Shown piece by piece: positions 1 to 64,000 of a stretch of 64,000 nt of DNA. Both the position numbers and the translations under genes were made by a program. This stretch comes from an uncultured Eubacteriales bacterium. GTDB taxonomy: Bacteria > Bacillota > Clostridia > Lachnospirales > Lachnospiraceae. How positions within the stretch are numbered: position 1 is the stretch's first letter; each line of letters starts with the position of its first letter. The notes beneath the pieces are model-generated. The model was not told the origin of the DNA, did not search any database, and saw only the letters and a program-made list of their open reading frames with translations. Location of the stretch: the NCBI GenBank assembly GCA_963528005.1, contig CAURSM010000023.1:11211-75210 (forward strand). The letters are read 5' to 3'.

Positions 1-584
1 TAATTAAGACCAAGATGATCACTGGGAAGCAGTTCAAACACCTGCTTCCAAATGGAGGGCGTTGTCATTAAATTCTGTCCACCAGGCCACTGATCTTTCC
101 CAAAAAGCATGGGACAATTTTCAATGGCAATCTTTACATTCTCTTCCTCTGCCAGTTTTATAATTGGTGGCCATACCTCTTTTACCAGTTCCAGATTTTC
201 TTCGATACTCTTTTTCTGGTCCCTTCCAATGAATGTGGTCACCATTCCTACGGAGAGAATCCTGCTTGCCTTTATCATTGTCTTTAAGTGCTCTACAGCC
301 GCCTCTCCTTTCTTTTTATCTTCGTCGAGAGGATTGGGATAATAAGCCAAAGAGGAAATGGTGATTCCTTTTTTCTTTCCATAATTTTTTATATCATTGG
401 CGTAGGCAGGGTCCTTTACGACTCGTTCTACATCAATATGAGAGACTCCTGCGTAGCGTCTTTGCGCTTTCTCCTGAGGCCAACAGGCAACCTCTACACA
501 ATCAAAGCCCAGACTGGAGGCCAGATCCATCATCTCCTCAAAACTACTGCTATCCAGTATTGCGCTGACAAATCCCAGTTTCAT
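1..584 (-). CDS. sugar phosphate isomerase/epimerase (xylose-isomerase-like TIM barrel), N-terminal part; the gene runs off the left edge of the window
   Basis: Absent from the ORF track because it is truncated. Manual reverse-strand translation from the ATG at 582-584 (AGGAGG 6 nt upstream) gives MKLGFVSAILDSSSFEEMMDLASSLGFDCVEVACWPQ...KIAIENCPMLF. It starts 13 nt after the stop of the preceding gene. Confidence 0.75.
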   Translation of the reverse strand, partial: MKLGFVSAILDSSSFEEMMDLASSLGFDCVEVACWPQEKAQRRYAGVSHIDVERVVKDPAYANDIKNYGKKKGITISSLAYYPNPLDEDKKKGEAAVEHLKTMIKASRILSVGMVTTFIGRDQKKSIEENLELVKEVWPPIIKLAEEENVKIAIENCPMLFGKDQWPGGQNLMTTPSIWKQVFELLPSDHLGLN

Positions 585-597
585 ACTACCCCTCCTT

Positions 598-1563
598 TTA
601 CTCTGCAATCACCTTGTCAAAATCCTTATATTTTTGTAAATGCTCTTCCAGCCATTCTTTATTCTCTATGATTTTAGGAATGCAAACCTTTTTCATATTT
701 TCAATCTCCCAGTAATGGTCATAAAGACCTTCCATACTGGTCCTTGATATTTTCTTATCTTCCGGATTAAAATGAATCTTCATGGAACCATCACTCCACC
801 CCATGGTTCCTTTCACACCGCAGGTCACACAGTAAATGTCAGGTGCCTGATCCAGCATAAAGGATTTTCCATGGCATACCGGACAAACCCCTTCTTCTCC
901 ATACCATTCAACTTCATCGTACTCTTTTCCATAAGCCTCAGTTACTCTTTTTCCAAGCTCTCTGCACTGGCCCATAAGGTTATCATCAAACAGCGGATTG
1001 GCTCTCTGCCCCTGCCCATATGCATCCAGCTGACCAACCACCTTCATGTGGATGGAAGTGCCAAACTCAGTGATTGTAGGTAGACCTAAGGCTACCCAAT
1101 GAGGAGTATCTGCACCGCCAATCGACATATAGGCTACATACCGTTTCTTAAAATAACGAGGGTCTAAGAGTTCTTCACCGCTTTTTCCCTCTACGATTCT
1201 CTTTTTCTGAATTTCATCTAGGGCAGCGCGGTCATGGGAGGCACCAAAGCGATCAATGTAATTTTTAATCTGGCCCGTAGGTCCTACGGAAAATACAGGT
1301 GCTGCAACAATGATTCCATCTGCGTCCAGAATCTTTTCTACCAGCTTTTCATAATCATCCTTAATAATACAATGTACATTGTCTCCCTGATCCCGTTTCT
1401 GACTGCAAACTCCGCATCCCAGACATGGATCAATCCGCATCCCGATGGTGCGCACAAATTCCACCTCTGCACCTGCTTCTTTTGCTGCAAATAAAGCTTC
1501 CTTTACCATAATTTCTCCGCATTTCATGGCACGTCCGCCAAAATTAATTCCTAATACTTTCAT
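598..1563 (-). CDS. iron-sulfur flavoprotein-like / NADPH-dependent FMN reductase family protein with a C-terminal Cys4 zinc-ribbon-like extension (paralog 1)
   Basis: The flavodoxin-like N-terminus MKVLGINFGG aligns with the start of paralog 21243..22187. It has a compact Cys cluster (CLGCGVC...C) and a C-terminal CPVCH...CVTCG. I prefer the ATG at 1563 (AAGGAG 9 nt upstream) over the track start at 1584. Confidence 0.7.
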   Translation of the reverse strand: MKVLGINFGGRAMKCGEIMVKEALFAAKEAGAEVEFVRTIGMRIDPCLGCGVCSQKRDQGDNVHCIIKDDYEKLVEKILDADGIIVAAPVFSVGPTGQIKNYIDRFGASHDRAALDEIQKKRIVEGKSGEELLDPRYFKKRYVAYMSIGGADTPHWVALGLPTITEFGTSIHMKVVGQLDAYGQGQRANPLFDDNLMGQCRELGKRVTEAYGKEYDEVEWYGEEGVCPVCHGKSFMLDQAPDIYCVTCGVKGTMGWSDGSMKIHFNPEDKKISRTSMEGLYDHYWEIENMKKVCIPKIIENKEWLEEHLQKYKDFDKVIAE

Positions 1564-1587
1564 TCTCTTTTTCTCCTTTTTCATGGT

Positions 1588-2781
1588 CTAATATCGTTTG
1601 AAGCGTCCTACGTGTGTCAGACGGTCCGGAACAGAAGGAACTCTGCCTGTGGTACAAAGAATCACCTTTTCGGGGCATGCTTTCATACACCTTAGGCATT
1701 TGGTGCATTTTAATTCTTCAATCATATGGATATATCCAGGCAGTCCCTCAATGCAATCCTCAGGGCATTCTTTGATACAGCTTCCGCAGCCAATACAGCC
1801 TTGTGGAGCAATATAGATGTTAGTAAAAGCGGAACAGATTCCTTCTGCACATGTACGCTTTTTTATATGATCCACATATTCCTGTTCAAAAAGCCGGAAC
1901 GTATCCAGTACAAAGTCCGCTCCTGTATTGCCAACAGAGCATCTGGAGCTGTAAGTCATGGCTTCTACCAGTTCTTTCATGATCTCCATACTGCCCCATT
2001 CCCCATTTTTCATGGTAATTTCATGAATCCTGGTATGGAGCTGCAGTAGCCCCTCCCGGCAAAAGGTGCACTTGCCGCAGCATTCCCTGCGACCTGCGTA
2101 CAAGTTTTCTTCTGCTTCATGAAGCATACAGCACTTTTGGTCAAACACGGTTATTACACCCGTATCCTGGTTCCATATATCTGACTCAACAACTGATTGT
2201 TCCAGTTTGCCTGGTAAGTGCAGATGGGTTCCAAGCTGTATTGCTTTTATACTCTCAGGTTGCATCTCAATCAATTCGTTTAAAGGTGTGCCTGGTTTCA
2301 CCCATTTGGGATCACCATACCACTCCCCTTTTCCGCTTTTGTATTTTGTACACAGATAACATTCCGGTTCGTAAGTATCCTCTACTGTTTCGTAGAGTGC
2401 TTTTAGTATAATAAAGTTACAATAAAGGCAGGTATCAAGAATATCTGACGGAATCTTACCTAAATGCACCATTACTTCAACGTTAAATTCTGAAGCCTTT
2501 TTCTCTAATAATTCTTTAAGCTCCACCTTCTCCTCTGGAAGATAACATAAAAGTTTTACATCCTTCATAAGATAACCGGCAATTGCAAGTCCCTGCAAAA
2601 TCATCTCTGGGTTTTGCTCCATGATACGAAGAAGCATATGCTCCCTATCGTGATTATGAAGGCCGGTTACAATTGAAACGGTGTTCTTTCCAGTCGTAAT
2701 CCCAAAAGGAATTTCATTCTTTCTCACCCGTTCTATCAGGAATTCCCGTCCTGCTGCTTTCGCTTTTTGAACTGCATTCAT
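1588..2781 (-). CDS. NuoF/HydB-like iron-sulfur protein (N3-type 4Fe-4S motif plus C-terminal 2x[4Fe-4S] ferredoxin domain); FMN/NADH motifs appear degenerate
   Basis: ECCGKCTFCREG matches the NuoF ESCGKCxPCReG cluster motif. The C-terminus carries CIGCGSCIKECP and CTKCLRCMKACP. Its start overlaps the upstream gene by 4 nt. Confidence 0.7.
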   Translation of the reverse strand: MNAVQKAKAAGREFLIERVRKNEIPFGITTGKNTVSIVTGLHNHDREHMLLRIMEQNPEMILQGLAIAGYLMKDVKLLCYLPEEKVELKELLEKKASEFNVEVMVHLGKIPSDILDTCLYCNFIILKALYETVEDTYEPECYLCTKYKSGKGEWYGDPKWVKPGTPLNELIEMQPESIKAIQLGTHLHLPGKLEQSVVESDIWNQDTGVITVFDQKCCMLHEAEENLYAGRRECCGKCTFCREGLLQLHTRIHEITMKNGEWGSMEIMKELVEAMTYSSRCSVGNTGADFVLDTFRLFEQEYVDHIKKRTCAEGICSAFTNIYIAPQGCIGCGSCIKECPEDCIEGLPGYIHMIEELKCTKCLRCMKACPEKVILCTTGRVPSVPDRLTHVGRFKRY

Positions 2782-4862
2782 CGAACTTCCTCCTCCCAGT
2801 CAAAGCTGCCCCATAGTCTTGGAGGTGTGATCGTTAGCCTTAGATCGCACTGCAAGCATCTGTTTGCTTCCCCGCAGATATCCTCACTGCAGATTCCTTC
2901 ATGGTAAGGCAAAAAGCTGTTTACCCGCTTTTTATTTCCAAAGTTCTCAACTCTGCCAATGAAATCCTCCCGTTCTGTAGGTGGAGCAAGTATCTCACTA
3001 ATATCACCGTCCCCGCCTAGATACCGGTCAATGGAACCTGCGGCTTCCCGGCCAGAAGCAATTGCTTCTATTACAGATCTTGTTCCATAGACGACATCAC
3101 CAGCGGCAAAGATTCCATCAATCCCAGTTTTTAATGTTTTAGGATCTACTGTTATGTAACCACCAGGCGTAAGGGGCACTCCGCTTTCATTCTCTAGCTC
3201 AGGGCGCTGTCCCACTGCAAATATAACGGTATCGGCTTGAATGTGGTATTTCGAGTTTTCCTTTTTCGTAATAACTGGACGGCCCTCCTTATCAAAGGTA
3301 AAGGTTAAGACCTCCATGAACTCAACTCCATCTGCCTGTGATTCTCCAGTGATGCGCTCAAAGGTCAGGCCAGGATGCACTATGATTCCTTCTTCCATTG
3401 CCTGTGTGATTTCCTCTTCATCAGCCGGCATCTTTTCCCTGCTTTCCAGACAGGCCAGATGAACTTCTATCGCACCTAGACGTCTTGCTGTTCTTGCACA
3501 GTCGAAAGCCACATTGCCTCCTCCAAGAACAACCACTCTTTTTCCCATTCCAGTATCTTTATTTTCTGTGACAGCCTTTAGAAATTCGGTGTTTACCAGC
3601 ACCCCTTTCAGCTCAGCACCCTCTATGGGGAGCCGTATGCCTTTATGAGTCCCCAAGGCTAATAGCACAACCTCATATTCTTCTTTAAGAGCAAAAAGAT
3701 TTTCCACCTTTTTATTGCATTCCACCTTGATACCAATGTCCTTTATGACCTGCCATTCTTCCTCTATAATACTTACTGGAAGTCGGTATTCTGGTATTCC
3801 ATAACGAAGCATTCCCCCAGCCTTAGGGTTTGCCTCCAGTATAGTCACCTCGTGCCCTTGCTTTCTTAAATAATAAGCTGCCGTCATACCAGCCGGTCCT
3901 GCCCCTACGATACAGACCCTCTTTCCAGTATCTGGAAGCTGTTTTCCTTTTCCTCTCCAAAAGGTACCGGTATCGGCTTCTGCTGCAAACCGCTTGATTT
4001 CCCGGATGGACATGGCCTCATTGATCTCACCCCGTTTGCACTGCATTTCGCATACATGATTGCAGATGTAGCCAAGAACCTTTGGAAATGGCACTTTTTC
4101 CCGAATCACAGCCGCTGCTTCCTCAACTCTTCCCTCTCCCACCAGATAAATATAACGAGGCACATCTGTATGGGCTGGACAGGCGGCGCGGCAGGGTACA
4201 ATCATCTCTTCTCTGGTTTTCTCTGTTTCCATAAGAGAACGTTTGTCACGGATTGTCCCGGTTGGACAAACTTCCGCACATGCCTGACAAAACCGGCAGT
4301 CCTCATCCTTTAAAAGTTTATCATGAAGCGTACCAATGTAAGTCTCCATGTTTTCTTTGGAATACTTTAAAATCCCTACTCCTCTTAAATCCTTGCAGGC
4401 TCTGACACAGCGCCCGCAGAGGATACACCGGTTCATATCATGAGCTAGCAGGGGATTTTCTTCCACAGGACGAAACCCTTTTACCCTGTGCTTCATCCGT
4501 GTACTAGCTCCTCCTAGATATTGAATCAGGGTCTGCAGTTCACAGTTTCCGTATTTTGGACAGGTAGAGCAGTCTTCTGGATGACCTGCCAAAAGCAGAT
4601 CAAGGGCCAGGGAACGAAGCCTGCTTATTTTTTCGCTTTTTGTTTTGATGACCATACCGTCTCTTGGCTTTAAGGTACAGGAGGTAACCACCTGGTCCTC
4701 TCCTTCTACCTCTACAATGCATAACCGGCAGGAGCCGTGTTCTGGAAGATTGGGATGGTGGCACAAATGAGGAATGTAGATTCCTGCCTTAAGCGCCTCT
4801 TCCAACACACAAGATTCTTCCGGCACCTGAATTTTTATACCATCGATTGTTATTGCTGGCAT
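2778..4862 (-). CDS. multidomain Fe-S flavoprotein: NuoG/HydA-like N-terminal 2Fe-2S and 4Fe-4S domains fused to a GltD/NfnB-like NAD(P)H-dependent FAD oxidoreductase
   Basis: ITIDGIKIQVPE...SCRLC (2Fe-2S), HPEDCSTCPKYGNCELQ (NuoG His-Cys3 motif), CILCGRCVRAC and CRFCQACAEVCP, then VCIVGAGPAGMTAA and VVVLGGGNVAFD Rossmann motifs. The ATG at 4862 has GGAGG 5 nt upstream; the track start at 4874 overlaps the upstream stop codon. Confidence 0.8.
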   Translation of the reverse strand: MPAITIDGIKIQVPEESCVLEEALKAGIYIPHLCHHPNLPEHGSCRLCIVEVEGEDQVVTSCTLKPRDGMVIKTKSEKISRLRSLALDLLLAGHPEDCSTCPKYGNCELQTLIQYLGGASTRMKHRVKGFRPVEENPLLAHDMNRCILCGRCVRACKDLRGVGILKYSKENMETYIGTLHDKLLKDEDCRFCQACAEVCPTGTIRDKRSLMETEKTREEMIVPCRAACPAHTDVPRYIYLVGEGRVEEAAAVIREKVPFPKVLGYICNHVCEMQCKRGEINEAMSIREIKRFAAEADTGTFWRGKGKQLPDTGKRVCIVGAGPAGMTAAYYLRKQGHEVTILEANPKAGGMLRYGIPEYRLPVSIIEEEWQVIKDIGIKVECNKKVENLFALKEEYEVVLLALGTHKGIRLPIEGAELKGVLVNTEFLKAVTENKDTGMGKRVVVLGGGNVAFDCARTARRLGAIEVHLACLESREKMPADEEEITQAMEEGIIVHPGLTFERITGESQADGVEFMEVLTFTFDKEGRPVITKKENSKYHIQADTVIFAVGQRPELENESGVPLTPGGYITVDPKTLKTGIDGIFAAGDVVYGTRSVIEAIASGREAAGSIDRYLGGDGDISEILAPPTEREDFIGRVENFGNKKRVNSFLPYHEGICSEDICGEANRCLQCDLRLTITPPRLWGSFDWEEEVR

Positions 4863-4873
4863 AATCCCCTCCA

Positions 4874-6325
4874 TTATATTTTTTCTTTTATGTATTCCAC
4901 TGCACTGAGGGCTGCAATGCGTCCTGTATTAACCGCATAGCCCATGGAATTACCAGGCAGCAAAAACATGTAGCTGTCATCGTAGATGTTGCAGGAATCT
5001 GCACCTGCACAGTAAAGTCCAGGTACTGGCATATAATCGTTGTCGCAGGCCTCACAGTTTTCGTTGATTCGTATCCCTCCAACAGTTCCATATCCACCGG
5101 GGTGAATTGCTGCCGCATAATAGGGAGCCTTAAACAAAGGTCTTAAGTATTTGGGATCTTTAAAGAATTCAAGGTCTCTGCAATCACAAAAATAGTTATA
5201 ATTGTCTACAGTTTCTTTTAAATTGTCTGCATTAATCCCAGCTAATTGTGCCAGTTCCTCTATGGTATCAGCAATAAAATAATGTTTGCTTCCATTTTTC
5301 TTCAGCATCTGAATGCCTTCATAAAAGTCTGACACATCTGGATTGGGAGTTACCAGACTCGTCACGTCTACGCCATGGCTGATATAATAATTTACAATGG
5401 AACTATCTACGATTGAAAAACAGACCTTACCCCTTTGATGGTTTGCCACATTGGATAGGTAAGTGGTGTTTTGCATATAATCCTCATTCATAACTCTCTT
5501 ACCAAAAGAATTCACCAGCAGATTGGGCTGCTTCATAATATTGGTGACTCCACCTGTGGTGGGCTCCCCCCCTCCCAGATCACTGGCCATTTCAATTCTC
5601 ATCTGGGTCTGGTCCGCTCCTGCCTCCCAAGCCATTCTAAGTCCATCGCCCATTAACCCTGGGATGGCGAAGTTAAAGACATCCTTGCCATGCTCCAGCC
5701 CGGTATGCTCCTTAATCATATCCTTATTGGCTCCTGCTCCTCCGGTACAGATAATTGCAGCATTGCAGTTGACTCTAACCTCCTGCCCGTCAGGAGAAGT
5801 TCCAATCATACCAGTTACTTTTCCATGTTCCTTTATAATCTTTTTTACAGAATGCTCTAACAGGATTGTTACTCCAAGTTCCAGAGCCTTCTCATACATA
5901 GCTCGATTCATAAAAGATGCTGCCCTTGGTCCAATCCCTGTATCTGTCTTTACAATGTGCCAGGTTGCTTCTGACTGGGGGAAGTAGCGGAATGCGCCCT
6001 CAAACTCAACGCCCATATCCTCAAGCCACTGTATGGTTTCTCCAGACTGGGAAAAATACCGCTTTACTAGCCTGGCATCCACATTGTAATGGGTATAATC
6101 CATAAACATGTTAAACGCTTTTTCTACACTGATGTCTATCATCTGTCTTTTCTGATATAAGGTCCCGATTCCCAAAGGACCCATTCCCATATTGGCGGCG
6201 CCCCCAACTGTAGATGCCTTTTCAAGCACCACCACACTTGCCCCCAACTGTGCTGCCTGAACAGCAGCCGCCAGTCCGGAAGGGCCTGCCGCAATGACTC
6301 CGACCTGTGCTTCATACTCTTTCAT
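4874..6325 (-). CDS. FAD-dependent oxidoreductase of the fumarate reductase / urocanate reductase / 3-ketosteroid dehydrogenase flavoprotein family (FAD_binding_2); soluble
   Basis: N-terminal dinucleotide fold VGVIAAGPSGLAAAVQAAQLGASVVVLEK and C-terminal GLYCAGAD motif. No signal peptide or TM segment. It is the first gene of the operon, downstream of a 262-bp AT-rich region. Confidence 0.8.
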   Translation of the reverse strand: MKEYEAQVGVIAAGPSGLAAAVQAAQLGASVVVLEKASTVGGAANMGMGPLGIGTLYQKRQMIDISVEKAFNMFMDYTHYNVDARLVKRYFSQSGETIQWLEDMGVEFEGAFRYFPQSEATWHIVKTDTGIGPRAASFMNRAMYEKALELGVTILLEHSVKKIIKEHGKVTGMIGTSPDGQEVRVNCNAAIICTGGAGANKDMIKEHTGLEHGKDVFNFAIPGLMGDGLRMAWEAGADQTQMRIEMASDLGGGEPTTGGVTNIMKQPNLLVNSFGKRVMNEDYMQNTTYLSNVANHQRGKVCFSIVDSSIVNYYISHGVDVTSLVTPNPDVSDFYEGIQMLKKNGSKHYFIADTIEELAQLAGINADNLKETVDNYNYFCDCRDLEFFKDPKYLRPLFKAPYYAAAIHPGGYGTVGGIRINENCEACDNDYMPVPGLYCAGADSCNIYDDSYMFLLPGNSMGYAVNTGRIAALSAVEYIKEKI

Positions 6326-6535
6326 ATATGTAACTTCCTTTCAGAACAATTTGAATTAACAAGTATAATTATATAATTTATCTCAAATAGTTTCTCGACA
6401 CTTTCACGATTATATCAGCATTTATTCTAGTATTTTTAATCTATTTTCCATTATTAATTAATTTCAATTATTAAATATTAAATATTTCTCATATTCATTA
6501 ATATTATCCGTATGTTTGTACCTTTAAGATAGAAG

Positions 6536-6579
6536 TACCGGAAGAACCAAAGTACTAATTCTCTTTGATTCCTCCGGTA
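6536..6579 (-). terminator. long imperfect hairpin directly after the DgpC-like stop codon; possible operon boundary
   Basis: TACCGGAAGAACCAAAG...CTTTGATTCCTCCGGTA forms a stem of about 17 bp with mismatches. The minus-strand U-tract is weak, so termination efficiency is uncertain. Confidence 0.4.
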
Positions 6580-6587
6580 TTTTAATA

Positions 6588-7640
6588 TTATTCCTCTATG
6601 GCTCTTCTAAGCGCCTCCTGCTGACGCCTTACCTGTTCAATGCTGTCAACCTCCAGAGCATCATTTAGCATCCGGTTTCCTTCGTATTCGGAAGAAAGAT
6701 ATCCGTTATAACCAGCTTTTTTATAAGCTTCCACCACTTCTTTTATCGGGATGGAGGTTTCTTCATAAGCCTCATTCATATGATAAAACTTGGCATGTGT
6801 ATGATAAATATACTGGATATTATCAATAATATCTTTGGGATCGCACCAGGTATAATCAAAAGTGGAACCTGCATAGGCCAGTTCTGCCGGCGTGGCATGA
6901 ATCTTCTCCAATGTCTCCATTAGATTTGGATATCCATTGGCCTTCATATACGCTCCATGAGCCCTTCCCAGATTTAAATCGTATTTAATCTTTGTGAATC
7001 CTTGATTCACACGGTTTAAGAAAGCATCTTCTACGATTTTAATCACTTCTTCCCGGCATCCATTACGAACAGCCTGAGCGGTCAGAATATCCGGGATCTT
7101 GCGGCAGAAGATTCCAAAATCGGGCATAAAACCAAAATGCCTTGTGCCGGTCTTATGTATCATTTCCATATAGCCGTCAGCCCAGCCGGAACTAAGGGAG
7201 AAGGGAGAATGTACCTCTATACAGATTTTAATATCCTTTTCTTCTGCATATGGTATGCTGCCTTCAATCACATCCATAGGAGTAGAAACCAGGGTTCTTA
7301 AGGTCTGAAAGCCTAGCTGACTGGCATTTTCAATATCCCGCTTCATCATGGCAATCTGCTCTCGCAAGGTACAAATCCGGTTGTCATAGATTCGATTTTC
7401 CAGAAAAGCATCGTAGCAGGTTGGCTCTGTCCCATACTTTTTCATCCAGCCAAACCATTTCTCTTTAAACTCCGGTGTAATCACCGGAAAATCATCTACC
7501 ATCTGCTCTGCTAAAAGCTCAATGCCTGTGGCTCCTGTTTTCGCGGTTTCTCGTATACAGCCTTCCAGATCAAGCTTTCCTTCGTAATACTCCTGCTGGT
7601 AGCTGTATAGAGACACACTTATTTTTATTTTGTTATCCAT
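6588..7640 (-). CDS. C-glycoside deglycosidase alpha-subunit-like TIM-barrel protein (DgpC/CarB-like sugar phosphate isomerase/epimerase fold)
   Basis: Xylose-isomerase-like TIM-barrel sequence (GIELLAEQ..., ICIEVHSPF). It follows a ~128-aa partner ORF and a Gfo/Idh/MocA oxidoreductase. The ATG at 7640 has GGAGG 7 nt upstream; the track start at 7661 is a TTG overlapping the upstream stop. Confidence 0.7.
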   Translation of the reverse strand: MDNKIKISVSLYSYQQEYYEGKLDLEGCIRETAKTGATGIELLAEQMVDDFPVITPEFKEKWFGWMKKYGTEPTCYDAFLENRIYDNRICTLREQIAMMKRDIENASQLGFQTLRTLVSTPMDVIEGSIPYAEEKDIKICIEVHSPFSLSSGWADGYMEMIHKTGTRHFGFMPDFGIFCRKIPDILTAQAVRNGCREEVIKIVEDAFLNRVNQGFTKIKYDLNLGRAHGAYMKANGYPNLMETLEKIHATPAELAYAGSTFDYTWCDPKDIIDNIQYIYHTHAKFYHMNEAYEETSIPIKEVVEAYKKAGYNGYLSSEYEGNRMLNDALEVDSIEQVRRQQEALRRAIEE

Positions 7641-7657
7641 CCCATTTCCTCCCTGTC

Positions 7658-8044
7658 TCAAAGTTCAAAATCGTACTCACCTGCATGAACCAGAATATGT
7701 GGCATGTAGGAAGGTGCAATTGTCTGGGTACACTTGATGTGATGGTTACCAGGGGCCAGACCACCCTCTGCAATCACCGTAACCGTTCCATACTGGCCAA
7801 ACAGCCAGCGATTGCTGATTACAGTTTTCATCTCATCCTGTGTAAAGGTTTCCCCATTAACCGTAAACAATATGGATTCCCTGGGATATTCTACTCCATC
7901 TACATTGACTTCAATATTGCGTAAAATCGAAAGGGTGATGCCCCGATAATACTGAATCTTCATTTTAAAACAAAAACCTGTAACTCTGCCTTCTTCCTCT
8001 ATGTTTTGAAAGCCAAGAGGATGATACATCTGTTTTGGAAACAT
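7658..8044 (-). CDS. small C-glycoside deglycosidase beta-subunit-like protein (DgpB/DUF6379-like)
   Basis: 128 aa, positioned between the oxidoreductase and the TIM-barrel gene as in dgpABC-type loci. The YYRGITLSILRNIEVNVDG pattern resembles my recollection of this family. No search was possible. Confidence 0.6.
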   Translation of the reverse strand: MFPKQMYHPLGFQNIEEEGRVTGFCFKMKIQYYRGITLSILRNIEVNVDGVEYPRESILFTVNGETFTQDEMKTVISNRWLFGQYGTVTVIAEGGLAPGNHHIKCTQTIAPSYMPHILVHAGEYDFEL

Positions 8045-8073
8045 AATGATTTGGCTCCTTTTTATAATTTAAT

Positions 8074-9177
8074 TTAGAAAAAAACTTCTTTCCCGGTTTC
8101 GGCAGACTGATAGATGCCCTCCAGAATTTGAGTGACTACAAATGCCTGCTCTGGCTTCACAAGAGGATCCTCATTATTTAAGATTGCCAAAAGCCACTGC
8201 TTCTGCTCTCTGACTCCTTCAGCGGAAGCACCACCTTCAAAGAAATCCACCACTCCAGCAGGAGATATGGTTTTCTCCATGAGTGTGTTGTGCTCCACAG
8301 TATTGTAGATTAATTCATCTTTTGGATAACTGCCCCCATGATGAATCTCAGCTCCCGCTTTCGTACCGCAAAGTGTGGTGGATGCCTCCATGGATTTTAA
8401 AACATTCAGGGCCCAGGATGCCTCCAGATAAATGGTCGCTCCATTTTTCATCTTTACAAGCCCAAATGCGGAATCTTCTACCTCAAAGGTTTCTGGGTCC
8501 CATGGACCAAATACATTGCCTTCCGGTCCATCTGCCTGACGCCCCAGCTTATAATATACCTGGCCGGAAACAGATAAAGGCTCATAGTTATTCATCATCC
8601 AAAGTGTAATATCCAGAGCATGGGTTCCAATATCAATCAGGGGGCCTCCCCCCTGGAGTGACTTATCCGGGAATACTCCCCAGGTTGGTACTGCTCTTCT
8701 TCTTAATGCATGGGCCTTAGCAAAATAGATCTCTCCCAATTCATTGGCTGCACAAGAGGCATGTAGGGTCTGAGTATCTTCCCTTAGTCGGTTTTGATAG
8801 CCAACGGTGAACTTTTTCCCCGACTTCTTCCACGCATCCAGCATTTTTATTGCATCTTCCGTGGTATGTGCCATTGGCTTTTCACACATCACATGCTTTC
8901 CGGCTTCAAACGCCGCAACTGTTATGGGACAATGAGCCACATTGGGTGTGCAGACATGAACCACATCCACATCAGGATCATTCACCAGGTCATTATAATT
9001 GGAATACACCTTTGCATCTGTTGAACCGTATTCTCTGGCGGCTTTCACAGCCCTCTCTTCCACAATGTCGCAGAATGCAACAATTTCATTCAATTCTCCA
9101 TTTGCTTTTAATGATGGCATATGCTTCTGATTTGCTATTCCGCCGCAGCCGACGATACCAATTCTTAATTTTTTCAT
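8074..9177 (-). CDS. Gfo/Idh/MocA family NAD-dependent oxidoreductase (DgpA-like glycoside 3-oxidase candidate)
   Basis: N-terminal Rossmann motif MKKLRIGIVGCGGIANQKH, an EKP motif (CEKPMA), and a length typical of the family. Confidence 0.8.
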   Translation of the reverse strand: MKKLRIGIVGCGGIANQKHMPSLKANGELNEIVAFCDIVEERAVKAAREYGSTDAKVYSNYNDLVNDPDVDVVHVCTPNVAHCPITVAAFEAGKHVMCEKPMAHTTEDAIKMLDAWKKSGKKFTVGYQNRLREDTQTLHASCAANELGEIYFAKAHALRRRAVPTWGVFPDKSLQGGGPLIDIGTHALDITLWMMNNYEPLSVSGQVYYKLGRQADGPEGNVFGPWDPETFEVEDSAFGLVKMKNGATIYLEASWALNVLKSMEASTTLCGTKAGAEIHHGGSYPKDELIYNTVEHNTLMEKTISPAGVVDFFEGGASAEGVREQKQWLLAILNNEDPLVKPEQAFVVTQILEGIYQSAETGKEVFF

Positions 9178-9199
9178 ATTTGTTTTTCCTTTCTAAATC

Positions 9200-10567
9200 T
9201 TATTTCATTCGTTCCAAATCTCTTTGTTCATTTCTAATCCGAAGCTTCTCCCTGATTTCAGGCATATCGCTCTCTTTTAACTTGTAGCAAGCAATGGGAA
9301 TAAGGGAAAGTATAAAAATAATTGCAGGCATTACGTTAGTTGCAATGATAATACCTGTTTTCACGTGTTCCGTAATTTCTTGCCCAGCTACATATCCATA
9401 CCAGCCTATAATTGCAATTCCTAGAGCACCTCCAAGAGCCGTACCGATTAAACCACCTAAGCCATTTAAAGAAAATGCGGTACCATCGGTTCTTACTCCT
9501 GTTTTTAAATCTCCATCATCAACTGCATCAACAATCATACAAGATCCGCAGGGCCCAGCAATATATCCAAGACCATATACAATGTGACATAAGAAGAGAT
9601 AAGGGATATTCATATAGGGACCAAATACCATCATTAGCAGACCTAATGCCTGGACGAGACCAGAGAAATAAATGGTTTTCTTCTTCCCAAAGTGTTCCAT
9701 AACCTTAGGAGAAAATGGCATAATGAGCGCGCCTACCAGCATCTGCATCATCATAAAGATAGTGATAAAGGTAAAATTTTTCACTACATATAAATAGAAA
9801 TAAACAGCCACTCCAATACGCCCAAGCATGCCTGCCATATTTAAAATGGTATACAGCACAATCATCATTAAGTTTTTATTCTTAATAATAAGCTTTGCAG
9901 ATTCTTTTAGGGAAACCTGATCTTCTTTATGTACTTGTACCGTCTCTTTGCATCTCCACGCGCACAACCAGAAGATAGGAAGAGCAATCAATGCAAAAAC
10001 ACTGGCTGTTTTTTGATACCCAACTCCCATATCACCACCACCAAAGAGATTTACAAGGGGGAGGGTTACGAGATTTAAAAGAATCATTCCAAATACCATG
10101 CCCATCATCTGAGCCGTATTTAAGCGGTTGATTTTCTTACTGTCTGTTGTCATAACTGCCGGCAAAGCAAGATATGGTACATTGGATATGGTGTAAGACA
10201 TGCCAAGACCAATGTATGTAATATACGCATAAATAAGCTTTCCTTTACTCCCAAACCCAGGTACTGTAAAGGTTAATACGGTAAACAGAACCAGCAGAGG
10301 AGCCCCTATGACAATATAAGGCCGAAATCGTCCGAATCTGGTATGAGTACGTTCCATCAATGCGCCCATTAAAGGATCACTTACCCCACTCCAAATCTTT
10401 GCTATAAGAAAAAGAACCGCAACGGAACCGGCGCTTAATCCAAAAACATCTGTGTAAAATACTGCCAGGTAGGTGGTTACCATTGTCCAGGAAAGCTGAG
10501 AGGCAAAATTCCCCATGCCATAGGTAACGTATTCCATCGGTCCTATCTTACTGCTTTTAGTCCCCAT
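9200..10567 (-). CDS. glycoside-pentoside-hexuronide (GPH):cation symporter family transporter
   Basis: About 12 TM segments with a MelB/GPH-like N-terminus (YGMGNFASQLSWTMVTTYLAVFYTDVFG). The ATG at 10567 follows AGGAGA; the track start is at 10585. Confidence 0.75.
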   Translation of the reverse strand: MGTKSSKIGPMEYVTYGMGNFASQLSWTMVTTYLAVFYTDVFGLSAGSVAVLFLIAKIWSGVSDPLMGALMERTHTRFGRFRPYIVIGAPLLVLFTVLTFTVPGFGSKGKLIYAYITYIGLGMSYTISNVPYLALPAVMTTDSKKINRLNTAQMMGMVFGMILLNLVTLPLVNLFGGGDMGVGYQKTASVFALIALPIFWLCAWRCKETVQVHKEDQVSLKESAKLIIKNKNLMMIVLYTILNMAGMLGRIGVAVYFYLYVVKNFTFITIFMMMQMLVGALIMPFSPKVMEHFGKKKTIYFSGLVQALGLLMMVFGPYMNIPYLFLCHIVYGLGYIAGPCGSCMIVDAVDDGDLKTGVRTDGTAFSLNGLGGLIGTALGGALGIAIIGWYGYVAGQEITEHVKTGIIIATNVMPAIIFILSLIPIACYKLKESDMPEIREKLRIRNEQRDLERMK

Positions 10568-10820
10568 TTTTATTCTCCTATTCATTTTTTTGTGTCATGC
10601 GCGCATTTGAAATCCAGCTGTACCCTTATGATTTCTTGCTCTAATTATAGCAAAATGGACCATTCCTCACGTTTCTATATTCAGCTTTATTCTCTTTATT
10701 TCCGGCTTTATTTAACCTTTTATCTTTTCACTCCAACAAATAAATATATTAAAATTAAAGATTATCGAAATTAGTTAATATATATGATACAATGAAAAAA
10801 ATGGAATCTATGGAGGGGTC

Positions 10821-13265
10821 ATGAATCCAATATTTGAAATTCAATCATTTGTTCAATCAGCCAATCTTTATCTCCTAAGCAAAACAGAAGCACTTCCGGT
10901 GCCTGGACTGGATCTTATTACCATCCTTCGGGGTACTATGACAATCAAAGAGCCTCCAATCTGCTGCAGCCCAAAAGACTGCTTGATTCTTGGGCCTGGC
11001 AATGTAATCAGCGTCACATCTGACGACGAATGCCTGTTTCTTAAGGTCTCTCTCCGCCCAGAATGTATATTGGATACATTGTTTCAGGAATCCATTCTAG
11101 CAAGTCCTACAAGGCGTTTGTCCAGCTCTGAACAAATGCATTCGGTTCTTCTGGATTATGCAAAAGTATATTTAAGCGGGCAGACCTTGAATCAATACCG
11201 GTTATCAGCCCTGACCTTGCAGCTTCTTGATCTTCTCAACAAAGACTCCTCTTTGCTAGCCGGCTTACCTCACGGCTCCACAGAACAGGAATACTCGAAA
11301 CAGGAACTCTTAGTGCAACGGGTTACTGCTTATTTAGAGGAAAACTACAAGGAGAATCCTGGCCTGTCCAAAACAGCAGCCTTTTTTACTATTACACCTC
11401 AATATCTGTCCAGCCTTTTTCAGAAATATTTTAATCAGACCTTTCAAAATCATTTAAAAGGAGTGCAGTGCAGACAGGGAGCGCTCTACTATAGATATAC
11501 GGATCTGGAGTTACATGAGATATGCGAAAGAGTGGGACTGACAAGCCCGGACACTCTCAAAGACTATATTAATCTGGAAGGCATAAAAAAGCCTGTTATC
11601 TCCGGGCTGCCTTCCTCTTCTTTTATGAACCCCCTTTCCCCTGAAAGCAGTCTCCTATCGTTCAGACAGATAAAGAGCGGACAGACTCCTCCAACAGAAA
11701 AGCCGGTCCGTGTTTATGAGATTATAGAGACAACAGTCTTAAAAAGCAGGGAAATGCCAGGCTTTTGGAACCGACTCATTAATTTGGGCTATGCACAGGA
11801 TTTTTCCAATGTTAAAATATTTCACCAGTTAACATATACACAAAGGGAAATAGGATTTTCATATGGAAGAATCTGTAGACTTTTTGATCTTGTCTCCCAA
11901 TATTCCATTGGCGGAAAATCCATTTATGATTACAATCAGATTTTTCAGATTTTAGACATTATGGTAGAAAACCGGATGCTCCCCTTTCTTGAGCTCAGCA
12001 ATAAGCTCTTTCGCATCCATCTTTCTGCCAAAGAAAATATTGCAAAAAACTTAGTCGGCAGCACAGTTTCTTATTTTGATCAGCTTCTGGAGATTCTTCC
12101 CCACTTTTTGCGAGCCTGTATTAACCGCTATGGACAGGAGTCTGTCAATTCCTGGCGCTTTGAAATCAGTTATACCATTTATGACTTTATCGAGCTGTCC
12201 GAAATTTTTCCTTTGTCAAAATATATCCGGTATTTCAAACGCCTAAAAGAATTAATTAAGACATATGCCCCAGAATGCCAGGTAGGAGGCCCAGGCTTTA
12301 ATCAATGGAACAATCCGCAGCTTCTCACAAAAATATATGAGATGATGCAAGCGGCACAAGCTACACCCGATTTTTTAACAGCTTACATCTATCCCCTAAC
12401 CAGTGATGGTGCGGATGCCTCCATTTCCTCCGATGAGGATCTTGCTATTAAAAGAATCAAAGAAATCAGTGAAATAACAAAGAGCTTAAATCCAAAACAT
12501 GATCTTTGGATTACTGAATTTAACTCCAATATCTCTTCCCGCAACCTGCTCAATGATTCCAGCTTTCAATCGGAATTTCTTGCAAAGAACTTATCCCAGT
12601 CATGCGGACTTGATATTGAAGCTTTGGGTTATTACATGCTCTTTGATGTCCCTCTTCGCCATTCTGATTCCATGGACATGCTGTTTGGAGGATGGGGACT
12701 CTTTACAGACAGTGGTATCCCAAAGCCCTCTTACCACGCTTATCACATGTTTTCCATGCTAGGGAAGCATTTGTTATATGCCCATAAGAATTTTTTAATT
12801 ACGGCAGACTCCAGTTCCAGCTTCCGCTTTTTATTTTTTCATTACGAACATATTAATCCTGCCTTTACTGGCAGAAATATTCAGATTGAAGACTTTGAGA
12901 CTGATGGAGCTTTTTTTATATCAACAAGCCCGGATTACTGGGAAATCAGAGTTAATGATACCGCCGAGGGTACCTATTTGGTCAAAGAATATGTAATATC
13001 TGACAGTCGCAGTAATCTTTTATTTCTCTGGAAGCAAATGAATTTAATAACAGTTTCGCGTCCGGAAAATATATCCGTCTTAAAGCAGAATTCCTCCATG
13101 CTGCCTAAGTTAACGACTTTGGAGGTTGACCACAGTGGACAAATGAACTATCAGATCAGTCTCAGACGCCGGGAAGTCAAACTTGTCACCATTGACCTTC
13201 ACACCGCACCTGCATCCATTCGAAGGAGGCCAGCAAATGAATTGGTACCAAAATCTCCCTACTAA
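10821..13265 (+). CDS. AraC-type regulator fused to a GH39-like (clan GH-A) domain lacking the acid/base motif; the HTH region looks divergent
   Basis: The N-terminal cupin-like region is followed by an AraC-like segment (TPQYLSSLFQKYFNQTF). The C-terminal ~500 aa resemble GH39: WRFEISYTI replaces W-FE-WNEP, and the nucleophile-type ITEFN is retained. Confidence 0.6.
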   Translation: MNPIFEIQSFVQSANLYLLSKTEALPVPGLDLITILRGTMTIKEPPICCSPKDCLILGPGNVISVTSDDECLFLKVSLRPECILDTLFQESILASPTRRLSSSEQMHSVLLDYAKVYLSGQTLNQYRLSALTLQLLDLLNKDSSLLAGLPHGSTEQEYSKQELLVQRVTAYLEENYKENPGLSKTAAFFTITPQYLSSLFQKYFNQTFQNHLKGVQCRQGALYYRYTDLELHEICERVGLTSPDTLKDYINLEGIKKPVISGLPSSSFMNPLSPESSLLSFRQIKSGQTPPTEKPVRVYEIIETTVLKSREMPGFWNRLINLGYAQDFSNVKIFHQLTYTQREIGFSYGRICRLFDLVSQYSIGGKSIYDYNQIFQILDIMVENRMLPFLELSNKLFRIHLSAKENIAKNLVGSTVSYFDQLLEILPHFLRACINRYGQESVNSWRFEISYTIYDFIELSEIFPLSKYIRYFKRLKELIKTYAPECQVGGPGFNQWNNPQLLTKIYEMMQAAQATPDFLTAYIYPLTSDGADASISSDEDLAIKRIKEISEITKSLNPKHDLWITEFNSNISSRNLLNDSSFQSEFLAKNLSQSCGLDIEALGYYMLFDVPLRHSDSMDMLFGGWGLFTDSGIPKPSYHAYHMFSMLGKHLLYAHKNFLITADSSSSFRFLFFHYEHINPAFTGRNIQIEDFETDGAFFISTSPDYWEIRVNDTAEGTYLVKEYVISDSRSNLLFLWKQMNLITVSRPENISVLKQNSSMLPKLTTLEVDHSGQMNYQISLRRREVKLVTIDLHTAPASIRRRPANELVPKSPY

Positions 13266-15615
13266 TCTTCCAATTATGTTCTTTCGAAGTATGGAAATAA
13301 AAGAACCATTAACCTTTCAGCATGAATCTTATGATTTCATCTATGTGGTATCCGGTAAGCTTACAATTGGCTACCAGGAACAAGAAGCTCCGTATTTTAT
13401 CAGTGATATCTGTCTGGTCAATCCTATGAATAAGGGCACACTGACACCCAAGGAAAACTGTAGCATCTTCCACCTGGGAATTCACCCATACTTTATAGAA
13501 CAATGCCTTGGGAATTACGGAACACTGATCTGCGACTCTGTGTTGGAGCCAGGCAATAATTATACTGCATTGAAAGAGATTTTAATCAATATTGGAACAA
13601 GATATCTGGAGGGACCATCCGAGAATCATTTAAGCATCTTAAGTCTCTTGTTTGAGCTTATGGATCATTTAAAGAAAGAGAATTATTTTAAACCCGTTCT
13701 TTATGAAAGCATTACAGAAAAGCATGGGGTACGTATCAGCAAGATCATTGATTATATTGACCACCATTATAACGAGCCCTTAACTCTTACCGCACTCTCA
13801 GAGGCCCTTTATTTAACGCCTCAGTATTTGTCGAAATTCTTTCACAAGTACTTGCATCAGAACTTTAAATCTTATCTGATGGAGAAACGGTTGTTTCATG
13901 CATACCGGGATGTTTCTTATACAGATGACCCAATTACAGAAATTGCGATTCGCAACGGCTTTTCCGATGTAACATCATTTGGCAAGGCATTTCGGGCAAG
14001 CTTTCAAATGACTCCCAGCCAATTTCGGAAAAATAAAAACGTCCATATGATTGCAGAGGAATACAAGCAACTGGATCAATACAGCAACGCCATCCTGGTC
14101 TCTGAAAACAGCTACCTTTACAGCAATCAGGTGGATGTAAACATCAATGAAACCGAAGGTTTAAGGAGCAATTACTCCACGCTCCTTAATGTCAGCTCAG
14201 CCAAAAACCTGCTATCTGAAAATTACAGAAGGCTTTTATTAGAGTCAAGAAAATCCCTTGGCTTTAGTTACCTTCGAATTCAGGGAATCTTAAGCTCCTC
14301 CTTTATTCCAAGGGTATTACCAGATTATAATTACTATTTCCTTGATCTTGATGACATCATGCATTTTATGCAGGACCACAACCTGATTCCTTTCATCGAC
14401 CTTACACGGCTGAGCCATGCTTTTTATGAACCAGGGGGAACCTTTCAGGATTCCTTATCTTCCTTGAAAAACAACCGTTTCTTTGAATTACTCCAGGCTT
14501 TTTTAGTCTTTAGTTCTCAAAGTTATCCAAAGGAATGGACCTCACAGTGGACGTTTGAATTATGGAAATTACCAAGGGAGTCACCAAGCCAATATGCCAA
14601 TGATTTTAAGCTGATTCAGGAGTCGATCCAGGCGTATCTTCCTGGTGCCTCCCTTGGTGGGCCTGGCTTTGATTCCAGGGAAAGTTTAAAGGATCTTGAT
14701 GAGATCCTGAAACTGCTATTTCAAGCAGACAGGAAACCCGCCTTTATTTCTACTCATCTTTCCCTCATGAAGCAGCCAGAGTCTTCAAAGGCAATTGTCA
14801 GCATGGATCAGAATCTTCCACTGAATTTGGCACAAAAAATCAAAAAATTGATTCACAAATATGATAAGCAAATGCCTTTTTACATTACGGAATGGAATTC
14901 TATTTCACTAACCGAACTGCCGATACAGTATTCCTGTTATCAGTCGGCCTATATATGCAAGACATGTCTGGATCTAAATTCCGTTAGTGATTTAATGGGT
15001 TATTGGCTGTTTAGCGATACATCAACCCAAACAAGTCCGATAAAACAAAAAGCCTTTTATTTTTGGGGCTCCGGGCTTATTAACAAAGATAACATAGCTA
15101 TGCCTGCCTTTTATGCGTTTCAAATGCTGGAACGCCTTGGCACTGTAATTATTAAACGAGGAGAAAACTTCTGCGTCACCCGAAAAGGTCCAGACCATTA
15201 TCAGATTATGTGCTTTAATTACGCTCACCCCCGATCTTCCTGCCTCTATGAAAACGGGAAATATTCCTCATTCTCCAATGTTTATAAGCTATTCGAGGAG
15301 GTTCCTGCCGTTAATTTCCGTTTTCTTCTACACGGAATCACCCCAGGCAAGTACCGTATTTCAAGGTTTCTTTTAGATCGGTCCCATGGCAGCATTCTGG
15401 ATATCTGGATCGGTGGTTTTGTCAGAAGCAACATAAGCGAAACAGAATATCTTATGGATATTAAACTTCCCTCAGCCTCCCAGTTAAATTATCTTCTAAA
15501 AGCCTGCATTCCGGAAGAACGAAATATTTACTCTTATGCAGAGGATTATTTGGAGGTGGAAACCTCCATTCTTGCCCACAATGTTTGCGTGTGGGATATT
15601 ATAAGACAGGTCTAA
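13237..15615 (+). CDS. AraC family transcriptional regulator fused to a GH39-like pseudo-glycosidase sensor domain (paralog of 10821..13265)
   Basis: Canonical AraC HTH (LTPQYLSKFFHKYL...IAIRNGFSDVTSFGKAFRASFQMTPSQFRK). The GH39-like domain has WTFELWKLP in place of WNEP and retains ITEWN. The ATG at 13237 follows GGAGG and overlaps the upstream gene end; the track start is at 13183. Confidence 0.7.
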   Translation: MNWYQNLPTNLPIMFFRSMEIKEPLTFQHESYDFIYVVSGKLTIGYQEQEAPYFISDICLVNPMNKGTLTPKENCSIFHLGIHPYFIEQCLGNYGTLICDSVLEPGNNYTALKEILINIGTRYLEGPSENHLSILSLLFELMDHLKKENYFKPVLYESITEKHGVRISKIIDYIDHHYNEPLTLTALSEALYLTPQYLSKFFHKYLHQNFKSYLMEKRLFHAYRDVSYTDDPITEIAIRNGFSDVTSFGKAFRASFQMTPSQFRKNKNVHMIAEEYKQLDQYSNAILVSENSYLYSNQVDVNINETEGLRSNYSTLLNVSSAKNLLSENYRRLLLESRKSLGFSYLRIQGILSSSFIPRVLPDYNYYFLDLDDIMHFMQDHNLIPFIDLTRLSHAFYEPGGTFQDSLSSLKNNRFFELLQAFLVFSSQSYPKEWTSQWTFELWKLPRESPSQYANDFKLIQESIQAYLPGASLGGPGFDSRESLKDLDEILKLLFQADRKPAFISTHLSLMKQPESSKAIVSMDQNLPLNLAQKIKKLIHKYDKQMPFYITEWNSISLTELPIQYSCYQSAYICKTCLDLNSVSDLMGYWLFSDTSTQTSPIKQKAFYFWGSGLINKDNIAMPAFYAFQMLERLGTVIIKRGENFCVTRKGPDHYQIMCFNYAHPRSSCLYENGKYSSFSNVYKLFEEVPAVNFRFLLHGITPGKYRISRFLLDRSHGSILDIWIGGFVRSNISETEYLMDIKLPSASQLNYLLKACIPEERNIYSYAEDYLEVETSILAHNVCVWDIIRQV

Positions 15616-15632
15616 AATCTAGAATTTAAAAG

Positions 15633-15665
15633 GCCACCAGATACGGTAGACCCGTTTCTGGCGGC
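15633..15665 (-). terminator. hairpin between the convergent AraC-2 and MFS genes; likely terminator of the phy-like/MFS unit
   Basis: GCCACCAGA...TCTGGCGGC forms a 9-bp stem with one mismatch, followed on the minus strand by CTTTTAAATT. Confidence 0.4.
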
Positions 15666-15671
15666 AAAAAA

Positions 15672-16826
15672 TTATTGGACCTTTTTATTCTTGAATATGA
15701 CAATCACCGCAATTAGTGCTGTAATCATCATTCCTATGGAAGAAACCATATATACATTGGAAGTCGTTACTTCTCCAAAGATTGATTTTGAAACCGTATT
15801 TAAGACAGCCGGGGACAAAAGCTGCCCAAGGCAGACGGCAACGTTAAAGCAAGCGGTTGCCATGGCAGTGGCAGTTGGTGTGACTGAATTTGAAAGAATG
15901 ACCATAGCCGTAGGTACAAAAAGCCCTTGAGAAAAACCACAGAACATAGCACCAACCATTAAAAGTGCTGCCTGGGATGGGAACAGAATGAGAAATACCG
16001 CACCAATGGTAAAACTAAACATAGCTGTAGGTATGGTGTACTTATTTGTAATAAGGCCAAGAATAAGTCCAACCAGAATCTGGGCACCAGAGAACACACC
16101 AGTCAAATTACCTGAAACAGATGTACTTCCAGCCAGACTTCCACTTAAATGCATGGATAGATTGGTAGAGAATGTAATCAGGAATAAAAATTCCATAAAA
16201 CCAACCGCTGCGATTGCAGCCACCGTCTTATTCAGCTTTATGGGCTCATGCTGATTTGTTTTCTGAATACCTGTGTCTGGTAGACAGGCAGCAATTAGAA
16301 ACATGGCAATAAAACCAATGATATGAATGAAATAAGCATATTGAAATCCTTTTGTTCCAAGCAAACCGCTGGCTACTGTAATAATTACCATCCCAGCTCC
16401 CACGCTGGCCGCCTGAATTCCCATAACAACAACACGCTCTTTTTCTTTAAAAAACGCTGCAACAACAGCTACATTCAGTGTGGTAGCAATCCCAAGACCG
16501 ATTCCATAAATGGTTCTGGATAAAAACAAAAGCATAAAGCTGTCTGATACAAAGGGGATAAATCCTGTGATTCCCGTAATAAAACAGCCCACTAAAAGCA
16601 ACTTTTTTTTACTGATTCTTACAACCAAAGAGCCAACTGCAACTGACATGACCATGGATAACAGGGTGGGGGCTGTAATTAGCATCTGAATTAGACTAAT
16701 ATTTACGTCTGGATAATGGAGCTTTATCTGCCCCAGGACCGGGGATATGCTAAATTGTAATCCTTGTACGAATGAAATACCAATGATAGATAGAATTATT
16801 TTAGTTTTCTTATATTGATCCGACAA
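15672..16826 (-). CDS. MFS transporter
   Basis: 384 aa with about 12 hydrophobic segments, located 41 nt downstream of the hydrolase gene. Confidence 0.75.
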   Translation of the reverse strand: MSDQYKKTKIILSIIGISFVQGLQFSISPVLGQIKLHYPDVNISLIQMLITAPTLLSMVMSVAVGSLVVRISKKKLLLVGCFITGITGFIPFVSDSFMLLFLSRTIYGIGLGIATTLNVAVVAAFFKEKERVVVMGIQAASVGAGMVIITVASGLLGTKGFQYAYFIHIIGFIAMFLIAACLPDTGIQKTNQHEPIKLNKTVAAIAAVGFMEFLFLITFSTNLSMHLSGSLAGSTSVSGNLTGVFSGAQILVGLILGLITNKYTIPTAMFSFTIGAVFLILFPSQAALLMVGAMFCGFSQGLFVPTAMVILSNSVTPTATAMATACFNVAVCLGQLLSPAVLNTVSKSIFGEVTTSNVYMVSSIGMMITALIAVIVIFKNKKVQ

Positions 16827-16867
16827 TTTTTCAACCTTCCTTTATAAATTTCTAGTGATGATCTGCC

Positions 16868-17725
16868 TCATGTTTTCCTGTTCCAAAATTCTTTTATCAG
16901 TTTCACCTGATTGCAATATTCTGTCATACAGTGAATCATCATTAGTTTCATCTCTCTCATAGTTTTATCCCGGTCTGGCTCCGGCTTATAAATAAGCGTT
17001 CCATCTTTCTGAAAGGTCAGGCCATTCCAGTAATGAACTTTTAATTCCCGGCCTGTATCAGTTTCTCTTGTATGCTGGACCATGCACATAACTCTTTCTC
17101 TTGTTTGGATTTCATTTATCTCCTCTGCTTTCCCACCAAGTCCCATGAGAAAAATACATTGAGGATCACGCTTAGAGATATCTTCCTTATGGATTCCCAA
17201 ATGTTCAAAACAAAAGTTGTTCCAATTCATCTCCATCCGCATCATTCCCCAGCCAAAGTCCTCAATCGCACCGTCTTCAAAATGAATGAGATGGGCCCCT
17301 GGATACCACGTTTTATAAAACAGGTTACAGTTTTCGTCATTAGCAAAACCTTCCTGGTAGTTTTTAATCATCTCATCCGTAATTCCGTCCTGCACGATTT
17401 TAATTGCAGCAAAGCCGATTCCATTAGACAACACTCCATAGCCATTTTCCGGATACGTATTACTCCCATCAAGAAGTATGCTTCCGGCAAGCTCTGGCAT
17501 ATAACATTCCTCTGGTTTAAGCGGTCCATGTTCCACTGCCCTTACATGCTCCGGCTGAAGCTCTGCCAGCGGTTCATAATAATATTTTGCAAAAGCAGAT
17601 TCACTCTCTTTCTTCGTTAACCCTATTGTCATATTTCTTAAATCTTCTAAGGAAACCTCATTCATCATTCTCCCGCAGGTACGAGGTGATACCATTATTT
17701 TTCCCTTACTAAATACACAAGCCAT
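16868..17725 (-). CDS. phloretin hydrolase / 2,4-diacetylphloroglucinol hydrolase (PhlG) family protein, putative
   Basis: 285 aa, the size of Phy/PhlG. It has a C-terminal H-x3-E pair (IHCMTEY) like the second His/Glu zinc ligands reported for PhlG, plus upstream WYPGAHLIHFED. It is next to TetR/MFS genes and near a chalcone isomerase homolog. GGAGG lies 7 nt before the ATG. Confidence 0.55.
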   Translation of the reverse strand: MACVFSKGKIMVSPRTCGRMMNEVSLEDLRNMTIGLTKKESESAFAKYYYEPLAELQPEHVRAVEHGPLKPEECYMPELAGSILLDGSNTYPENGYGVLSNGIGFAAIKIVQDGITDEMIKNYQEGFANDENCNLFYKTWYPGAHLIHFEDGAIEDFGWGMMRMEMNWNNFCFEHLGIHKEDISKRDPQCIFLMGLGGKAEEINEIQTRERVMCMVQHTRETDTGRELKVHYWNGLTFQKDGTLIYKPEPDRDKTMREMKLMMIHCMTEYCNQVKLIKEFWNRKT

Positions 17726-17912
17726 GTTCTTTCCTCCGTTTCTTCCCTTTCATTCAGTTGAATAATCCTAAGATATCAGGTATAATTTTCTTTAACTATT
17801 ATCATTGATTCATCATACCGAAATAGATGCGCAAAAAGAAGAACACATTTTAGAAATATGTTCAGTTTGCTCTACGCATTTCATAGTCTATGACTAGAAA
17901 GAAAGGGGAATC

Positions 17913-18545
17913 ATGGAGGCAAAAAGTGATAAAAAGCCAGGGAAGGGGCTACTGACAAAGAAAACCATAGCTGATTCCTATCTTGCTATGATTCCTTTTA
18001 AAAAGTGGGATAAAATTACGGTTAAGGAAATTTGTGCTGAGGCAGATATTACAAGGGGTACCTTTTATCTATATTACAATGATATTTATGACTTGATGGA
18101 ACAGATAGAAGCATCACTTCTTTCAGAACTGACAAAGAGATATTCAACACTTACAGATGACGATTCCTCTGCCTCATTTTCGAGAGATCTCCTATCCTTT
18201 GATGTGACCCCTCCTGCTATGTTTTTGACCTGGTTTGATTTTTGTAAAGATTATAAACGGGAAATGATTGCTTTATTGGACCGAAAGAATGGGGATATGT
18301 ATTTTATAAGTAAATTAAAGCATTTCTTATTAATCCATATCAATAACATCATGGATCGGGACGGATTACCTAAGGATGGACTCCGAACTCATTTTTCAAA
18401 GATATTTTTGGAGCTTCATTTAATGGCAGCTCAGACCTGGTTAGAGCAGGGAGACGACCAGTTTTTATCAACAGATGAAATCGTAAATCTTTTAAATACC
18501 ATGCGGGTTGGAGCCAGATATTTGTCCTACCGTAAACTTGTCTAG
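17913..18545 (+). CDS. TetR/AcrR family transcriptional regulator
   Basis: N-terminal HTH (ITVKEICAEADITRGTFYLYYNDIYDL). It is divergent from the hydrolase gene. Confidence 0.8.
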   Translation: MEAKSDKKPGKGLLTKKTIADSYLAMIPFKKWDKITVKEICAEADITRGTFYLYYNDIYDLMEQIEASLLSELTKRYSTLTDDDSSASFSRDLLSFDVTPPAMFLTWFDFCKDYKREMIALLDRKNGDMYFISKLKHFLLIHINNIMDRDGLPKDGLRTHFSKIFLELHLMAAQTWLEQGDDQFLSTDEIVNLLNTMRVGARYLSYRKLV

Positions 18546-18604
18546 AAAGTTTGTATGATCCTAAGCGAGTTATCTGCTCTCGTCGCAAGTGCTTCTTATT
18601 GCAC

Positions 18605-18634
18605 AAAAAAGCTACAGACATTTCTGCCTGTAGC
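18605..18634 (-). terminator. Rho-independent terminator ending the long minus-strand unit
   Basis: On the minus strand, GCTACAGGCAGAAATGTCTGTAGC is followed by TTTTTTG. This is the first clear hairpin plus U-tract downstream of 28961. Confidence 0.7.
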
Positions 18635-18655
18635 CTAAATAAAAACATACTTTTT

Positions 18656-19870
18656 TTATGGATTTTTAATAAGCGCTGCAATGATAATTCCCACAACGAT
18701 AGCGCCCAGTAAGAAAAATAACGTACTAAAATAAGAACCACTAGAATCGTAGAGATAACCAGCAATGGTACTTCCAAAGGAAGCAAAAAATAAATTCATA
18801 TTTAGCACTGAAAAATTAATACTATAATTTTTTCTGCCATAAAAGGAACCTACAAAAGCTGAATTAGTCGTAGGTACGCCACCGTAGGCAAGCCCTGTTA
18901 ATATAAATCCCATAATCAGGATATAAAAGCTTCCGGTGCTTAATGATAAGATCAGAGATATAATGGCACTGCAAAACAAAACTTCATTGATGATCATTGT
19001 TTTTACACGGCCAAACCGATCAAACATTCCACCAAATATGACGCGTCCTATTCCATTAAAGATGGAGATCAATCCTACAACCGTGGCTATGGTCCCTGCA
19101 GAAGCCTCCGGCTTCACGGAAATAGCGATTGCTCCAGCCTGTGATATAACCGCAAGACCAGCAGCGCACAAAAGAATTGCCCATATGAAATAAAGCCAGA
19201 AGGAACTTCTTTTAATCATTTGTCTAAAATTCATTTCCTCAACGTTTACAATTTCACTATTATTAATTTCTTTCGTCATTCTTTCTGTTAAAGCCGCTGT
19301 CTCTTCGGCATTTGGCTTTCTAATAAACAACGCACTCAATAGCATAACGATAAAAAGAATAATTCCAAACAGTAATAAAGACCTTCGAAAGCTTTCTCCA
19401 GTTCCTGTAAAAGCCTGATATACCTTACCAATCAAGAAACTACCAAATCCAAATCCCATAAGAAGAATTCCTGAAATCAGACCCGGTTTATCCGGGAAAA
19501 ACTTTGTAACAGCGCCCATAATGGAATTATAGGCAATTCCAGATGCGGTTCCAGAAAGCACACCGTATCCAATGTAAAGGCCTATCAGTGAATTTGTTTT
19601 TGATGCGATAACAAATCCTCCTAAAAACAAAAACGCAGAAACAACCATATTTATTTTAACATTTACTTTTCCTGATAAAAGACCAGCAAAAAAACCTCCA
19701 AGACAAAAAAACATCATACAGATGGTAAAGGTCATGGAAAGCTGCGCACTGCTCCAATCAGTGAAGTATGCAGAAACCGGCCTGGAAATAACACTCCAGG
19801 CATAAATAAGTCCTGCAAATAATAACACCAGTACTCCCATTGCGGCATAAAGCCATCGCTTGTATTTCAT
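18656..19870 (-). CDS. MFS transporter (oxalate/formate antiporter-like subfamily)
   Basis: 404 aa, 12 TM segments, 15 nt downstream of the CHI homolog. Confidence 0.75.
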   Translation of the reverse strand: MKYKRWLYAAMGVLVLLFAGLIYAWSVISRPVSAYFTDWSSAQLSMTFTICMMFFCLGGFFAGLLSGKVNVKINMVVSAFLFLGGFVIASKTNSLIGLYIGYGVLSGTASGIAYNSIMGAVTKFFPDKPGLISGILLMGFGFGSFLIGKVYQAFTGTGESFRRSLLLFGIILFIVMLLSALFIRKPNAEETAALTERMTKEINNSEIVNVEEMNFRQMIKRSSFWLYFIWAILLCAAGLAVISQAGAIAISVKPEASAGTIATVVGLISIFNGIGRVIFGGMFDRFGRVKTMIINEVLFCSAIISLILSLSTGSFYILIMGFILTGLAYGGVPTTNSAFVGSFYGRKNYSINFSVLNMNLFFASFGSTIAGYLYDSSGSYFSTLFFLLGAIVVGIIIAALIKNP

Positions 19871-19885
19871 TGCTTCATTTCTCCT

Positions 19886-20722
19886 CTATCTTCTGGGCAT
19901 ATATCCACGGTACTGGCTATAAGCATCACAGGTCGGAACATCCTTGATGAAAATGCCTCTAATTTCAAATCCTGGTTTTAAATACGGAAATACATCACCT
20001 TCAGCTGCCCAGAAAGGTGCTTTAATTTTATCAGAAGTTTCTATGGCGATACGATGCCACGCCGTCGGACCTGTAAACCACATTTCAACAACTCGTCCCA
20101 TAGGGCAATTATTAATTGTTTGGTCTACTTTACTGGTAAGAATTCTTGTACAGCAGGAATTCTCAATAAAGAATGGAAATACCTCTTCAAACAACCACTT
20201 ATCACCATCTTCCTGGGATACTCCATCCGGATAGGATAAAGCAAAGTTCCAACAGTAATTAGGCCCATCTTCTAACATACGGCCAACTCCCTTAATATCT
20301 TCTTCCCACCACATAGGGCAAAATGCAAAGACAAATGGCGGGCAGCCATTGTTACCACCTGAACTGCGCCCTGCATCTCCAGTCAGCATTACTTCGCTTA
20401 CAGTCTGAGGAACAGTACCTTGCCACTTTAAGACTTCAATGGGGGTATATTCCTGAAAGGCTTTTACCTTCAAAGCTGCATCCATAATATCGACGTTCCA
20501 ATGGTGTTCGGTCAACTGCATACGCACCGTTCCAAATCGTTCTCCACCTGGAGGCACTGGAAGAGCATCAAAAAAAGCATATTTACCACAATAAGGCTCA
20601 AACTGAGCAATACTTTCTGGAATATGATGATAATACAACCAATGATGCAGTCTATGCCTATATTCTTCATCAATTACATCTACATATATAAAACTTCTCA
20701 TAGGATTGAATTCGATTGCCAT
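19886..20722 (-). CDS. chi: bacterial chalcone isomerase (Eubacterium ramulus CHI family) homolog
   Basis: It shares blocks that I recall from E. ramulus CHI: FNPMRSFIYVD, HIPES (the position of the catalytic His), QFEPYCGKYAF, RMQLTEHHW, FVFAFCPMWWEED, KWLFEE, FPYLKP and C-terminal YRGY. The length of 278 aa is similar to that enzyme. Confidence 0.8.
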   Translation of the reverse strand: MAIEFNPMRSFIYVDVIDEEYRHRLHHWLYYHHIPESIAQFEPYCGKYAFFDALPVPPGGERFGTVRMQLTEHHWNVDIMDAALKVKAFQEYTPIEVLKWQGTVPQTVSEVMLTGDAGRSSGGNNGCPPFVFAFCPMWWEEDIKGVGRMLEDGPNYCWNFALSYPDGVSQEDGDKWLFEEVFPFFIENSCCTRILTSKVDQTINNCPMGRVVEMWFTGPTAWHRIAIETSDKIKAPFWAAEGDVFPYLKPGFEIRGIFIKDVPTCDAYSQYRGYMPRR

Positions 20723-20723
20723 G

Positions 20724-21236
20724 TTAATTTCCCCTTTTTAACTTTCTCCGTAATAATATTTTTGTAAAATAATCCACCCCACACCCCACGTACCATACTC
20801 CTACAGCCATGGCGATTCCAATTTGAATCGGCAAGGTTTTTTCCGCCTGTATGTCTTTGAAAGACATCAGACTTAAACCGATGGCCCATCCGCATAACCA
20901 GGAAGGTAGAAATACAAAGTGTTCAAATATAGAAGCGATAACAACTGCCAACGCACCTAAAACTGCTAATGTAACAAACAACTCCAACGTTTCATTCCAA
21001 TTCACTACTTCCATGATTATTAAAGAAAGGACCGCCCATAAATTGCCAAGCCAAAAGCCTGCGGTAATCTTTACGCCATCCTCAATCCGGTTGCCATTTG
21101 TTGAGTACAGCCCCGCACAAATCAATGCCACGGCTCCTGTTTTAATTCCCAGGTGTGGAGCAGATACCGCCCATAAGGGCGGTAAAAGTCCAATAGCAAG
21201 AGCCAAAACTAATTGTTCTTTCTTTTTTTCATCCAT
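20724..21236 (-). CDS. small polytopic membrane protein (possibly DUF1097-like)
   Basis: 170 aa with 4-5 hydrophobic helices. It lies 1 nt upstream of chi and 6 nt downstream of the FMN reductase paralog. Confidence 0.5.
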   Translation of the reverse strand: MDEKKKEQLVLALAIGLLPPLWAVSAPHLGIKTGAVALICAGLYSTNGNRIEDGVKITAGFWLGNLWAVLSLIIMEVVNWNETLELFVTLAVLGALAVVIASIFEHFVFLPSWLCGWAIGLSLMSFKDIQAEKTLPIQIGIAMAVGVWYVGCGVDYFTKILLRRKLKRGN

Positions 21237-21242
21237 TTTTTA

Positions 21243-22187
21243 TTACACACGCTCACATAAAAAAGAAGAGGCAATGGAATCCATATAGCGTTTTTTACGA
21301 AGTTTAAATTCTTCTGTCTGGCGTACTTTTGCAAATGCACCTTCCATACGCTGAATATCATCTCCATGAATAAACTTTCCTGGGATTGTGTCATGAGCGT
21401 GTTCTAATTGTTCTACTGGGAAAACAAATTTTGTCTTTCCATCTTCAATCACAACATCTCCCACCATTCCGCATAAGCCACAGATAGCATTTGTAGATTC
21501 GTTATCCAGATAAAAGAGCTTATTATGACAATGAGGACATAATCCTTCTTCTCCCTGATAAGCAGCATTCTCTACATCTTTTGCGGCATTTGCTAATTTC
21601 ACACCAATTTTATGTACTTCAGCCAAACGTACGTCATCCATAATGAGCTCTTTCGCCCATGGATACCAGGTATTATCAATAATCTTCCACATTGGGGTGA
21701 GAGCCTGCATCGCATGTTCGCATTGAACTCTGGTTCCCCAGTCAGAACCTCCTACTCCCATGTAAGAAATCACTTTATCCTTTAGAATCCTTGGATCGAT
21801 TGCCTTTCCACCATTCTCCTCTGCTATCTTGGAACCAATGATGTTGTTTCCACGATCCATTCTAGGTCCGAAACGATCCATAATAGTATGGAATAGGCCA
21901 GAAGCCCCTTCCTCAAAGATAGGATCAGATATAATAATTCCATCTGCATCAAGCATTTTGTCTAAAAGCCAGTCAAAGTCATCCTTTATGACACACATAT
22001 TTCCTTTTCCACCTAATAGTGTCTTTACACAAGCACAACAACCGGTGCAATGCTTGATATCCAGTGATGACATTCTAATAAACTCTACCTCAGCACCTGT
22101 TTCCTTCGCTCCCATTAACGCTTCCATACAGATAGAATCATTTGTTCCGTTCTTTGTTCCAAAAGAAATACCTAAAACCTTCATCAT
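21243..22187 (-). CDS. iron-sulfur flavoprotein-like / NADPH-dependent FMN reductase family protein with C-terminal Cys4 extension (paralog 2; candidate flavone-reductase-type ene-reductase)
   Basis: MMKVLGISFG flavodoxin-like start, CTGCCAC...C cluster and CPHCH...CGLCG. It is colinear with 598..1563 over its full length. Confidence 0.7.
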   Translation of the reverse strand: MMKVLGISFGTKNGTNDSICMEALMGAKETGAEVEFIRMSSLDIKHCTGCCACVKTLLGGKGNMCVIKDDFDWLLDKMLDADGIIISDPIFEEGASGLFHTIMDRFGPRMDRGNNIIGSKIAEENGGKAIDPRILKDKVISYMGVGGSDWGTRVQCEHAMQALTPMWKIIDNTWYPWAKELIMDDVRLAEVHKIGVKLANAAKDVENAAYQGEEGLCPHCHNKLFYLDNESTNAICGLCGMVGDVVIEDGKTKFVFPVEQLEHAHDTIPGKFIHGDDIQRMEGAFAKVRQTEEFKLRKKRYMDSIASSFLCERV

Positions 22188-22209
22188 AATCTCCTTTTTC
22201 GTGTAAATA

Positions 22210-23598
22210 TTAATTTTCTTTCATTTTTAAAATATAAAATCCATCATCAAGGGCATCAATGATGATATAACCTCTATCATCTACCACAATATCCTCTGTT
22301 ACCGCCATACGAGGCCCCGGAAAACCTGGGAAAAATGATTCCTCTGGTTTTTTATTGGGATTTGGTGGAATAAAGTAAGCAATTTCCTTGATATAATATG
22401 GATCTGATACATCATAAACCCTAAGTCCTGCATGGAAATAACAGCAGTACACACGGTCTCCCCTCTGCTCCAGCCATGGTTTCTTATCCATAGGTTCATG
22501 TAGGTTATGAGGACCAAATGGGCCTGCCACTCCAAGTCCAGCTACATTAAAGTTTGGATATGGGAAGTCCTTTGGAACTTCCGGATATGGAAACTCAGCA
22601 ATCAAAGTAGGCTGTTTGGGGTCACTGACATCGATCATGTGTATGTTGTTTAATGCCTGAGCTCTTTTTATCCTATCTGGTGTAAAGAACTGGAAACGTT
22701 CTCCTTCGTTTTGACATACGACCAGATCACGCCCTGGCAGCGGGACTGCTGTATGGGTTCTTGCCCCTGATAACTCACTGGAGAATGCAGGCATCAGCGA
22801 TAATTCTCCCAGGCATTTCGGTCTTTCTACGTCCTGAACATCAAGAACTACCAGTCCTGCTCCGCCATAGCCGCAGTAAGCGATTCCATCACGAACAAAT
22901 GGCGGTCCGTGAAGCCAGCCTTTATCCATAAAGGAAGGAACGTGAGCGGCACCTGGATCAAAGTTTCGATCTGGATATCCGTCTGCATACTGATCTGGTC
23001 TCCACCAGCGTCCTGCTTCCACTGGACTCGTGGGGTCTTCAATATCAATAATGCGGTAAATCATTCCTTCAAAGCCTACGCAGTCACTGGATAAATGAAC
23101 ATATCTTCCACCGTTATACTGAAAACGGTGCACTCCAAGTACATGCTTTAATCCACAATCCCAATAGCCCAAAAATTCCGGATTCTCTGGGTCATTTTTC
23201 AGACTGTAAATTCGAATTCCTGCCTCACATTTTATATCAGCAAGTTTTGCCTGATCCACAAGGGCTCCTGGTCCGCTGCCGCAACTCATAGCTACAATCA
23301 TCAGATCGTCGGCAATCTGAATCTTGGGAGATGTAGTTGTTGGATACTCCTTCGGATTAACGAGTTCAAAGTGCTTCACAAATTTGGGATCATAAGGATC
23401 TGTTACATCACTAATCATGACCCCGTTCTTTGTTCCGCCAAAGCAGCAGCCATACAAATAATACTTACCTGCTGATGTTTTATAAAGGGCCATCTGGAAC
23501 ATCCCGCAGGTTCCATCTAAATCACTAAAAGAGCAAACTTCCAAATTTTTAATAAAACCGTTGTTTCCCTCTCCCTTAGCATAAAAATTATCTTTCAT
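22210..23598 (-). CDS. cytoplasmic LVIVD-repeat beta-propeller protein, function unknown
   Basis: 462 aa with repeated hydrophobic-strand plus D motifs (LMIVAM, RIIDIEDP, LVVLDVQD, IHMIDVSDP, LRVYDVSDP, YIIIDALDDG). No signal peptide. The start is 12 nt after the buk stop, with AGAGG as SD. Confidence 0.6.
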   Translation of the reverse strand: MKDNFYAKGEGNNGFIKNLEVCSFSDLDGTCGMFQMALYKTSAGKYYLYGCCFGGTKNGVMISDVTDPYDPKFVKHFELVNPKEYPTTTSPKIQIADDLMIVAMSCGSGPGALVDQAKLADIKCEAGIRIYSLKNDPENPEFLGYWDCGLKHVLGVHRFQYNGGRYVHLSSDCVGFEGMIYRIIDIEDPTSPVEAGRWWRPDQYADGYPDRNFDPGAAHVPSFMDKGWLHGPPFVRDGIAYCGYGGAGLVVLDVQDVERPKCLGELSLMPAFSSELSGARTHTAVPLPGRDLVVCQNEGERFQFFTPDRIKRAQALNNIHMIDVSDPKQPTLIAEFPYPEVPKDFPYPNFNVAGLGVAGPFGPHNLHEPMDKKPWLEQRGDRVYCCYFHAGLRVYDVSDPYYIKEIAYFIPPNPNKKPEESFFPGFPGPRMAVTEDIVVDDRGYIIIDALDDGFYILKMKEN

Positions 23599-23610
23599 AT
23601 TATTACCTCT

Positions 23611-24693
23611 CTACTGATTTTTCCTGCTATCTATGTAAGGCTCAGCTTCTTCCTCTCCCTTTAAAATACGAAGGGCACCTGCAGTTAAAGCTTCCAATTC
23701 ATTCTCGCCTGGCATAACCATGATCGGAGCCAGCTTGCTTACATATTCTTTAATCCACTGTGTCAACATTTGGGAATGAGCCACTCCGCCTGTTAAAATG
23801 ATAGCATCAACTTCTCCCTTTAAAACGGGAATGAGTTCACCAATTCCTTTTGCAATCTGGTACGCTTGCGCCTGGAATATTTTCTTCGCCAACTCGTTGC
23901 CATCCTGAATCATCTTCTCCACTTCAATACAGCTGGAAGTGCCAAGATAGGCTTTCATACCGCCCATACCGGAAACTTTTTTCTTCATATCCCTTTTACT
24001 GTAAGTTCCGCTGTAACACATGTCGATTACGTAATTTAATGGTATGCTTCCTGATCTTTCTGGAGAAAAAGGACCTCCATCGGCTGGAATTGCATCTACT
24101 ATTTTACCCTTTTCATGAGCACTGACTGAGATTCCACCACCTAAATGGGCAACAATAAAGTTCATTTCCTGATATGTTTTTCCCAATTCAGATGCTGCTT
24201 TTCTTGCCATTGCCTTGGAGTTTAATACATGACAAAAACTTTGTCTTACTACCTCTGGCATTCCGGTTACTTTTGCAATCTCTGCCATTTCATCAGAACC
24301 TACCGCATCATAGATATAGGCAGGTATGCCCAGAGGCGCTGCAATGGCATCTGAAATCAAAGCACCCAGGTTCGATGCGTGTTCAATGGTAGAAGGATCT
24401 GTTAGCTTTTTTCTCATATCCTCTGTCACCAGATAACCACCTGCATGGATATTTACCAGCTGGCCGCCTCTTCCCACAACTGCAGATAATTCCTTCACAT
24501 CTACGCCATGTTTATCTAGTGCATTTAGAATATTTTCCTTACGCATGTCAAATTCATCTACCACTCTGTCATACTTTTTTAACTCTTCATCAGAATGTGT
24601 AACGCTTTCTGTAAATAACTCTTTCTCGCCTTCGTAAACTCCGATTTTTGTGGAGGTAGAGCCAGGGTTAACTGCTAAAATTTTATAACTCAT
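23611..24693 (-). CDS. buk: butyrate (short/branched-chain acyl) kinase
   Basis: The N-terminus ILAVNPGSTSTKIGVY and the overall ASKHA-fold sequence are typical of Buk. Confidence 0.9.
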   Translation of the reverse strand: MSYKILAVNPGSTSTKIGVYEGEKELFTESVTHSDEELKKYDRVVDEFDMRKENILNALDKHGVDVKELSAVVGRGGQLVNIHAGGYLVTEDMRKKLTDPSTIEHASNLGALISDAIAAPLGIPAYIYDAVGSDEMAEIAKVTGMPEVVRQSFCHVLNSKAMARKAASELGKTYQEMNFIVAHLGGGISVSAHEKGKIVDAIPADGGPFSPERSGSIPLNYVIDMCYSGTYSKRDMKKKVSGMGGMKAYLGTSSCIEVEKMIQDGNELAKKIFQAQAYQIAKGIGELIPVLKGEVDAIILTGGVAHSQMLTQWIKEYVSKLAPIMVMPGENELEALTAGALRILKGEEEAEPYIDSRKNQ

Positions 24694-24708
24694 TGTACTT
24701 CTCCTTCT

Positions 24709-25614
24709 TTAATCTACTGCCGCTGCTGAAACTGCAATGGATAAGAATTTTTCCTCTGCAGACGATCCTCTGGAAGTTAATACAATCGGACATTTTGCTC
24801 CAACTACAAACCCTGCCATCTTCGCCTTACAAGTACAGGTCAGCATCTTACCCATGATATTTCCTGCATGGATGTTAGGAGCCACCAGCACATCAACATC
24901 ACCAGCAATTTGGCTTTCATAGTTTTTGAGCTTGGCAATCTCTGCATCAATGGCACAATCATAGGAAATAGGGCCTTCTATGATACAGTTCTTGATTTCG
25001 CCTTCCTGATTCATACGGGCAAGCTCTGCCGCTTCCACTGTTTCCGGCATTTTAGGGTTCACTTTTTCTACGCAGGTTAAAACTCCCACTTTCGGACAGT
25101 CGTAGCCCATGGATCTTAAGGTTTCCACCGTATTTTCAATGATGGATTTCTTTTGTTCCAAAGTCGGATAGGCAACCATGCCTCCGTCTACAGGTACTAA
25201 TATTTTATGGTAGGAAGGAACATCAAACATAGAAAAATGGGACATAACACCGCCTTTTCCCAAGCCTTTCTCTTTGTCAACCACCGCCTTTAAAAGTATA
25301 GCCGTATCCAAATATCCCTTCATTAAAAAATCTGCTTTTCCTTCTCGAATCAAAGAGACCGAAAATTCGGCAGCCTCTTTGTTATCAGTGGCTAAATAGA
25401 TGTCCTCTTCTGGAACCTCTTCTCCAAGCTTTTTTAATATTCCAAGAATTACTTCTTTATCACCCACTAATATAGGTCCGGCGATTCCTTCTTTTCTGGC
25501 ATGCAGAGCAGCTTCAAGAGTATGTTCCTCTCCTGCCGCAGCGATTACCATTCGTTTCATGGAAGGAAATTTTTTTACTTTATCAATTAATTCATCAAAA
25601 CTTCTATAGATCAT
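24709..25614 (-). CDS. ptb: phosphate butyryltransferase (phosphotransacylase)
   Basis: 301 aa of Pta/Ptb family sequence, immediately upstream of buk. Confidence 0.85.
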   Translation of the reverse strand: MIYRSFDELIDKVKKFPSMKRMVIAAAGEEHTLEAALHARKEGIAGPILVGDKEVILGILKKLGEEVPEEDIYLATDNKEAAEFSVSLIREGKADFLMKGYLDTAILLKAVVDKEKGLGKGGVMSHFSMFDVPSYHKILVPVDGGMVAYPTLEQKKSIIENTVETLRSMGYDCPKVGVLTCVEKVNPKMPETVEAAELARMNQEGEIKNCIIEGPISYDCAIDAEIAKLKNYESQIAGDVDVLVAPNIHAGNIMGKMLTCTCKAKMAGFVVGAKCPIVLTSRGSSAEEKFLSIAVSAAAVD

Positions 25615-25626
25615 CTGGCTCTCTCC

Positions 25627-26172
25627 TTATCTTTGTGACTGACCAATTGAAAGACCTCTTTCAAAAGCTAGTTTATTAAGAGGAAGGAGCTTTGGTTTGC
25701 TTTTCAGTTTATGCTCAATGGTTGACCATACAATTTCCGGATCAATAACATTTGTAAATCCTACATATACACCAAGCATAATCACATTTAGTACCTTTGC
25801 ATTTCCAAGTTCCAAGGCAAGCTCCGTAACAGGTGCTTTCACTATTTTAACGTCGCTTCTTTCTATCTCATCCGTAACAATGGAACTGTTAATAAAAAGC
25901 GTTCCTCCCTGTTTTAACGTGGGCAAAAACTTTTGTAAGGATGGTCCGTTCATGATAACCAAATCGTCCATCACATCACCAAGAGGAGCTCCAATGGTTT
26001 CATCGGAAATTACAACAAAACAATTGGCGGTACCACCTCTTTGCTCCGCTCCGTAAGAAGGGAAAAACGTAACATTTTTATTTGTAGAATCACAGGTTGC
26101 CGAAGCCAGGAATTTTCCAAGGGTCATAACACCCTGTCCGCCAAAACCGGCCACACACAAATTTGTCTCCAT
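25627..26172 (-). CDS. 2-oxoacid:ferredoxin oxidoreductase gamma subunit
   Basis: 181 aa with GFGGQGV near the N-terminus, typical of POR/VOR/KOR gamma subunits. Confidence 0.85.
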   Translation of the reverse strand: METNLCVAGFGGQGVMTLGKFLASATCDSTNKNVTFFPSYGAEQRGGTANCFVVISDETIGAPLGDVMDDLVIMNGPSLQKFLPTLKQGGTLFINSSIVTDEIERSDVKIVKAPVTELALELGNAKVLNVIMLGVYVGFTNVIDPEIVWSTIEHKLKSKPKLLPLNKLAFERGLSIGQSQR

Positions 26173-26185
26173 TCAATTTTCCTCC

Positions 26186-26923
26186 TTATCGATCTCTGAT
26201 TACACCCAGAGGAAATTCCGGGAGCATCTTCTCTTCTATAAAATCAAGAGATTTCATTGCATCAAGCCCCCAGTTTGTCGGACAGCTGGTGACTATTTCT
26301 ACCATGGAAAATCCTTTGCCCTCAAGCTGGTTTTGAAATGCCTTTTGAATTGCTTTCTTTGTTTTCATTACATTGACTGGGGTATTGCAGCTAGTCCGTT
26401 CTAAATAAGCCGGAGCCGTCAGTTGGTCTAATATCTCACACATGTGCATGGGATAACCATGTTCCTTAGGATCACGACCCTTGGGAGCGGTGCTCGCCTT
26501 CATGCCTACTAAGGTGGTAGGAGCCAATTGTCCGCCAGTCATACCGTAAATACCATTGTTAATGAAAATAACTGTGATATTCTCTCCTCGATTGGCTGCT
26601 GACATGGATTCCCCCAAACCGATGGAAGCAAAATCTCCATCTCCCTGATATGTAAATACAAGACTGTCAGGACTTGCCTTTTTCATTCCAGTCGCCACTG
26701 CACAGGCACGACCATGAGGCGCTGTCGTATTGTCATAGGCCATATAGTCCATCTGAAGACCACAGCAGCCGATTCCAAGGACGCAAGCCGCCTTGTCCAC
26801 CAAATTCATCTCATCTAATACTTCTCCGATCAGCTTCATTACAGTGCCATGCATGCATCCAGGACAAAAGCCAGAAACTTTATCCTCCTGAATGGTTTTT
26901 GTTCTTGCATAAATCTGCTTCAT
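26186..26923 (-). CDS. 2-oxoacid:ferredoxin oxidoreductase beta subunit (TPP-binding)
   Basis: FCPGCMHG and the GDGD TPP/Mg motif (YQGDGDFASIG). Confidence 0.85.
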   Translation of the reverse strand: MKQIYARTKTIQEDKVSGFCPGCMHGTVMKLIGEVLDEMNLVDKAACVLGIGCCGLQMDYMAYDNTTAPHGRACAVATGMKKASPDSLVFTYQGDGDFASIGLGESMSAANRGENITVIFINNGIYGMTGGQLAPTTLVGMKASTAPKGRDPKEHGYPMHMCEILDQLTAPAYLERTSCNTPVNVMKTKKAIQKAFQNQLEGKGFSMVEIVTSCPTNWGLDAMKSLDFIEEKMLPEFPLGVIRDR

Positions 26924-26933
26924 CTTTTCCCTC

Positions 26934-28019
26934 CTATTTTGAAACCATTTTTCTTACTGCTTCCATTACTGCCTCACGGCTTATAATGTTGCCACCTGAG
27001 CAAAGGCAGGTTTCAATGGGGCAGCGCCCTTTCACACCAGTTTCCACATCCGTTACAAACTGGGCAGGAATAGACATCTCAACATCAAGAACTGCTTTTA
27101 CCTTGCTATAATCGATGTGGTCAAATGCGCTGTAAGGAAATGGCTGAACGGTTATGGCACGAAGAAGCCCTACCTTTATGCCCTCTTTCCGCAATAAATC
27201 CACAGCCGCTTTTGCGATACGGGCTGATATTCCATAGGCCGTAATCACTACCTCTGCATCTTCGATCAGATATTCTTCCGCCAGGGCCTCTTTCTCCCAG
27301 CTTTTATAAAGAGCTGCTGCTTCTTCGTTAGCCACCTGCATATCGCTGGTTTTCCAATGTCCTGGCTGAATCCAGGAACGGTTTGCAAGGTCTAGTGGAT
27401 GTCCAATACAGGACCAGGATTTCTTTGACTCTTTGATGGACGCAATCTCTTCATCCGGTTTCATTTCCGGAAGTACGACAGGCTCCATCATTGTTCCAAT
27501 AACTCCATCTGCTAAAATAAGCACCGGATTTCGATCGCGGTCTGCATAATCAAATGCCTGATACGTCATATCTACAGCTTCCTGTACCGATGCTGGTGCA
27601 AACACAAGCATTTGAAATCCACCGTTACCGGATGCCTTGGTCGCCTGATAGTAATCCATCTGCGCCGGTTGAATGGAACCAACTCCAGGGCCACCTCTAG
27701 AAACATTGACATAGACCATGGGGATTCTGGCTGATGCACAGTAAGAGATTCCCTCGCTCTTTAGCGCAATTCCAGGACTTGATGAAGATGTCATGGATCT
27801 GACACCCGCACTGGCAGCTCCATACACCATGTTTACGGAAGCTACTTCTGATTCTCCCTGTACAAAATTACCGTTTACTTCCGGCATTCTTCTTGCAAAA
27901 TATTCCGGTATTTCATTCTGAGGAGTAATTGGATAACCAGCAAAAAATCGACAACCGGCTCTAACTGCTGCTTCTGCTATTGCTTCGCAGCCTTTCATAA
28001 ACACTCTAGACATTTTCAA
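26934..28019 (-). CDS. 2-oxoacid:ferredoxin oxidoreductase alpha subunit
   Basis: KGCEAIAEAAVRAGCRFFAGYPITPQNEI is the canonical alpha-subunit N-terminus. Confidence 0.85.
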   Translation of the reverse strand: MKMSRVFMKGCEAIAEAAVRAGCRFFAGYPITPQNEIPEYFARRMPEVNGNFVQGESEVASVNMVYGAASAGVRSMTSSSSPGIALKSEGISYCASARIPMVYVNVSRGGPGVGSIQPAQMDYYQATKASGNGGFQMLVFAPASVQEAVDMTYQAFDYADRDRNPVLILADGVIGTMMEPVVLPEMKPDEEIASIKESKKSWSCIGHPLDLANRSWIQPGHWKTSDMQVANEEAAALYKSWEKEALAEEYLIEDAEVVITAYGISARIAKAAVDLLRKEGIKVGLLRAITVQPFPYSAFDHIDYSKVKAVLDVEMSIPAQFVTDVETGVKGRCPIETCLCSGGNIISREAVMEAVRKMVSK

Positions 28020-28030
28020 TAACCTCCTGA

Positions 28031-28234
28031 TTACTTATAAACTTCTATGGCACCATCGGGACAAATTTTTCCGCAAATGCAACAACCAATACAAGCTTCC
28101 ATATTTGACGGAATCACATATTCATAACCCTTTGAATTCACTTTTGTTCCAACTGTCAAAACGCTTTTGGGGCAGAACTTTATGCAGTAACCACAACCTT
28201 TGCAGCGTTCCGCAACCACTTTTATTTCAGCCAT
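28031..28234 (-). CDS. 2-oxoacid:ferredoxin oxidoreductase delta subunit (2x[4Fe-4S] ferredoxin)
   Basis: CKGCGYCIKFCP and CIGCCICGKICP. I prefer the internal ATG at 28234 (MAEIKVV); the track start at 28276 would overlap the upstream gene. Confidence 0.75.
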   Translation of the reverse strand: MAEIKVVAERCKGCGYCIKFCPKSVLTVGTKVNSKGYEYVIPSNMEACIGCCICGKICPDGAIEVYK

Positions 28235-28253
28235 ATCCTTCATTTCCTCCTTC

Positions 28254-28961
28254 TTATACAGACTCCATAGATACAACCCAGGGATAGGTAAGATAAAGAT
28301 GCAAGGGCATTACAGGAATATTTAGCTTATACTTCACCTTATCAAAAAGTTCTTCTCTCACACAGACAAAATCCAGTTCCTTATAAGTCATGATTAGTTC
28401 TGTAAGTTTTTTATTCCCCTCCAGAACTTCTATTTCATTGGTATGACACCCTATATTAGGATTACTAATTAAGTGAAGCTTACCGATATCTATATGTGAT
28501 ACGCTCAAGATTTCACTTAGCACTTTATCAATGCGTTCCAGATCATAAGACCATGGCCGATAAGGATTGATTACGTAATAAACCATAGTATCGCCTCGGT
28601 TAATCAAGGGCGCAAAACCACCTATGGATCTGGCCCCAATATAATCTCCACCTACATCCATAACAACATAAGTTTCCTCATCCTTTAGGAATCTACTTAC
28701 GCCGCCTACCAGAGTTGGCGCATCCATAAACTGTTCTTCATAATGAAAATCAATTCCCAACTCTGTAAAGCTCCGGCTAAGATCCCTGGAACGGAACAAC
28801 GGTTTTGTCATGTCCATATCAAAGAAATGTACCTTCTTATTTCCTGAATCCACAAGCTGCTTTGCAATATTAACTGCGATTTCACTTTTCCCGCAGCCTG
28901 CTTCACCAATAAATAAGAAATTATTATATTTCTCATCTATTATTGGAACTTCCTTGTTCAT
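28254..28961 (-). CDS. P-loop NTPase of unknown function (SIMIBI/MinD-Mrp-like)
   Basis: Walker A GEAGCGKSE and Walker-B-like VVMDVGGD. It is the first gene of the long minus-strand unit. Confidence 0.55.
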   Translation of the reverse strand: MNKEVPIIDEKYNNFLFIGEAGCGKSEIAVNIAKQLVDSGNKKVHFFDMDMTKPLFRSRDLSRSFTELGIDFHYEEQFMDAPTLVGGVSRFLKDEETYVVMDVGGDYIGARSIGGFAPLINRGDTMVYYVINPYRPWSYDLERIDKVLSEILSVSHIDIGKLHLISNPNIGCHTNEIEVLEGNKKLTELIMTYKELDFVCVREELFDKVKYKLNIPVMPLHLYLTYPWVVSMESV

Positions 28962-29221
28962 CTTATCTCTCCCTTCCGATAAAAGTTACCTATTTAATCT
29001 CTTATCTATCCCCTATCATAATGATTTATTTTATTGAAATCCAATACTTTATTTGGTGATTCTCATAAGTTAAACTTATTTATTTAGTAATACATTCACA
29101 TTACACAATATATTTTTGTGCACTTTGTACAAATGTTTTAAAAAATAGTTTTCAAATCTTTTTTTGTGGTTTATAATAATTTTTAGTTATATATATCGTA
29201 TCGTTTATAGGGAGTACTTTT

Positions 29222-30118
29222 ATGAATTTAAGACAATTAGAATATTTTGTTTCCGTAGCAGAAACATTAAGTTTTACAAAGACAGCAGAAAAGTTTTTTA
29301 TTTCTCAGACGGCTGTCACGCAGCAAATCAAAGCATTAGAAGAACAGATAGAAGTGAAACTATTAAGACGAACCAAGCGGCATGTGGAGCTGACTCCGGC
29401 AGGAAGTATATTCTTAACCGAATCGAAAGCCATACTTAGCCGGACTGAAAATGCAATTCAAAAAACAAAAAAAGCCGCAACCGGCTTTACTGGAAATATA
29501 AATCTCGGTATTATAGAAGGGTATGATAACCCCGATCTTCCTGGCATTCTCCGTTCCTTTCGTACCGGATATCCCAACATTTCCATTTCCATTCAGGAAG
29601 GGGGAGCAGGTCCTTTATATTTGCAGCTATTGAACCAGACTCTTGATGTGGTTATCAATGCCCGCTTTTCCTATAGCAAGCTGGAAGATAAAAAGATTTC
29701 CTATAAGATAATGAAAAAGTACAAATTAATTGTTATGCTTCCTACCACGCATCCTCTGGCTTACCGAAGTATTTTGAATCTTTACGACTTAAAAAATGAT
29801 TCTTTTATTTTCACTTCCTTTGGTGATGCGGAAGACAGCTTTGGTCATTTTGAGAGCACCATAGCTCATTTTATACGGTCTGGCTTTACCCCTCATATCG
29901 TGCAACATTCCGTAAATTTTAACACAACCGCACTTATGGTGGCCGCTAATATGGGGGTGGCGGTATTGCCCTCTTATGCTCTTTCTTCCAGTAGAAACAT
30001 TGAAAATCTGGTAACAATTCCTCTTGATGAGGAAGCTGATAAGTTTGAAATTGTGGCCGCCCGTTTTAACGAAAACATGAACCCTACAATTGATAAATTC
30101 TTGTCCTATATAAAATAA
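29222..30118 (+). CDS. LysR family transcriptional regulator
   Basis: The N-terminal HTH is MNLRQLEYFVSVAETLSFTKTAEKFFISQTAVTQQIKALE. It is divergent from the 12-gene unit across a 260-bp AT-rich region. Confidence 0.9.
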   Translation: MNLRQLEYFVSVAETLSFTKTAEKFFISQTAVTQQIKALEEQIEVKLLRRTKRHVELTPAGSIFLTESKAILSRTENAIQKTKKAATGFTGNINLGIIEGYDNPDLPGILRSFRTGYPNISISIQEGGAGPLYLQLLNQTLDVVINARFSYSKLEDKKISYKIMKKYKLIVMLPTTHPLAYRSILNLYDLKNDSFIFTSFGDAEDSFGHFESTIAHFIRSGFTPHIVQHSVNFNTTALMVAANMGVAVLPSYALSSSRNIENLVTIPLDEEADKFEIVAARFNENMNPTIDKFLSYIK

Positions 30119-30143
30119 AAAGAATATTCAGTTCTTATATCAT

Positions 30144-30196
30144 AGCCCAACAAAAAGACCGCAAGCATTTAATGCCTGCGGCCTTTCTGTTGGGCT
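30144..30196. terminator. long hairpin between the convergent LysR and AI-2E transporter genes (bidirectional terminator candidate)
   Basis: AGCCCAACAAAAAGACCGCAAGC...GCCTGCGGCCTTTCTGTTGGGCT. Confidence 0.6.
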
Positions 30197-30214
30197 GATT
30201 TACAGCGTTCAAAT

Positions 30215-31381
30215 CTATCGTTTATTCCCTTCATTTGACGAAGTTTCTATCATTGTTACTGATTTGAGATATTTTTCTCTTGCCACAATAATATCATCCG
30301 TAATCTGTTTTAGTATGTTTACGATGGGAATTGCTAATATCATCCCCCATACTCCTGCTACAGCTCCACCAATCGAGATCCCTATTACAATCAATGCAGG
30401 ACTAAGAGAAAAGGAATTTCCCATAAGTTTTGGCTGAATTACATTTCCATCTATTTGTTGAGTAATAAGTAAAACTACGGCAGTAATCAGACCGGTTCCA
30501 ATGCCATTTGTGCTGGCTACAACAATAACTGCGATAATGGAACCAAAAATAGAACCAAAGTAAGGAATAATGTTAAGAAATGCAAGCATCACACCTAAAG
30601 CCACAGCGTGCCTCGATCCCAGAACAGAAAATTCAATGGTCGTTATAATACCAAGGATACAAGAATCCAATAGCTGGCAGGCAATAAATTTCTTAAAGCT
30701 CTCACTTATAATATTGCCATACCTATAAATGACACCTCTTGTCTTTTGGGAAAGAAATAGCTCTGAAACATGATTGACATAATTTTTGAAATTATGTGTT
30801 TCAACCAATAAATATATGGAAGTAATAATAGCAATGATCCCATTAAAAATGACCGAGGTGAAACCAAACACAACATTAAGAGAGGATAAAATATTCGTCA
30901 GTCCTATGCTTTCCAAGAGTACTTTTAAGCTGATTTTATTCATCAATGTTTCTAAAATAGCATCAAGCTCTTCTGTATTTGCAATTGGCAATTGTTGAAT
31001 GGCTATTACAGCATTGTTATAATACGTATTAAAATTTACGATAAAATCGGTTACATTTCTTTGTAGGGATGGAATAATTGTGTTGATTGTAATTACAATG
31101 ATCACAATCAATAAGACATACACCATAAAAATACTAATGGTTCTTGACTTTCTAACTATAATATTTGATTTGGACTTTTTAAAGTTGTGCTCCAGCGCTG
31201 AGCATGGAATATTCAGCAAAAAAGCTATGATAAAACCATAAAAGAAGGGCGTTAATATCTTAATTACAGCTTTTAACCAGATCATAACTCCTGTAAAATT
31301 CATAATCATCTTGTAAAAAATAATGATGAAAATTGCTAACAGCAACCTGGATAAAAAGCGTTTTGTTGATGTTTTATTCAT
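30215..31381 (-). CDS. AI-2E family transporter (PerM/UPF0118)
   Basis: It is polytopic and has the conserved C-terminal region (LNIIPYFGSIFGSI...QQIDGNVIQPKLMG). The start is uncertain: ATG at 31381 versus TTG at 31438. Confidence 0.75.
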   Translation of the reverse strand: MNKTSTKRFLSRLLLAIFIIIFYKMIMNFTGVMIWLKAVIKILTPFFYGFIIAFLLNIPCSALEHNFKKSKSNIIVRKSRTISIFMVYVLLIVIIVITINTIIPSLQRNVTDFIVNFNTYYNNAVIAIQQLPIANTEELDAILETLMNKISLKVLLESIGLTNILSSLNVVFGFTSVIFNGIIAIITSIYLLVETHNFKNYVNHVSELFLSQKTRGVIYRYGNIISESFKKFIACQLLDSCILGIITTIEFSVLGSRHAVALGVMLAFLNIIPYFGSIFGSIIAVIVVASTNGIGTGLITAVVLLITQQIDGNVIQPKLMGNSFSLSPALIVIGISIGGAVAGVWGMILAIPIVNILKQITDDIIVAREKYLKSVTMIETSSNEGNKR

Positions 31382-31471
31382 GAAATCTAAGATAACAAAC
31401 CTCCTGACTAATGATATACGTAATATAGATAAACTCAAAGTATCTTTATTAAAATAATGGAATCACAGATA

Positions 31472-32623
31472 TTATGGCCCAAAGAAGGTAATGAAAATAC
31501 CTGCAATCAACGCCGAACCAATGGTACTGGAAACGATGGGTCCCATGGCATGCATTAAGAGATGATTGTGGGGATTGTATTCCTGGCCAAGCTTCTGAGA
31601 CACACGGGCTGCCATTGGCATGGCAGATACTCCGGAATTTCCAATCAGCGGGTTAACCTTACCACCTGTCATTTTACAAAGCAGCTTTGCAATTAACACG
31701 CCACCTACGGTACCAAAGGAAAATGCAAATAATCCAAGGCATATAATTAAGAATGTCTGTGGATTTAAGATTCTGTCCGCCGTGGCTGTGGCACCAACAG
31801 AAATGCCAATCAGCAGCGTCAAAACATTCAATAAATCATTTTGCAGCGTCCTCACATAACGTTCCGTCACACCGCTTTCCCTAATAATATTACCAAGCAT
31901 CAGCATTGCAATCAATGTTCCTGCTGCGGGTACAATTAATAAAGTCGCAAAGGTAACACCAAAGGAAAAAATTAATTTCTGACGGCGTGTGACTCTTTTG
32001 GATTCCGGCATTACGATCATACGCTCTTTCTCTGTGGTGAGAAGACGCATGATCGGGGGTTGAATCAGTGGTACCAATGCCATATAGGAATATGCCGCAA
32101 TGGTAATGACAGGCAAAAGCTTAGGGGCCAGTATCTCAGCCGTATAAATGGAAGTTGGTCCATCTGAGCTTCCGATAATACCAATGGCTGCTGCCTCCTG
32201 CAAACTAAATCCATCAAATCCAGGAACTACATTTGCTAAAAGATTTCCTATAAGCAAAGCACCTCCTAGTGCTGCAAAAATACCAAGCTGTCCTCCTAAC
32301 CCAATTAAAACACTGCGGGGTGATGATATTAAAGGCGTAAAATCTGTCATGGCCCCTATGCATAAAAAGATCAGAGGTGGATAGATCCCAAGAGAAATCC
32401 CCTGGTATAAATAATAAAGCAGTCCCCCAGGCTCATAGGCTGAAAGTCCTGATAAGGGAATGTTTGCAATAGCCATACCAAATGCCAGAGGAAGCAGCAA
32501 TAATGGTTCGTATTTCTTCTCAATTGCCAGATATGCTAAGAGTAATGAAAGTAATACCATAACAAGCTGAGGTACGGTAAGATGCATAAAACTAAGACTA
32601 GAAAGAAATTTACTTAAGAACAT
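31472..32623 (-). CDS. sodium ion-translocating decarboxylase beta subunit (OadB/GcdB/MmdB family)
   Basis: YLAIEKKYEPLLLLPLAFG, IIGSSDGPTSIY and GVSAMPMAARV are family hallmarks. No alpha, gamma or biotin-carrier genes are in the window. Confidence 0.85.
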   Translation of the reverse strand: MFLSKFLSSLSFMHLTVPQLVMVLLSLLLAYLAIEKKYEPLLLLPLAFGMAIANIPLSGLSAYEPGGLLYYLYQGISLGIYPPLIFLCIGAMTDFTPLISSPRSVLIGLGGQLGIFAALGGALLIGNLLANVVPGFDGFSLQEAAAIGIIGSSDGPTSIYTAEILAPKLLPVITIAAYSYMALVPLIQPPIMRLLTTEKERMIVMPESKRVTRRQKLIFSFGVTFATLLIVPAAGTLIAMLMLGNIIRESGVTERYVRTLQNDLLNVLTLLIGISVGATATADRILNPQTFLIICLGLFAFSFGTVGGVLIAKLLCKMTGGKVNPLIGNSGVSAMPMAARVSQKLGQEYNPHNHLLMHAMGPIVSSTIGSALIAGIFITFFGP

Positions 32624-32644
32624 TAATATAATCAACTCCTACTT

Positions 32645-33286
32645 TTAGATATTTGTGTAACCTTCACTGTTTATCACTGCCTCTAACTTATATCCCTCCT
32701 TGCACATGGTGCATTCATCTGGATTGCATACCTGATATCCAGGTATGTCTTCGCTTGTAAACATGGAATGGATCTCTTGTTCTGTTTCTGTAGGAAATGC
32801 GTTAAACAAAGCAGAAATCCCAACCAATACGCCTCCATAATAAGCAATACATTCTTGGGCACGGCGAATCGTTGTTCCGCTGGAAATGGATGCAACCAAC
32901 AAGACGATCTCCTTGTCTTTTATATATTGCTGCCGATTGCATTGAAAAATCAACTTGCCATTTACACTGCTAAGTGGTTTTAAAACCCGAATCTCTTTTC
33001 CACTGTTTATTACGTTGACACCTTCCTGCAAAAGCTCTTCTGCCATATAAGCTCCAATTACTTCTGTACCTTCCATGCAAACAATGGTATCCACTGATAC
33101 ATTGGCCAGATATGGTATGGACAACTCCCTTGCAACGTCCTTTGCTGCAATTGCATTGGTCTTTAGTTCATTGACATCAAGATAATGACTGATATGAAAG
33201 TGACTGGTTGCAAAATGTCCCTGCATTACCTTCATGGATATGAGGGGATTTTTTGTTAACGATACGGTATAAGCCCTGTCTTCCAT
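32645..33286 (-). CDS. phosphoribosyltransferase-fold protein with a degenerate PRPP-binding loop
   Basis: The PRT-type loop reads EIVLLVASISSGTT, so the usual acidic pair is replaced by Ala-Ser. There is a C-terminal CNPDECTMC. Its stop lies 21 nt upstream of the OadB-like start (ATG at 32623). Confidence 0.55.
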   Translation of the reverse strand: MEDRAYTVSLTKNPLISMKVMQGHFATSHFHISHYLDVNELKTNAIAAKDVARELSIPYLANVSVDTIVCMEGTEVIGAYMAEELLQEGVNVINSGKEIRVLKPLSSVNGKLIFQCNRQQYIKDKEIVLLVASISSGTTIRRAQECIAYYGGVLVGISALFNAFPTETEQEIHSMFTSEDIPGYQVCNPDECTMCKEGYKLEAVINSEGYTNI

Positions 33287-33547
33287 TTTTTCTCCTTTAC
33301 CTATGAATTTGGTATCAATACAAAAAACATTGAAACCTTGTACTCAAAAAAATGCATCCACTTTAATAGTAACATATAATGACAGATAAGAGCAAGGCTT
33401 CTCCCCGATAAGTACTACAAAATCAAGGTTTCTAGCAAATACTGTGTATATAAACAATAGTAATGACAGTTATATTGGTTGTTTTGGTTATTATTTTTTA
33501 CGAATTGTACTAAATTTAAAATTATGTATAAAAATACAACTTATTGA

Positions 33548-33576
33548 TTGATAAATTCACTTTAGTGTGGTATAGT
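33548..33576 (+). promoter_or_regulatory. near-consensus sigma-A promoter with no downstream plus-strand CDS
   Basis: TTGATA (33548-33553), a 17-nt spacer, then TATAGT (33571-33576) preceded by TGG (extended -10 type). Confidence 0.55.
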
Positions 33577-33582
33577 GTTAAC

Positions 33583-33655
33583 GAATGTTTAGCCACATTC
33601 GTACAATGCTTAACAGAGCCATACTGATTCAGTTGGCTCTGTTCTTTGTTTTTAT
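33583..33655 (+). ncRNA. candidate ~70-nt small RNA (5' hairpin plus intrinsic terminator)
   Basis: Hairpin 1 is ACGAATGT-TTAGCC-ACATTCGT. The terminator stem is AACAGAGCCA...TGGCTCTGTT (33612-33643), followed by CTTTGTTTTT. It is bounded by the promoter above and the convergent TetR stop at 33660. Confidence 0.4.
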
Positions 33656-33659
33656 AGGA

Positions 33660-34244
33660 TTAATTTTTGCATTTTAATAGCAGTATGAAATTATCGGCTA
33701 GATGATTTAATTTTTCCTTATTCACAGAAGTTCTGGCATATACCCGGACACCGAGTAATGTACCATGTAATATATCTGCCAATGCATCCGCGCTGAGGCT
33801 GCTGGTGAATTCACCGGATTTTTGACCTTTTAAAACCAGTTTCTTGATCAGTCCCTCAGTTTGTCTAAATACTGCTTCTGTTTTTTCCTCAACCTCTTGA
33901 TCCCGCAAGGCAAGTTCAGTGGCTGCATTCACAATAAAGCACCCCCAGGGACATTCCTTACTTCCATGGATCATGATGTCAAAGATAGCCTTTACGCCTT
34001 CGCTAGCTGTCTTAGTATCTGCTAATACACGGTTCAACCTCTGTGAAGTATTCTCACGATAGTGATCTATGGCCTTAAGATATAACGAATGTTTATCTCC
34101 AAAAGTATCATATAAGCTCTTACGATGAATTCCCATATGCTCTACCAAATCGCTCATTGATGTCTTTTCATATCCCTGCTCCCAAAACAACTCCATGGCT
34201 TTTTGAAGAACGGCCTCTTCATCAAACTCCTTGGTTCGCCCCAT
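33660..34244 (-). CDS. TetR/AcrR family transcriptional regulator
   Basis: The HTH is KTSMSDLVEHMGIHRKSLYDTFGDKHSLY. Confidence 0.85.
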   Translation of the reverse strand: MGRTKEFDEEAVLQKAMELFWEQGYEKTSMSDLVEHMGIHRKSLYDTFGDKHSLYLKAIDHYRENTSQRLNRVLADTKTASEGVKAIFDIMIHGSKECPWGCFIVNAATELALRDQEVEEKTEAVFRQTEGLIKKLVLKGQKSGEFTSSLSADALADILHGTLLGVRVYARTSVNKEKLNHLADNFILLLKCKN

Positions 34245-34294
34245 TGTCTCACCTCCGATCTTATCTTTAAATCATTCATAGAAGGCATCAATAT

Positions 34295-35101
34295 TTATTC
34301 ATTATAAAATGCAGCGGATAATGGCTCTCTCTCTGTAAATCGTTTGAAGCTATGCTTTGGATATCCTACCATAACACAAGCAGTAATAATCTTTTCGTCT
34401 GAAATGTTTAATAACTTATGTATCGGAGAATCTTCGCTGCGGGCACATATTTCTAATATTCCAGCCCAACATGATCCCAAACCAAGAGATGGAGCAAATA
34501 ATTCAAGATATGTCAGTGAAAAAATTGAGTTTTCTCTGGCATTTCTAAAATCCTTATTTGCTAGTGATAAGACAATGCTTGGAGCATCTCTTAAAATTCT
34601 ATCCGCATTATTTTCTCTATATTCCTTTATCAAACCACCTAATAATTTATGAAAAACTGGATGATTTTCAAACCAAATTACACATTCCTCTACCATTGCC
34701 TCAATTGTTTTTTTATCATCTATAATCAGATAAGAAATCCCTTGTGTATTGCTTCCAGTTGGCGCTAAATTAGCAACCTCTACAAGCTGTAGCAGCTTTT
34801 CTCTTTCTACCGCTTTGGCCTTATAAGAACGAATGGAACGACGGGAACGCATAAAATTCTTCGCTTGTTTTGCATCTAACTTAGGCAGATCTCCAATCTC
34901 ATGCTGCATTGCAAGGGGCGACTTTTCATTGTCTATGGCTTCCTTTGGGCAGACTGCCACACAATGACCACAGGCAATACATGAATTCCCGTTGATCTCG
35001 ATTGGACCAGTTGATTCTAATTTTAATACTCGTGTTGGACACTCTTCCACGCATAACCCGCATTTAATACAACTTTCTTGATCCACTGTGATTAAACTCA
35101 T
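34295..35101 (-). CDS. nitroreductase family protein with an N-terminal 2x[4Fe-4S] ferredoxin domain
   Basis: CIKCGLCVEECP and CIACGHCVAVCP, followed by the nitroreductase motif RRSIRSY. The ATG at 35101 has AAGGAGAG upstream. Confidence 0.8.
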   Translation of the reverse strand: MSLITVDQESCIKCGLCVEECPTRVLKLESTGPIEINGNSCIACGHCVAVCPKEAIDNEKSPLAMQHEIGDLPKLDAKQAKNFMRSRRSIRSYKAKAVEREKLLQLVEVANLAPTGSNTQGISYLIIDDKKTIEAMVEECVIWFENHPVFHKLLGGLIKEYRENNADRILRDAPSIVLSLANKDFRNARENSIFSLTYLELFAPSLGLGSCWAGILEICARSEDSPIHKLLNISDEKIITACVMVGYPKHSFKRFTEREPLSAAFYNE

Positions 35102-35223
35102 TTTGATTCTCTCCTTGTTTTGACCTCTTTGATTCCAAATTGCCGACACTGATTCACTGGCTATAAATTGTAGAATGATCATTCTTTAATTTATAGCCAG
35201 TATATCTATTTTAGAACGAATAG

Positions 35224-36171
35224 TCAAGTATTTTTTAAATCCTCATCCACCGTTTCACTTACTTTGGTATATTTACGCTTCTTCCCACAATACTCTTCAA
35301 TGGGAATCGGCCCCCTGACTACGGTACGAAGAATTTGAAGACCACCATTTTCATCGGCTGCGATTCTCCAGTCAACCATTAAGATTTCACCATTTAAAAT
35401 CTCAATTCCTGATATTCCTCGAGTACGGGTACAGCATCCGGTATTAAAATATGGCAGGTCATCTGCCTTTGGAAATTTGGGTCTGTGGGTATGTCCACAA
35501 ATTAGCATGACTTTACGTCTTCTAATCCATTCATCGTAGATTCTTTCCACCTTGTGCCTTTTAAATAGATTGCGGGCTGGGCTTGTAGGGTTATCAAACC
35601 CCACCAGATGAAGATATCTCCAAAAATAGCGAAGTAATAACATGGATAAAAACCAGAGCTGGTCATTAATAATATCACCCTGGTGCCCATGAAGAACAAA
35701 AATCTTTTGCCCGCTGTTTTTATATTCAAGAACCAAAGCCTCCTTTGGTTTTAGCCCCCGAAACAAATCCACCTTCTTTTGATTATACTCATCATAATAT
35801 TCAAAATAATTTGTTTTTACAAAATGTTTGGATTTTAAATATATATTATGATTTCCATATAACATGATGAAGCGGCCGGCATCATAAAACTTCTTTATTA
35901 CAGTAAAAACATCCGTATGAGCAAGGCGAATGACACTGAAATTCTTATATTCCCATAACTCATCTCCATCTCCTACTTCTATATAAGTATAATCTTCTTT
36001 ATAGTAATAGTTTAATGCATGCAAAAAGATGTTCTGGTTTCTAATAAACTCGTCCGATACACTGTCATCTCCTCGATGACAATCACTAAAAAATATATAT
36101 TTGGAATTTTTATCAAATGATATTCTCGTTGCATTTTTATATGCCTTGGTCAGTCTTTTATTGGCTCTCAT
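35224..36171 (-). CDS. metallophosphoesterase (calcineurin-like)
   Basis: Motifs SDCHRGD, GDGDELWE, GNHN, HGHQGD and GHTH. Confidence 0.8.
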   Translation of the reverse strand: MRANKRLTKAYKNATRISFDKNSKYIFFSDCHRGDDSVSDEFIRNQNIFLHALNYYYKEDYTYIEVGDGDELWEYKNFSVIRLAHTDVFTVIKKFYDAGRFIMLYGNHNIYLKSKHFVKTNYFEYYDEYNQKKVDLFRGLKPKEALVLEYKNSGQKIFVLHGHQGDIINDQLWFLSMLLLRYFWRYLHLVGFDNPTSPARNLFKRHKVERIYDEWIRRRKVMLICGHTHRPKFPKADDLPYFNTGCCTRTRGISGIEILNGEILMVDWRIAADENGGLQILRTVVRGPIPIEEYCGKKRKYTKVSETVDEDLKNT

Positions 36172-36192
36172 ATTTGCTCCAGTGTCCTTTTT

Positions 36193-37266
36193 TTATATAG
36201 TATAAAACTTATCTTCTGTTTTATACGGATAAAAAAGGGAAAACAACCGAAGGATTTTGTCATCTCCAGGATTTGGAAGCCCTCTTCCATCCCTATTGCT
36301 GGTGCTAAGGTAGATAGAACCGTCCATGGCTTCATAGACATCTCTTAGACGTCCGTACTCATTTTCCAACAATCGTTCCACTTGAACCACCTGGGTCCCT
36401 GTTTCATCAAAAGTGATTGCCAGTAACACATTTCCACGTAGGGTGGCTACAAGAAGCTGCCCCTTTCTGGGACCATCTGTTACAAAGGTGATTCCTGTTG
36501 GAGCCCAGGTAGCATCACCACTTTGTATTACAGGCTTAATAAAATCATTTTCCCGGGTTTCCTCATCACCTGTTACCAAAGGCCAGCCATAGTTGCCCCC
36601 TGGCAAAATGATATTAATTTCATCATGAGCACTTTCTCCATGATCGGAGGCATATAACACATTGTTTTCATCCCACGCCAATCCTTGGGGATTTCTAAGC
36701 CCCAGGGCATATACGGCTGAACCTGGAAACGGATTGTCCGTTGGAATGCTTCCGTCAGTTCCAATTCGCAGAATTTTGCCTGCCAGACTGTTTCTATCCT
36801 GGGAAAGATTACGGTCCCCGGCATCTCCGGTAGTAATATACAAATAACCATCTGGACCAATTTTTAACCGACCTCCGTTATGGATCAGACCGGCTGGAAT
36901 TCGATCCAAAAGAATTTCCTCTTGAGACGCAGCATTCCCCTCCACTCGCATGCGCACCACACGGTGAAAGAGCGCTCCATCTTCCTCATAAGTATACATA
37001 AGGTAAATAAATCCGTTGGAAAGAAAATCCGGGTCAAGCGCAAGCCCCATAAGCCCGCCCTCTCCGCGGCTCACAAAAGGAGTGCCAAATGCATGCACCG
37101 GCACGGGATTTAATATCCCATATTCTACAACGCGAAGATTCCCGTTTCGCTCCGTAAAAAACAGCCTGCCATCCTTACTAGCATCTATGGCCCACGGGAC
37201 AAAAAGATCCTCTGCAACAACTGGAGTCTGAAAAGAAGAAATTCGAAAGATTTGTTTGTTCATCAT
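36193..37266 (-). CDS. PQQ-dependent sugar dehydrogenase-like (soluble glucose/sorbosone dehydrogenase family) beta-propeller
   Basis: PWAIDASKDGRLFFTERNGNLRVV, GGLMGLALDPDF, HNGGRLKIGPDGYLYITTGD and GLRNPQGLAWD. No signal peptide. Confidence 0.7.
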   Translation of the reverse strand: MMNKQIFRISSFQTPVVAEDLFVPWAIDASKDGRLFFTERNGNLRVVEYGILNPVPVHAFGTPFVSRGEGGLMGLALDPDFLSNGFIYLMYTYEEDGALFHRVVRMRVEGNAASQEEILLDRIPAGLIHNGGRLKIGPDGYLYITTGDAGDRNLSQDRNSLAGKILRIGTDGSIPTDNPFPGSAVYALGLRNPQGLAWDENNVLYASDHGESAHDEINIILPGGNYGWPLVTGDEETRENDFIKPVIQSGDATWAPTGITFVTDGPRKGQLLVATLRGNVLLAITFDETGTQVVQVERLLENEYGRLRDVYEAMDGSIYLSTSNRDGRGLPNPGDDKILRLFSLFYPYKTEDKFYTI

Positions 37267-37432
37267 GGCGTCACCTTAATTACTCTTGGTATTGCCTACC
37301 ACGTTCTTCCTAGCATTATATGGAAAGAAAAAGATTTATGTGAGAAGTTCTTTCGTACTTGCCTAAAGATAATGATAAGTCAGTGATAAATGTGGTATAC
37401 TCAATGTAACAGGAATTTAAAGGAGGATGCTT

Positions 37433-39100
37433 ATGAAATCAAACTATAAAAGAGTGCTATTTTTTTCTGCACTGCTTACCATGCTGTTGGTATTTACTAC
37501 AACTCCAATATTTGCAGCGGAAGATGCCATACCATCCATTCGTGTGGATGTCTCCCTTCAGGAGAATGGTTCTGCCGTCATAACGGAGACTTGGGATATA
37601 CGTGGGGTTTCTAGTGGCACGGAATATTACAAAGCTATCAATAACGCAGATGGAATGAACGTCCACTCTCTTCTTGTATGGGACGAAACCGGAACTAGGT
37701 TTAAAACGTTAGACAGCTGGGATACCAAGCTCTCAAGAGCAGAAAAGGCACATACCAGCGGTATCTTAAAAACCTCAAAAGGATATGAACTCTGTTGGGG
37801 AATCGGAACCTATGGAGACCATCAATATACCATTCAATATACACTTGATGGATTGGTAAAGGATTACGGGGACTATGCCGGATTTTATCACCAATTTATA
37901 TCAGAGCTCTCGAGTGCTCCCCAGTCCGCTTCTATTAAGATCTGGATGCCAGATACTCCCTTCCATGGAAACAATGCCCGAATCTCGGCTTATGGTTTCA
38001 AAGGAGAAGTTGGAAACGGCAGTGATGGAAGCCTTACGGTTCTTTCTTCCAAAGCCTTAGGAAACAACGATTATGTGAATGTCCTTTGCCGCTTTGACAG
38101 AGGATTGTTTCCCACCGCCCCCACAGCCAATATGACGTTTGAAAAGCTTCAAAAATCCGCGGATAATGCAAATTCAAATTTAGGTTTGTATATCACCTTA
38201 GGCATTTTGGGGGCAACCCTTGCAATCATCATATCTCTCATCACCTTCTTCTACTCCAGATTTAAGCTGGCAGATGGAACAACCGTGCGATTACCTGGAA
38301 AGCATAAAATAGACGCCAACTGGTGGGCCCCTTTTGAAGGTAACATTCCTGCTGTTTGTTCTATGATGAAGCTGCTTCGTATGAGTATTTCACAAGAAAA
38401 GCTTATGGGAGCTTATTTGATACGTTGGCAGGAGGCAGGATACATCCGCATGGAAGAACGTGCAAATGAGGGGAATTCTAAGAAACCAAAGAAAGAAGAA
38501 GCCATTCTTTTTAATCCGGACAAAATACCTGATCAGGGAGTGGAGCAAACGCTGTATAGAATCTTAACCGACATTACAGATGGGAACCATATTCTTTGGA
38601 CCTCTGACATCGAGAAACATGCAAAAGAACTTGAGAAAAAGCTCACAGTATGGGCAGAAGAAGTGAAACAAAACGGTGAAAAAGAATTAATGCGTTTAGG
38701 TGCTGCTGCAACCAACCAAAAAGGTATTATCTCACTTACTTCTTTTGGCTTTGAGCAGGCAGTTAAGATAATTGGCTTCCAGAAATATCTGATGGATATG
38801 AGTAAACCAAGGGATGACAAGGCGGCTCCAAGAGAACTTTGGGGGGATTATCTTGTATTCGCCACCTTGTTTGGCATCGGAGAACAGGTTTTAAAGAGTA
38901 TGAAGGCCCTTGATCCTACTCATTTTGATTCCTTTGCAGGCATGTATGGCTGCAACTCTTATAGCATGATCTACCTATTGACTATGACAAACCATATTTC
39001 CGGCGCCACATCACCGAGTACAGGCATGAATAGTGCCGGAGGTGTCAGTTCTGTTGGTGGTGGAGGTTTCTCCGGAGGCGGAGGTGGAGGCAGCCGATAA
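37433..39100 (+). CDS. DUF2207 domain-containing membrane protein
   Basis: It has a signal/TM N-terminus, a central TM segment and a Gly-rich tail (GGGGFSGGGGGGSR) typical of DUF2207. The second ATG (37433) is 6 nt after AGGAGG. Confidence 0.65.
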   Translation: MKSNYKRVLFFSALLTMLLVFTTTPIFAAEDAIPSIRVDVSLQENGSAVITETWDIRGVSSGTEYYKAINNADGMNVHSLLVWDETGTRFKTLDSWDTKLSRAEKAHTSGILKTSKGYELCWGIGTYGDHQYTIQYTLDGLVKDYGDYAGFYHQFISELSSAPQSASIKIWMPDTPFHGNNARISAYGFKGEVGNGSDGSLTVLSSKALGNNDYVNVLCRFDRGLFPTAPTANMTFEKLQKSADNANSNLGLYITLGILGATLAIIISLITFFYSRFKLADGTTVRLPGKHKIDANWWAPFEGNIPAVCSMMKLLRMSISQEKLMGAYLIRWQEAGYIRMEERANEGNSKKPKKEEAILFNPDKIPDQGVEQTLYRILTDITDGNHILWTSDIEKHAKELEKKLTVWAEEVKQNGEKELMRLGAAATNQKGIISLTSFGFEQAVKIIGFQKYLMDMSKPRDDKAAPRELWGDYLVFATLFGIGEQVLKSMKALDPTHFDSFAGMYGCNSYSMIYLLTMTNHISGATSPSTGMNSAGGVSSVGGGGFSGGGGGGSR

Positions 39101-39122
39101 TCGGCTTGCCCCCACCTTTTTT
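39083..39122 (+). terminator. Rho-independent terminator of the DUF2207 gene
   Basis: GGTGGAGGCAGCCGA-TAA-TCGGCTTGCCCCCACC followed by TTTTTT. Confidence 0.65.
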
Positions 39123-39152
39123 ATTCAGTCCTATTCCATTGTAGCTGTATAA

Positions 39153-40718
39153 TTAAGAGATTAACTTATGCTCTTTTAAAAAATCAAGGGCAACCTTAGA
39201 TGGAGCTTCCTGCAACTCATCCACCCTATAATTTAAATCTCTCATGACATCATCAGTTAACAGAGGTCCTAATTCTTCTAAAATCCCTGAGATTTCGGGA
39301 TACGTTTCGAGGGCCTCTCCTCGAATGATTGGCATTGCAAAATACGGTGGAAAGAATTTCTGATCATCCACAAGAGATTTTAATCCAAACTTCTTTAAAA
39401 GCCCGTCTGTTGCATAAGCATCTATGACATCAACGGTCCCATTTTGAAGGGCAGCATAGCGAGGTGCATTGTCTAAAGTGATGTTTTTTCCTAACTGAAA
39501 ATGATACGTCTTTTGCAGACCGCTAAGACCGTCGTCCCGGTTTGTAAATTCAAAAGTAAGACCAGAGGTCAATCCACCAGCTTCCTTTGCTAAATCACTG
39601 ACGGTTTCAAATCCATACTTTTTTGCAGTCTCCTGGGTTACCGCAAGTACATAAGTGTTGTTAAAGTTCATTTGTTTTAATACGTTAATATCATACTTCT
39701 CTTTTAACTCCGTCTTCACCGTCTCATATACCTGATCCATATCGTTGATGGGCGGGTGTTTTAGCGTATCTGTATAAGCAGTACCGCTGTATTCAATGTA
39801 GAGATCAATATCCCCATTTTTCAGTGCTTCAAAACAAACCTGGGTTCCCCCAAGATTCAACCTTCTGTTTACAGCAATATCCGTACGATCCTCAATAAGA
39901 TCCGCCATCATGTTTCCAATGATCTCTTGTTCTGTAAAGTCTTTGGACCCGATGGAGATAGATCTGGCACTCTCCGCCCGACCTCCTGCGGAGGTGAAAG
40001 CAAAGATTACGGCCAAAAGAAGTGCAGCCACACTGAGTCCTGCTTTCTGTGTGGTACGCCTTTTCTTCTTCAACGCCCCATCTCCCTTTTGAAGGTTTAT
40101 GGGCGTTACCAGCTTCTCAACCAGCCCGATCAAATAATCCACCACAAGTGCCAGTAAACAAGCGGGTATGGCTCCAGCCAGAATCTGGCTGTTATTCACG
40201 GTTCTTATACCGGAAAAAACAAGATAACCAAGACCTCCGGCACCGATAAATGCCGCCATGGTCATCAGCCCTACCGCTGTTACGGAAGCGATACGAACTC
40301 CAGCCATAATCACTGGAAGAGCCAAAGGGATCTGTATCTTAGTCAGTACTTGAAACGGAGTTAATCCAATTCCCTTAGCGGCTTCCAGTGTCTGGGGATT
40401 GATATTTTCAATTCCCGTATACGTATTCTTAATAATAGGAAGCAGGGAATAAAGCACTACCGCAACAATTGCCGGAATGGTGCCGATTCCAAACAGAGGA
40501 ATCATAAATCCTAACAGTGCCATACTTGGGATTGCCTGAATTACATTGGCGACGGATAAAATAGCTTTTTCTACTTTCGACGTGTAGGAAACGAAGATAC
40601 CAAGAGGGACTCCAATTACGATAGCCAAACCGACTGAAATGGCGGTTAGTTTTAAATGTTCTATTAATAATGATAGGATCTGCGGATAATTACTTCCTAT
40701 ATAATTGAAAAAACTCAT
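39153..40718 (-). CDS. osmoprotectant (glycine betaine/choline/carnitine) ABC transporter, fused permease and substrate-binding protein
   Basis: The N-terminal half is an OpuCB/BusAB-type permease. The C-terminal half is an OpuAC-type binding domain (GSKDFTEQEI...YIEYSGTAY). Confidence 0.85.
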   Translation of the reverse strand: MSFFNYIGSNYPQILSLLIEHLKLTAISVGLAIVIGVPLGIFVSYTSKVEKAILSVANVIQAIPSMALLGFMIPLFGIGTIPAIVAVVLYSLLPIIKNTYTGIENINPQTLEAAKGIGLTPFQVLTKIQIPLALPVIMAGVRIASVTAVGLMTMAAFIGAGGLGYLVFSGIRTVNNSQILAGAIPACLLALVVDYLIGLVEKLVTPINLQKGDGALKKKRRTTQKAGLSVAALLLAVIFAFTSAGGRAESARSISIGSKDFTEQEIIGNMMADLIEDRTDIAVNRRLNLGGTQVCFEALKNGDIDLYIEYSGTAYTDTLKHPPINDMDQVYETVKTELKEKYDINVLKQMNFNNTYVLAVTQETAKKYGFETVSDLAKEAGGLTSGLTFEFTNRDDGLSGLQKTYHFQLGKNITLDNAPRYAALQNGTVDVIDAYATDGLLKKFGLKSLVDDQKFFPPYFAMPIIRGEALETYPEISGILEELGPLLTDDVMRDLNYRVDELQEAPSKVALDFLKEHKLIS

Positions 40719-41851
40719 TACAGCTCTCCTCCTTCATAATCAAAGTACTGTTGACTTAAAGTCGTTACCAAGCTGCTTCGTGTAATTAAACCCATAAGAC
40801 GCTTTTGCTCATCCACCACAGGAACCGTGGATACATGGTTCTCCGTTACTATTTTTAGTGCATCCAGGATGCTTTGCTCTGGTAACAGAGATGGAAAATC
40901 CTCATACATGTATTCTTCTGCCGGCCTGGACCGATCCTCCACACCGCGTAGTCTGCCAGCTTTTACGATTCCTGCCAATTGCCTGGTTCCTCGTTCTACG
41001 ATCAAAAGACTGTCTACCTTGTTCTGGCGCATCTTATCAATACATTTTAACACAGTAAGATCTCGAAACGCAGTGACTGGATTTTCAATCATAATATCAG
41101 ACACCTTTATATATTCTGGTGATGACCAGATTCTGTTTCTTCCAACGAAGCTGGATACAAAATCATCACTTGGATTATTTAAAATATTTTCGGGGGTATC
41201 GTATTGAAGAATGTCGCCATCCTTCATAATGCATATCATATCTGCGATTTTAATGGCTTCATCCATATCATGGGTCACGAAAACAATGGTCTTTTTTAAT
41301 TTAGAATGCAACTGTACCAGCTCATCTTGAAGGTCAGATCTTGTCATGGGATCCAAGGCAGAGAAAGGTTCATCCATAAGGATAATGTCTGGGTCCGTAG
41401 CAAAGGCTCTGGCGACCCCCACTCTCTGCTGCTGTCCACCACTAAGTTCGGTTGGATAACGATGTAAGAACTCTTTTCCATCAAGTCCTACCATTTGCAT
41501 TAATTCTTCTGTATTTCTTTCAATCTCCTGAACAGGCTTCTTTTCAAGCTTTGATATCAGTTCAATGTTTTCCTTCACTGTCATGTGAGGAAACAATCCT
41601 GTCTGCTGGATTACATAACCAATACTTCTCCGTAAGGTCACTTCATCCATACTGCTGATGCTCTTATCATCAATGTAAATCATACCAGATGTTGGTTTAA
41701 TCAAACGATTAATCATTTTAAGGAGCGTTGTTTTTCCACAACCACTCTCACCAATCACCGCCACCAGGCTGCCACTTTCAATCGTAAAAGTAACTTCATT
41801 TAGAACTTGTTTTGTTTTGTACCGTTTTGAAATTCCTTCAAAATGGATCAT
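40718..41851 (-). CDS. osmoprotectant ABC transporter ATP-binding protein with tandem CBS domains
   Basis: Walker A GESGCGKTT, signature LSGGQQQRV, and a C-terminal CBS pair. Confidence 0.9.
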   Translation of the reverse strand: MIHFEGISKRYKTKQVLNEVTFTIESGSLVAVIGESGCGKTTLLKMINRLIKPTSGMIYIDDKSISSMDEVTLRRSIGYVIQQTGLFPHMTVKENIELISKLEKKPVQEIERNTEELMQMVGLDGKEFLHRYPTELSGGQQQRVGVARAFATDPDIILMDEPFSALDPMTRSDLQDELVQLHSKLKKTIVFVTHDMDEAIKIADMICIMKDGDILQYDTPENILNNPSDDFVSSFVGRNRIWSSPEYIKVSDIMIENPVTAFRDLTVLKCIDKMRQNKVDSLLIVERGTRQLAGIVKAGRLRGVEDRSRPAEEYMYEDFPSLLPEQSILDALKIVTENHVSTVPVVDEQKRLMGLITRSSLVTTLSQQYFDYEGGEL

Positions 41852-41885
41852 ATTTATGCCTCCTTCTCAACAAAGTAACAACTTA

Positions 41886-41923
41886 ATTATATTTGAAAGT
41901 TGTCACTTTGTCAAATCGTGACA
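41886..41923 (-). promoter_or_regulatory. consensus sigma-A promoter of the opu operon, with an inverted repeat flanking the -35 box (candidate BusR operator)
   Basis: On the minus strand: TTGACA (41909-41914), a 17-nt spacer, then TATAAT (41886-41891). TGTCAC/GTGACA half-sites sit at 41901-41906 and 41918-41923. Confidence 0.6.
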
Positions 41924-41926
41924 TGA

Positions 41927-41958
41927 AAAAAGCCTGAAGCAAAACTGCTCCAGGCCTT
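41927..41958 (-). terminator. Rho-independent terminator after the busR-like gene
   Basis: On the minus strand, GCCTGGAGC-AGTTTT-GCTTCAGGC is followed by TTTTTTC. Confidence 0.65.
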
Positions 41959-41969
41959 ATAGTTAGGGC

Positions 41970-42632
41970 TTATTTGGGGGGATATAAAAAATCTTTCACC
42001 CTGTCCAAAGTATCATCTTGGGTCACAAAATATATGGTGTCATTTTCCGAAAGAGCAACGTATGGCCCTGGGGATTTCATAAGTGTATTGTTCCTGCTAA
42101 CCCCTATGACAGTTGCACCGGTGCGCTGCCAAAATTGTATTTCTGTCACTGTCTTATTAAGATACGCGCATTCTGGGGTAATTCTAATTTCAAATGGCAT
42201 AAACGGATTCATAGACCGAAAGTGTACCGAAGCCTCAATAAGATCCTTCAAACAATCATTTAAAGTCTCCATTTCCTGTTTTTGGCGGCTTACACTTTTT
42301 AAGAGATTCTCTTTGATGGTGTCAATGGTCTGCCGCTTGCCATTTTGCTGAATGTACTCCGATGCCTTTTTCTGAGATTTAATAATAATCCCATTGCCCT
42401 TTTCGGAAGTCACGATTCCAAGATCGCTAAGAATGCAAATCGCCCTTCTGGCAGTCTCCGGGGATACGCTATATTGACTGGCAAGAGAGGAACGGGCATA
42501 AATCTTCTCTCCCTCCATATATTCTCCATTGGCAATACGGGCTGCCACTTCCACAGCTATCTGCTGATAGCGGGGAATCGCTGTTTTAGTTTTTATCTCT
42601 TCGGCCATGCGATTTTCATTTCCTTTACTCAT
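41970..42632 (-). CDS. busR: GntR-family regulator with a C-terminal TrkA-C/RCK_C domain (BusR-like repressor)
   Basis: It has a GntR wHTH (IPRYQQIAVEVAARIANGEY...SSLASQYSVSPETARRAICILSDLGIV) and a C-terminal RCK_C-like domain. It lies directly upstream of the opu genes. An alternative start is at 42608. Confidence 0.7.
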   Translation of the reverse strand: MSKGNENRMAEEIKTKTAIPRYQQIAVEVAARIANGEYMEGEKIYARSSLASQYSVSPETARRAICILSDLGIVTSEKGNGIIIKSQKKASEYIQQNGKRQTIDTIKENLLKSVSRQKQEMETLNDCLKDLIEASVHFRSMNPFMPFEIRITPECAYLNKTVTEIQFWQRTGATVIGVSRNNTLMKSPGPYVALSENDTIYFVTQDDTLDRVKDFLYPPK

Positions 42633-42783
42633 TTGATGATGTTATGTCAAAATCAGTATAGCCTAAAACAATATATAAGGCAAGGTGGACAATATATCCA
42701 TAGCAGAAGAAAGAAAAAATAGCCGCCCATTTACATTATGTTTTTCGTAAACATAGGTAAATAAGCGGCCATCTCTGTTATTC

Positions 42784-44694
42784 TTACAATCCCATTTTTT
42801 GTCTCTTCTTCATAATGTGGCTTTCTATATCGTTTGCCACCTGTACCGGATCATCTCCCAGAGCAATTTTTCCACCAGTAAGTCCTTCCACATCCTCTGT
42901 GAGAAGCTTAACAAGTTTTGGTGCACCTGTAATAAAAGGGGTAGGGGAAAGATGAGTGTAGGCTCCGTATGCTACAGCAAATACACCATCTATGGTTGCT
43001 TTTTGCTCCATCCATTCTGGTGCAGTTACTGCGATAGGAAGATCTGGTATATCCACATTAAGATGATCTGCCAGAGCTGTTACAAGCATGGAAACTCGTC
43101 CGGTGTCTGTACAGGTGCCAAAGCTTAATACGGGAGGGATTCCAAGAGCCTTGCAAATTCCTTTAAGCCCTTCTCCAGCCTGTTCTGCTGCTTCCATATT
43201 GCACATTCCTGCAACTTCCAGTCCATGATTTCCACAGCCACCTGCAACGACTAGTATATCTTTTTTAATCAATTGTTTTGTTAAATTGACTGTATTCCAG
43301 TCCTGAGGACCATTTCTTAAAGTAGAGCAGTTAGCCAGCGCTACAATTCCTTTTAACTGTCCTTTTGCTATTACATCAACTAAAGCATTTAAGTCGTTCC
43401 CAACTGCATTTAAAACTGCCTCAGTGGAAAATCCTGCAATTGCTTTTTGTTTGTGATGTGGTACCATTGGTTTGATTTTATTATGTCTTTTCTTAAAGTT
43501 TTCAATGGCTACATGAATGCATTTTACCGCCATTTCCTCTGCCTTCTGGGGATAATAAGGCATCTCATGTTCCACTCCTGGAACTCCGATGATGGTGCTG
43601 ACGCTTACAAGGGCAACCTGATATTTTTCCGCATATTGATCAATGGCTGGGGGAGAACAGTTCTCTTCCATAACAAAGGCATCTACGGTACCTGTAGCTA
43701 GAAATGGCTCAATGGCTAACCAGTTCCCCATAAGACCGATGAAAACATCATCTACTTCAAATCTCTGAAGCATCTCCTGTCCGGTCTCAATGGAACCCAC
43801 AATATGAATTCCTTTGGCTCCTGCTTCTCTTGCAAGTTTCTGAAATTCCTCTGTTTTGGCTAACTGTAAGGTAGCAACCCCGATCCATGGCTGATGTCCA
43901 TTAAATGCTATATTTACATAATCAGGATCCATGATACCCAGATCAACATCCACCTCATGAGGTTTCGGTGTTCCAAACAATATATCCTGTGTCATTTCAA
44001 GGCCAATCTGGGCGGTGTATATGGTAGATAAGCCCAATCGCAACGCCTTTTTTGCCAGAGACACATAATCTCCGTCTACGTTGGTCAAACAGCTTGCAAT
44101 GGAGTTTTGCACCTCGTGTTCAATTCCTGATGGATAGATATTAAGCTCCTTCCATACCTTCAAACGTTTTTTAGGGGCAAACGCTTCTACCATAACGCTA
44201 TTATGATCCGGATTTATCTTCATTTCCCGGTCTAGTAACTCTGCCAAGCAGGTAGCCATCTGGTTTACGTTTTGATTGGTATCGATACCAGTTTTTTCAC
44301 ACATCCATTTTAATTTATCCACGTCTGTAATCTGAAATGTAGTATTGCCTTTTCCTGTCTCTTTTAAGGTTCGAAATGCTTCATACGCATGATGTGCATA
44401 AGTAGCTGCTCCCATGATATTTCTCATGAGTAGATTTCTCATTGCCATGGCATCTGGCCCGATTCCACAAACACCTTTTTCCGGGCCTTTCTGCTCATTG
44501 ATTCTACAAGGACCGTTGGTGCACAACTGACAACTTAACCCCTGCAGGCAGAACTTGCATCGGATTTTTTCCTGTTCATCGTATCTGGAAAATACACTGG
44601 ATAATCCATCATCTCGTATTCTGATTAGCATCTCTTCTACAGAATCATGATAACTTACCCGACCCTCTGTCTTCTCTAAAATTGCTTCCGTCAT
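42784..44694 (-). CDS. cooS: anaerobic carbon-monoxide dehydrogenase catalytic subunit
   Basis: The N-terminal Cys motifs are CKFCLQGLSCQLCTNGPCRI and GVCGIGPD, and the ~636-aa length fits the CooS/Hcp superfamily. The ATG at 44694 is 5 nt after GGAGG. Confidence 0.8.
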   Translation of the reverse strand: MTEAILEKTEGRVSYHDSVEEMLIRIRDDGLSSVFSRYDEQEKIRCKFCLQGLSCQLCTNGPCRINEQKGPEKGVCGIGPDAMAMRNLLMRNIMGAATYAHHAYEAFRTLKETGKGNTTFQITDVDKLKWMCEKTGIDTNQNVNQMATCLAELLDREMKINPDHNSVMVEAFAPKKRLKVWKELNIYPSGIEHEVQNSIASCLTNVDGDYVSLAKKALRLGLSTIYTAQIGLEMTQDILFGTPKPHEVDVDLGIMDPDYVNIAFNGHQPWIGVATLQLAKTEEFQKLAREAGAKGIHIVGSIETGQEMLQRFEVDDVFIGLMGNWLAIEPFLATGTVDAFVMEENCSPPAIDQYAEKYQVALVSVSTIIGVPGVEHEMPYYPQKAEEMAVKCIHVAIENFKKRHNKIKPMVPHHKQKAIAGFSTEAVLNAVGNDLNALVDVIAKGQLKGIVALANCSTLRNGPQDWNTVNLTKQLIKKDILVVAGGCGNHGLEVAGMCNMEAAEQAGEGLKGICKALGIPPVLSFGTCTDTGRVSMLVTALADHLNVDIPDLPIAVTAPEWMEQKATIDGVFAVAYGAYTHLSPTPFITGAPKLVKLLTEDVEGLTGGKIALGDDPVQVANDIESHIMKKRQKMGL

Positions 44695-44807
44695 AATAAC
44701 CTCCATTTATAAAGATTAAAATTAGTATGCCAAATTTTAGGAATTCGATTCTATTAATTATCAGAATTGGGTCCTTTTCCTTTCGCTTGGTGTATGCCAA
44801 TCAACAG

Positions 44808-44860
44808 TAATAAAAAATAACGAATCAGCCGCCCCAAATATGACGACTAATTCGTTATTT
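44808..44860 (-). terminator. Rho-independent terminator after the PTS EIIA gene
   Basis: The 10-bp stem AATAACGAAT/ATTCGTTATT is followed on the minus strand by TTTTTTATT. The loop is large (~24 nt). Confidence 0.55.
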
Positions 44861-44938
44861 ATTCATTATACGATTACATATAATTATCATTCACTTGCCA
44901 AACCTTTGGCTCCTAAATGTCTACTCCCTCAAAAGCAG

Positions 44939-45478
44939 CTACTGAAACTTAAATAATGGATCCAGAGCTTCAACCACGCCGAGATGAGGCAAACTCATTG
45001 TGCCCAGTATAGCAGCATTAGGTACCAGAACCATAGTGGTTGTCTTATAACCTTTTTCTATAATCTTCCCACAATCAAATTCTACCAGCAGCTCCCCTGC
45101 CTTTACATGATCTCCCTGCTTAACTAAAGCCTGGAAACCATCACCTTCCATTTGTACGGTATCAATACCTATATGGAGTAAGACCTCCATCCCCTCCTCT
45201 GTTTTCATGCCAATTGCATGTCCAGTAGGAAATACGGATATAATTTCTCCGTCAACGGGAGCATATAACTTTCCCTCTTTGGGTTCAATGCCAACACCTG
45301 GTCCCATCACTTCTTCTGCAAACACCGGATCACTCACCTGGGAAAGTGGAACTACAGTTCCCTTTAACGGGCTGTACATTGTTTTCGGCTCACAAATGAT
45401 GTTCTTAACTACCGGATTGTGTGATTCTTTTTTTTCTTTACTATGAAATATATTATCTAAAAATCCCATTATATTCAT
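44939..45478 (-). CDS. PTS glucose-family EIIA component
   Basis: GHAIGMKTEEGMEVLLHIGIDTVQMEG contains the two conserved EIIA-Glc histidines. Confidence 0.85.
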   Translation of the reverse strand: MNIMGFLDNIFHSKEKKESHNPVVKNIICEPKTMYSPLKGTVVPLSQVSDPVFAEEVMGPGVGIEPKEGKLYAPVDGEIISVFPTGHAIGMKTEEGMEVLLHIGIDTVQMEGDGFQALVKQGDHVKAGELLVEFDCGKIIEKGYKTTTMVLVPNAAILGTMSLPHLGVVEALDPLFKFQ

Positions 45479-45490
45479 TCCTTTATATGC

Positions 45491-47293
45491 TTAGTCCATG
45501 GATTCCCAACGGTTTTTCAATACAAAAGCAGCACTCTTTGGCTGTCTTGCCCGGTCGAAAATCCCCTTTTTGTTTCCATTTACACGCATGATACCTTCTG
45601 TTGTTTGAAAATCAGCAAAGTTCCATACCAGCTCGCCTTGTATAAAGTCAAACTGGTCAAATATTTCAAAATTCATATCCAGATATTCATTCTGGTACTC
45701 CTGGCTCCACATGATACTTGGGAGTTTATGCTCTGCTGGCATTGTGTCAGTACCAAACTCTGTGAATACGAACGGAATATCCAGGTTTTTATCTTTCCAC
45801 TTGTTCATCTCAACTAAGAATGCTTCCTTCGCATCAACAAGCTCCGGACCTCCCTTGATATACCAGCCGTAATACCGGTTCAAACAGATAAAATCGCAAA
45901 GCTGATAACACTTACAAAGTTCCGGCTGACTGTTCTTTTCAAAGGCACCTGTCATAGGGCGCTTTTGAGGGTCCAAAGCTCTAGCCGCATCAAAAATCGT
46001 TGTAAAATAATCCTTAGACTCCTCACTGGTGGTTTCCGGCTCATTAAACAAACTCCAGGCTATCACAGAAGGGTGGTTCTTATCTCTGACAATCATCTCT
46101 TCCACTGCTTGAAGATGGGCTTTCAACAGGTTAGGCACAGTTGGTGTTTCAAAAAATCTGGTAAATTTACCTGTACCTGCATCTGCAAAGTTTCTTGTAG
46201 ATCTCATCATTCCAACTGCAGGAACCTCATCAATGATTAAGAAACCTTCTTCATCTGCAAACTGATACCACTCTTCCGCATAAGGATAATGACTGGTTCG
46301 AAAGCAATTGGCACCAATCCACTTCATGCATTCAAAGTCTCTCTTTAAAACACCCCAGTTAAAGCCCCTACCAATTACTTCAAAATCTTCATGTTTACCA
46401 AAGCCCTTTAAATAAACTGCTTTGCCGTTGATTTGAATTTCTTTTCCTACTATCTTTACAGTGCGGATACCGATTTTTGATGAATACTCATCAATTAACG
46501 TTTCTCCGTCCCAGATACGCATGACCGCTTGATAAAGATAAGCGTTCCCTACGTTCCAAAGATGAGCCTTAGGAACAATTACACTTCCCTCACTACCTGT
46601 ACTTTTTGCAACCGGCTGCTTATCTTCATCATATAATTCAAACGAAACTTCATGTGTTCCATTGGTTACAATCTGATAATTAACAACAGCATCTTCTCCA
46701 TTTAATTCATATTCTACGCTAAAATCTCCAATGGATTCCTTTGGTTTTGATACAAGCCATACGCTTCTTTGGATACCAGAATAATTGAAGAAGTCAAAAT
46801 AAGGCTTGGCCAGTTTTCTTCCATCACTCAGCACCATCGTTGCACCACATGGAAGGCTCTCTTCGTTTAATTCATTGTTGGCTTTTATGACAAAGGTATT
46901 GACTTCGCCAAATTTCACATAGTTTGTCACGTTGGCGACCACTGGTAAAAATCCGCCTTCATGGGTTGCTGTCAGACTTCCATTGCAATAAACACTTGCG
47001 CGGTGGGTAATGCTACCGAAACGGATTTCCAACTCCTGTTTCTCCCATTCTCGTGGTACAAATACTTCTGTCTCATACCAGAAATCTCCGCAGAAATCCC
47101 GTTCTTCCTTTGTGGTAAAAAAATCAGAAAAACTTGCGGGAACTGGCATGGAGATGGGGTGTGGCAGCTTATGCTGCCAGCCCTCCTGCAGTCCTTTTTC
47201 CTCCGGATCAAACCGGAATTTCCACATACCATCTAACAGCTGGGCCATTCTTGCCTGATTGCTGCATGGGTATAATTCTGAAAAATTCAGCAT
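45491..47293 (-). CDS. uidA: beta-glucuronidase (GH2)
   Basis: It appears colinear with E. coli GUS as recalled (LDGMWKFRFD, GDFWYETEVFVP, RFGSITHRASVYCNG). It has acid/base NEP (LFNEPET), nucleophile TEFG, and the glucuronide-specific N-x-K motif (VNGNKKGIFDRARQPK). Confidence 0.9.
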   Translation of the reverse strand: MLNFSELYPCSNQARMAQLLDGMWKFRFDPEEKGLQEGWQHKLPHPISMPVPASFSDFFTTKEERDFCGDFWYETEVFVPREWEKQELEIRFGSITHRASVYCNGSLTATHEGGFLPVVANVTNYVKFGEVNTFVIKANNELNEESLPCGATMVLSDGRKLAKPYFDFFNYSGIQRSVWLVSKPKESIGDFSVEYELNGEDAVVNYQIVTNGTHEVSFELYDEDKQPVAKSTGSEGSVIVPKAHLWNVGNAYLYQAVMRIWDGETLIDEYSSKIGIRTVKIVGKEIQINGKAVYLKGFGKHEDFEVIGRGFNWGVLKRDFECMKWIGANCFRTSHYPYAEEWYQFADEEGFLIIDEVPAVGMMRSTRNFADAGTGKFTRFFETPTVPNLLKAHLQAVEEMIVRDKNHPSVIAWSLFNEPETTSEESKDYFTTIFDAARALDPQKRPMTGAFEKNSQPELCKCYQLCDFICLNRYYGWYIKGGPELVDAKEAFLVEMNKWKDKNLDIPFVFTEFGTDTMPAEHKLPSIMWSQEYQNEYLDMNFEIFDQFDFIQGELVWNFADFQTTEGIMRVNGNKKGIFDRARQPKSAAFVLKNRWESMD

Positions 47294-47343
47294 CTTTCAC
47301 TCTCCTGTTATCTTTTTATGCTGTCAAAATTCACCATTCTTTA

Positions 47344-48729
<1,386 letters not shown>

Positions 48730-48744
48730 CTATTGTTTTCTATC

Positions 48745-48815
48745 AAAAAAGCCTGGTTATCCCCTACCATCAGAGAATAACCAGGCTTTGCTGAACTTAA
48801 TCATAACACTGCCAA
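48745..48815 (-). promoter_or_regulatory. RAT-like element overlapping an intrinsic terminator (LicT/BglG antitermination leader of the PTS-GUS operon)
   Basis: On the minus strand, GTGTTATGATTAAGTTCAGCAAAGCC resembles the RAT consensus TTGTTACTG...GCAGGCAAAACC. It overlaps the terminator AAAGCCTGGTTAT...ATAACCAGGCTTTTTTG. Confidence 0.7.
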
Positions 48816-48816
48816 A

Positions 48817-49656
48817 CTAACTATTTTTCAATTGTGACAAATGAACTGCAAGATAAATCAATTCATCATGACCTGCCTTGTAATGATACTTATCTTCAAT
48901 GTATTTACATACCTTCTGACTACAACGATATTCATCAGGGTAATTTCTAAGCAGTTCCTCTAACATACGTGCCCCACCATGCTCTTTATAATAATACTTT
49001 GTCATGACACGCTGTGCAAAAAATTTCAAATGAGTCATATATCGGTAATAGGGCAACGAATCTTCTTTTACCTGAAAATTCAACTCAGATAGAATCAAAT
49101 CGTTTAGCTCACTTACCATGACAATCATCTTTTTTGCGTTTCCGCTTATTTGATTATGCCGTGCCGTTACAAAATGCATGGCCACAAATCCTGCTTCATC
49201 ATTGGATAACCGGTAATCAAATTTTGCCTCGATTAAATCAAGCATCTTCAAACCAACCTTATATTCATCCGGATAAAATCGTATGATATCATGAAGAATC
49301 GAATTCGGTACAACAAACCCCTGCTTGAAATTTTCAACCGCATGGTAAATATGATCCACCAAGGAGATATGAATGGTTTCATTCAGGGTCATATCATAGA
49401 CCTGAACTGCATAATCAATTACATCCTCCGCCACCATAATATATTCCTGTGGTACGGTATCTAAAATTTCTCGAAACTGACTTTTATGGTTTTTATCTTT
49501 TAAAATAAACTGTTTCTCAACCCGCTCCTGATCGATGACATCTCCGTTACGGCTTTTAAAACCAAGTCCGCTTCCAAGAAGCAAAACATCTTGTCCATTT
49601 TCATCATTCGATATCACTGCATTTGTATTTAATATCTGCTTAATAACCATTTTCAT
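48817..49656 (-). CDS. licT: BglG/LicT family transcription antiterminator (CAT domain plus two PRDs)
   Basis: The N-terminal CAT domain is VIKQILNTNAVISNDENGQDVLLLGSGLGF. Two PRD repeats carry conserved His residues (HISLVDHIYHAV, GFVAMHFV, YLAVHL). Confidence 0.85.
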   Translation of the reverse strand: MKMVIKQILNTNAVISNDENGQDVLLLGSGLGFKSRNGDVIDQERVEKQFILKDKNHKSQFREILDTVPQEYIMVAEDVIDYAVQVYDMTLNETIHISLVDHIYHAVENFKQGFVVPNSILHDIIRFYPDEYKVGLKMLDLIEAKFDYRLSNDEAGFVAMHFVTARHNQISGNAKKMIVMVSELNDLILSELNFQVKEDSLPYYRYMTHLKFFAQRVMTKYYYKEHGGARMLEELLRNYPDEYRCSQKVCKYIEDKYHYKAGHDELIYLAVHLSQLKNS

Positions 49657-49718
49657 AAAAGTATCCTCAATCCCACTGTTTCAATGAATTATAAACGTTA
49701 CAGATATATTTTAAAAAC

Positions 49719-49782
49719 AAAAAAACAAGCATGCACCAAAAAAACAGATGCAGACTTGCCTAATTTAATAGTAACACTCCTG
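49719..49782 (-). promoter_or_regulatory. second RAT-like element plus terminator, upstream of licT itself
   Basis: On the minus strand, GAGTGTTACTATTAAATTAGGCAAGTCT closely matches the RAT consensus GATTGTTACTGATAAAGCAGGCAAGACCT. It overlaps the imperfect stem CAAGTCTGCA/TGCATGCTTG, which is followed by TTTTTTT. Confidence 0.65.
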
Positions 49783-49814
49783 TAAACTATCTCAATCTTA
49801 GCACAGGAGTGTTA

Positions 49815-49849
49815 GAAAAACAACCGGAATTTTAACCAATAATATTCCG
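49815..49849 (-). terminator. weak terminator after the GH1 gene
   Basis: On the minus strand, the 6-bp stem CGGAAT...ATTCCG has a 13-nt loop and is followed by GTTGTTTTT. Confidence 0.35.
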
Positions 49850-49865
49850 TGCAATTTGTACACTT

Positions 49866-51290
<1,425 letters not shown>

Positions 51291-51315
51291 TTAGTTATAA
51301 ATACAGATGACGACT

Positions 51316-51344
51316 ATATTATCAGATTTTTACCAAATAGACAA
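51316..51344 (-). promoter_or_regulatory. putative sigma-A promoter of the GH1 gene
   Basis: On the minus strand: TTGTCT, a 17-nt spacer, then TAATAT. AAGGAGG lies before the ATG. Confidence 0.4.
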
Positions 51345-51379
51345 GCCAAAGAGCGATTTGTTCACGAAATCACTTACAT

Positions 51380-52894
51380 CTACTCAAAAATTCTCCAGGC
51401 TACGATAAAATTACTTTTCCACCAGTTGGATCGTTTGCGGTGAACTACCTTTCCATTTCCGGAAGAAGCATCAATCACCATTCCTCCTTCTGCTGCAATT
51501 CCCATATGGCCGTTTTCTACTACAATATCTCCAGGTTTTATATCCCCATAGCTTGAGATACGTTTATATTTACCCATGTTTTTCCAGCCACTGGAAGTGA
51601 GATAACTTTGTCTTACCCCAATCTGATTCAAACACCAATAGACAAATCCGGAACAATCAAAGGAATTCGGTCCTTTGGAACCCCATACATACTTAGATCC
51701 CACTTTAGAAGCGGCAATATCAATGAGTGCCTTTACATTTCCTTTGGCTGCACTGCCTCCGTTACTGCCGCCTGTGCTTGGTTTGCCGTTTCCTTTGACA
51801 TTCTTATCTCCAGATAGATAGGAAAGTGTCTGCACGCCTACTGATCCATCTGCCGTGAGGCCATTATCCTTTTGAAATTTTTTCACTGCCTGTTCTGTGA
51901 TTTCTCCAAAATATCCGGTAGCATTACCAGAGGATAAATATCCGTATTGATTCAAAAGCTCCTGAACTCTTTTTACACTCTCTCCTTGTTCCCCTAAGAC
52001 CAGACCGTTTGGTCTTGCATCACCCTTTTCAAGGATTATTCTTGTGGAAGGCCCCAGGTATCCATCAACTACCAAATCATTTCTTGCCTGAAACTGTTTT
52101 ACAGCCATCACCGTATCCTTGCCATAATTCCCATCTGGGGTGGTGGTAAGGTATCCCAATCCCTTTAACCTCTTTTGAGCAGAAAGAACCACATCATTAT
52201 TTTCTCCATAAGTTAGAAAATTAGGTTTGATTTCTTCGCTATAAAGCAGGTTCATTGTCTGTCTGCCTACTTTTCCGTCTATGGACAACTGGTTTAGTTC
52301 CTGCAATTTAATCACTGCTTTTTTAGTAATCTTATCAAACGACCCATTAACCTCCTCTTTATTCATGAGATACCCTAACTCATAGAGTCTGTTTTGGATT
52401 CGTTTCACGTCATCTCCTGATATTCCCAAGGAAACAGCATAATATTTTGCTTCGTCTGAAAGCAGAATTGCCAAGGTCTCTGGTCCCACCACTCCGTCCT
52501 GAACCAGATTATTTTGTCTTTGGTATATCTTTATGGCGCTAGCAGTTACCGGGCCAAAAAAAGAAGTTGGTTCATCATTTTCCATAAAGCCAAGTTCCAT
52601 CAGTCGTTCCTGTAAGGTTGCTACAAAAGGATGCTCTGTGCCCTCTTTTAAATATTCAGGAGCTGGTGGGGTTTCCGGTTTCTCCTCCTCTTCTGCTACC
52701 GATGGAGTTGCTTTGTTTTCTGTTTTCAAATTTATGTCTGGTTTTTTTGCCTGTGGGGAAAGCACCTCTTTTCCCTGTTTCGCCAAAGAACCGTTTTTTT
52801 GATTGTATGTAGAGATACCGTAAATTCCTGCGATCAGTGCGGCAACAGCCACAAATATAATAGCTTTTTTATGTTGTTTTATCATTTTTAGCAT
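51380..52894 (-). CDS. cell-wall hydrolase: N-terminal TM anchor, four PG_binding_1 repeats and a C-terminal NlpC/P60 domain
   Basis: The repeats are LQERLMELGF, IQNRLYELGY, AQKRLKGLGY and VQELLNQYGY. The catalytic Cys context is FDCSGFVYW. Confidence 0.85.
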   Translation of the reverse strand: MLKMIKQHKKAIIFVAVAALIAGIYGISTYNQKNGSLAKQGKEVLSPQAKKPDINLKTENKATPSVAEEEEKPETPPAPEYLKEGTEHPFVATLQERLMELGFMENDEPTSFFGPVTASAIKIYQRQNNLVQDGVVGPETLAILLSDEAKYYAVSLGISGDDVKRIQNRLYELGYLMNKEEVNGSFDKITKKAVIKLQELNQLSIDGKVGRQTMNLLYSEEIKPNFLTYGENNDVVLSAQKRLKGLGYLTTTPDGNYGKDTVMAVKQFQARNDLVVDGYLGPSTRIILEKGDARPNGLVLGEQGESVKRVQELLNQYGYLSSGNATGYFGEITEQAVKKFQKDNGLTADGSVGVQTLSYLSGDKNVKGNGKPSTGGSNGGSAAKGNVKALIDIAASKVGSKYVWGSKGPNSFDCSGFVYWCLNQIGVRQSYLTSSGWKNMGKYKRISSYGDIKPGDIVVENGHMGIAAEGGMVIDASSGNGKVVHRKRSNWWKSNFIVAWRIFE

Positions 52895-52925
52895 TGTAGT
52901 ATTTTGGTTCCTTTCTGATGTATGC

Positions 52926-54557
52926 CTAAACCCCGGGACCTAAGGGTTGCTCCCTGCCCTCTGGTGCTTTTGTTGCCTCTGTTTCTTCAGGACCCTTAAC
53001 AGACTCGACTTCTTGATCCACGATTGTTGGTTTTTCTGCGATGCTTTCAGACTCCTGGATCGTTTGCGCCTTTGTCGTTTCCGATATGGCTTTTTTTGTT
53101 TCTTTCGGTATTACAACACCAGTCGTGTTTCTTTTTACCAGACCTGGTTTTCCCTTGTAATTACTGGAATGAAAATACACTTCTTTTAATACGACTCCAT
53201 CTTTTGATGTGATTAAATAAGTCTTCCAGGTTGACCCTTTTACTCCTGGTGTAACTACCACCTCTTGATCCAGCTGCAAGGTTTGATCTTCTTCATATTT
53301 AGGCTGTGGTGGGTCATACTCTTTTACTTTTTCAGAACGCATGGATATGGTCATTCCCTTCTCCAGTATTGGCATTGCAATAATGGAAATGGTCATCTTT
53401 TTATCCTTAAACACAGCGCGTATAGCAATGGAGGTTTTCGTATTATTGACAAAACGAAGATCAGGCCCACTGTAACCATCATAGCTTACCATTGCGTCTT
53501 CTCCTGGTATTACATAAGATGGTTCAAAACTGTGTGGATGTCGTTCTGTTGTTGCAATTCCAGAGAGTATAATTGCATTATATAAGGTGGACGAAACCTG
53601 ACAAACTCCTCCACCTGGTTCCTCTACAAATTCGCCATTGCGATAGGCTCCGGCTGGTTTATATCCACGTTCAATGGTTCGGTTTCCAGTGGTCTCATTA
53701 AAGGAAAAAGCTTCTCCTGGAAATATCACCAGACCATCTAGTGCATTTATGGCAAGGTTAATATTGTTATTTCTATTTTCATTATTTGTTGCCACGGTTT
53801 CAAATGTACCAATGATCTGATACTTCTCTTTTGCCTGGGCAGCGGTTAGGTCTGGCGCCTGTTTGAGTGCCTCGGCATCCACTTCAGCCTTGAAGTTCTT
53901 TTGTTGAATAAGACTCATGATTTTTTCAATCGTCTTTTCTTCATCAATCTGGATTCCGCTCTCTCCCTCGGAATAAATCCATTTGTTATTTTCCGCATCC
54001 CGCCTGGTCAACTGAGCATTTACTGGTTTTTGATTCCATTTGGAGGCCGCATCTTTCACCTGAAGTTTTATATTTTCCCGTACATCTGCCAAGTTCAGAT
54101 GATACTCTCCGCCTTCCTTTTGTAAATTGATCTCCTCTAGCAGTTGATCAATGATACCTGGAAGAGGATTATTTAACGCAATTGACTGTTCTTTATACTT
54201 AAGTTTTAAATCCCAAGGAAAGGAATCCAGTAATGTTTCTTTTGCTTCTTTTTTGTTTCGCCCAGTAAGGGAAATACCATCCACGTTCACTTCTTTTAAC
54301 GTAACGTTATCTGTCTCCGATTCTATTATAGTTTCCGTAGTCTCAATGGTATCTGTGGTCTCATTGGCTTGAGGATTCTGCTCCTTACTCTTTGAAACAG
54401 AGGTCAGCAAAAACACAGCTAAACCGATTAATATTACCAAAAAGATGACAGCTTGTATGGCAAATCTTCTTCTGGTCCCAGACCTTTGCTTTCCCATCTT
54501 ATCCTGTTTTGTACGGTTTCTTCTTTCTCTATCACCTTGTTGGCGCATAGTTAACAC
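52926..54557 (-). CDS. VanW family protein (membrane-anchored)
   Basis: It has an N-terminal TM segment and a VanW core (GGGVCQVSSTLYNA...ERHPHS). Confidence 0.75.
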   Translation of the reverse strand: MLTMRQQGDRERRNRTKQDKMGKQRSGTRRRFAIQAVIFLVILIGLAVFLLTSVSKSKEQNPQANETTDTIETTETIIESETDNVTLKEVNVDGISLTGRNKKEAKETLLDSFPWDLKLKYKEQSIALNNPLPGIIDQLLEEINLQKEGGEYHLNLADVRENIKLQVKDAASKWNQKPVNAQLTRRDAENNKWIYSEGESGIQIDEEKTIEKIMSLIQQKNFKAEVDAEALKQAPDLTAAQAKEKYQIIGTFETVATNNENRNNNINLAINALDGLVIFPGEAFSFNETTGNRTIERGYKPAGAYRNGEFVEEPGGGVCQVSSTLYNAIILSGIATTERHPHSFEPSYVIPGEDAMVSYDGYSGPDLRFVNNTKTSIAIRAVFKDKKMTISIIAMPILEKGMTISMRSEKVKEYDPPQPKYEEDQTLQLDQEVVVTPGVKGSTWKTYLITSKDGVVLKEVYFHSSNYKGKPGLVKRNTTGVVIPKETKKAISETTKAQTIQESESIAEKPTIVDQEVESVKGPEETEATKAPEGREQPLGPGV

Positions 54558-54633
54558 TCTCCCTTTTTTAACATTGGCAATATGCAGACACTTATTTAAT
54601 CTATCATATAAATATGGGGATTTTATGGGGATG

Positions 54634-54675
54634 AAAAGGCAGCACCGTCATTGACTCATGACGATGCTGCTTTTT
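54634..54675 (-). terminator. bidirectional-type terminator after the histidine kinase gene
   Basis: GCAGCACCGTCAT...ATGACGATGCTGC is flanked by an A-run and a T-run. Confidence 0.6.
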
Positions 54676-54703
54676 CCTATCACAATTTTAACTTCATTAC
54701 AAT

Positions 54704-56098
54704 TTATTGCAGTGGTAATATTATGGTGAAAATCGCCCCTTTTTCCTGGACATTTTCTGCATAGATTTTCCCTTGGTGATTTTCTACGATTGCCTTTGTA
54801 ATGGACAGACCGATGCCCATTCCTCCAGTTTTCTTACTTCTTGATTTATCAACACGGTAAAACCGATCAAACAGGTAGGGTAGATCTTCATTTGGAAAGC
54901 CGATCCCATTATCCGATACAATAATATAAATTTGCTTTCCTTCATTCCGATATTCTACAGTAATTGTTCCGCCTCCTGGCGTGTAGGCCAGTGCATTGGA
55001 TAAAAGATTAACCATGCACTGCTTTAAACGATAATAATCGGCATAAACCGGTGATTTGTCTGGCACAATTAAGAGCAGATTGATGTCCTTATCCTTTGCC
55101 TTGATCTCGAAATCACGGAAAATAGCTTGACTCATTTCTTTAAATTCAAATAAAGTTTTATCCAGGACCTGTTTTCGATTTTCCAGATCATATAATTCTT
55201 TCAGCTGATCTACAATCCTTACCAGACGTAAAATCTCACTATGGCAACTTTCCAGCCTGCTCCCTGTTGCTTCCCATACACCATCTATCATGGCCTCCAT
55301 ATGACTTTGCAGATTGGTTAGTGGGGTGCGTAGTTCATGGGCCACATCGGAAGTGATCTGCCGTTTCTGCTTTTCTTCCATCTCCAATGCCTTTGACATA
55401 TCATTAATGGATTGAACTAATTTATTGGTTTCTACCACAGGGGAATGGGTGATTGCCTGAGCGCCATATTCTCCCCCAGCAATCCTTTGAGCCAGATGAA
55501 TTACGCTAGTAATGGGTTTTGTCACAATCCATGCAATTAAAAATCCTAATACGATTACAAGAAAAATAGCGGCACCACCAATCATCAAAAGGGAACTGTT
55601 TAGATCCTTCATTAATCCAATCTCTTGATCATTTAATGAATACGGTCCATAATACCCTATCTTTAGTGTTCCCGTAACTGCGCCTTCGTTTTTTAATGTA
55701 TAGGTTTCTTCTAAATAACTGCCATTGAAATTCGGATATTTTCTATGCATAACATTATCCGCATGCTGAAGTAACATATTACATTCTTCTGCCCGGTGGC
55801 CTTTCGCATCCCAGTCAACTTCTTTGTTGGTTGACTGAACATGGATAATCAAGCCATTTTGTAAGGCAGCGTAGCCAATGATTTCAATCCCCTTTTTATC
55901 ATACATTCCGGTTTCAGAATTATACAACTGATCAATCTCAGCCATAACCTGTTGTATTTGATTCCTTTGTTGTTTCCTTGCGTATTGCTCAAAGATATCA
56001 TCCGCCGTTATATTCAGTATAAAGCTAAGGCCCAAAACCAGGAGCAATGCAATGGCAGAATAGGATACAATTAAGGTATTTTTTAGTGTTAATTTCAT
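54704..56098 (-). CDS. sensor histidine kinase (two TM segments, HAMP, HisKA, HATPase_c)
   Basis: H-box SDVAHELRTPLT and G-box GGMGIGLSI. Confidence 0.9.
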   Translation of the reverse strand: MKLTLKNTLIVSYSAIALLLVLGLSFILNITADDIFEQYARKQQRNQIQQVMAEIDQLYNSETGMYDKKGIEIIGYAALQNGLIIHVQSTNKEVDWDAKGHRAEECNMLLQHADNVMHRKYPNFNGSYLEETYTLKNEGAVTGTLKIGYYGPYSLNDQEIGLMKDLNSSLLMIGGAAIFLVIVLGFLIAWIVTKPITSVIHLAQRIAGGEYGAQAITHSPVVETNKLVQSINDMSKALEMEEKQKRQITSDVAHELRTPLTNLQSHMEAMIDGVWEATGSRLESCHSEILRLVRIVDQLKELYDLENRKQVLDKTLFEFKEMSQAIFRDFEIKAKDKDINLLLIVPDKSPVYADYYRLKQCMVNLLSNALAYTPGGGTITVEYRNEGKQIYIIVSDNGIGFPNEDLPYLFDRFYRVDKSRSKKTGGMGIGLSITKAIVENHQGKIYAENVQEKGAIFTIILPLQ

Positions 56099-56796
56099 AC
56101 TTCTGCTCCTGCAAATTTATACCCCATACCGTGAACGGTAATAATATATACTGGTTTCTTCCGGTTGTCCTCAATCTTTGTTCGTATGCTTTTAATATAA
56201 GTATCAATACTTCTGTCATAACCGTCAAAATTATCATCCAGTGCAAAGGTGATTAACTGCTCTCTGGTAAAGGTCCGATTGGGGGCCTTGGCCAGGGTAA
56301 TGAAAATTTTATACTCCGTAGGGGTAAGCCCCGCTTCTCTTCCTCTGATCTTTACATTTCGGTTCTCAAAATCAATTACCAGCTCTCCCTGGCCAAAGAA
56401 AACAGGAACGCCTGTTAGCTGGTCACTTTCCACTCTTCTTAAGACAGCTTCAATCTTTGCAACTACCGTTCTTGGGCTGAATGGCTTAAATATATAATCG
56501 TCTGCCCCTACTTTAAGCCCTTTTATCAAATCCTGCTCTTCTGTCTTTGCAGACACCATGATAATTGGCACACGAGAATGCATACGAATCATCTGACAAA
56601 TCTGCTCTCCCATCATATCCGGAAGCATCAGATCTAAAATAATCAGAGATATCTCATTATTGCGAAACAGGTTCATTGCATTTGCACCATCATAAGCATA
56701 GAGAATATCATACCCCGCCTTTTCTAAATATGCCTGTAGCACTTCCACTATTTTTTCTTCATCATCCACAATAAGGATTGTCCTACTCTTCTTCAT
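56095..56796 (-). CDS. OmpR-family response regulator
   Basis: Receiver domain (ILIVDDEE, IILDLMLPD) plus a winged-helix output domain. It overlaps the kinase gene by 4 nt. Confidence 0.9.
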   Translation of the reverse strand: MKKSRTILIVDDEEKIVEVLQAYLEKAGYDILYAYDGANAMNLFRNNEISLIILDLMLPDMMGEQICQMIRMHSRVPIIMVSAKTEEQDLIKGLKVGADDYIFKPFSPRTVVAKIEAVLRRVESDQLTGVPVFFGQGELVIDFENRNVKIRGREAGLTPTEYKIFITLAKAPNRTFTREQLITFALDDNFDGYDRSIDTYIKSIRTKIEDNRKKPVYIITVHGMGYKFAGAEV

Positions 56797-57096
56797 ATCG
56801 AATTCCTCATTTTATATTTATTATTCCTTAATTCCATTCTCAGGAAAGATTTACTGAAACCAACTGTGATTTCTTACATCATAAAATAATTTATAGAAAA
56901 TTGCTACTTAATACTTATTATTATGATTAAGCATTTCCTTTCATTGTATCATATCCTTTTTCTCTTCTAAAAAACAGTGCTTACCCTTAAAGCAAAGATA
57001 GCCTGTTCTTTATTGAGTTTTATAAAAGTAATTTTATCAGAAATATATGGGAATAATATGAGGATTCTAATAGAAATAAAAACAAAAAAATTACGC

Positions 57097-57149
57097 TTGA
57101 CAATTGAGTGTTCATTCAACTATAATAAACATATGAACAGTTGCTCAAT
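57097..57149 (+). promoter_or_regulatory. promoter of the metal-efflux operon with an overlapping inverted repeat (candidate ArsR/SmtB operator)
   Basis: TTGACA (57097-57102), an 18-nt spacer, then TATAAT (57121-57126). The inverted repeat ATTGAGTGTTCAT (57103-57115) / ATGAACAGTTGCTCAAT (57133-57149) brackets the -10 box. Confidence 0.55.
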
Positions 57150-57211
57150 CGTTCAGTTAGCAATCTGGACACTTGACACTATAAAATTTAAAAATAATAG
57201 GAGGATTCACT

Positions 57212-57439
57212 ATGAAACAGACATTTATACTAGAAGGACTTGACTGTGCAAACTGCGCAGCAAAAATTGAACGGGCGGTAGGTTCCTTAGATGGAGTTAC
57301 ATCAGCTTCTGTTAATTTCATGACAACAAAGATGACCCTTGAACTAAACGATGATGATACAGAGAAAACATTACAATCAGTTAAAAAAACTGTCAAAAAA
57401 ATAGAACCTGATGTCTCAATGAAATTGCACAGCAGGTAA
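57212..57439 (+). CDS. stand-alone heavy-metal-associated (HMA) domain protein
   Basis: GLDCANCAAKIE metal-binding motif and a ferredoxin-like size of 75 aa. Confidence 0.8.
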   Translation: MKQTFILEGLDCANCAAKIERAVGSLDGVTSASVNFMTTKMTLELNDDDTEKTLQSVKKTVKKIEPDVSMKLHSR

Positions 57440-57462
57440 CTTGGTAAAGGAGATGTCCTAAC

Positions 57463-59316
57463 ATGAAAAAGAGATTGATACGCATTATAATAGGCAGCAT
57501 AATTTACTTGATGGCCTTTTTAATCAAACCAGAGATTAGCTGGTTTTCCCCTGCTATGTTTACCATTAGCTATATTATCATAGGCGGGGATATTGTATGG
57601 AAAGCCATACGTAATATTCTTCGAGGCAAGGTTTTCGATGAAAACTTTCTAATGACCGTTGCCACTGTCGGGGCCTTTTGCATACGAGAATTTCCCGAAG
57701 CCGTAGCTGTTATGCTCTTTTATCAGGTGGGGGAATTATTTCAAAGTTATGCCGTATCTCAGTCCAGACGATCGATCTCAGAATTAATGGATATCCGTCC
57801 TGATTATGCCAATCTGGTGATTGAATCAGGAGATACTACCCGTGTGGACCCTGATGATGTAAAAATTGGTGACACAATACTGGTTGCTGCGGGTGAGAAG
57901 ATTCCTTTGGACGGTACGGTAATCGATGGCACTTCCATGATTGACACTTCCGCATTAACTGGTGAATCCGTTCCTAGAGAAGCCGGAGTAGGAAGTGATG
58001 TATTAAGTGGCTGTGTGAATATAAACGGTATTTTAAGAATTAAGGTGACAAAAGAATACGGGGAATCTACCGTAAGTAAGATATTAGATCTGGTTGAAAA
58101 TGCCAGCAGTAAAAAATCAAATTCTGAAAACTTCATTACTAAATTTGCGGCTGTGTATACACCGATTGTTGTAATATCTGCGTTATTGCTTGCAGTAATT
58201 CCACCTCTCGTGATACCAGGAGCCTCTTTTGAACAATGGTTATACCGTGCACTGACATTCCTGGTTGTCTCCTGTCCCTGTGCTTTGGTTATCTCCGTTC
58301 CCCTTAGTTTCTTTGGTGGTATCGGTGGTGCATCAAAAGCTGGCATTCTTGTTAAGGGAAGCAATTACCTAGAGGCACTTGCCCAGACTGAATTAGTCGT
58401 ATTTGATAAAACAGGAACCTTAACCCAAGGAGTCTTTGATGTTCAAGAGATTTATGCTAAGGATATTACAAAAGAAGAATTATTAGCCCTAACAGCTTAT
58501 GCGGAGAGCTACTCCAATCATCCAATCTCTCTTTCTTTAAAAAGAGCTTACGGAAAAGAGATTGACAAAAACCGTCTCAGTAATGTAGAAGAAATCTCTG
58601 GTCACGGTATCATTGCTTCTGTTGACGGGAAAGTAGTGGCTGCTGGAAACAGTAAGCTTATGACAAGGCTTAATATCTCCTACTCAGAAGATGTTGCAAT
58701 CGGAACCGTAGTTCATGTAGCCGTTGATAACAGTTATGCCGGATATATCGTAATCTCAGATAAAGTTAAACCAGATGCGGCTTTGGCAATCAAGACTTTA
58801 AAGGCAGCTCACGTAAAGCAGACAGTGATGCTCACTGGTGATTCTAAGACTGTTGGAGAAAAAGTTGCAAAAGAGCTACAGATGGATCAAGTTTATACCG
58901 AGTTACTACCAGGAGATAAAGTAGATAAGCTAGAAGAATTGTTTACTCATAAATCTGCAAAAGGAAAACTTGCATTTGTAGGTGATGGGATTAACGATGC
59001 TCCTGTTTTAGCTAGAGCTGACATTGGGATTGCCATGGGTGGTTTAGGATCCGATGCTGCGATTGAAGCCGCTGACGTGGTAATTATGACAGACGAACCA
59101 TCAAAACTTGGAACTGCTATTAAAATATCGAAAAAGACACTTGGTATTGTACGGCAAAATATAATCTTTGCCCTGGCTATTAAAATCGGAGTCCTGATTT
59201 TAAGCGCATTTGGATTGGCAACCATGTGGGAAGCTGTCTTCTCAGATGTAGGTGTTTCCGTAATCGCCATCTTAAATGCACTCCGGGCACTGAATGTAAC
59301 AAAACTTAATTCCTAA
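57463..59316 (+). CDS. cadA: heavy-metal (Cd/Zn/Co-type) translocating P1B-type ATPase
   Basis: CPC motif (SCPCAL), DKTGTLT and GDGINDAP. It has no fused N-terminal HMA domain. Confidence 0.85.
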   Translation: MKKRLIRIIIGSIIYLMAFLIKPEISWFSPAMFTISYIIIGGDIVWKAIRNILRGKVFDENFLMTVATVGAFCIREFPEAVAVMLFYQVGELFQSYAVSQSRRSISELMDIRPDYANLVIESGDTTRVDPDDVKIGDTILVAAGEKIPLDGTVIDGTSMIDTSALTGESVPREAGVGSDVLSGCVNINGILRIKVTKEYGESTVSKILDLVENASSKKSNSENFITKFAAVYTPIVVISALLLAVIPPLVIPGASFEQWLYRALTFLVVSCPCALVISVPLSFFGGIGGASKAGILVKGSNYLEALAQTELVVFDKTGTLTQGVFDVQEIYAKDITKEELLALTAYAESYSNHPISLSLKRAYGKEIDKNRLSNVEEISGHGIIASVDGKVVAAGNSKLMTRLNISYSEDVAIGTVVHVAVDNSYAGYIVISDKVKPDAALAIKTLKAAHVKQTVMLTGDSKTVGEKVAKELQMDQVYTELLPGDKVDKLEELFTHKSAKGKLAFVGDGINDAPVLARADIGIAMGGLGSDAAIEAADVVIMTDEPSKLGTAIKISKKTLGIVRQNIIFALAIKIGVLILSAFGLATMWEAVFSDVGVSVIAILNALRALNVTKLNS

Positions 59317-59319
59317 TGG

Positions 59320-59356
59320 AAACAGCGCCTGTGCTTTCGCAGCAGGCGCTGTTTTT
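59320..59356. terminator. bidirectional terminator between the ATPase and ArsR genes
   Basis: AAACAGCGCCTG-TGCTTTCGCAG-CAGGCGCTGTTTTT. Confidence 0.7.
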
Positions 59357-59720
59357 ACTTTTTCTGGTGCTTTACATGAATCAAAGCATTCTCTATTATC
59401 TCAAAAACATGTTCATCGTCTAATGTATAGTATACAAATTTCCCGTCTTTCCTTGATTTCACCTGACCAGACATCTTGAGCAATTTTAATTGATGAGAAA
59501 TTGCAGATTTGGTCATATTTAAAATCACTGCCAAGTCATTTACACACAACTCACTTTTTGACAATGCGTACATGATTTTAATTCTGGTATCATCACCAAT
59601 TAATTTAAAGAATGACGAAAGAAGTGAAATACAGTTGTCATCTTCCATCTCCGCTTTCACCTTGTCTGCTAATTCCTCATTAATTGCCTGACAATCACAC
59701 TTATTGATTGAATCTCCCAT
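59355..59720 (-). CDS. ArsR/SmtB family metalloregulator
   Basis: The wHTH contains ELCVNDLAVILNMTKSAISHQLKLL, and the N-terminus has a Cys pair (CDC). Confidence 0.85.
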   Translation of the reverse strand: MGDSINKCDCQAINEELADKVKAEMEDDNCISLLSSFFKLIGDDTRIKIMYALSKSELCVNDLAVILNMTKSAISHQLKLLKMSGQVKSRKDGKFVYYTLDDEHVFEIIENALIHVKHQKK

Positions 59721-59842
59721 GCTGCACCTTCTCTTTACACCTTCTAAGTTTAATAGTTTTAATTATACTTAGCCACAAGCCAGAACGTCAAGCCTGTTTT
59801 CATAAAATAAGCAATCTATACAACCAGAACACTGTGAGCTTC

Positions 59843-60418
59843 TTAAAAATCTTCACTTAAGAGGTAGACTGCACCGGTAACTTCAGTCTGTGTATCATAA
59901 TTAACGGATATAAAACCAGTTTTATATTTGAAATGCATGTCGCCATTTTTATCGCTGATTGGTTCTCCAAACGCAGTCTTAAATTTTTCTATCTTATCAC
60001 CGATTTTTGCACCATTGAAATCAATGTCTTTTGAATCAAAGAAAATCTGACTGACGGCACCAGTATCCGCATGAAGCCACACTCGAATCCCTGCCTTTTC
60101 AAATTCCATACCACCTTCGTCAATTGTATTAGGCTCCTCGTTCATGGTCTTAATAAAATCCTCTTTACCAGTACCTAGTAAAGTAAAATATGTTTTAAAA
60201 GAAGAGGCTTCTGTATCTGAAGAAGGCTTTGAGTCAGAAGTAGATGATTCTGATTCGGTTTCAACAACAAGAGGAGACTGAGTCGTGGACTCCTTGCTGC
60301 TGCTCATTGAACTGCTTTGGTCAGGACCTGAGGAACTTGAGCAACCTGTTATTAAAATAAGGCTTAACATCGTAACTACGGCTAATTTAACTTTTTTATT
60401 ATTATATTGTCTTTTCAT
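59843..60418 (-). CDS. lipoprotein of unknown function
   Basis: It has a signal peptide with the lipobox LITGC, followed by a Ser-rich linker. Confidence 0.65.
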   Translation of the reverse strand: MKRQYNNKKVKLAVVTMLSLILITGCSSSSGPDQSSSMSSSKESTTQSPLVVETESESSTSDSKPSSDTEASSFKTYFTLLGTGKEDFIKTMNEEPNTIDEGGMEFEKAGIRVWLHADTGAVSQIFFDSKDIDFNGAKIGDKIEKFKTAFGEPISDKNGDMHFKYKTGFISVNYDTQTEVTGAVYLLSEDF

Positions 60419-60435
60419 AATAATTCTCCTTCATT

Positions 60436-60981
60436 CTATTCTTTTGTATTTGGACTAAAACGTTTTATACCAATAAAAACCAATGCTCCTATGAAAGAAC
60501 CTATGATAGCTGCCCCTAGAACATCGCTGGGAAAATGAACAAATAAATATAGCCTTGAAAAGGCAATCAGGCAAGCCAATGGGATTGCAATATATCCAAA
60601 CTTCTTATTGCTCATGGTAAGAATTGTTGCAGCAATGGCAGATGCAAGGGTATGGCCTGACGGAAATGAAAAATCCGTTGGATTTGCTATTAAAAGTGTA
60701 ATCGTTTGTTCAATCCAGTTAGGCCTGGAGCGTTCTATTAGATTTTTAAGAAACAAATTTCCAACAAGAGCTCCTGCTAAAAGTCCTACAAATAGCGTAA
60801 TTCCATACTTTCTATATCGTTTTATACACAGAAAAACGAATGCTGTCAGGATCCAAATAAACCCTTTATCTCCAAGTGATGTGATCTTAGGCATGATATA
60901 ATCCAATGCGGGACAATGAAACGTGTCACGAATCCAATATAAAACTGCCCAATCCATATTTTTAATAAATTCCACCATCAA
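60436..60981 (-). CDS. PAP2 family phosphatase (undecaprenyl-diphosphatase/BcrC-like)
   Basis: Motifs PSGHT and SRLYLFVHFPSDV in a polytopic protein. Confidence 0.8.
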   Translation of the reverse strand: MMVEFIKNMDWAVLYWIRDTFHCPALDYIMPKITSLGDKGFIWILTAFVFLCIKRYRKYGITLFVGLLAGALVGNLFLKNLIERSRPNWIEQTITLLIANPTDFSFPSGHTLASAIAATILTMSNKKFGYIAIPLACLIAFSRLYLFVHFPSDVLGAAIIGSFIGALVFIGIKRFSPNTKE

Positions 60982-61054
60982 TTATGCCTCTACCATCGTA
61001 ATATTTCAAATCTCTAAAAAATATTTTCCTTTCACTCAAGCGGTTATCAATACC

Positions 61055-62362
61055 CTAACGTTCTTTTAATCTCCCGGAAAACAGACGAATGGGTTCAAAC
61101 TCTCTTTTCAACCTTTTGACCATATCATTCTTGGATGAATTTTCAATTAGAATATCACATTGCTCAGGGATACTTCCCAAAATCACACTTTTCTCCATAT
61201 CCAGCATCGCTTTCAACCGTTTTAGCATGTATTCCCGATTTGCATCCTTATGATATATTTTCATATAAGAAAATCCGGGATAATCATGAGACTCATAGGT
61301 GCGTATTTTCAGTTCTCCCGACCAATCCTGTTTCATTAGGTTTTCATATGCCGTCTTGATCTGTCTTGTAGTATCAATCACCATGAGATAAACTACCTTC
61401 TCATACTTGGGAAGCTTTCTATTTACGTAATTGCGTAGAGGATTCTTTCTGAGTTTCTGGTAAATACCCTGTTCCGCCAGATTATCCAGCTTTTCATAAT
61501 AAATGATAAGTGAATCATCAATTACTACATTGGCAAAGTAATTAAGATTATTTTCATTTAACAAATCGATTATTTTTTCAGCCTGATTGTAAGATAAGTC
61601 ATACGTCAAAAGATAGGAATTATCATTGGTATCGTAAAGTGCGGCTCCATCCATAACAATCACCGGTAATTTTAGATTGATTCCGCGGACTGATTCCATC
61701 AAAGTTGCCGGTGTTCTGCCAGTAGAAAGGGTAAATTTCATCCCATTATCAAGGAGCCGGTTTAATTCCACCTTACTATAAGGGGTTAATGTTTCTTCCC
61801 TGGTAAGCAAAGTATCATCTACCCCCGAAACATATAACACATCCAACTGCTTTTTTCTGGGTAAGTGTGCGAAGTTTACAACAATTGCCATGAACACGCC
61901 TATCAAAGTATCTGCCACACGATTCATAACAAATATAAACGGACTGCTGTCCCCCATATGCATCACTGTAATGCTTAAAAATACCACACAGGAAAAATAA
62001 GAGGTATCTTTTTTATTCAACAAAACAGTTGTATACAGAACCACTCCGGTGAACAGGGAAATCATTAGGTAGCTGAATGCACTTTCCTTAAAAATTCCTC
62101 CTCCCCAGTCAAAGATAAGAAGCAAAAGAAGTCCCCATGCAGCACCAATAAACGTACCGAAACACCTTTGCTTTGCCATCTGGGTGCTGCTTTCCTTATA
62201 TGGCTGAATACACTGTAGTACTGCAAGGGCAGAATAAAAGGGAATCCCTTCTTTTCCACGAATATAATAAATAGCAAAACATAAACAAACTCCAAAGACA
62301 GAGCGGTAAATTCTCTGTCCCACTGCCGGCAGCTTCACAGATTTTATGGCCATTTCTTTCAT
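61055..62362 (-). CDS. fusion protein: N-terminal FUSC/aromatic-acid-exporter-like membrane domain plus C-terminal Cof-type HAD phosphatase domain
   Basis: About 170 aa with 5-6 TM helices, then YVSGVDDTLL (HAD motif I-like) and a Cof-like cap region. Confidence 0.55.
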   Translation of the reverse strand: MKEMAIKSVKLPAVGQRIYRSVFGVCLCFAIYYIRGKEGIPFYSALAVLQCIQPYKESSTQMAKQRCFGTFIGAAWGLLLLLIFDWGGGIFKESAFSYLMISLFTGVVLYTTVLLNKKDTSYFSCVVFLSITVMHMGDSSPFIFVMNRVADTLIGVFMAIVVNFAHLPRKKQLDVLYVSGVDDTLLTREETLTPYSKVELNRLLDNGMKFTLSTGRTPATLMESVRGINLKLPVIVMDGAALYDTNDNSYLLTYDLSYNQAEKIIDLLNENNLNYFANVVIDDSLIIYYEKLDNLAEQGIYQKLRKNPLRNYVNRKLPKYEKVVYLMVIDTTRQIKTAYENLMKQDWSGELKIRTYESHDYPGFSYMKIYHKDANREYMLKRLKAMLDMEKSVILGSIPEQCDILIENSSKNDMVKRLKREFEPIRLFSGRLKER

Positions 62363-62580
62363 AATCTATTCCTCCGTCTAAAAGTAGGAAAAAACATTTA
62401 TTTAGCGTACTATATCAGATTTCGGAGAAATTGTCCAATTCTCTTTTGCTATAACCGTAAATGGAGATTTTACGCATAAAATAATCCCTCCAAAGTAGTA
62501 GTACTTTTTACTTATGTACTATCTACCTTAAAGGGATCCTATCAAACGAAATATAGTCATTATACAGTAAATTTCTCTTT

Positions 62581-63180
62581 TTAGTATGCTCCACCATTTA
62601 AAAATTCAATCATCTGCTCTTTTAAAACACCGACTCCGTATACAGCATTCAATTGCGCTTGTCCTAACTTATACGATGGTACTGTATCCAGGTGATTTTC
62701 TTCCCAAGCGTACTTGCTTAATGCCAACTGCCGTTCCTTATAGGTTTCTGAAACCAATGCCTGCCGGAATGCATTTACTTCACCTCCAGCATAAGAAGCA
62801 CAGTCACTCAGGACATCCAGATTTTCAATGTCTTTTCCATCGCGAAATACCGCATTATATACCGCATCATTATAACGTCTGATATCCGCCCCTTGTTCCT
62901 CCAGACATAATAAGCCCTGTATTGCCAAATAGGTATAATTGCCAGTGGGGTACGGGGGATTAATGGTTAATCCGGCACTTTCCAGGCGAGGTTTTAATTC
63001 AAGAAGCCACGGAGCAGATTCCTCCCAGTCATAAAACCGGGGCTCCGGCTGAGGATTGAGTTCACAAGGACTCCATGTTACTGAAAGTTCAGGATAATTT
63101 GGTAACAATTGATTCAATTCATGAAGAGCTAAATAGCAGTATGGACACGTATAATCAAAAAACACTTCCAGTTTCATCAT
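62581..63180 (-). CDS. DsbA-family thioredoxin-fold protein (cytoplasmic)
   Basis: FFDYTCPYCY CxxC motif. No signal peptide. Confidence 0.7.
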   Translation of the reverse strand: MMKLEVFFDYTCPYCYLALHELNQLLPNYPELSVTWSPCELNPQPEPRFYDWEESAPWLLELKPRLESAGLTINPPYPTGNYTYLAIQGLLCLEEQGADIRRYNDAVYNAVFRDGKDIENLDVLSDCASYAGGEVNAFRQALVSETYKERQLALSKYAWEENHLDTVPSYKLGQAQLNAVYGVGVLKEQMIEFLNGGAY

Positions 63181-63310
63181 TTATTCCCTCCTGTTATAGG
63201 CTTTTCTCAATCATAACATAAGCATACAATTAATCAAGTAGGCACATTCAAGTAATATACTTACCAAAGGGTAAGTTTTATGGGATTATTGATTGTGAAA
63301 CTTGCTGAGG

Positions 63311-64000
63311 TCAGGGGTTATCCTTCCCCTCTAACTCATTTTTACAGCTTAATATGGAATATTCCACCATATCACTCACCGCTTCTTCGGTATAAAAAGC
63401 AGTGTGGGGAGTGATGATTACATTGGGCATAGACTGTAATATAGCAAGCTGGCGATTGGATATTACTTTATGTTTCAAATCTTTATAGAAAATTTTCCTT
63501 TCATTCTCTAAAACATCCAAAGCGGCTGCGCCAATTTTCCCAGATTCAAGTCCTTCAATTAAGGACAGAGTATCAATAAGGGTACCGCGGGCGGCATTAA
63601 TGAGAACGACACCTTCCTTCATCTTCTCAATTTCCTTCTGCCCTATCAGGTGTTCTGTCTCTGATAATGCAGGGGCATGAAGTGAAATAACGTCACTTTT
63701 CTGCAGGAGTTCGTCAAAAGATACATAGGTAACAAAGGGTGCAAGTTCTTCTTTCGGATGCAATGTATGCACCAGAATTTTACACCCAAATCCATGGAGC
63801 CGTTCTATTACAGCCGCTCCGATTCTTCCTGCTCCTATGATACCCACGGTACAAGTACGAAGCTCCCGTCCCCGCACATTGGTGAGTGAGAAATCCTGCC
63901 CCAGTCCTCGGATCATAATCGTCTTTACTTTGCGCAGCGCCATTAAAATGAGCATTATCGTATATTCCGCCACACTTGCTGGAGTATAATTGACTGAGGA
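63311..64000 (-). CDS. D-isomer-specific 2-hydroxyacid dehydrogenase (D-lactate dehydrogenase-like), C-terminal part; the 5' end lies beyond the window
   Basis: NAD-binding motif VGIIGAGRIGAAV and a conserved C-terminus (VIITPHTAFYTEEA). The reading frame stays open upstream of the track's internal Met at 63973. Confidence 0.8.
   Translation of the reverse strand, partial: SSVNYTPASVAEYTIMLILMALRKVKTIMIRGLGQDFSLTNVRGRELRTCTVGIIGAGRIGAAVIERLHGFGCKILVHTLHPKEELAPFVTYVSFDELLQKSDVISLHAPALSETEHLIGQKEIEKMKEGVVLINAARGTLIDTLSLIEGLESGKIGAAALDVLENERKIFYKDLKHKVISNRQLAILQSMPNVIITPHTAFYTEEAVSDMVEYSILSCKNELEGKDNP

Follow-up and report, generated by a model that had tools for sequence, protein, structure and literature searches.

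Two enzyme families open the known route of flavonol catabolism. Flavone/flavonol reductase (FLR) has been described (PMC7862272), and bacterial chalcone isomerase (CHI) acts on taxifolin, its product. An earlier note on this DNA stated that the late enzymes are poorly defined, and rightly so: reviews from 2024 and 2026 assign no enzyme to the step from auronol to arylacetate. Auronol cleavage has been without known enzymes since 2001. C. decagia, which has CHI, converts quercetin, taxifolin and alphitonin to DOPAC; C. scindens, without CHI, forms dihydroxyphenyllactate, and in 2024 such metabolite data led to the proposal of dihydroxyphenylpyruvate as the intermediate (PMC11170127). The established Fcr + Phy route leads from taxifolin to dihydroxyphenyllactate and phloroglucinol (PMC13515148).

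A described system for arylpyruvates comes from C. scatologenes, whose Hpd enzymes were shown in 2026 to turn hydroxyphenylpyruvate into hydroxyphenylacetate and ATP during tyrosine fermentation and are tyrosine-induced (PMC13285125). Its hydroxyphenylpyruvate:ferredoxin oxidoreductase has a Km of 6 uM for hydroxyphenylpyruvate, is inactive on pyruvate and is accompanied by an arylacetyl phosphotransferase and an arylacetate kinase; HpdE clusters with Vor enzymes, yet is arylpyruvate-specific (PMC13285125). Here, we compare these systems with an operon in a 64,000-nucleotide stretch of Lachnospiraceae DNA, referred to as the window. The window is a flavonoid island, which also holds genes for DgpABC-type C-deglycosidases and GH39 proteins, together with a Phy-like gene and a second FLR paralogue.

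Operon structure and control

We observed twelve consecutive minus-strand genes, both in the open reading frame listing and in the gene calls on an identical public scaffold (Table 1), as the earlier note had claimed for 28961-18656. The intergenic gaps are, 5' to 3', 19, 17, 10, 13, 12, 15, 12, 25, 6, 1 and 15 nt. The tight packing described before was confirmed, with the upper limit corrected from 22 to 25 nt; the propeller/FLR gap is 25 nt, or 22 nt if an alternative ATG is used (upper FLR coordinate 22184 or 22187, respectively). The claimed 12-nt buk/propeller junction with its SD proved exact (cagTAG-AGAGGTAATAAT-ATG). The order of the 12 genes recurs on other contigs (L002, L003 and L090, and L008 with all 12), so the arrangement is not an assembly accident.

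Table 1. Coordinates of the operon, its control elements and the neighbouring unit (OFOR, 2-oxoacid:ferredoxin oxidoreductase).
Feature	Position	Strand	Basis or remark
Separate neighbouring unit	15672-18545	mixed	Pfam; three genes
MFS transporter of TetR-linked unit	15672-16826	-	Pfam
Phy/DAPG-hydrolase-like protein	16868-17725	-	Pfam
TetR regulator	17913-18545	+	Pfam
Intrinsic terminator	18609-18636	-	12-bp stem, then T-run; 20 nt past MFS stop codon
MFS transporter, last gene of operon	18656-19870	-	MFS_1
CHI (bacterial chalcone isomerase)	19886-20722	-	Chalcone_N, E 2.6e-49
DUF1097 small membrane protein	20724-21236	-	PF06496
FLR (FMN_red protein)	21243-22187 (or 22184)	-	match to PDB 7d38
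LVIVD beta-propeller	22210-23598	-	462 aa; LVIVD repeat (Pfam)
Buk-family kinase, HpdK-like	23611-24693	-	Acetate_kinase family
Ptb-family phosphate acyltransferase, HpdJ-like	24709-25614	-	PTA_PTB
OFOR gamma, HpdG-like	25627-26172	-	POR family
OFOR beta, TPP-binding, HpdF-like	26186-26923	-	TPP_enzyme_C
OFOR alpha, HpdE-like	26934-28013	-	POR_N + PFOR_II
OFOR delta, 2x[4Fe-4S] ferredoxin, HpdD-like	28031-28234	-	Fer4 families; 67 aa on the public scaffold
P-loop protein	28254-28961	-	235 aa; Walker A GEAGCGKS; weak CbiA/AAA matches
Regulatory region	28962-29221	-	260 bp; AT-rich; GC 0.30 over 29000-29499
LysR-family regulator, divergent	29222-30118	+	HTH_1 + LysR_substrate domains

The minus strand has a single strong intrinsic terminator, at 18636-18609, in agreement with the claim that no hairpin plus U-tract precedes 18605-18634. 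Inside the operon no strong terminator was found, the other minus-strand matches there being stems of 5-6 bp inside coding sequence; the 17 terminator-like matches in total are near the shuffle expectation of 11.5 +/- 3.4.

Upstream, the GC profile and Pfam domains confirmed the AT-rich 260-bp region and the divergent LysR gene noted before. The LysR protein is the likely activator of the operon, and most related loci have a LysR gene adjoining the cluster. Six orthologous intergenic regions were aligned, with blocks defined as conserved columns; we identified ATATATAACTAAAAATTATTATAA at 29196-29171, adjoining the LysR start, a T-N11-A type dyad ATAAGTTTAACTTAT at 29079-29065, and promoter-like TTGGAT (29044-29039) and TATGAT (29020-29015) separated by an 18-nt spacer. 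These blocks may represent a promoter and LysR-type dyads. The upstream region also contains a ribosome-binding site, GGAAGGGAGAG. At the distal end, MFS orthologues also close the cluster in seven loci (L002, L003, L008, L053, L058, L090 and L091). The DUF1097 gene recurs in unrelated loci, next to LVIVD or flanked by FLR and CHI, and its product possibly has a role in transport.

Predicted enzymes and pathway

The FMN_red protein matches PDB 7d38 over its full length, Cys-rich ribbon and C-terminal region included (E 1e-136). By homology we correct the earlier label of FMN reductase to the known FLR, the ene-reductase that converts quercetin to taxifolin. The Chalcone_N protein aligns over its full length with E. 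ramulus CHI (4d06/3zph; E 3e-87), and the His33 and Gln101 positions are invariant in the family alignment. By the same kind of evidence it is assigned as bacterial CHI, which makes alphitonin from taxifolin by ring contraction.

The remaining catalytic module resembles an hpd locus of C. drakei, with identities of 79.8, 84.0 and 85.1% for OFOR alpha, beta and gamma, 68% for delta, 55.7% for Ptb (HpdJ orthologue) and 56.9% for Buk (HpdK orthologue). HpdB follows buk in C. drakei, and all 98 of its N-terminal residues align near-identically with HPAD of C. scatologenes (2y8n), so that locus is an orthologue of the characterised HpdDEFG/J/K cluster. Immediately upstream of its hpd genes we found LVIVD-CHI-FLR-DUF1097. 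The window Ptb and Buk are accordingly named here as a predicted phosphate arylacetyltransferase and a predicted ATP-yielding arylacetate kinase. A P-loop gene precedes the ferredoxin subunit in 14/14 Hpd-type OFOR loci of the CHI-locus set; the hpd locus of C. drakei and L092 have one too. Since L092 carries this OFOR family without CHI and the C. scatologenes enzymes are induced by tyrosine, the family is not flavonoid-specific.

The LVIVD propeller is cytoplasmic, and its AF2 model (pLDDT 90.3) is all-beta. Its top structural match is Sb-PTE (5hrm; E 5e-17), a binuclear-metal seven-bladed propeller hydrolase; sequence similarity between the two is limited to the repeat motif, so catalytic residues cannot be mapped on the propeller. 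Apart from FLR, LVIVD is the most faithful companion of CHI across 80 CHI loci. Of six homologues sampled, four are found next to or close to CHI and two beside OFOR and an ADP-forming acyl-CoA synthetase. A sampled homologue in L088 has no CHI or OFOR nearby. In L087, LVIVD stands between the OFOR/synthetase module and SDR, 3HCDH-like, Cyclase and BKACE genes, a set known from the phloroglucinol pathway (PMC10470551). Gene neighbourhood and fold make the propeller our lead candidate for an auronol (alphitonin/maesopsin) C-C hydrolase. In the literature, we found no paper that ties CHI genetically to OFOR/Ptb/Buk or names the propeller.

In the proposed pathway, the flavonol would be taken up by the MFS transporter and/or the DUF1097 protein. 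FLR would reduce C2=C3 of quercetin to give taxifolin and CHI would contract the C-ring to alphitonin, both activities being known for these families. The open 1,2-diketone form of the auronol is an acylphloroglucinol, and hydrolysis of its A-ring/carbonyl bond, possibly by the propeller, would release phloroglucinol and 3,4-dihydroxyphenylpyruvate. Judging from its 80-85% identity to the C. drakei hpd locus, the Hpd-type OFOR would oxidatively decarboxylate the arylpyruvate, with arylacetyl-CoA, CO2 and reduced ferredoxin as products, after which the Ptb-type enzyme would form arylacetyl phosphate and the Buk-type kinase 3,4-dihydroxyphenylacetate and ATP. The overall reaction, quercetin + 2 H2O -> phloroglucinol + DOPAC + CO2, balances for C, H and O, and flavonol C-4 would be the lost carbon. 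Because the two electrons consumed by FLR would equal the two freed by OFOR, the operon would be self-contained, and substrate-level phosphorylation would yield one ATP for each flavonol.

Linkage across CHI loci

We compared 80 CHI loci, each from a different species, and scored neighbours within 10 kb. An arylpyruvate-type OFOR was present in 26, so the linkage is not unique to this genome; uniqueness was the outcome that the earlier note would have read as chance juxtaposition. In 14 loci it is the same four-subunit OFOR with P-loop and ferredoxin genes (Hpd-type), and in 12 an IOR-type (indolepyruvate/arylpyruvate) OFOR, adjoining or bracketed by ptb and buk. Both ptb and LVIVD occur in 28/80 loci. 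Gene orders are of at least seven kinds in two phyla (Bacillota and Chloroflexi), varying across Lachnospiraceae, Clostridiaceae, Peptostreptococcaceae, Oscillospiraceae, Enterococcus and Chloroflexi. Two of the three closest OFOR-alpha homologues sampled lie inside full CHI/LVIVD clusters (Blautia liquoris-type and Metaclostridioides mangenotii). L089 and L087 combine LVIVD with a four-subunit OFOR and an ADP-forming acyl-CoA synthetase, which is another ATP route from the same thioester, instead of Ptb/Buk. The CHI-FLR pairs of E. ramulus and C. decagia have no OFOR or LVIVD within 10 kb; both species make DOPAC, so their downstream enzymes are unlinked or different.

Alternative readings and known systems

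The arylpyruvate steps could stand while a Phy/DAPG-hydrolase-type enzyme, instead of the propeller, cleaves the C-C bond of the auronol or of an Fcr-made hydroxy-dihydrochalcone. An aryl-lactate product would then have to be oxidised to the 2-oxoacid, and LVIVD might serve in hemiketal opening, auronol stereoisomer handling or substrate binding. We consider this unlikely, even though Fcr + Phy is an established route from taxifolin (PMC13515148), open alphitonin is chemically an acylphloroglucinol, as is phloretin, and the DOPAC producers E. ramulus and C. decagia have no LVIVD near CHI. A Phy-like gene does lie 930 bp downstream of the operon, and its TetR/Phy-like/MFS unit may provide C-C cleavage, either as a rival or as an auxiliary source. 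However, this gene sits past the terminator in a TetR-linked unit that is linked to CHI at one other locus only (L003; 1/80 loci), and no lactate dehydrogenase-type gene is among the operon's genes. Moreover, LVIVD is elsewhere joined directly to OFOR modules and found beside phloroglucinol genes, without any Phy gene.

A shared intermediate is itself dispensable if two independent modules merely share an operon in an aromatic-compound island, OFOR/Ptb/Buk for oxidative Stickland fermentation of tyrosine/phenylalanine and FLR/CHI/LVIVD for flavonoid detoxification. HpdDEFG/J/K was indeed characterised in tyrosine fermentation and is tyrosine-induced, and each module stands alone in some genomes (L082, L084, L092 and E. 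ramulus). Such a coincidence appears improbable given linkage in 26/80 CHI loci, against a rough chance expectation of a few per cent (placement within 20 kb, for a genome of 3-6 Mb and at most five OFOR loci). The linkage survives repeated rearrangement and swaps of both the OFOR (Hpd or IOR) and the ATP step (Ptb/Buk or ADP-forming synthetase); the buk/propeller gap is just 12 nt, the operon's genes include no aminotransferase, and the joint pathway would be exactly redox-balanced. Under the automatic annotation, the module would instead produce short-chain or branched fatty acids, for instance after phloroglucinol breakdown, with a branched-chain Vor OFOR and true phosphate butyryltransferase and butyrate kinase. 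OFOR alpha scores 426 against the NCBIfam VorB subfamily cut-off of 399, Buk passes the NCBIfam butyrate kinase models, and a C. scatologenes butyrate kinase is induced on phloroglucinol (PMC10470551). But HpdE also groups with Vor, and 80/84/85% identity to the C. drakei hpd locus, orthologue of a characterised arylpyruvate enzyme, makes strict branched-chain specificity unlikely. With Ptb scoring 316.9 against 410.5, below both NCBIfam equivalog cut-offs for phosphate butyryltransferase, the IOR type, the classical arylpyruvate enzyme, taking the place of this OFOR in other CHI loci, and phloroglucinol breakdown giving acetyl-CoA and acetoacetate-type products, not 2-oxoacids (PMC10470551), we regard the annotated functions as very improbable.

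In conclusion, we put at roughly 0.6 the probability that the operon encodes a LysR-controlled, redox-neutral, ATP-yielding flavonol fermentation with LVIVD as the lead for auronol cleavage. This operon of a gut-type Lachnospiraceae genome would probably convert dietary flavonols, quercetin among them, to phloroglucinol, CO2 and an arylacetic acid with a gain of one ATP, and it supplies candidate genes, including an uncharacterised propeller, for a pathway step without known enzymes. Comparative genomics supports the energy-conserving branch that the earlier note had called undescribed, but parts of it have precedents: the OFOR/Ptb/Buk trio is known from tyrosine fermentation, and the arylpyruvate intermediate was proposed in 2024.

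Layout and surroundings of the operon

We observed twelve consecutive minus-strand genes in the ORF listing, as the earlier note had described, and the gene calls of an identical public metagenome scaffold match them. By Pfam, they encode a P-loop protein (weak matches only), a 2x[4Fe-4S] ferredoxin, the alpha, beta and gamma subunits of a 2-oxoacid:ferredoxin oxidoreductase (OFOR), a PTA_PTB protein (Ptb), a butyrate-kinase-family protein (Buk), an LVIVD-repeat protein (the propeller), an FMN_red protein (FLR), a DUF1097 protein, a Chalcone_N protein (CHI) and an MFS transporter. The nearest relatives in a CHI-profile scan are Lachnospiraceae MAGs, one of which carries the label Lacrimispora sp. 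Spacing within this predicted operon is tight, as had been claimed, but the measured gaps range from 1 to 25 nt rather than from 1 to 22 nt. The buk/propeller junction, TAG-AGAGGTAATAAT-ATG, agrees with the first reading, as do the 260-bp AT-rich upstream region and the divergent LysR gene. The sole convincing intrinsic terminator on the minus strand was likewise where it had been placed, 20 nt past the final stop codon. The remaining minus-strand matches are 5-6 bp stems within ORFs and their total is near the shuffle expectation; no internal terminator or promoter above chance was found in the operon. The upstream region was aligned with five orthologous intergenic regions, and a search of 15000-31000 for riboswitches and leader RNAs matched zero Rfam families.

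Coordinates of the operon, its control region and neighbouring features in the window
Feature	Coordinates	Strand	Context or basis
Second FLR paralogue	598-1584	minus	beside flavoprotein and Fe-S subunits
NuoF-like NADH_4Fe-4S/ferredoxin protein	1588-2781	minus	run with second FLR
698-aa Fer2/Fe-S/Pyr_redox_2 protein	2778-4874	minus	run with second FLR
FAD_binding_2 flavoprotein	4874-6325	minus	run with second FLR
DgpC/DgpB/DgpA-type flavonoid C-glycoside deglycosidase genes, MFS_2 sugar transporter, then two GH39 genes	6588-10585; 10821-15615	minus; plus
Phy/DAPG-hydrolase-like gene	16868-17725		just beyond terminator, with TetR and MFS genes, outside operon; Pfam
Intrinsic terminator	18636-18609	minus
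Twelve-gene operon	28961-18656	minus	ORF listing
LVIVD propeller gene	22210-23598	minus	operon gene
Promoter-like TTGGAT, 18 nt, TATGAT	29044-29015		intergenic alignment
T-N11-A-type dyad ATAAGTTTAACTTAT	29079-29065		intergenic alignment
Conserved block adjoining LysR start	29196-29171		intergenic alignment
OAD_beta (Na+-translocating decarboxylase beta subunit)	31472-32635		upstream, on operon's LysR side
Prismane/hybrid-cluster protein	42784-44706
Beta-glucoside-type PTS (EIIA, EIIBC), BglG-type antiterminator, GH1 and GH2 genes	45491-51278

The wider window, operon included, is a flavonoid-utilisation island. Its second FLR paralogue is 34% identical to the operon FLR, and the run that contains it may encode a further flavonoid reductase together with dedicated subunits for electron input. 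The Dgp-type genes carry AP_endonuc_2 TIM barrel, CGDB and GFO_IDH_MocA domains, and the second GH39 gene is fused to an AraC-type HTH. Flavonoid O-glycosides or glucuronides are possible substrates of the PTS, GH1 and GH2 gene products. The OAD_beta and prismane proteins have no evident connection to the operon; a prismane/hybrid-cluster protein also directly follows CHI-FLR in E. ramulus (L039 10049-11770).

Operon enzymes and their linkage to chalcone isomerase

The description of one product as an FMN reductase held for the family (FMN_red) and not for a generic reductase, for the protein is a full-length match to the flavone/flavonol reductase FLR. Residues 2-305 align to residues 1-302 of 7d38 (E 1e-136; ~73% identical), the Cys-rich insertion and the C-terminal tail are both covered, and the CPHCH...C.LCG motif is kept. 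FLR reduces the C2=C3 bond in flavones and flavonols and needs its C-terminal tail for activity (PMC7862272). The chalcone isomerase call was borne out by Chalcone_N (PF18232, E 2.6e-49) and by alignment of residues 4-277 to E. ramulus CHI 4d06 (E 2.8e-87; ~55-60% identical). Judged by domain and full-length similarity, the protein is a bacterial chalcone isomerase of the E. ramulus CHI type. His33, reportedly the catalytic residue (Thomsen 2015), and Gln101 are invariant in an alignment of 26 family members. Gln101 and Asp79 are described as substrate-binding residues (PMC11572103); in the alignment to 4d06, position 79 of the window CHI is Ile and the Asp sits at position 78. The E. ramulus enzyme contracts taxifolin to alphitonin (PMC13515148).

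The window OFOR is made up of four separate subunits, namely ferredoxin, POR_N/PFOR_II, TPP_C and POR gamma. Its alpha subunit exceeds the NCBIfam VorB subfamily cut-off (426.1 vs 399), a model that leaves the substrate undecided because HpdE clusters with Vor enzymes yet is arylpyruvate-specific (PMC13285125). HpdDEFG of C. scatologenes is a four-subunit hydroxyphenylpyruvate:ferredoxin oxidoreductase with a Km of 6 uM, which accepts phenylpyruvate and is inactive with pyruvate (Jiang et al. 2026, PMC13285125). Its partners, the Ptb-type phosphate hydroxyphenylacetyltransferase HpdJ and the Buk-type hydroxyphenylacetate kinase HpdK, jointly give ATP (PMC13285125). The window Ptb falls below the phosphate butyryltransferase equivalog cut-offs TIGR02706 and NF005837 (316.9 vs 410.5 and 280.5 vs 409) and is, on these scores, a family member and not a butyryl equivalog. 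Buk passes the butyrate kinase model TIGR02707 (467.3 vs 289.1), which also leaves its substrate undecided because HpdK belongs to the same family.

C. drakei is stated to have an identical hpd cluster (PMC13285125). In C. drakei SL1 (locus L012) we observed the order ptb, P-loop, ferredoxin, alpha, beta, gamma, buk and then directly the N-terminus of HpdB, the first 98 residues of which align to C. scatologenes HPAD (E 3.5e-57); L012 is therefore the hpd locus. Identities of the window proteins, with this orthologous C. drakei locus as the reference and not the C. scatologenes sequences themselves, are 79.8% for alpha, 84.0% for beta, 85.1% for gamma, 62.5% for the P-loop protein, 55.7% for Ptb and 56.9% for Buk. 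The window enzymes are therefore predicted to act on arylpyruvates and arylacetyl thioesters. Flavonoids are unmentioned in the C. scatologenes hpd paper (PMC13285125). L012 itself holds, at 7384-20858, LysR, LVIVD, CHI, FLR, DUF1097 and a sigma-54 activator (PrpR_N/PAS) directly upstream of hpdJ, P-loop, hpdDEFG, hpdK and hpdB. Since LVIVD-CHI-FLR-DUF1097 abut a tyrosine/p-cresol cluster, this arrangement points to kaempferol-type flavonols as a possible source of 4-hydroxyphenylacetate and p-cresol in C. drakei.

To determine the companions of CHI, we searched with a CHI profile, taking a single genome for each species, and examined the resulting 80 loci, with 10-kb flanks, by tblastn with the window proteins and by Pfam checks. 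FLR was present in 54, LVIVD and ptb in 28 each, and buk in 24. The Hpd-type OFOR occurred in 14 of the 80, each time with P-loop and ferredoxin genes; in 12 further loci its place was filled by a two-subunit OFOR of the IOR type, the classical arylpyruvate enzyme, with ptb and buk on either side in most cases. The P-loop gene accompanies OFOR and not CHI; PDB and NCBIfam searches with its product returned Walker-A matches only, and the single-sequence AF2 model (pLDDT 45) was unusable.

The window gene order recurs in several Lachnospiraceae and on a Blautia liquoris-type contig. Other arrangements are LVIVD-FLR-DUF1097-CHI-Ploop-Fd-OFOR-ptb-buk-MFS in Peptostreptococcaceae including Metaclostridioides mangenotii, FLR-CHI-OFOR-ptb-buk-LVIVD-MFS in an Enterococcus hirae assembly, and FLR-CHI-LVIVD...IOR-ptb-buk in Leptolinea (Chloroflexi). 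The two halves are divergent around LysR in Flavonifractor spp., C. drakei and C. muellerianum have their own order, and a Lachnospiraceae locus (L073) shows a further distinct one.

By the earlier note's own test, a linkage unique to this genome would have pointed to chance juxtaposition; it recurs in 26 of 80 loci. C. difficile has five OFOR loci (PMC13285125). With a handful of OFOR loci per genome and a 20-kb neighbourhood well below 1% of a genome, our own rough estimate is that chance alone would make OFOR and CHI neighbours in no more than a few per cent of cases, compared to the 26/80 observed among loci that are not phylogenetically independent. The rearranged orders and the swap of one OFOR type for the other argue for selection on the linkage. 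The OFOR family is also found without CHI, and in C. scatologenes it serves tyrosine fermentation. LVIVD and OFOR are absent within 10 kb of CHI in E. ramulus and C. decagia, where that interval holds CHI-FLR only, yet both are DOPAC (3,4-dihydroxyphenylacetate) producers. Taken together, orthology and recurrent, rearranged linkage support the participation of OFOR/Ptb/Buk in flavonol breakdown, and we put the probability that the module processes a flavonol-derived arylpyruvate at about 0.6.

Several further genes recur at these loci. Clostridioides difficile (L066 and L068, ~5680-10850) carries LysR / LVIVD-FLR-DUF1097-CHI, with OFOR absent within 10 kb and an LVIVD protein ~84% identical to that of the window; the module is common in this species, given the hundreds of sequences that its CHI cluster represents. 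A Pfam-negative protein of ~157 aa recurs beside FLR/CHI (L084 6932-7405, L082 6919-7422, L004, L005, L006, L053, L058, L073 and L077) and has no homologue in the window; in Flavonifractor, Pseudoflavonifractor and Leptolinea, members of a related ~158-aa group separate CHI from LVIVD. In CHI-linked IOR clusters, a Pfam-negative protein of 223-230 aa is conserved between IorB and buk (L016 3599-4270, L017, L021, L022, L025 and L027). Comparison showed the 223-aa protein to be unrelated to the P-loop protein, which rules it out as a homologue.

Candidates for auronol cleavage

The LVIVD protein (PF08309) has no signal peptide, and AF2 with a 40-sequence alignment gave a confident all-beta model (pLDDT 90.3, pTM 0.91). 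The top Foldseek match of this model was the phosphotriesterase of Sphingobium TCM1 (5hrm, E 5e-17), compared to ~1e-8 for generic WD40 propellers, while sequence and profile alignments to 5hrm span the LVIVD repeat motifs only. Residues H157, H230, H282, H320, H364, H367, E298, E300, E368 and D323 are invariant in the family, which contains the motifs NEGER (297-301) and HNLHEPM (364-370). We also inspected the neighbourhoods of six sampled LVIVD homologues of 62-73% identity. Two belong to a compact LysR-x-FLR-CHI-DUF1097-LVIVD module amid housekeeping genes and one adjoins a divergent CHI gene. Another (L089) lies in CHI-...-LVIVD-Fd-OFOR(alpha, beta, gamma)-ADP-forming acyl-CoA synthetase, and a fifth (L087) between an OFOR-synthetase module and SDR, 3HCDH-like, Cyclase and BKACE genes, the phloroglucinol-pathway enzyme set of C. 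scatologenes (PMC10470551). The sixth (L088), without CHI or OFOR, neighbours an SDR, a metallo-beta-lactamase-fold protein and a 2-hydroxyacid dehydrogenase. In the two Lachnospiraceae loci L087 and L089, Lactamase_B and Glyoxalase-fold genes also stand beside LVIVD, OFOR and the synthetase.

Proximity to enzymes that make auronols, consume 2-oxoacids and consume phloroglucinol is as expected of an auronol-splitting enzyme, and from this context and the modelled fold we tentatively propose the propeller for that role, at somewhat less than even odds. A real rival is that the Phy-like protein performs the cleavage instead, because alphitonin, once opened, is an acylphloroglucinol. Its DAPG_hydrolase domain scores 47.8 bits against a Pfam cut-off of 22.7, its gene lies just outside the operon in a separate TetR-linked unit, and an Fcr and Phy route to aryl-lactate is established; a PDB sequence search with this protein returned no match. 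A different cut, between the two carbonyls of the open auronol to give trihydroxybenzoate and an arylacetaldehyde, is less likely, since 2-oxoacid enzymes are repeatedly linked and an aldehyde-oxidising enzyme is not.

Proposed pathway, implications and known systems

It has been clear since 2001 that gut bacteria turn quercetin-type flavonols into DOPAC and phloroglucinol, and among the products of dietary flavonols in the circulation, DOPAC and related phenylacetic acids are major ones. The step after alphitonin was left without an enzyme in reviews of 2024 and 2026 (PMC13515148, PMC11572103). In the proposed pathway, FLR would reduce the flavonol to a flavanonol, CHI would convert this to an auronol, and the propeller, in its inferred role, would release phloroglucinol and an arylpyruvate. 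OFOR would then yield arylacetyl-CoA, CO2 and reduced ferredoxin, the Ptb-type enzyme an acyl phosphate, and the Buk-type kinase arylacetate and ATP. Added up, the steps give quercetin + 2 H2O -> phloroglucinol + DOPAC + CO2, with atoms and electrons in balance; the oxidative decarboxylation would pay for the reductive first step, and the lost carbon would be the former C-4. Phloroglucinol-degradation genes were absent from the window, so this branch must be elsewhere in the genome or in other organisms. Published physiology fits the proposal: C. decagia, with CHI, converts quercetin, taxifolin and alphitonin to DOPAC, C. scindens, without CHI, yields dihydroxyphenyllactate, and dihydroxyphenylpyruvate was put forward in the same study as a speculative intermediate (PMC11170127).

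None of FLR, CHI or the arylpyruvate OFOR/Ptb/Buk trio is new in itself, and the arylpyruvate intermediate had been hypothesised. In a literature search with little coverage of subscription journals, only a 2024 Catenibacillus hypothesis joined alphitonin, CHI or FLR with OFOR, phenylpyruvate, butyrate kinase or LVIVD. Within this otherwise known component set, the propeller could be a new enzyme class, with a fold not linked before to C-C hydrolysis. It is possible, though we lean slightly against it, that the propeller is a new C-C hydrolase (alphitonin/maesopsin -> phloroglucinol + arylpyruvate) that completes, with FLR, CHI, OFOR and Ptb/Buk or the ADP-forming synthetase, a widespread redox-neutral, ATP-yielding flavonol fermentation.

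The operon and its relatives would provide a complete, testable gene set from flavonol to arylacetate, with oxidative decarboxylation of arylpyruvate as a mechanistic reason for the lost carbon and one ATP at zero net redox cost as an energetic rationale for bacterial flavonol degradation. They would also supply gene markers to predict microbiomes that form arylacetates from flavonols, and alter the reading of thousands of genes automatically annotated as VorB, phosphate butyryltransferase or butyrate kinase. Flavonols might feed p-cresol production in carriers of arylacetate decarboxylase; if so, kaempferol-type flavonols would be an unrecognised precursor of 4-hydroxyphenylacetate and p-cresol in carriers of HpdBCA, which shares a locus with CHI/LVIVD in C. 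drakei; C. difficile, with its LVIVD-FLR-DUF1097-CHI module, is named as another case. Cultured carriers include C. scatologenes/drakei, Blautia liquoris, Metaclostridioides mangenotii, Flavonifractor spp. and C. difficile (upstream module).

Among known systems, HpdDEFG/HpdJ/HpdK resembles the window module in its delta/alpha/beta/gamma architecture, Ptb- and Buk-type partners and accessory P-loop gene, and in the proposed chemistry from arylpyruvate to arylacetate, CO2, reduced ferredoxin and ATP. However, the window module shares its operon with FLR, CHI and the propeller, whereas hpd is found with the glycyl-radical decarboxylase HpdBCA, and the proposed 2-oxoacid source here is a flavonol and not tyrosine, the likely substrate having a catechol B-ring. 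IOR with Pta/Ack-type partners in amino-acid fermenters has the same pathway role as the window OFOR but a two-subunit fused architecture, with a gamma-type subunit ~25% identical. FLR adjoins CHI beside a LysR gene in F. plautii and E. ramulus (Yang et al. 2021; Braune et al. 2016), an arrangement shared by the window and most of the 80 CHI loci. As described, those systems end at alphitonin for flavonols and treat flavones via enoate reductase/Fcr and Phy; the window operon adds the propeller, DUF1097, OFOR, Ptb, Buk and a transporter in a single predicted transcription unit. Phy and PhlG of the DAPG hydrolase family perform the type of reaction proposed for the missing step, freeing phloroglucinol from an aryl ketone, whereas the window candidate is an unrelated seven-bladed LVIVD propeller. 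The closest structural match of that candidate, Sb-PTE of Sphingobium sp. TCM1, has an LVIVD-type repeat motif in common with it and is described as a seven-bladed propeller hydrolase whose metal centre is binuclear; the two differ in substrate class and in the window protein's lack of a signal peptide, and are 15% identical.

Follow-up and report, generated by a model that had tools for sequence, protein, structure and literature searches.

A cytoplasmic LVIVD-repeat beta-propeller as candidate auronol C-C hydrolase in a flavonol operon of a Lachnospiraceae bacterium

Our analysis of a 64,000-nt stretch of DNA from an uncultured Lachnospiraceae bacterium (the window) suggests that a cytoplasmic seven-bladed beta-propeller with LVIVD repeats could be a metal-dependent hydrolase acting on the auronol alphitonin (or maesopsin), with phloroglucinol and an arylpyruvate as the cleavage products. 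This function is inferred from genomic context and homology in the absence of biochemical, genetic or expression data, and we tentatively assign it a probability of roughly 0.45. With the same reserve, the protein can be proposed as an auronol C-C hydrolase and the founding member of a class of beta-propeller C-C hydrolases that depend on metal, acting within a self-contained, redox-balanced and ATP-yielding flavonol operon. According to results cited in PMC11170127, whole cells of Eubacterium ramulus convert quercetin via taxifolin and alphitonin to 3,4-dihydroxyphenylacetate (DOPAC) and phloroglucinol. Enzymes have been assigned only as far as alphitonin, namely flavone/flavonol reductase (FLR) and chalcone isomerase (CHI), leaving the cleavage of the auronol as the sole step without an enzyme (PMC11170127; PMC13515148). 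A 3,4-dihydroxyphenylpyruvate intermediate was merely postulated in a 2024 study (PMC11170127), and a 2026 review names no enzyme for auronol cleavage (PMC13515148). Likewise, neither a publication giving the propeller this function nor genetic data on its gene were found in the literature. Since the operon otherwise contains every enzyme leading from flavonols to phenylacetic acids, the propeller, its sole soluble protein without an assigned function, is the best candidate for the enzyme-less step.

Organization of the operon

The operon comprises twelve genes in the order CbiA-like, VOR delta, alpha, beta and gamma, Ptb, Buk, LVIVD, FLR, DUF1097, CHI and MFS, with the LVIVD gene in eighth position (Table 1). 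All intergenic gaps are 22 nt or shorter, the series ends in a single terminator, and a LysR gene diverges from the operon. The initial annotation had given distances of 12 nt from buk to the propeller gene and of 22 nt from there to an FMN reductase gene; both proved exact, and the successive gaps from the LVIVD gene to FLR, DUF1097 and CHI are 22, 6 and 1 nt. Judged by these gaps and by the single terminator after the MFS gene, the expectation that the LVIVD gene is co-transcribed with the FLR and CHI genes was met, although without RNA data. Among the public runs found, no RNA run contained the LVIVD sequence, and the runs that did contain it were metagenomes or low-depth DNA-like contigs from related strains (95-99% identical). 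An ORF at 18370-18786 (138 aa) was rejected as a thirteenth gene because it shares 131 nt with the MFS gene, extends across the terminator and lacks a ribosome site or family match.

Table 1. Features of the operon and its surroundings (positions within the window)
Feature	Position	Strand	Basis
CbiA/MinD-like P-loop protein, first operon gene	28254..28961	-	weak Pfam CbiA match
Four-subunit 2-oxoacid:ferredoxin oxidoreductase (VOR), proposed arylpyruvate oxidoreductase	25627..28276	-	POR_N, PFOR_II
VOR delta	28031..28276	-	
VOR alpha	26934..28019	-	
VOR beta	26186..26923	-	
VOR gamma	25627..26172	-	
Phosphate butyryltransferase-family phosphotransacylase (Ptb)	24709..25614	-	Pfam PTA_PTB 152 bits
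Butyrate-kinase-family acyl kinase (Buk)	23611..24693	-	NCBIfam TIGR02707 467 bits
LVIVD-repeat 7-bladed beta-propeller, 462 aa, cytoplasmic; candidate metal-dependent auronol C-C hydrolase	22210..23598	-	ORF, Pfam, AF2, Foldseek
Flavone/flavonol reductase (FLR) ortholog, FMN_red domain and Zn ribbon	21243..22187	-	Pfam FMN_red; PDB 7D38
DUF1097 membrane protein, recurrent cassette member	20724..21236	-	Pfam PF06496 74 bits
Bacterial chalcone isomerase (CHI)	19886..20722	-	Pfam Chalcone_N 166 bits; PDB 4D06
MFS transporter, last operon gene	18656..19870	-	Pfam MFS_1
Intrinsic terminator-like hairpin, 12-bp stem and T run, 20 nt past MFS stop	18609..18636	-	
LysR-type regulator, divergent from operon	29222..30118	+	ORF
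Phy-like (DAPG_hydrolase) C-C hydrolase, outside operon	16868..17725	-	Pfam PF18089 47.8 bits

The identities of FLR, CHI, the oxidoreductase, Ptb and Buk were established by homology, and the names buk, FMN reductase and CHI originally given to the neighbors of the propeller gene held. The designation of the adjoining FMN reductase as a paralog did not, since this gene encodes a true FLR ortholog that matches the crystallised FLR (PDB 7D38) over residues 2-305 (E 1e-136), with the function reported in PMC7862272, while a distant FLR paralog (~31% identity) is located at 598-1584. CHI gave a full-length match to the chalcone isomerase of E. ramulus (PDB 4D06; E 3e-87). The VOR exceeded the cut-off of the VorB subfamily (426.8 vs 399 bits) and Buk that of the NCBIfam butyrate kinase equivalog (467 vs 289 bits), whereas Ptb, at 324 bits, remained below its NCBIfam cut-off of 399. 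The specificity of VOR, Ptb and Buk for arylpyruvate and its products is inferred. The gene of the CbiA-like protein, which possibly has a role in maturation, overlaps that of VOR delta by 23 nt at its 3' end and is kept beside VOR modules in other genomes. DUF1097 is present in 14 of 80 LVIVD loci and also in Clostridium drakei, and the best NCBIfam matches of the transporter, below cut-off, were MFS proteins of the lactate or oxalate/formate type. No phloroglucinol-pathway genes were found in the window.

Fold and putative metal site of the propeller

The LVIVD-repeat ORF proposed by the initial annotation, which gave no strand, was found on the minus strand, beginning with ATG and preceded at 7-8 nt by the ribosome-site motif AGAGAGG. 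The match to Pfam PF08309 (LVIVD) is weak but real (29.7 bits vs a cut-off of 20.2, E 3.9e-7), with no single repeat significant alone in this search, and PF08309 is precomputed for most of the homologs. The protein was correctly described as lacking a signal peptide: neither a signal peptide nor a membrane segment was detected by 19-residue Kyte-Doolittle means (maximum 1.1; N-terminal maximum 0.97), and the conserved N-terminus is structural, forming strands at residues 15-25 that close the propeller. The LVIVD family comprises 2394 clusters at 90% identity, at least 591 stretches of the scanned reference genomes encode relatives, and the propeller homologs are 60-89% identical across families, with more than 100 invariant columns in an alignment of these sequences (A1).

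An AlphaFold2 (AF2) model, a predicted and not a solved structure, was obtained with a pLDDT of 87.8 and a pTM of 0.90 and contains 28 blade strands in seven groups of four, in addition to the N-terminal closing strands. The structure closest to this model in a Foldseek search, a step suggested when the gene was first annotated, was the metallohydrolase Sb-PTE (PDB 5HRM; E 5e-17, TM 0.62), with 13-15% identity in the structural alignment. All other matches were WD40 or designed propellers with E values of 4e-9 or weaker (generic WD40 ~1e-8), so that Sb-PTE is the only specific structural match. Sequence profiles from A1 and from a second alignment, A2, also detected 5HRM (E 2.1e-5 and 2.4e-12, respectively), as did the distant family member L080 (E 2.8e-10). 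Homology shows both the propeller fold and a remote but significant relationship to a metallohydrolase. Sb-PTE (PDB 5HRM, 5IOJ), the binuclear Mn haloalkylphosphorus hydrolase (phosphotriesterase) of Sphingobium sp. TCM1, is likewise a seven-bladed beta-propeller with LVIVD-like blades. However, at 583 aa it is longer than the 462-aa propeller, carries insertions and an N-terminal extension, and hydrolyses P-O bonds in xenobiotic flame retardants, whereas C-C cleavage in the context of polyphenol catabolism is proposed here. The earlier statement that LVIVD proteins have no known biochemistry is therefore not quite right, as Sb-PTE is a characterised remote relative.

Eight residues, Q35, Q94, H157, H230, H282, E298, H364 and D436, are invariant across the ten sequences of a third alignment (A3), which extends down to 35% identity; conservation of metal-type ligands had been named as a check on an enzymatic role, which was not refuted by this result. 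According to the DSSP string of the AF2 model, successive blades have H157, H230, H282, H364 and D436 at the beginning of their first strand, with E298 in the adjacent loop. The metal ligands of Sb-PTE are reported to be Glu-201 (bridging), His-258, His-317, His-389, Glu-407 and His-475 (Mabanglo et al. 2016); of these, Glu-201, His-258 and Glu-407 were confirmed as residue types by fragments of 5HRM in HMMER alignments. Only His-258 was aligned by a tool result, namely with the invariant GVH157RF motif in the distant family member, while H230, H282, E298 and H364 parallel the reported ligands His-317, His-389, Glu-407 and His-475 by spacing and blade position only. Profile A2 aligned the 5HRM region around Glu-201 with T89-Q94, which is without a carboxylate; the bridging glutamate seems to be replaced in the Q94/D97 region of the propeller, so that it is uncertain how many metals the site would hold. 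Taken together, the invariant residues may form a His-rich metal site, which remains putative in the absence of metal data and of a measured pocket geometry.

A non-catalytic role, in which the propeller would bind, scaffold or protect, for example by sequestering polyphenols or docking enzymes, might be considered because most of the propellers found by Foldseek are interaction scaffolds and because the founding description of LVIVD repeats concerned surface proteins (PMC2447325). We regard such a role as highly improbable, given the very high conservation across families, the invariant His, Glu and Asp residues arranged in a ring at equivalent blade positions, and a specific homology that points to a metallohydrolase and not to scaffold propellers. 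The founding members of PF08309 from Methanosarcina and other archaea and bacteria have the repeat signature in common with the propeller but are large proteins, secreted or at the surface, in which many other repeats occur (PMC2447325); the propeller is a compact single-domain protein without signal peptide and with a conserved putative metal site.

Other C-C hydrolases

Phloretin hydrolase (Phy) of E. ramulus and the 2,4-diacetylphloroglucinol hydrolase PhlG (both PF18089) resemble the propeller in the proposed chemistry, a metal-assisted hydrolysis that detaches an acyl group from the phloroglucinol ring, and in their pathway role, a C-C cleavage that releases phloroglucinol. They differ in that their fold is unrelated, PF18089 having no match in the propeller even at E 0.01, and in that Phy converts a dihydrochalcone to an arylpropionate, whereas conversion of an auronol to an arylpyruvate is proposed for the propeller. 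The Phy-like hydrolase encoded in the window, in a separate unit with an MFS gene beyond a TetR gene, could be a rival for auronol cleavage by the same chemistry. In favor of the propeller as the auronol hydrolase, CHI-FLR loci without LVIVD often have a 205-aa protein in its place; of the CHI-FLR loci, 35 have LVIVD only, four the 205-aa protein only, one both and four neither, in a biased sampling. The best Pfam match of this protein is the Phy/PhlG family, just below threshold, and its Phy-like label rests solely on such sub-threshold matches, as BLASTP found no significant similarity to the Phy-like protein of the window (E 0.21).

As an alternative, the propeller could be a hydrolase or isomerase of the same pathway that acts at a different step, with a Phy-type hydrolase cleaving the auronol. 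The propeller might then open or epimerise the auronol or flavanonol, split an alpha-hydroxy-dihydrochalcone made by Fcr into phloroglucinol and an aryl-lactate, or act ahead of FLR by taking off a conjugate such as a glycoside, sulfate or phosphate ester. The Phy-like gene lies only 4.5 kb away, LVIVD adjoins two Phy-like genes at one locus (L033) and an Fcr-like OYE reductase at another (L060), a third (L040) has both LVIVD and the 205-aa protein, and the nearest characterised relative, Sb-PTE, is a phosphotriester esterase. Nevertheless, we consider this reading unlikely, since Phy homologs were found in none of the 80 LVIVD-centred loci, no Fcr was detected in the operon or the rest of the window, and minimal cassettes such as that of Clostridioides difficile (LysR-LVIVD-FLR-DUF1097-CHI) are without another soluble candidate. 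In addition, the linkage to 2-oxoacid oxidoreductases, even in the absence of CHI and FLR, puts the propeller beside arylpyruvate and not upstream of FLR, and the operon lacks the additional dehydrogenase that formation of an aryl-lactate would call for.

Dihydrophloroglucinol cyclohydrolase (DPGC), an Mn-dependent retro-Claisen C-C hydrolase of anaerobic polyphenol breakdown downstream of phloroglucinol, is similar in its chemistry and context but differs from the propeller in fold and family (PMC10470551). Identity of the propeller with DPGC, an idea that came from homologs in Parasporobacterium and Holophaga-type degraders, was rejected because DPGC belongs to the cyclase/isatin-hydrolase family.

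Linkage in other genomes

Co-occurrence with chi and the FMN reductase gene, which had also been named as a check, was strong, extended across phyla and did not refute the proposed role. Among the 72 loci from reference genomes at which the homolog is at least 44% identical (80 loci in all), CHI was found within 10 kb of LVIVD in 33 and FLR in 32, with a median gap to CHI of 67 bp among the 25 loci where ORF calling found CHI. The loci belong to Lachnospiraceae, C. difficile, Mogibacterium, Aminicella, Oscillospiraceae, C. drakei and Leptolinea, and gene order within the cassette differs between them. A reverse look-up from CHI found LVIVD adjoining in C. drakei and in L091. The commonest neighbor is the LysR family (33 loci), a member of which also precedes the E. 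ramulus homolog.

Many loci contain, instead of or besides CHI and FLR, a module for the conversion of arylpyruvate to arylacetate. Four non-orthologous versions of this module occur, in which VOR or IorAB is combined either with Ptb and Buk or with an ADP-forming acyl-CoA synthetase. IorA cleared its NCBIfam equivalog cut-off (696 vs 651 bits). In C. drakei, an orthologous VOR-Buk string is directly followed by 4-hydroxyphenylacetate decarboxylase (HPAD; 96 of 99 residues identical to PDB 2Y8N), and the VOR alpha, beta and gamma subunits of the window are 80, 84 and 85% identical to those preceding HPAD. The linkage to an arylpyruvate-oxidising module fits the hypothetical 3,4-dihydroxyphenylpyruvate intermediate (PMC11170127).

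The same linkage might be taken to indicate that the LVIVD family serves a general fermentation of arylpyruvate or aromatic acids, for example by making or tautomerising arylpyruvate, and that its adjacency to CHI and FLR merely reflects the clustering of aromatic-catabolic genes. LVIVD occurs with IorAB or VOR and an ADP-forming acyl-CoA synthetase, without CHI or FLR, at loci L027-29, L054, L062, L072 and L075, and with IorA, Ptb and Buk in Treponema (L036); the C. drakei cluster ends in HPAD, an enzyme of the tyrosine pathway, and LVIVD clusters outnumber CHI clusters about tenfold (2394 vs 235). Against these points, which make general fermentation in our view quite unlikely, CHI, a rare family, is the tightest and most frequent specific neighbor, the cassettes of C. 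difficile, Mogibacterium and Aminicella are without an oxidoreductase within 10 kb, and the surroundings include no conserved aminotransferase or dehydrogenase to supply the module from amino acids. Actinobacterial loci combine LVIVD with IorAB and acyl-CoA synthetase and have no CHI or FLR within 10 kb, and the substrate of the family is thus possibly broader or different.

Two further observations count against a role in auronol hydrolysis. CHI also occurs at some loci without LVIVD within 10 kb, and about one third of the close homologs, the E. ramulus gene among them, stand alone among housekeeping genes. Such solitary homologs (L005, L007, L008, L011, L015, L084 of P. paucivorans and L092 of E. 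ramulus) have uninformative neighborhoods except for a LysR regulator. In favor of the role, homologs are present in E. ramulus (WP_370807867.1, 74% identical), F. plautii (WP_226916368.1, 56%) and Catenibacillus, all of which degrade flavonols to arylacetates. A new catabolic enzyme such as a propeller-fold auronol hydrolase or lyase, as suggested in the initial annotation, is supported by conserved residues, a metallohydrolase relative, co-occurrence and the linkage to arylpyruvate-oxidising modules, the function itself being inferred without an assay.

Proposed pathway

If the propeller is indeed the auronol hydrolase, its substrate and reaction, both inferred, would fit the following sequence. 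FLR would reduce quercetin (or kaempferol) to taxifolin (or dihydrokaempferol), and CHI, the E. ramulus form of which also turns taxifolin into alphitonin, would contract the ring to give the auronol alphitonin (or maesopsin). Opening of the auronol hemiketal would yield a 1-(2,4,6-trihydroxyphenyl)-3-aryl-propane-1,2-dione, a dicarbonyl that could be bound at the His-rich metal site of the propeller, where a metal-activated water may attack the carbonyl adjoining the phloroglucinol ring. This retro-Friedel-Crafts-type C-C hydrolysis would release phloroglucinol and 3,4-dihydroxy- (or 4-hydroxy-) phenylpyruvate. The VOR-type oxidoreductase, Ptb and Buk would then convert the arylpyruvate via arylacetyl-CoA and arylacetyl phosphate to arylacetate and ATP, the reaction proposed for Buk being arylacetyl phosphate + ADP to arylacetate + ATP, with a substrate inferred from context. 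The predicted net reaction, quercetin + 2 H2O to phloroglucinol + DOPAC + CO2 with one ATP gained, would be redox-neutral, because FLR consumes the 2[H] yielded by the oxidoreductase.

Implications

Flavonol-derived 4-hydroxyphenylacetate was reported to reverse hepatic steatosis in mice, and the gene set considered in that work consisted of FLR, CHI, EnoR and PHY only (PMC9860326). The FLR-CHI-EnoR-PHY route gives arylpropionates and not arylacetates. If the function proposed here is correct, the propeller gene would provide a specific marker for the metagenomic prediction of flavonol-to-arylacetate capacity, and the operon would explain the formation of DOPAC and 4-hydroxyphenylacetate from quercetin and kaempferol in gut and plant-associated anaerobes. 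The conserved cassette of C. difficile would likewise be explained and would possibly open a path by which dietary kaempferol becomes p-cresol. Finally, the widespread and uncharacterised LVIVD family would gain a function, and the reactions of metallo-propeller hydrolases would reach from P-O to C-C bonds.

The LVIVD Gene and Its Operon

The initial annotation had placed an LVIVD-repeat protein without a signal peptide between buk and the FMN reductase and chalcone isomerase (CHI) genes. The reading frame is real, with a purine-rich ribosome site (AGAGAGG) 7-8 nt 5' of its start codon, and the quoted distances to buk (12 nt, upstream) and to the reductase gene (22 nt, downstream) are exact. 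The neighbours are also what they were said to be, as Buk passes the butyrate-kinase equivalog, the FMN_red/Zn-ribbon protein matches the crystallised flavone/flavonol reductase (FLR; PDB 7D38, E 1e-136), and CHI gives a full-length match to the Eubacterium ramulus chalcone isomerase (E 3e-87). The LVIVD protein contains neither a signal peptide nor a membrane segment, and its N-terminus, which supplies the propeller-closing strands, is kept among homologues. Pfam assigns it a single family, LVIVD (PF08309; 29.7 bits, gathering score 20.2, E 3.9e-7), with no individual repeat reaching significance, and NCBIfam yields only a sub-threshold 'choice-of-anchor B' match.

The gene belongs to a transcription unit of 12 genes separated by at most 22 nt, encoding in order a CbiA/MinD-like P-loop protein, the delta, alpha, beta and gamma subunits of a 2-oxoacid:ferredoxin oxidoreductase (VOR; alpha above the VorB subfamily cut-off), Ptb, Buk, LVIVD, FLR, DUF1097, CHI and an MFS transporter. 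A LysR gene is divergent from it. Of the terminator-like hairpins in the region, the best one, with a 12-bp stem and a T run, is found 20 nt 3' of the MFS stop codon. The CbiA/MinD-like gene is kept upstream of VOR genes in Clostridium drakei and several other homologue loci (L001, L006, L050, L052, L056, L063), and its product may help to mature the oxidoreductase or deliver Fe-S to it. A 138-aa TTG reading frame that partly coincides with the MFS gene and extends across the terminator was rejected, since it has neither a ribosome site nor a family match and is probably no gene.

A phloretin hydrolase (Phy)-like gene with its own MFS gene lies past a TetR gene, outside the operon, and more polyphenol-type genes are found upstream in the window. 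The remaining 35 kb are unrelated in content, and neither Fcr nor phloroglucinol-pathway genes occur there. Segment 598-6325 carries another FMN_red gene, a distant paralog sharing about 31% identity with FLRs, and behind it Fe-S flavoprotein and VprA-like genes; together they have the appearance of an independent NADH-dependent reductase system for polyphenols or phenolic acids. On domain composition alone, genes for a xylose-isomerase-like TIM barrel, a GFO/IDH/MocA oxidoreductase and an MFS_2 sugar transporter are similar to those of C-glycoside deglycosylation. Behind them lie two AraC-regulator/GH39 fusions that overlap each other, and the same fusion adjoins FLR in P. paucivorans.

Coordinates of features in the window and in loci centred on homologues or CHI genes (L handles)
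Feature	Location	Strand	Remark
LVIVD gene	22210-23598	-	462 aa, ATG start
12-gene operon	18656-28961	-
CbiA/MinD-like P-loop gene	28254-28961	-	23-nt overlap with VOR-delta start
Rejected ORF	18370-18786	-
FMN_red paralog	598-1584	-
NuoF-like and NuoG/GltD-like Fe-S flavoproteins	1588-4874	-
VprA-like FAD reductase	4874-6325	-	vinyl phenol reductase model 279 bits, below cut-off
C-glycoside-type genes	6588-15615
AraC/GH39 fusion ORFs	10821-13265, 13183-15615
AraC-GH39 fusion, P. paucivorans	L083:3346-5832
4-Hydroxyphenylacetate decarboxylase, C. drakei	L082:20565-20861		large subunit
~205-aa protein	L085:8044-8664	-
~205-aa protein	L086:9358-9975	+
~205-aa protein	L089:10904-11530	+
~205-aa protein	L090:9359-9976	+
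~205-aa protein, weaker homologue	L040:11888-12430	+
VOC-family proteins	L081:9515-9958, L087:13249-13791, L088:18003-18341		also L014, L027, L028, L029, L039, L054
Flavoprotein and Phy-like genes, Eubacterium MAG	L033:6141-9964
Fcr-like reductase, actinobacterial MAG	L060:7856-9928

Predicted Fold and Putative Active Site

The suggested beta-propeller was borne out by an AlphaFold2 model built from a 20-sequence alignment (pLDDT 87.8, pTM 0.90), the strands of which form seven groups of four. The proposed Foldseek search for a catalytic metal site returned as top PDB match a metallohydrolase, the binuclear-Mn phosphotriesterase of Sphingobium TCM1 (Sb-PTE, 5HRM; E 5e-17, TM 0.62), and all other matches were generic WD40 or designed propellers at E 4e-9 or weaker. 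Sb-PTE was also matched by a sequence profile of the family (E 2.1e-5), by a broader profile (E 2.4e-12) and by a lone 30%-identity member (E 2.8e-10), in whose alignment the family-invariant GVH157RF motif falls on NIH258MV.

Conserved residues of metal-binding type, the absence of which would have spoken against an enzyme, are present: Q35, Q94, H157, H230, H282, E298, H364 and D436 are identical in 10 of 10 aligned sequences, which include proteins from C. difficile (85% identity to the window protein), E. ramulus (74%), a Catenibacillus-containing Lachnospiraceae cluster (P0122, 73%), the CHI-centred locus L091 (58%), Leptolinea (57%), F. plautii (56%), Actinomycetes (L062, 45%), C. drakei (43%) and an Acetobacteraceae subfamily (L077, 35%). 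DSSP mapping on the predicted model puts these residues where the first strand begins in blades 1 to 7, except for E298, which is in the neighbouring loop of blade 5. By inference, they would together encircle one mouth of the central channel. That the propeller is non-catalytic seems very improbable.

The Sb-PTE ligands are reportedly residues 258, 317, 389, 407 and 475 (Mabanglo et al. 2016), and the spacing of residues 157, 230, 282, 298 and 364 parallels them. HMMER fragments confirmed Glu at 201, His at 258 and Glu at 407 of Sb-PTE. The window protein shares a predicted propeller fold and sequence homology with Sb-PTE but apparently lacks a counterpart of its bridging Glu-201, and we therefore limit the claim to a putative His-rich mono- or binuclear site.

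Genomic Linkage to Chalcone Isomerase

The LVIVD-propeller family comprises 2394 clusters at 90% identity (E up to 1e-5), 7182 representatives at 50% identity (E up to 1e-3; 115 reach 1e-30) and at least 591 confirmed stretches in a species-representative genome collection. Among 80 LVIVD loci with 10-kb flanks scored by tblastn, 72 have at least 44% identity, and the predicted co-occurrence was found in these for both CHI (33/72) and FLR (32/72). Other neighbours were DUF1097 (14/72), Ptb and/or Buk (13/72), VOR (10/72), IorA (10/72) and ADP-forming acyl-CoA synthetase (7/72); the eight loci at 30-34% identity had neither CHI nor FLR, none of these others and no Phy. De novo clustering of all neighbours ranked LysR first and CHI second, and the median LVIVD-CHI gap was 67 bp (25 loci where ORF calling detected CHI). 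Gene order varies from LVIVD-FLR-DUF1097-CHI in C. difficile to FLR-CHI-LVIVD-DUF1097 in Mogibacterium and divergent CHI and LVIVD in Oribacterium and Butyrivibrio; that the genes stay linked in spite of this argues for selection on the linkage itself. A ~160-aa membrane protein without Pfam or NCBIfam match accompanies the cassette in 14 loci (L017-L023, L026 and L031 of Mogibacterium/Anaerovoracaceae; also L006, L048, L050, L052, L056, L063), lying between LysR and FLR in Mogibacterium, and may form an uptake or export system with DUF1097.

Ten diverse CHI genes served as starting points for a reverse look-up. Locus L091 reads CHI-LVIVD-ADH-CHI, and P. paucivorans carries FLR-Ptb-Buk-CHI at one site and LVIVD (82% identical) at another. 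LVIVD is absent from L086, where CHI stands with Fcr-like, Phy-like and phloroglucinol-pathway-like genes, and from L090, where it stands with a Phy-like gene. In four CHI-FLR loci without LVIVD a conserved soluble ~205-aa protein (40-72% identity across phyla) lies directly beside CHI-FLR; it has no Pfam family above threshold, its sole matches being to DAPG_hydrolase (Phy/PhlG), just sub-threshold, and it could stand in for the propeller as a non-orthologous substitute. Of 44 CHI loci, 35 have LVIVD only, four the small protein only, one both and four neither (Fisher p 0.0024, with sampling biased towards LVIVD). Small glyoxalase/VOC-family proteins recur beside CHI (Holophaga, a Spirochaetia MAG) and also beside LVIVD genes without CHI (28-47% identical to the Holophaga protein), and could be an additional component of the pathway or else an alternative isomerase. 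In Alkalibacter (L085), genes for a glycyl-radical enzyme and its activase lie 6 kb away from CHI.

Proposed Role in Flavonol Breakdown

FLR is known to convert quercetin to taxifolin and CHI taxifolin to the auronol alphitonin, the cleavage of which has no enzyme in the same literature (PMC11170127, PMC13515148); phloroglucinol and 3,4-dihydroxyphenylpyruvate were postulated as its products by Goris and Braune (PMC11170127). We propose that, after FLR and CHI have acted in this order, the auronol would open and the putative propeller metal site would hydrolyse, in the ring-opened form, the bond that links the phloroglucinol ring to the neighbouring carbonyl. The oxidoreductase, phosphotransacylase and acyl kinase would then convert 3,4-dihydroxyphenylpyruvate to 3,4-dihydroxyphenylacetate (DOPAC) and ATP, and the operon supplies exactly the enzymes needed downstream of this arylpyruvate. 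By our calculation the net reaction would be quercetin + 2 H2O -> phloroglucinol + DOPAC + CO2 with one ATP, the 2[H] spent by FLR being given back by the oxidoreductase.

An arylpyruvate intermediate is supported by the replacement of VOR in other lineages by the arylpyruvate-specific IorAB (IorA 696 bits, indolepyruvate oxidoreductase equivalog cut-off 651) and by the C. drakei module (CP020953), which joins LysR, LVIVD, CHI, FLR, DUF1097, a sigma-54 regulator, Ptb, CbiA-like, VOR delta/alpha/beta/gamma (alpha, beta and gamma 80, 84 and 85% identical to the window's) and Buk directly to a 4-hydroxyphenylacetate decarboxylase (96/99 residues as in PDB 2Y8N). Actinobacterial loci that combine LVIVD with IorAB and an acyl-CoA synthetase but have neither CHI nor FLR within 10 kb suggest a role in arylpyruvate metabolism independent of flavonoids, a reading that we consider quite unlikely.

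One reaction and one soluble protein of unassigned function remain in the operon. Because this last unmatched protein has the predicted fold and candidate ligands of a metallohydrolase, we propose metal-assisted hydrolysis of the ring-opened auronol as its activity, with a probability of roughly 0.45, substrate and reaction being inferred without biochemical data. The chemistry would be that of Phy and PhlG on an unrelated scaffold. The propeller might instead act at another step of the pathway while a Phy-type enzyme cleaves, which appears unlikely; tblastn found Phy within 10 kb of LVIVD in 0/72 loci. Propeller fold and metallohydrolase relationship are of known kinds; what would be new is the substrate, the type of bond and the place in the pathway that we propose. 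We found no paper assigning the family a function; most subscription journals were not covered, and prior publication cannot be excluded.

Two further contexts, a fumarate-reductase-like flavoprotein and two Phy-like genes followed by LVIVD in a Eubacterium MAG, and an Fcr-like OYE reductase followed by LVIVD, with a BKACE (triacetate-lyase-like) gene nearby, in an actinobacterial MAG, tie the family to phloroglucinol-type polyphenol catabolism beyond the FLR-CHI cassette.

Homologues occur in organisms with a flavonol-degrading phenotype. The alphitonin route has been established in E. ramulus, as cited in PMC11170127, and its homologue (WP_370807867.1) is encoded by an isolated gene directly after its own LysR regulator. 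The F. plautii homologue (WP_226916368.1) falls in a cluster of 1209 sequences, and Catenibacillus sp. proteins in one represented by a sequence with 77% identity to the window protein; C. decagia forms DOPAC from alphitonin (PMC11170127). C. difficile chromosomes (L002, L003) carry LVIVD, FLR, DUF1097 and CHI behind LysR, with 673 and 704 sequences in the protein clusters. The decarboxylase directly after Buk in C. drakei points to a possible conversion of kaempferol-type flavonols to p-cresol. C. difficile converts 4-hydroxyphenylacetate to p-cresol, and dietary flavonols could therefore, by inference only, be an unrecognised precursor of this product.
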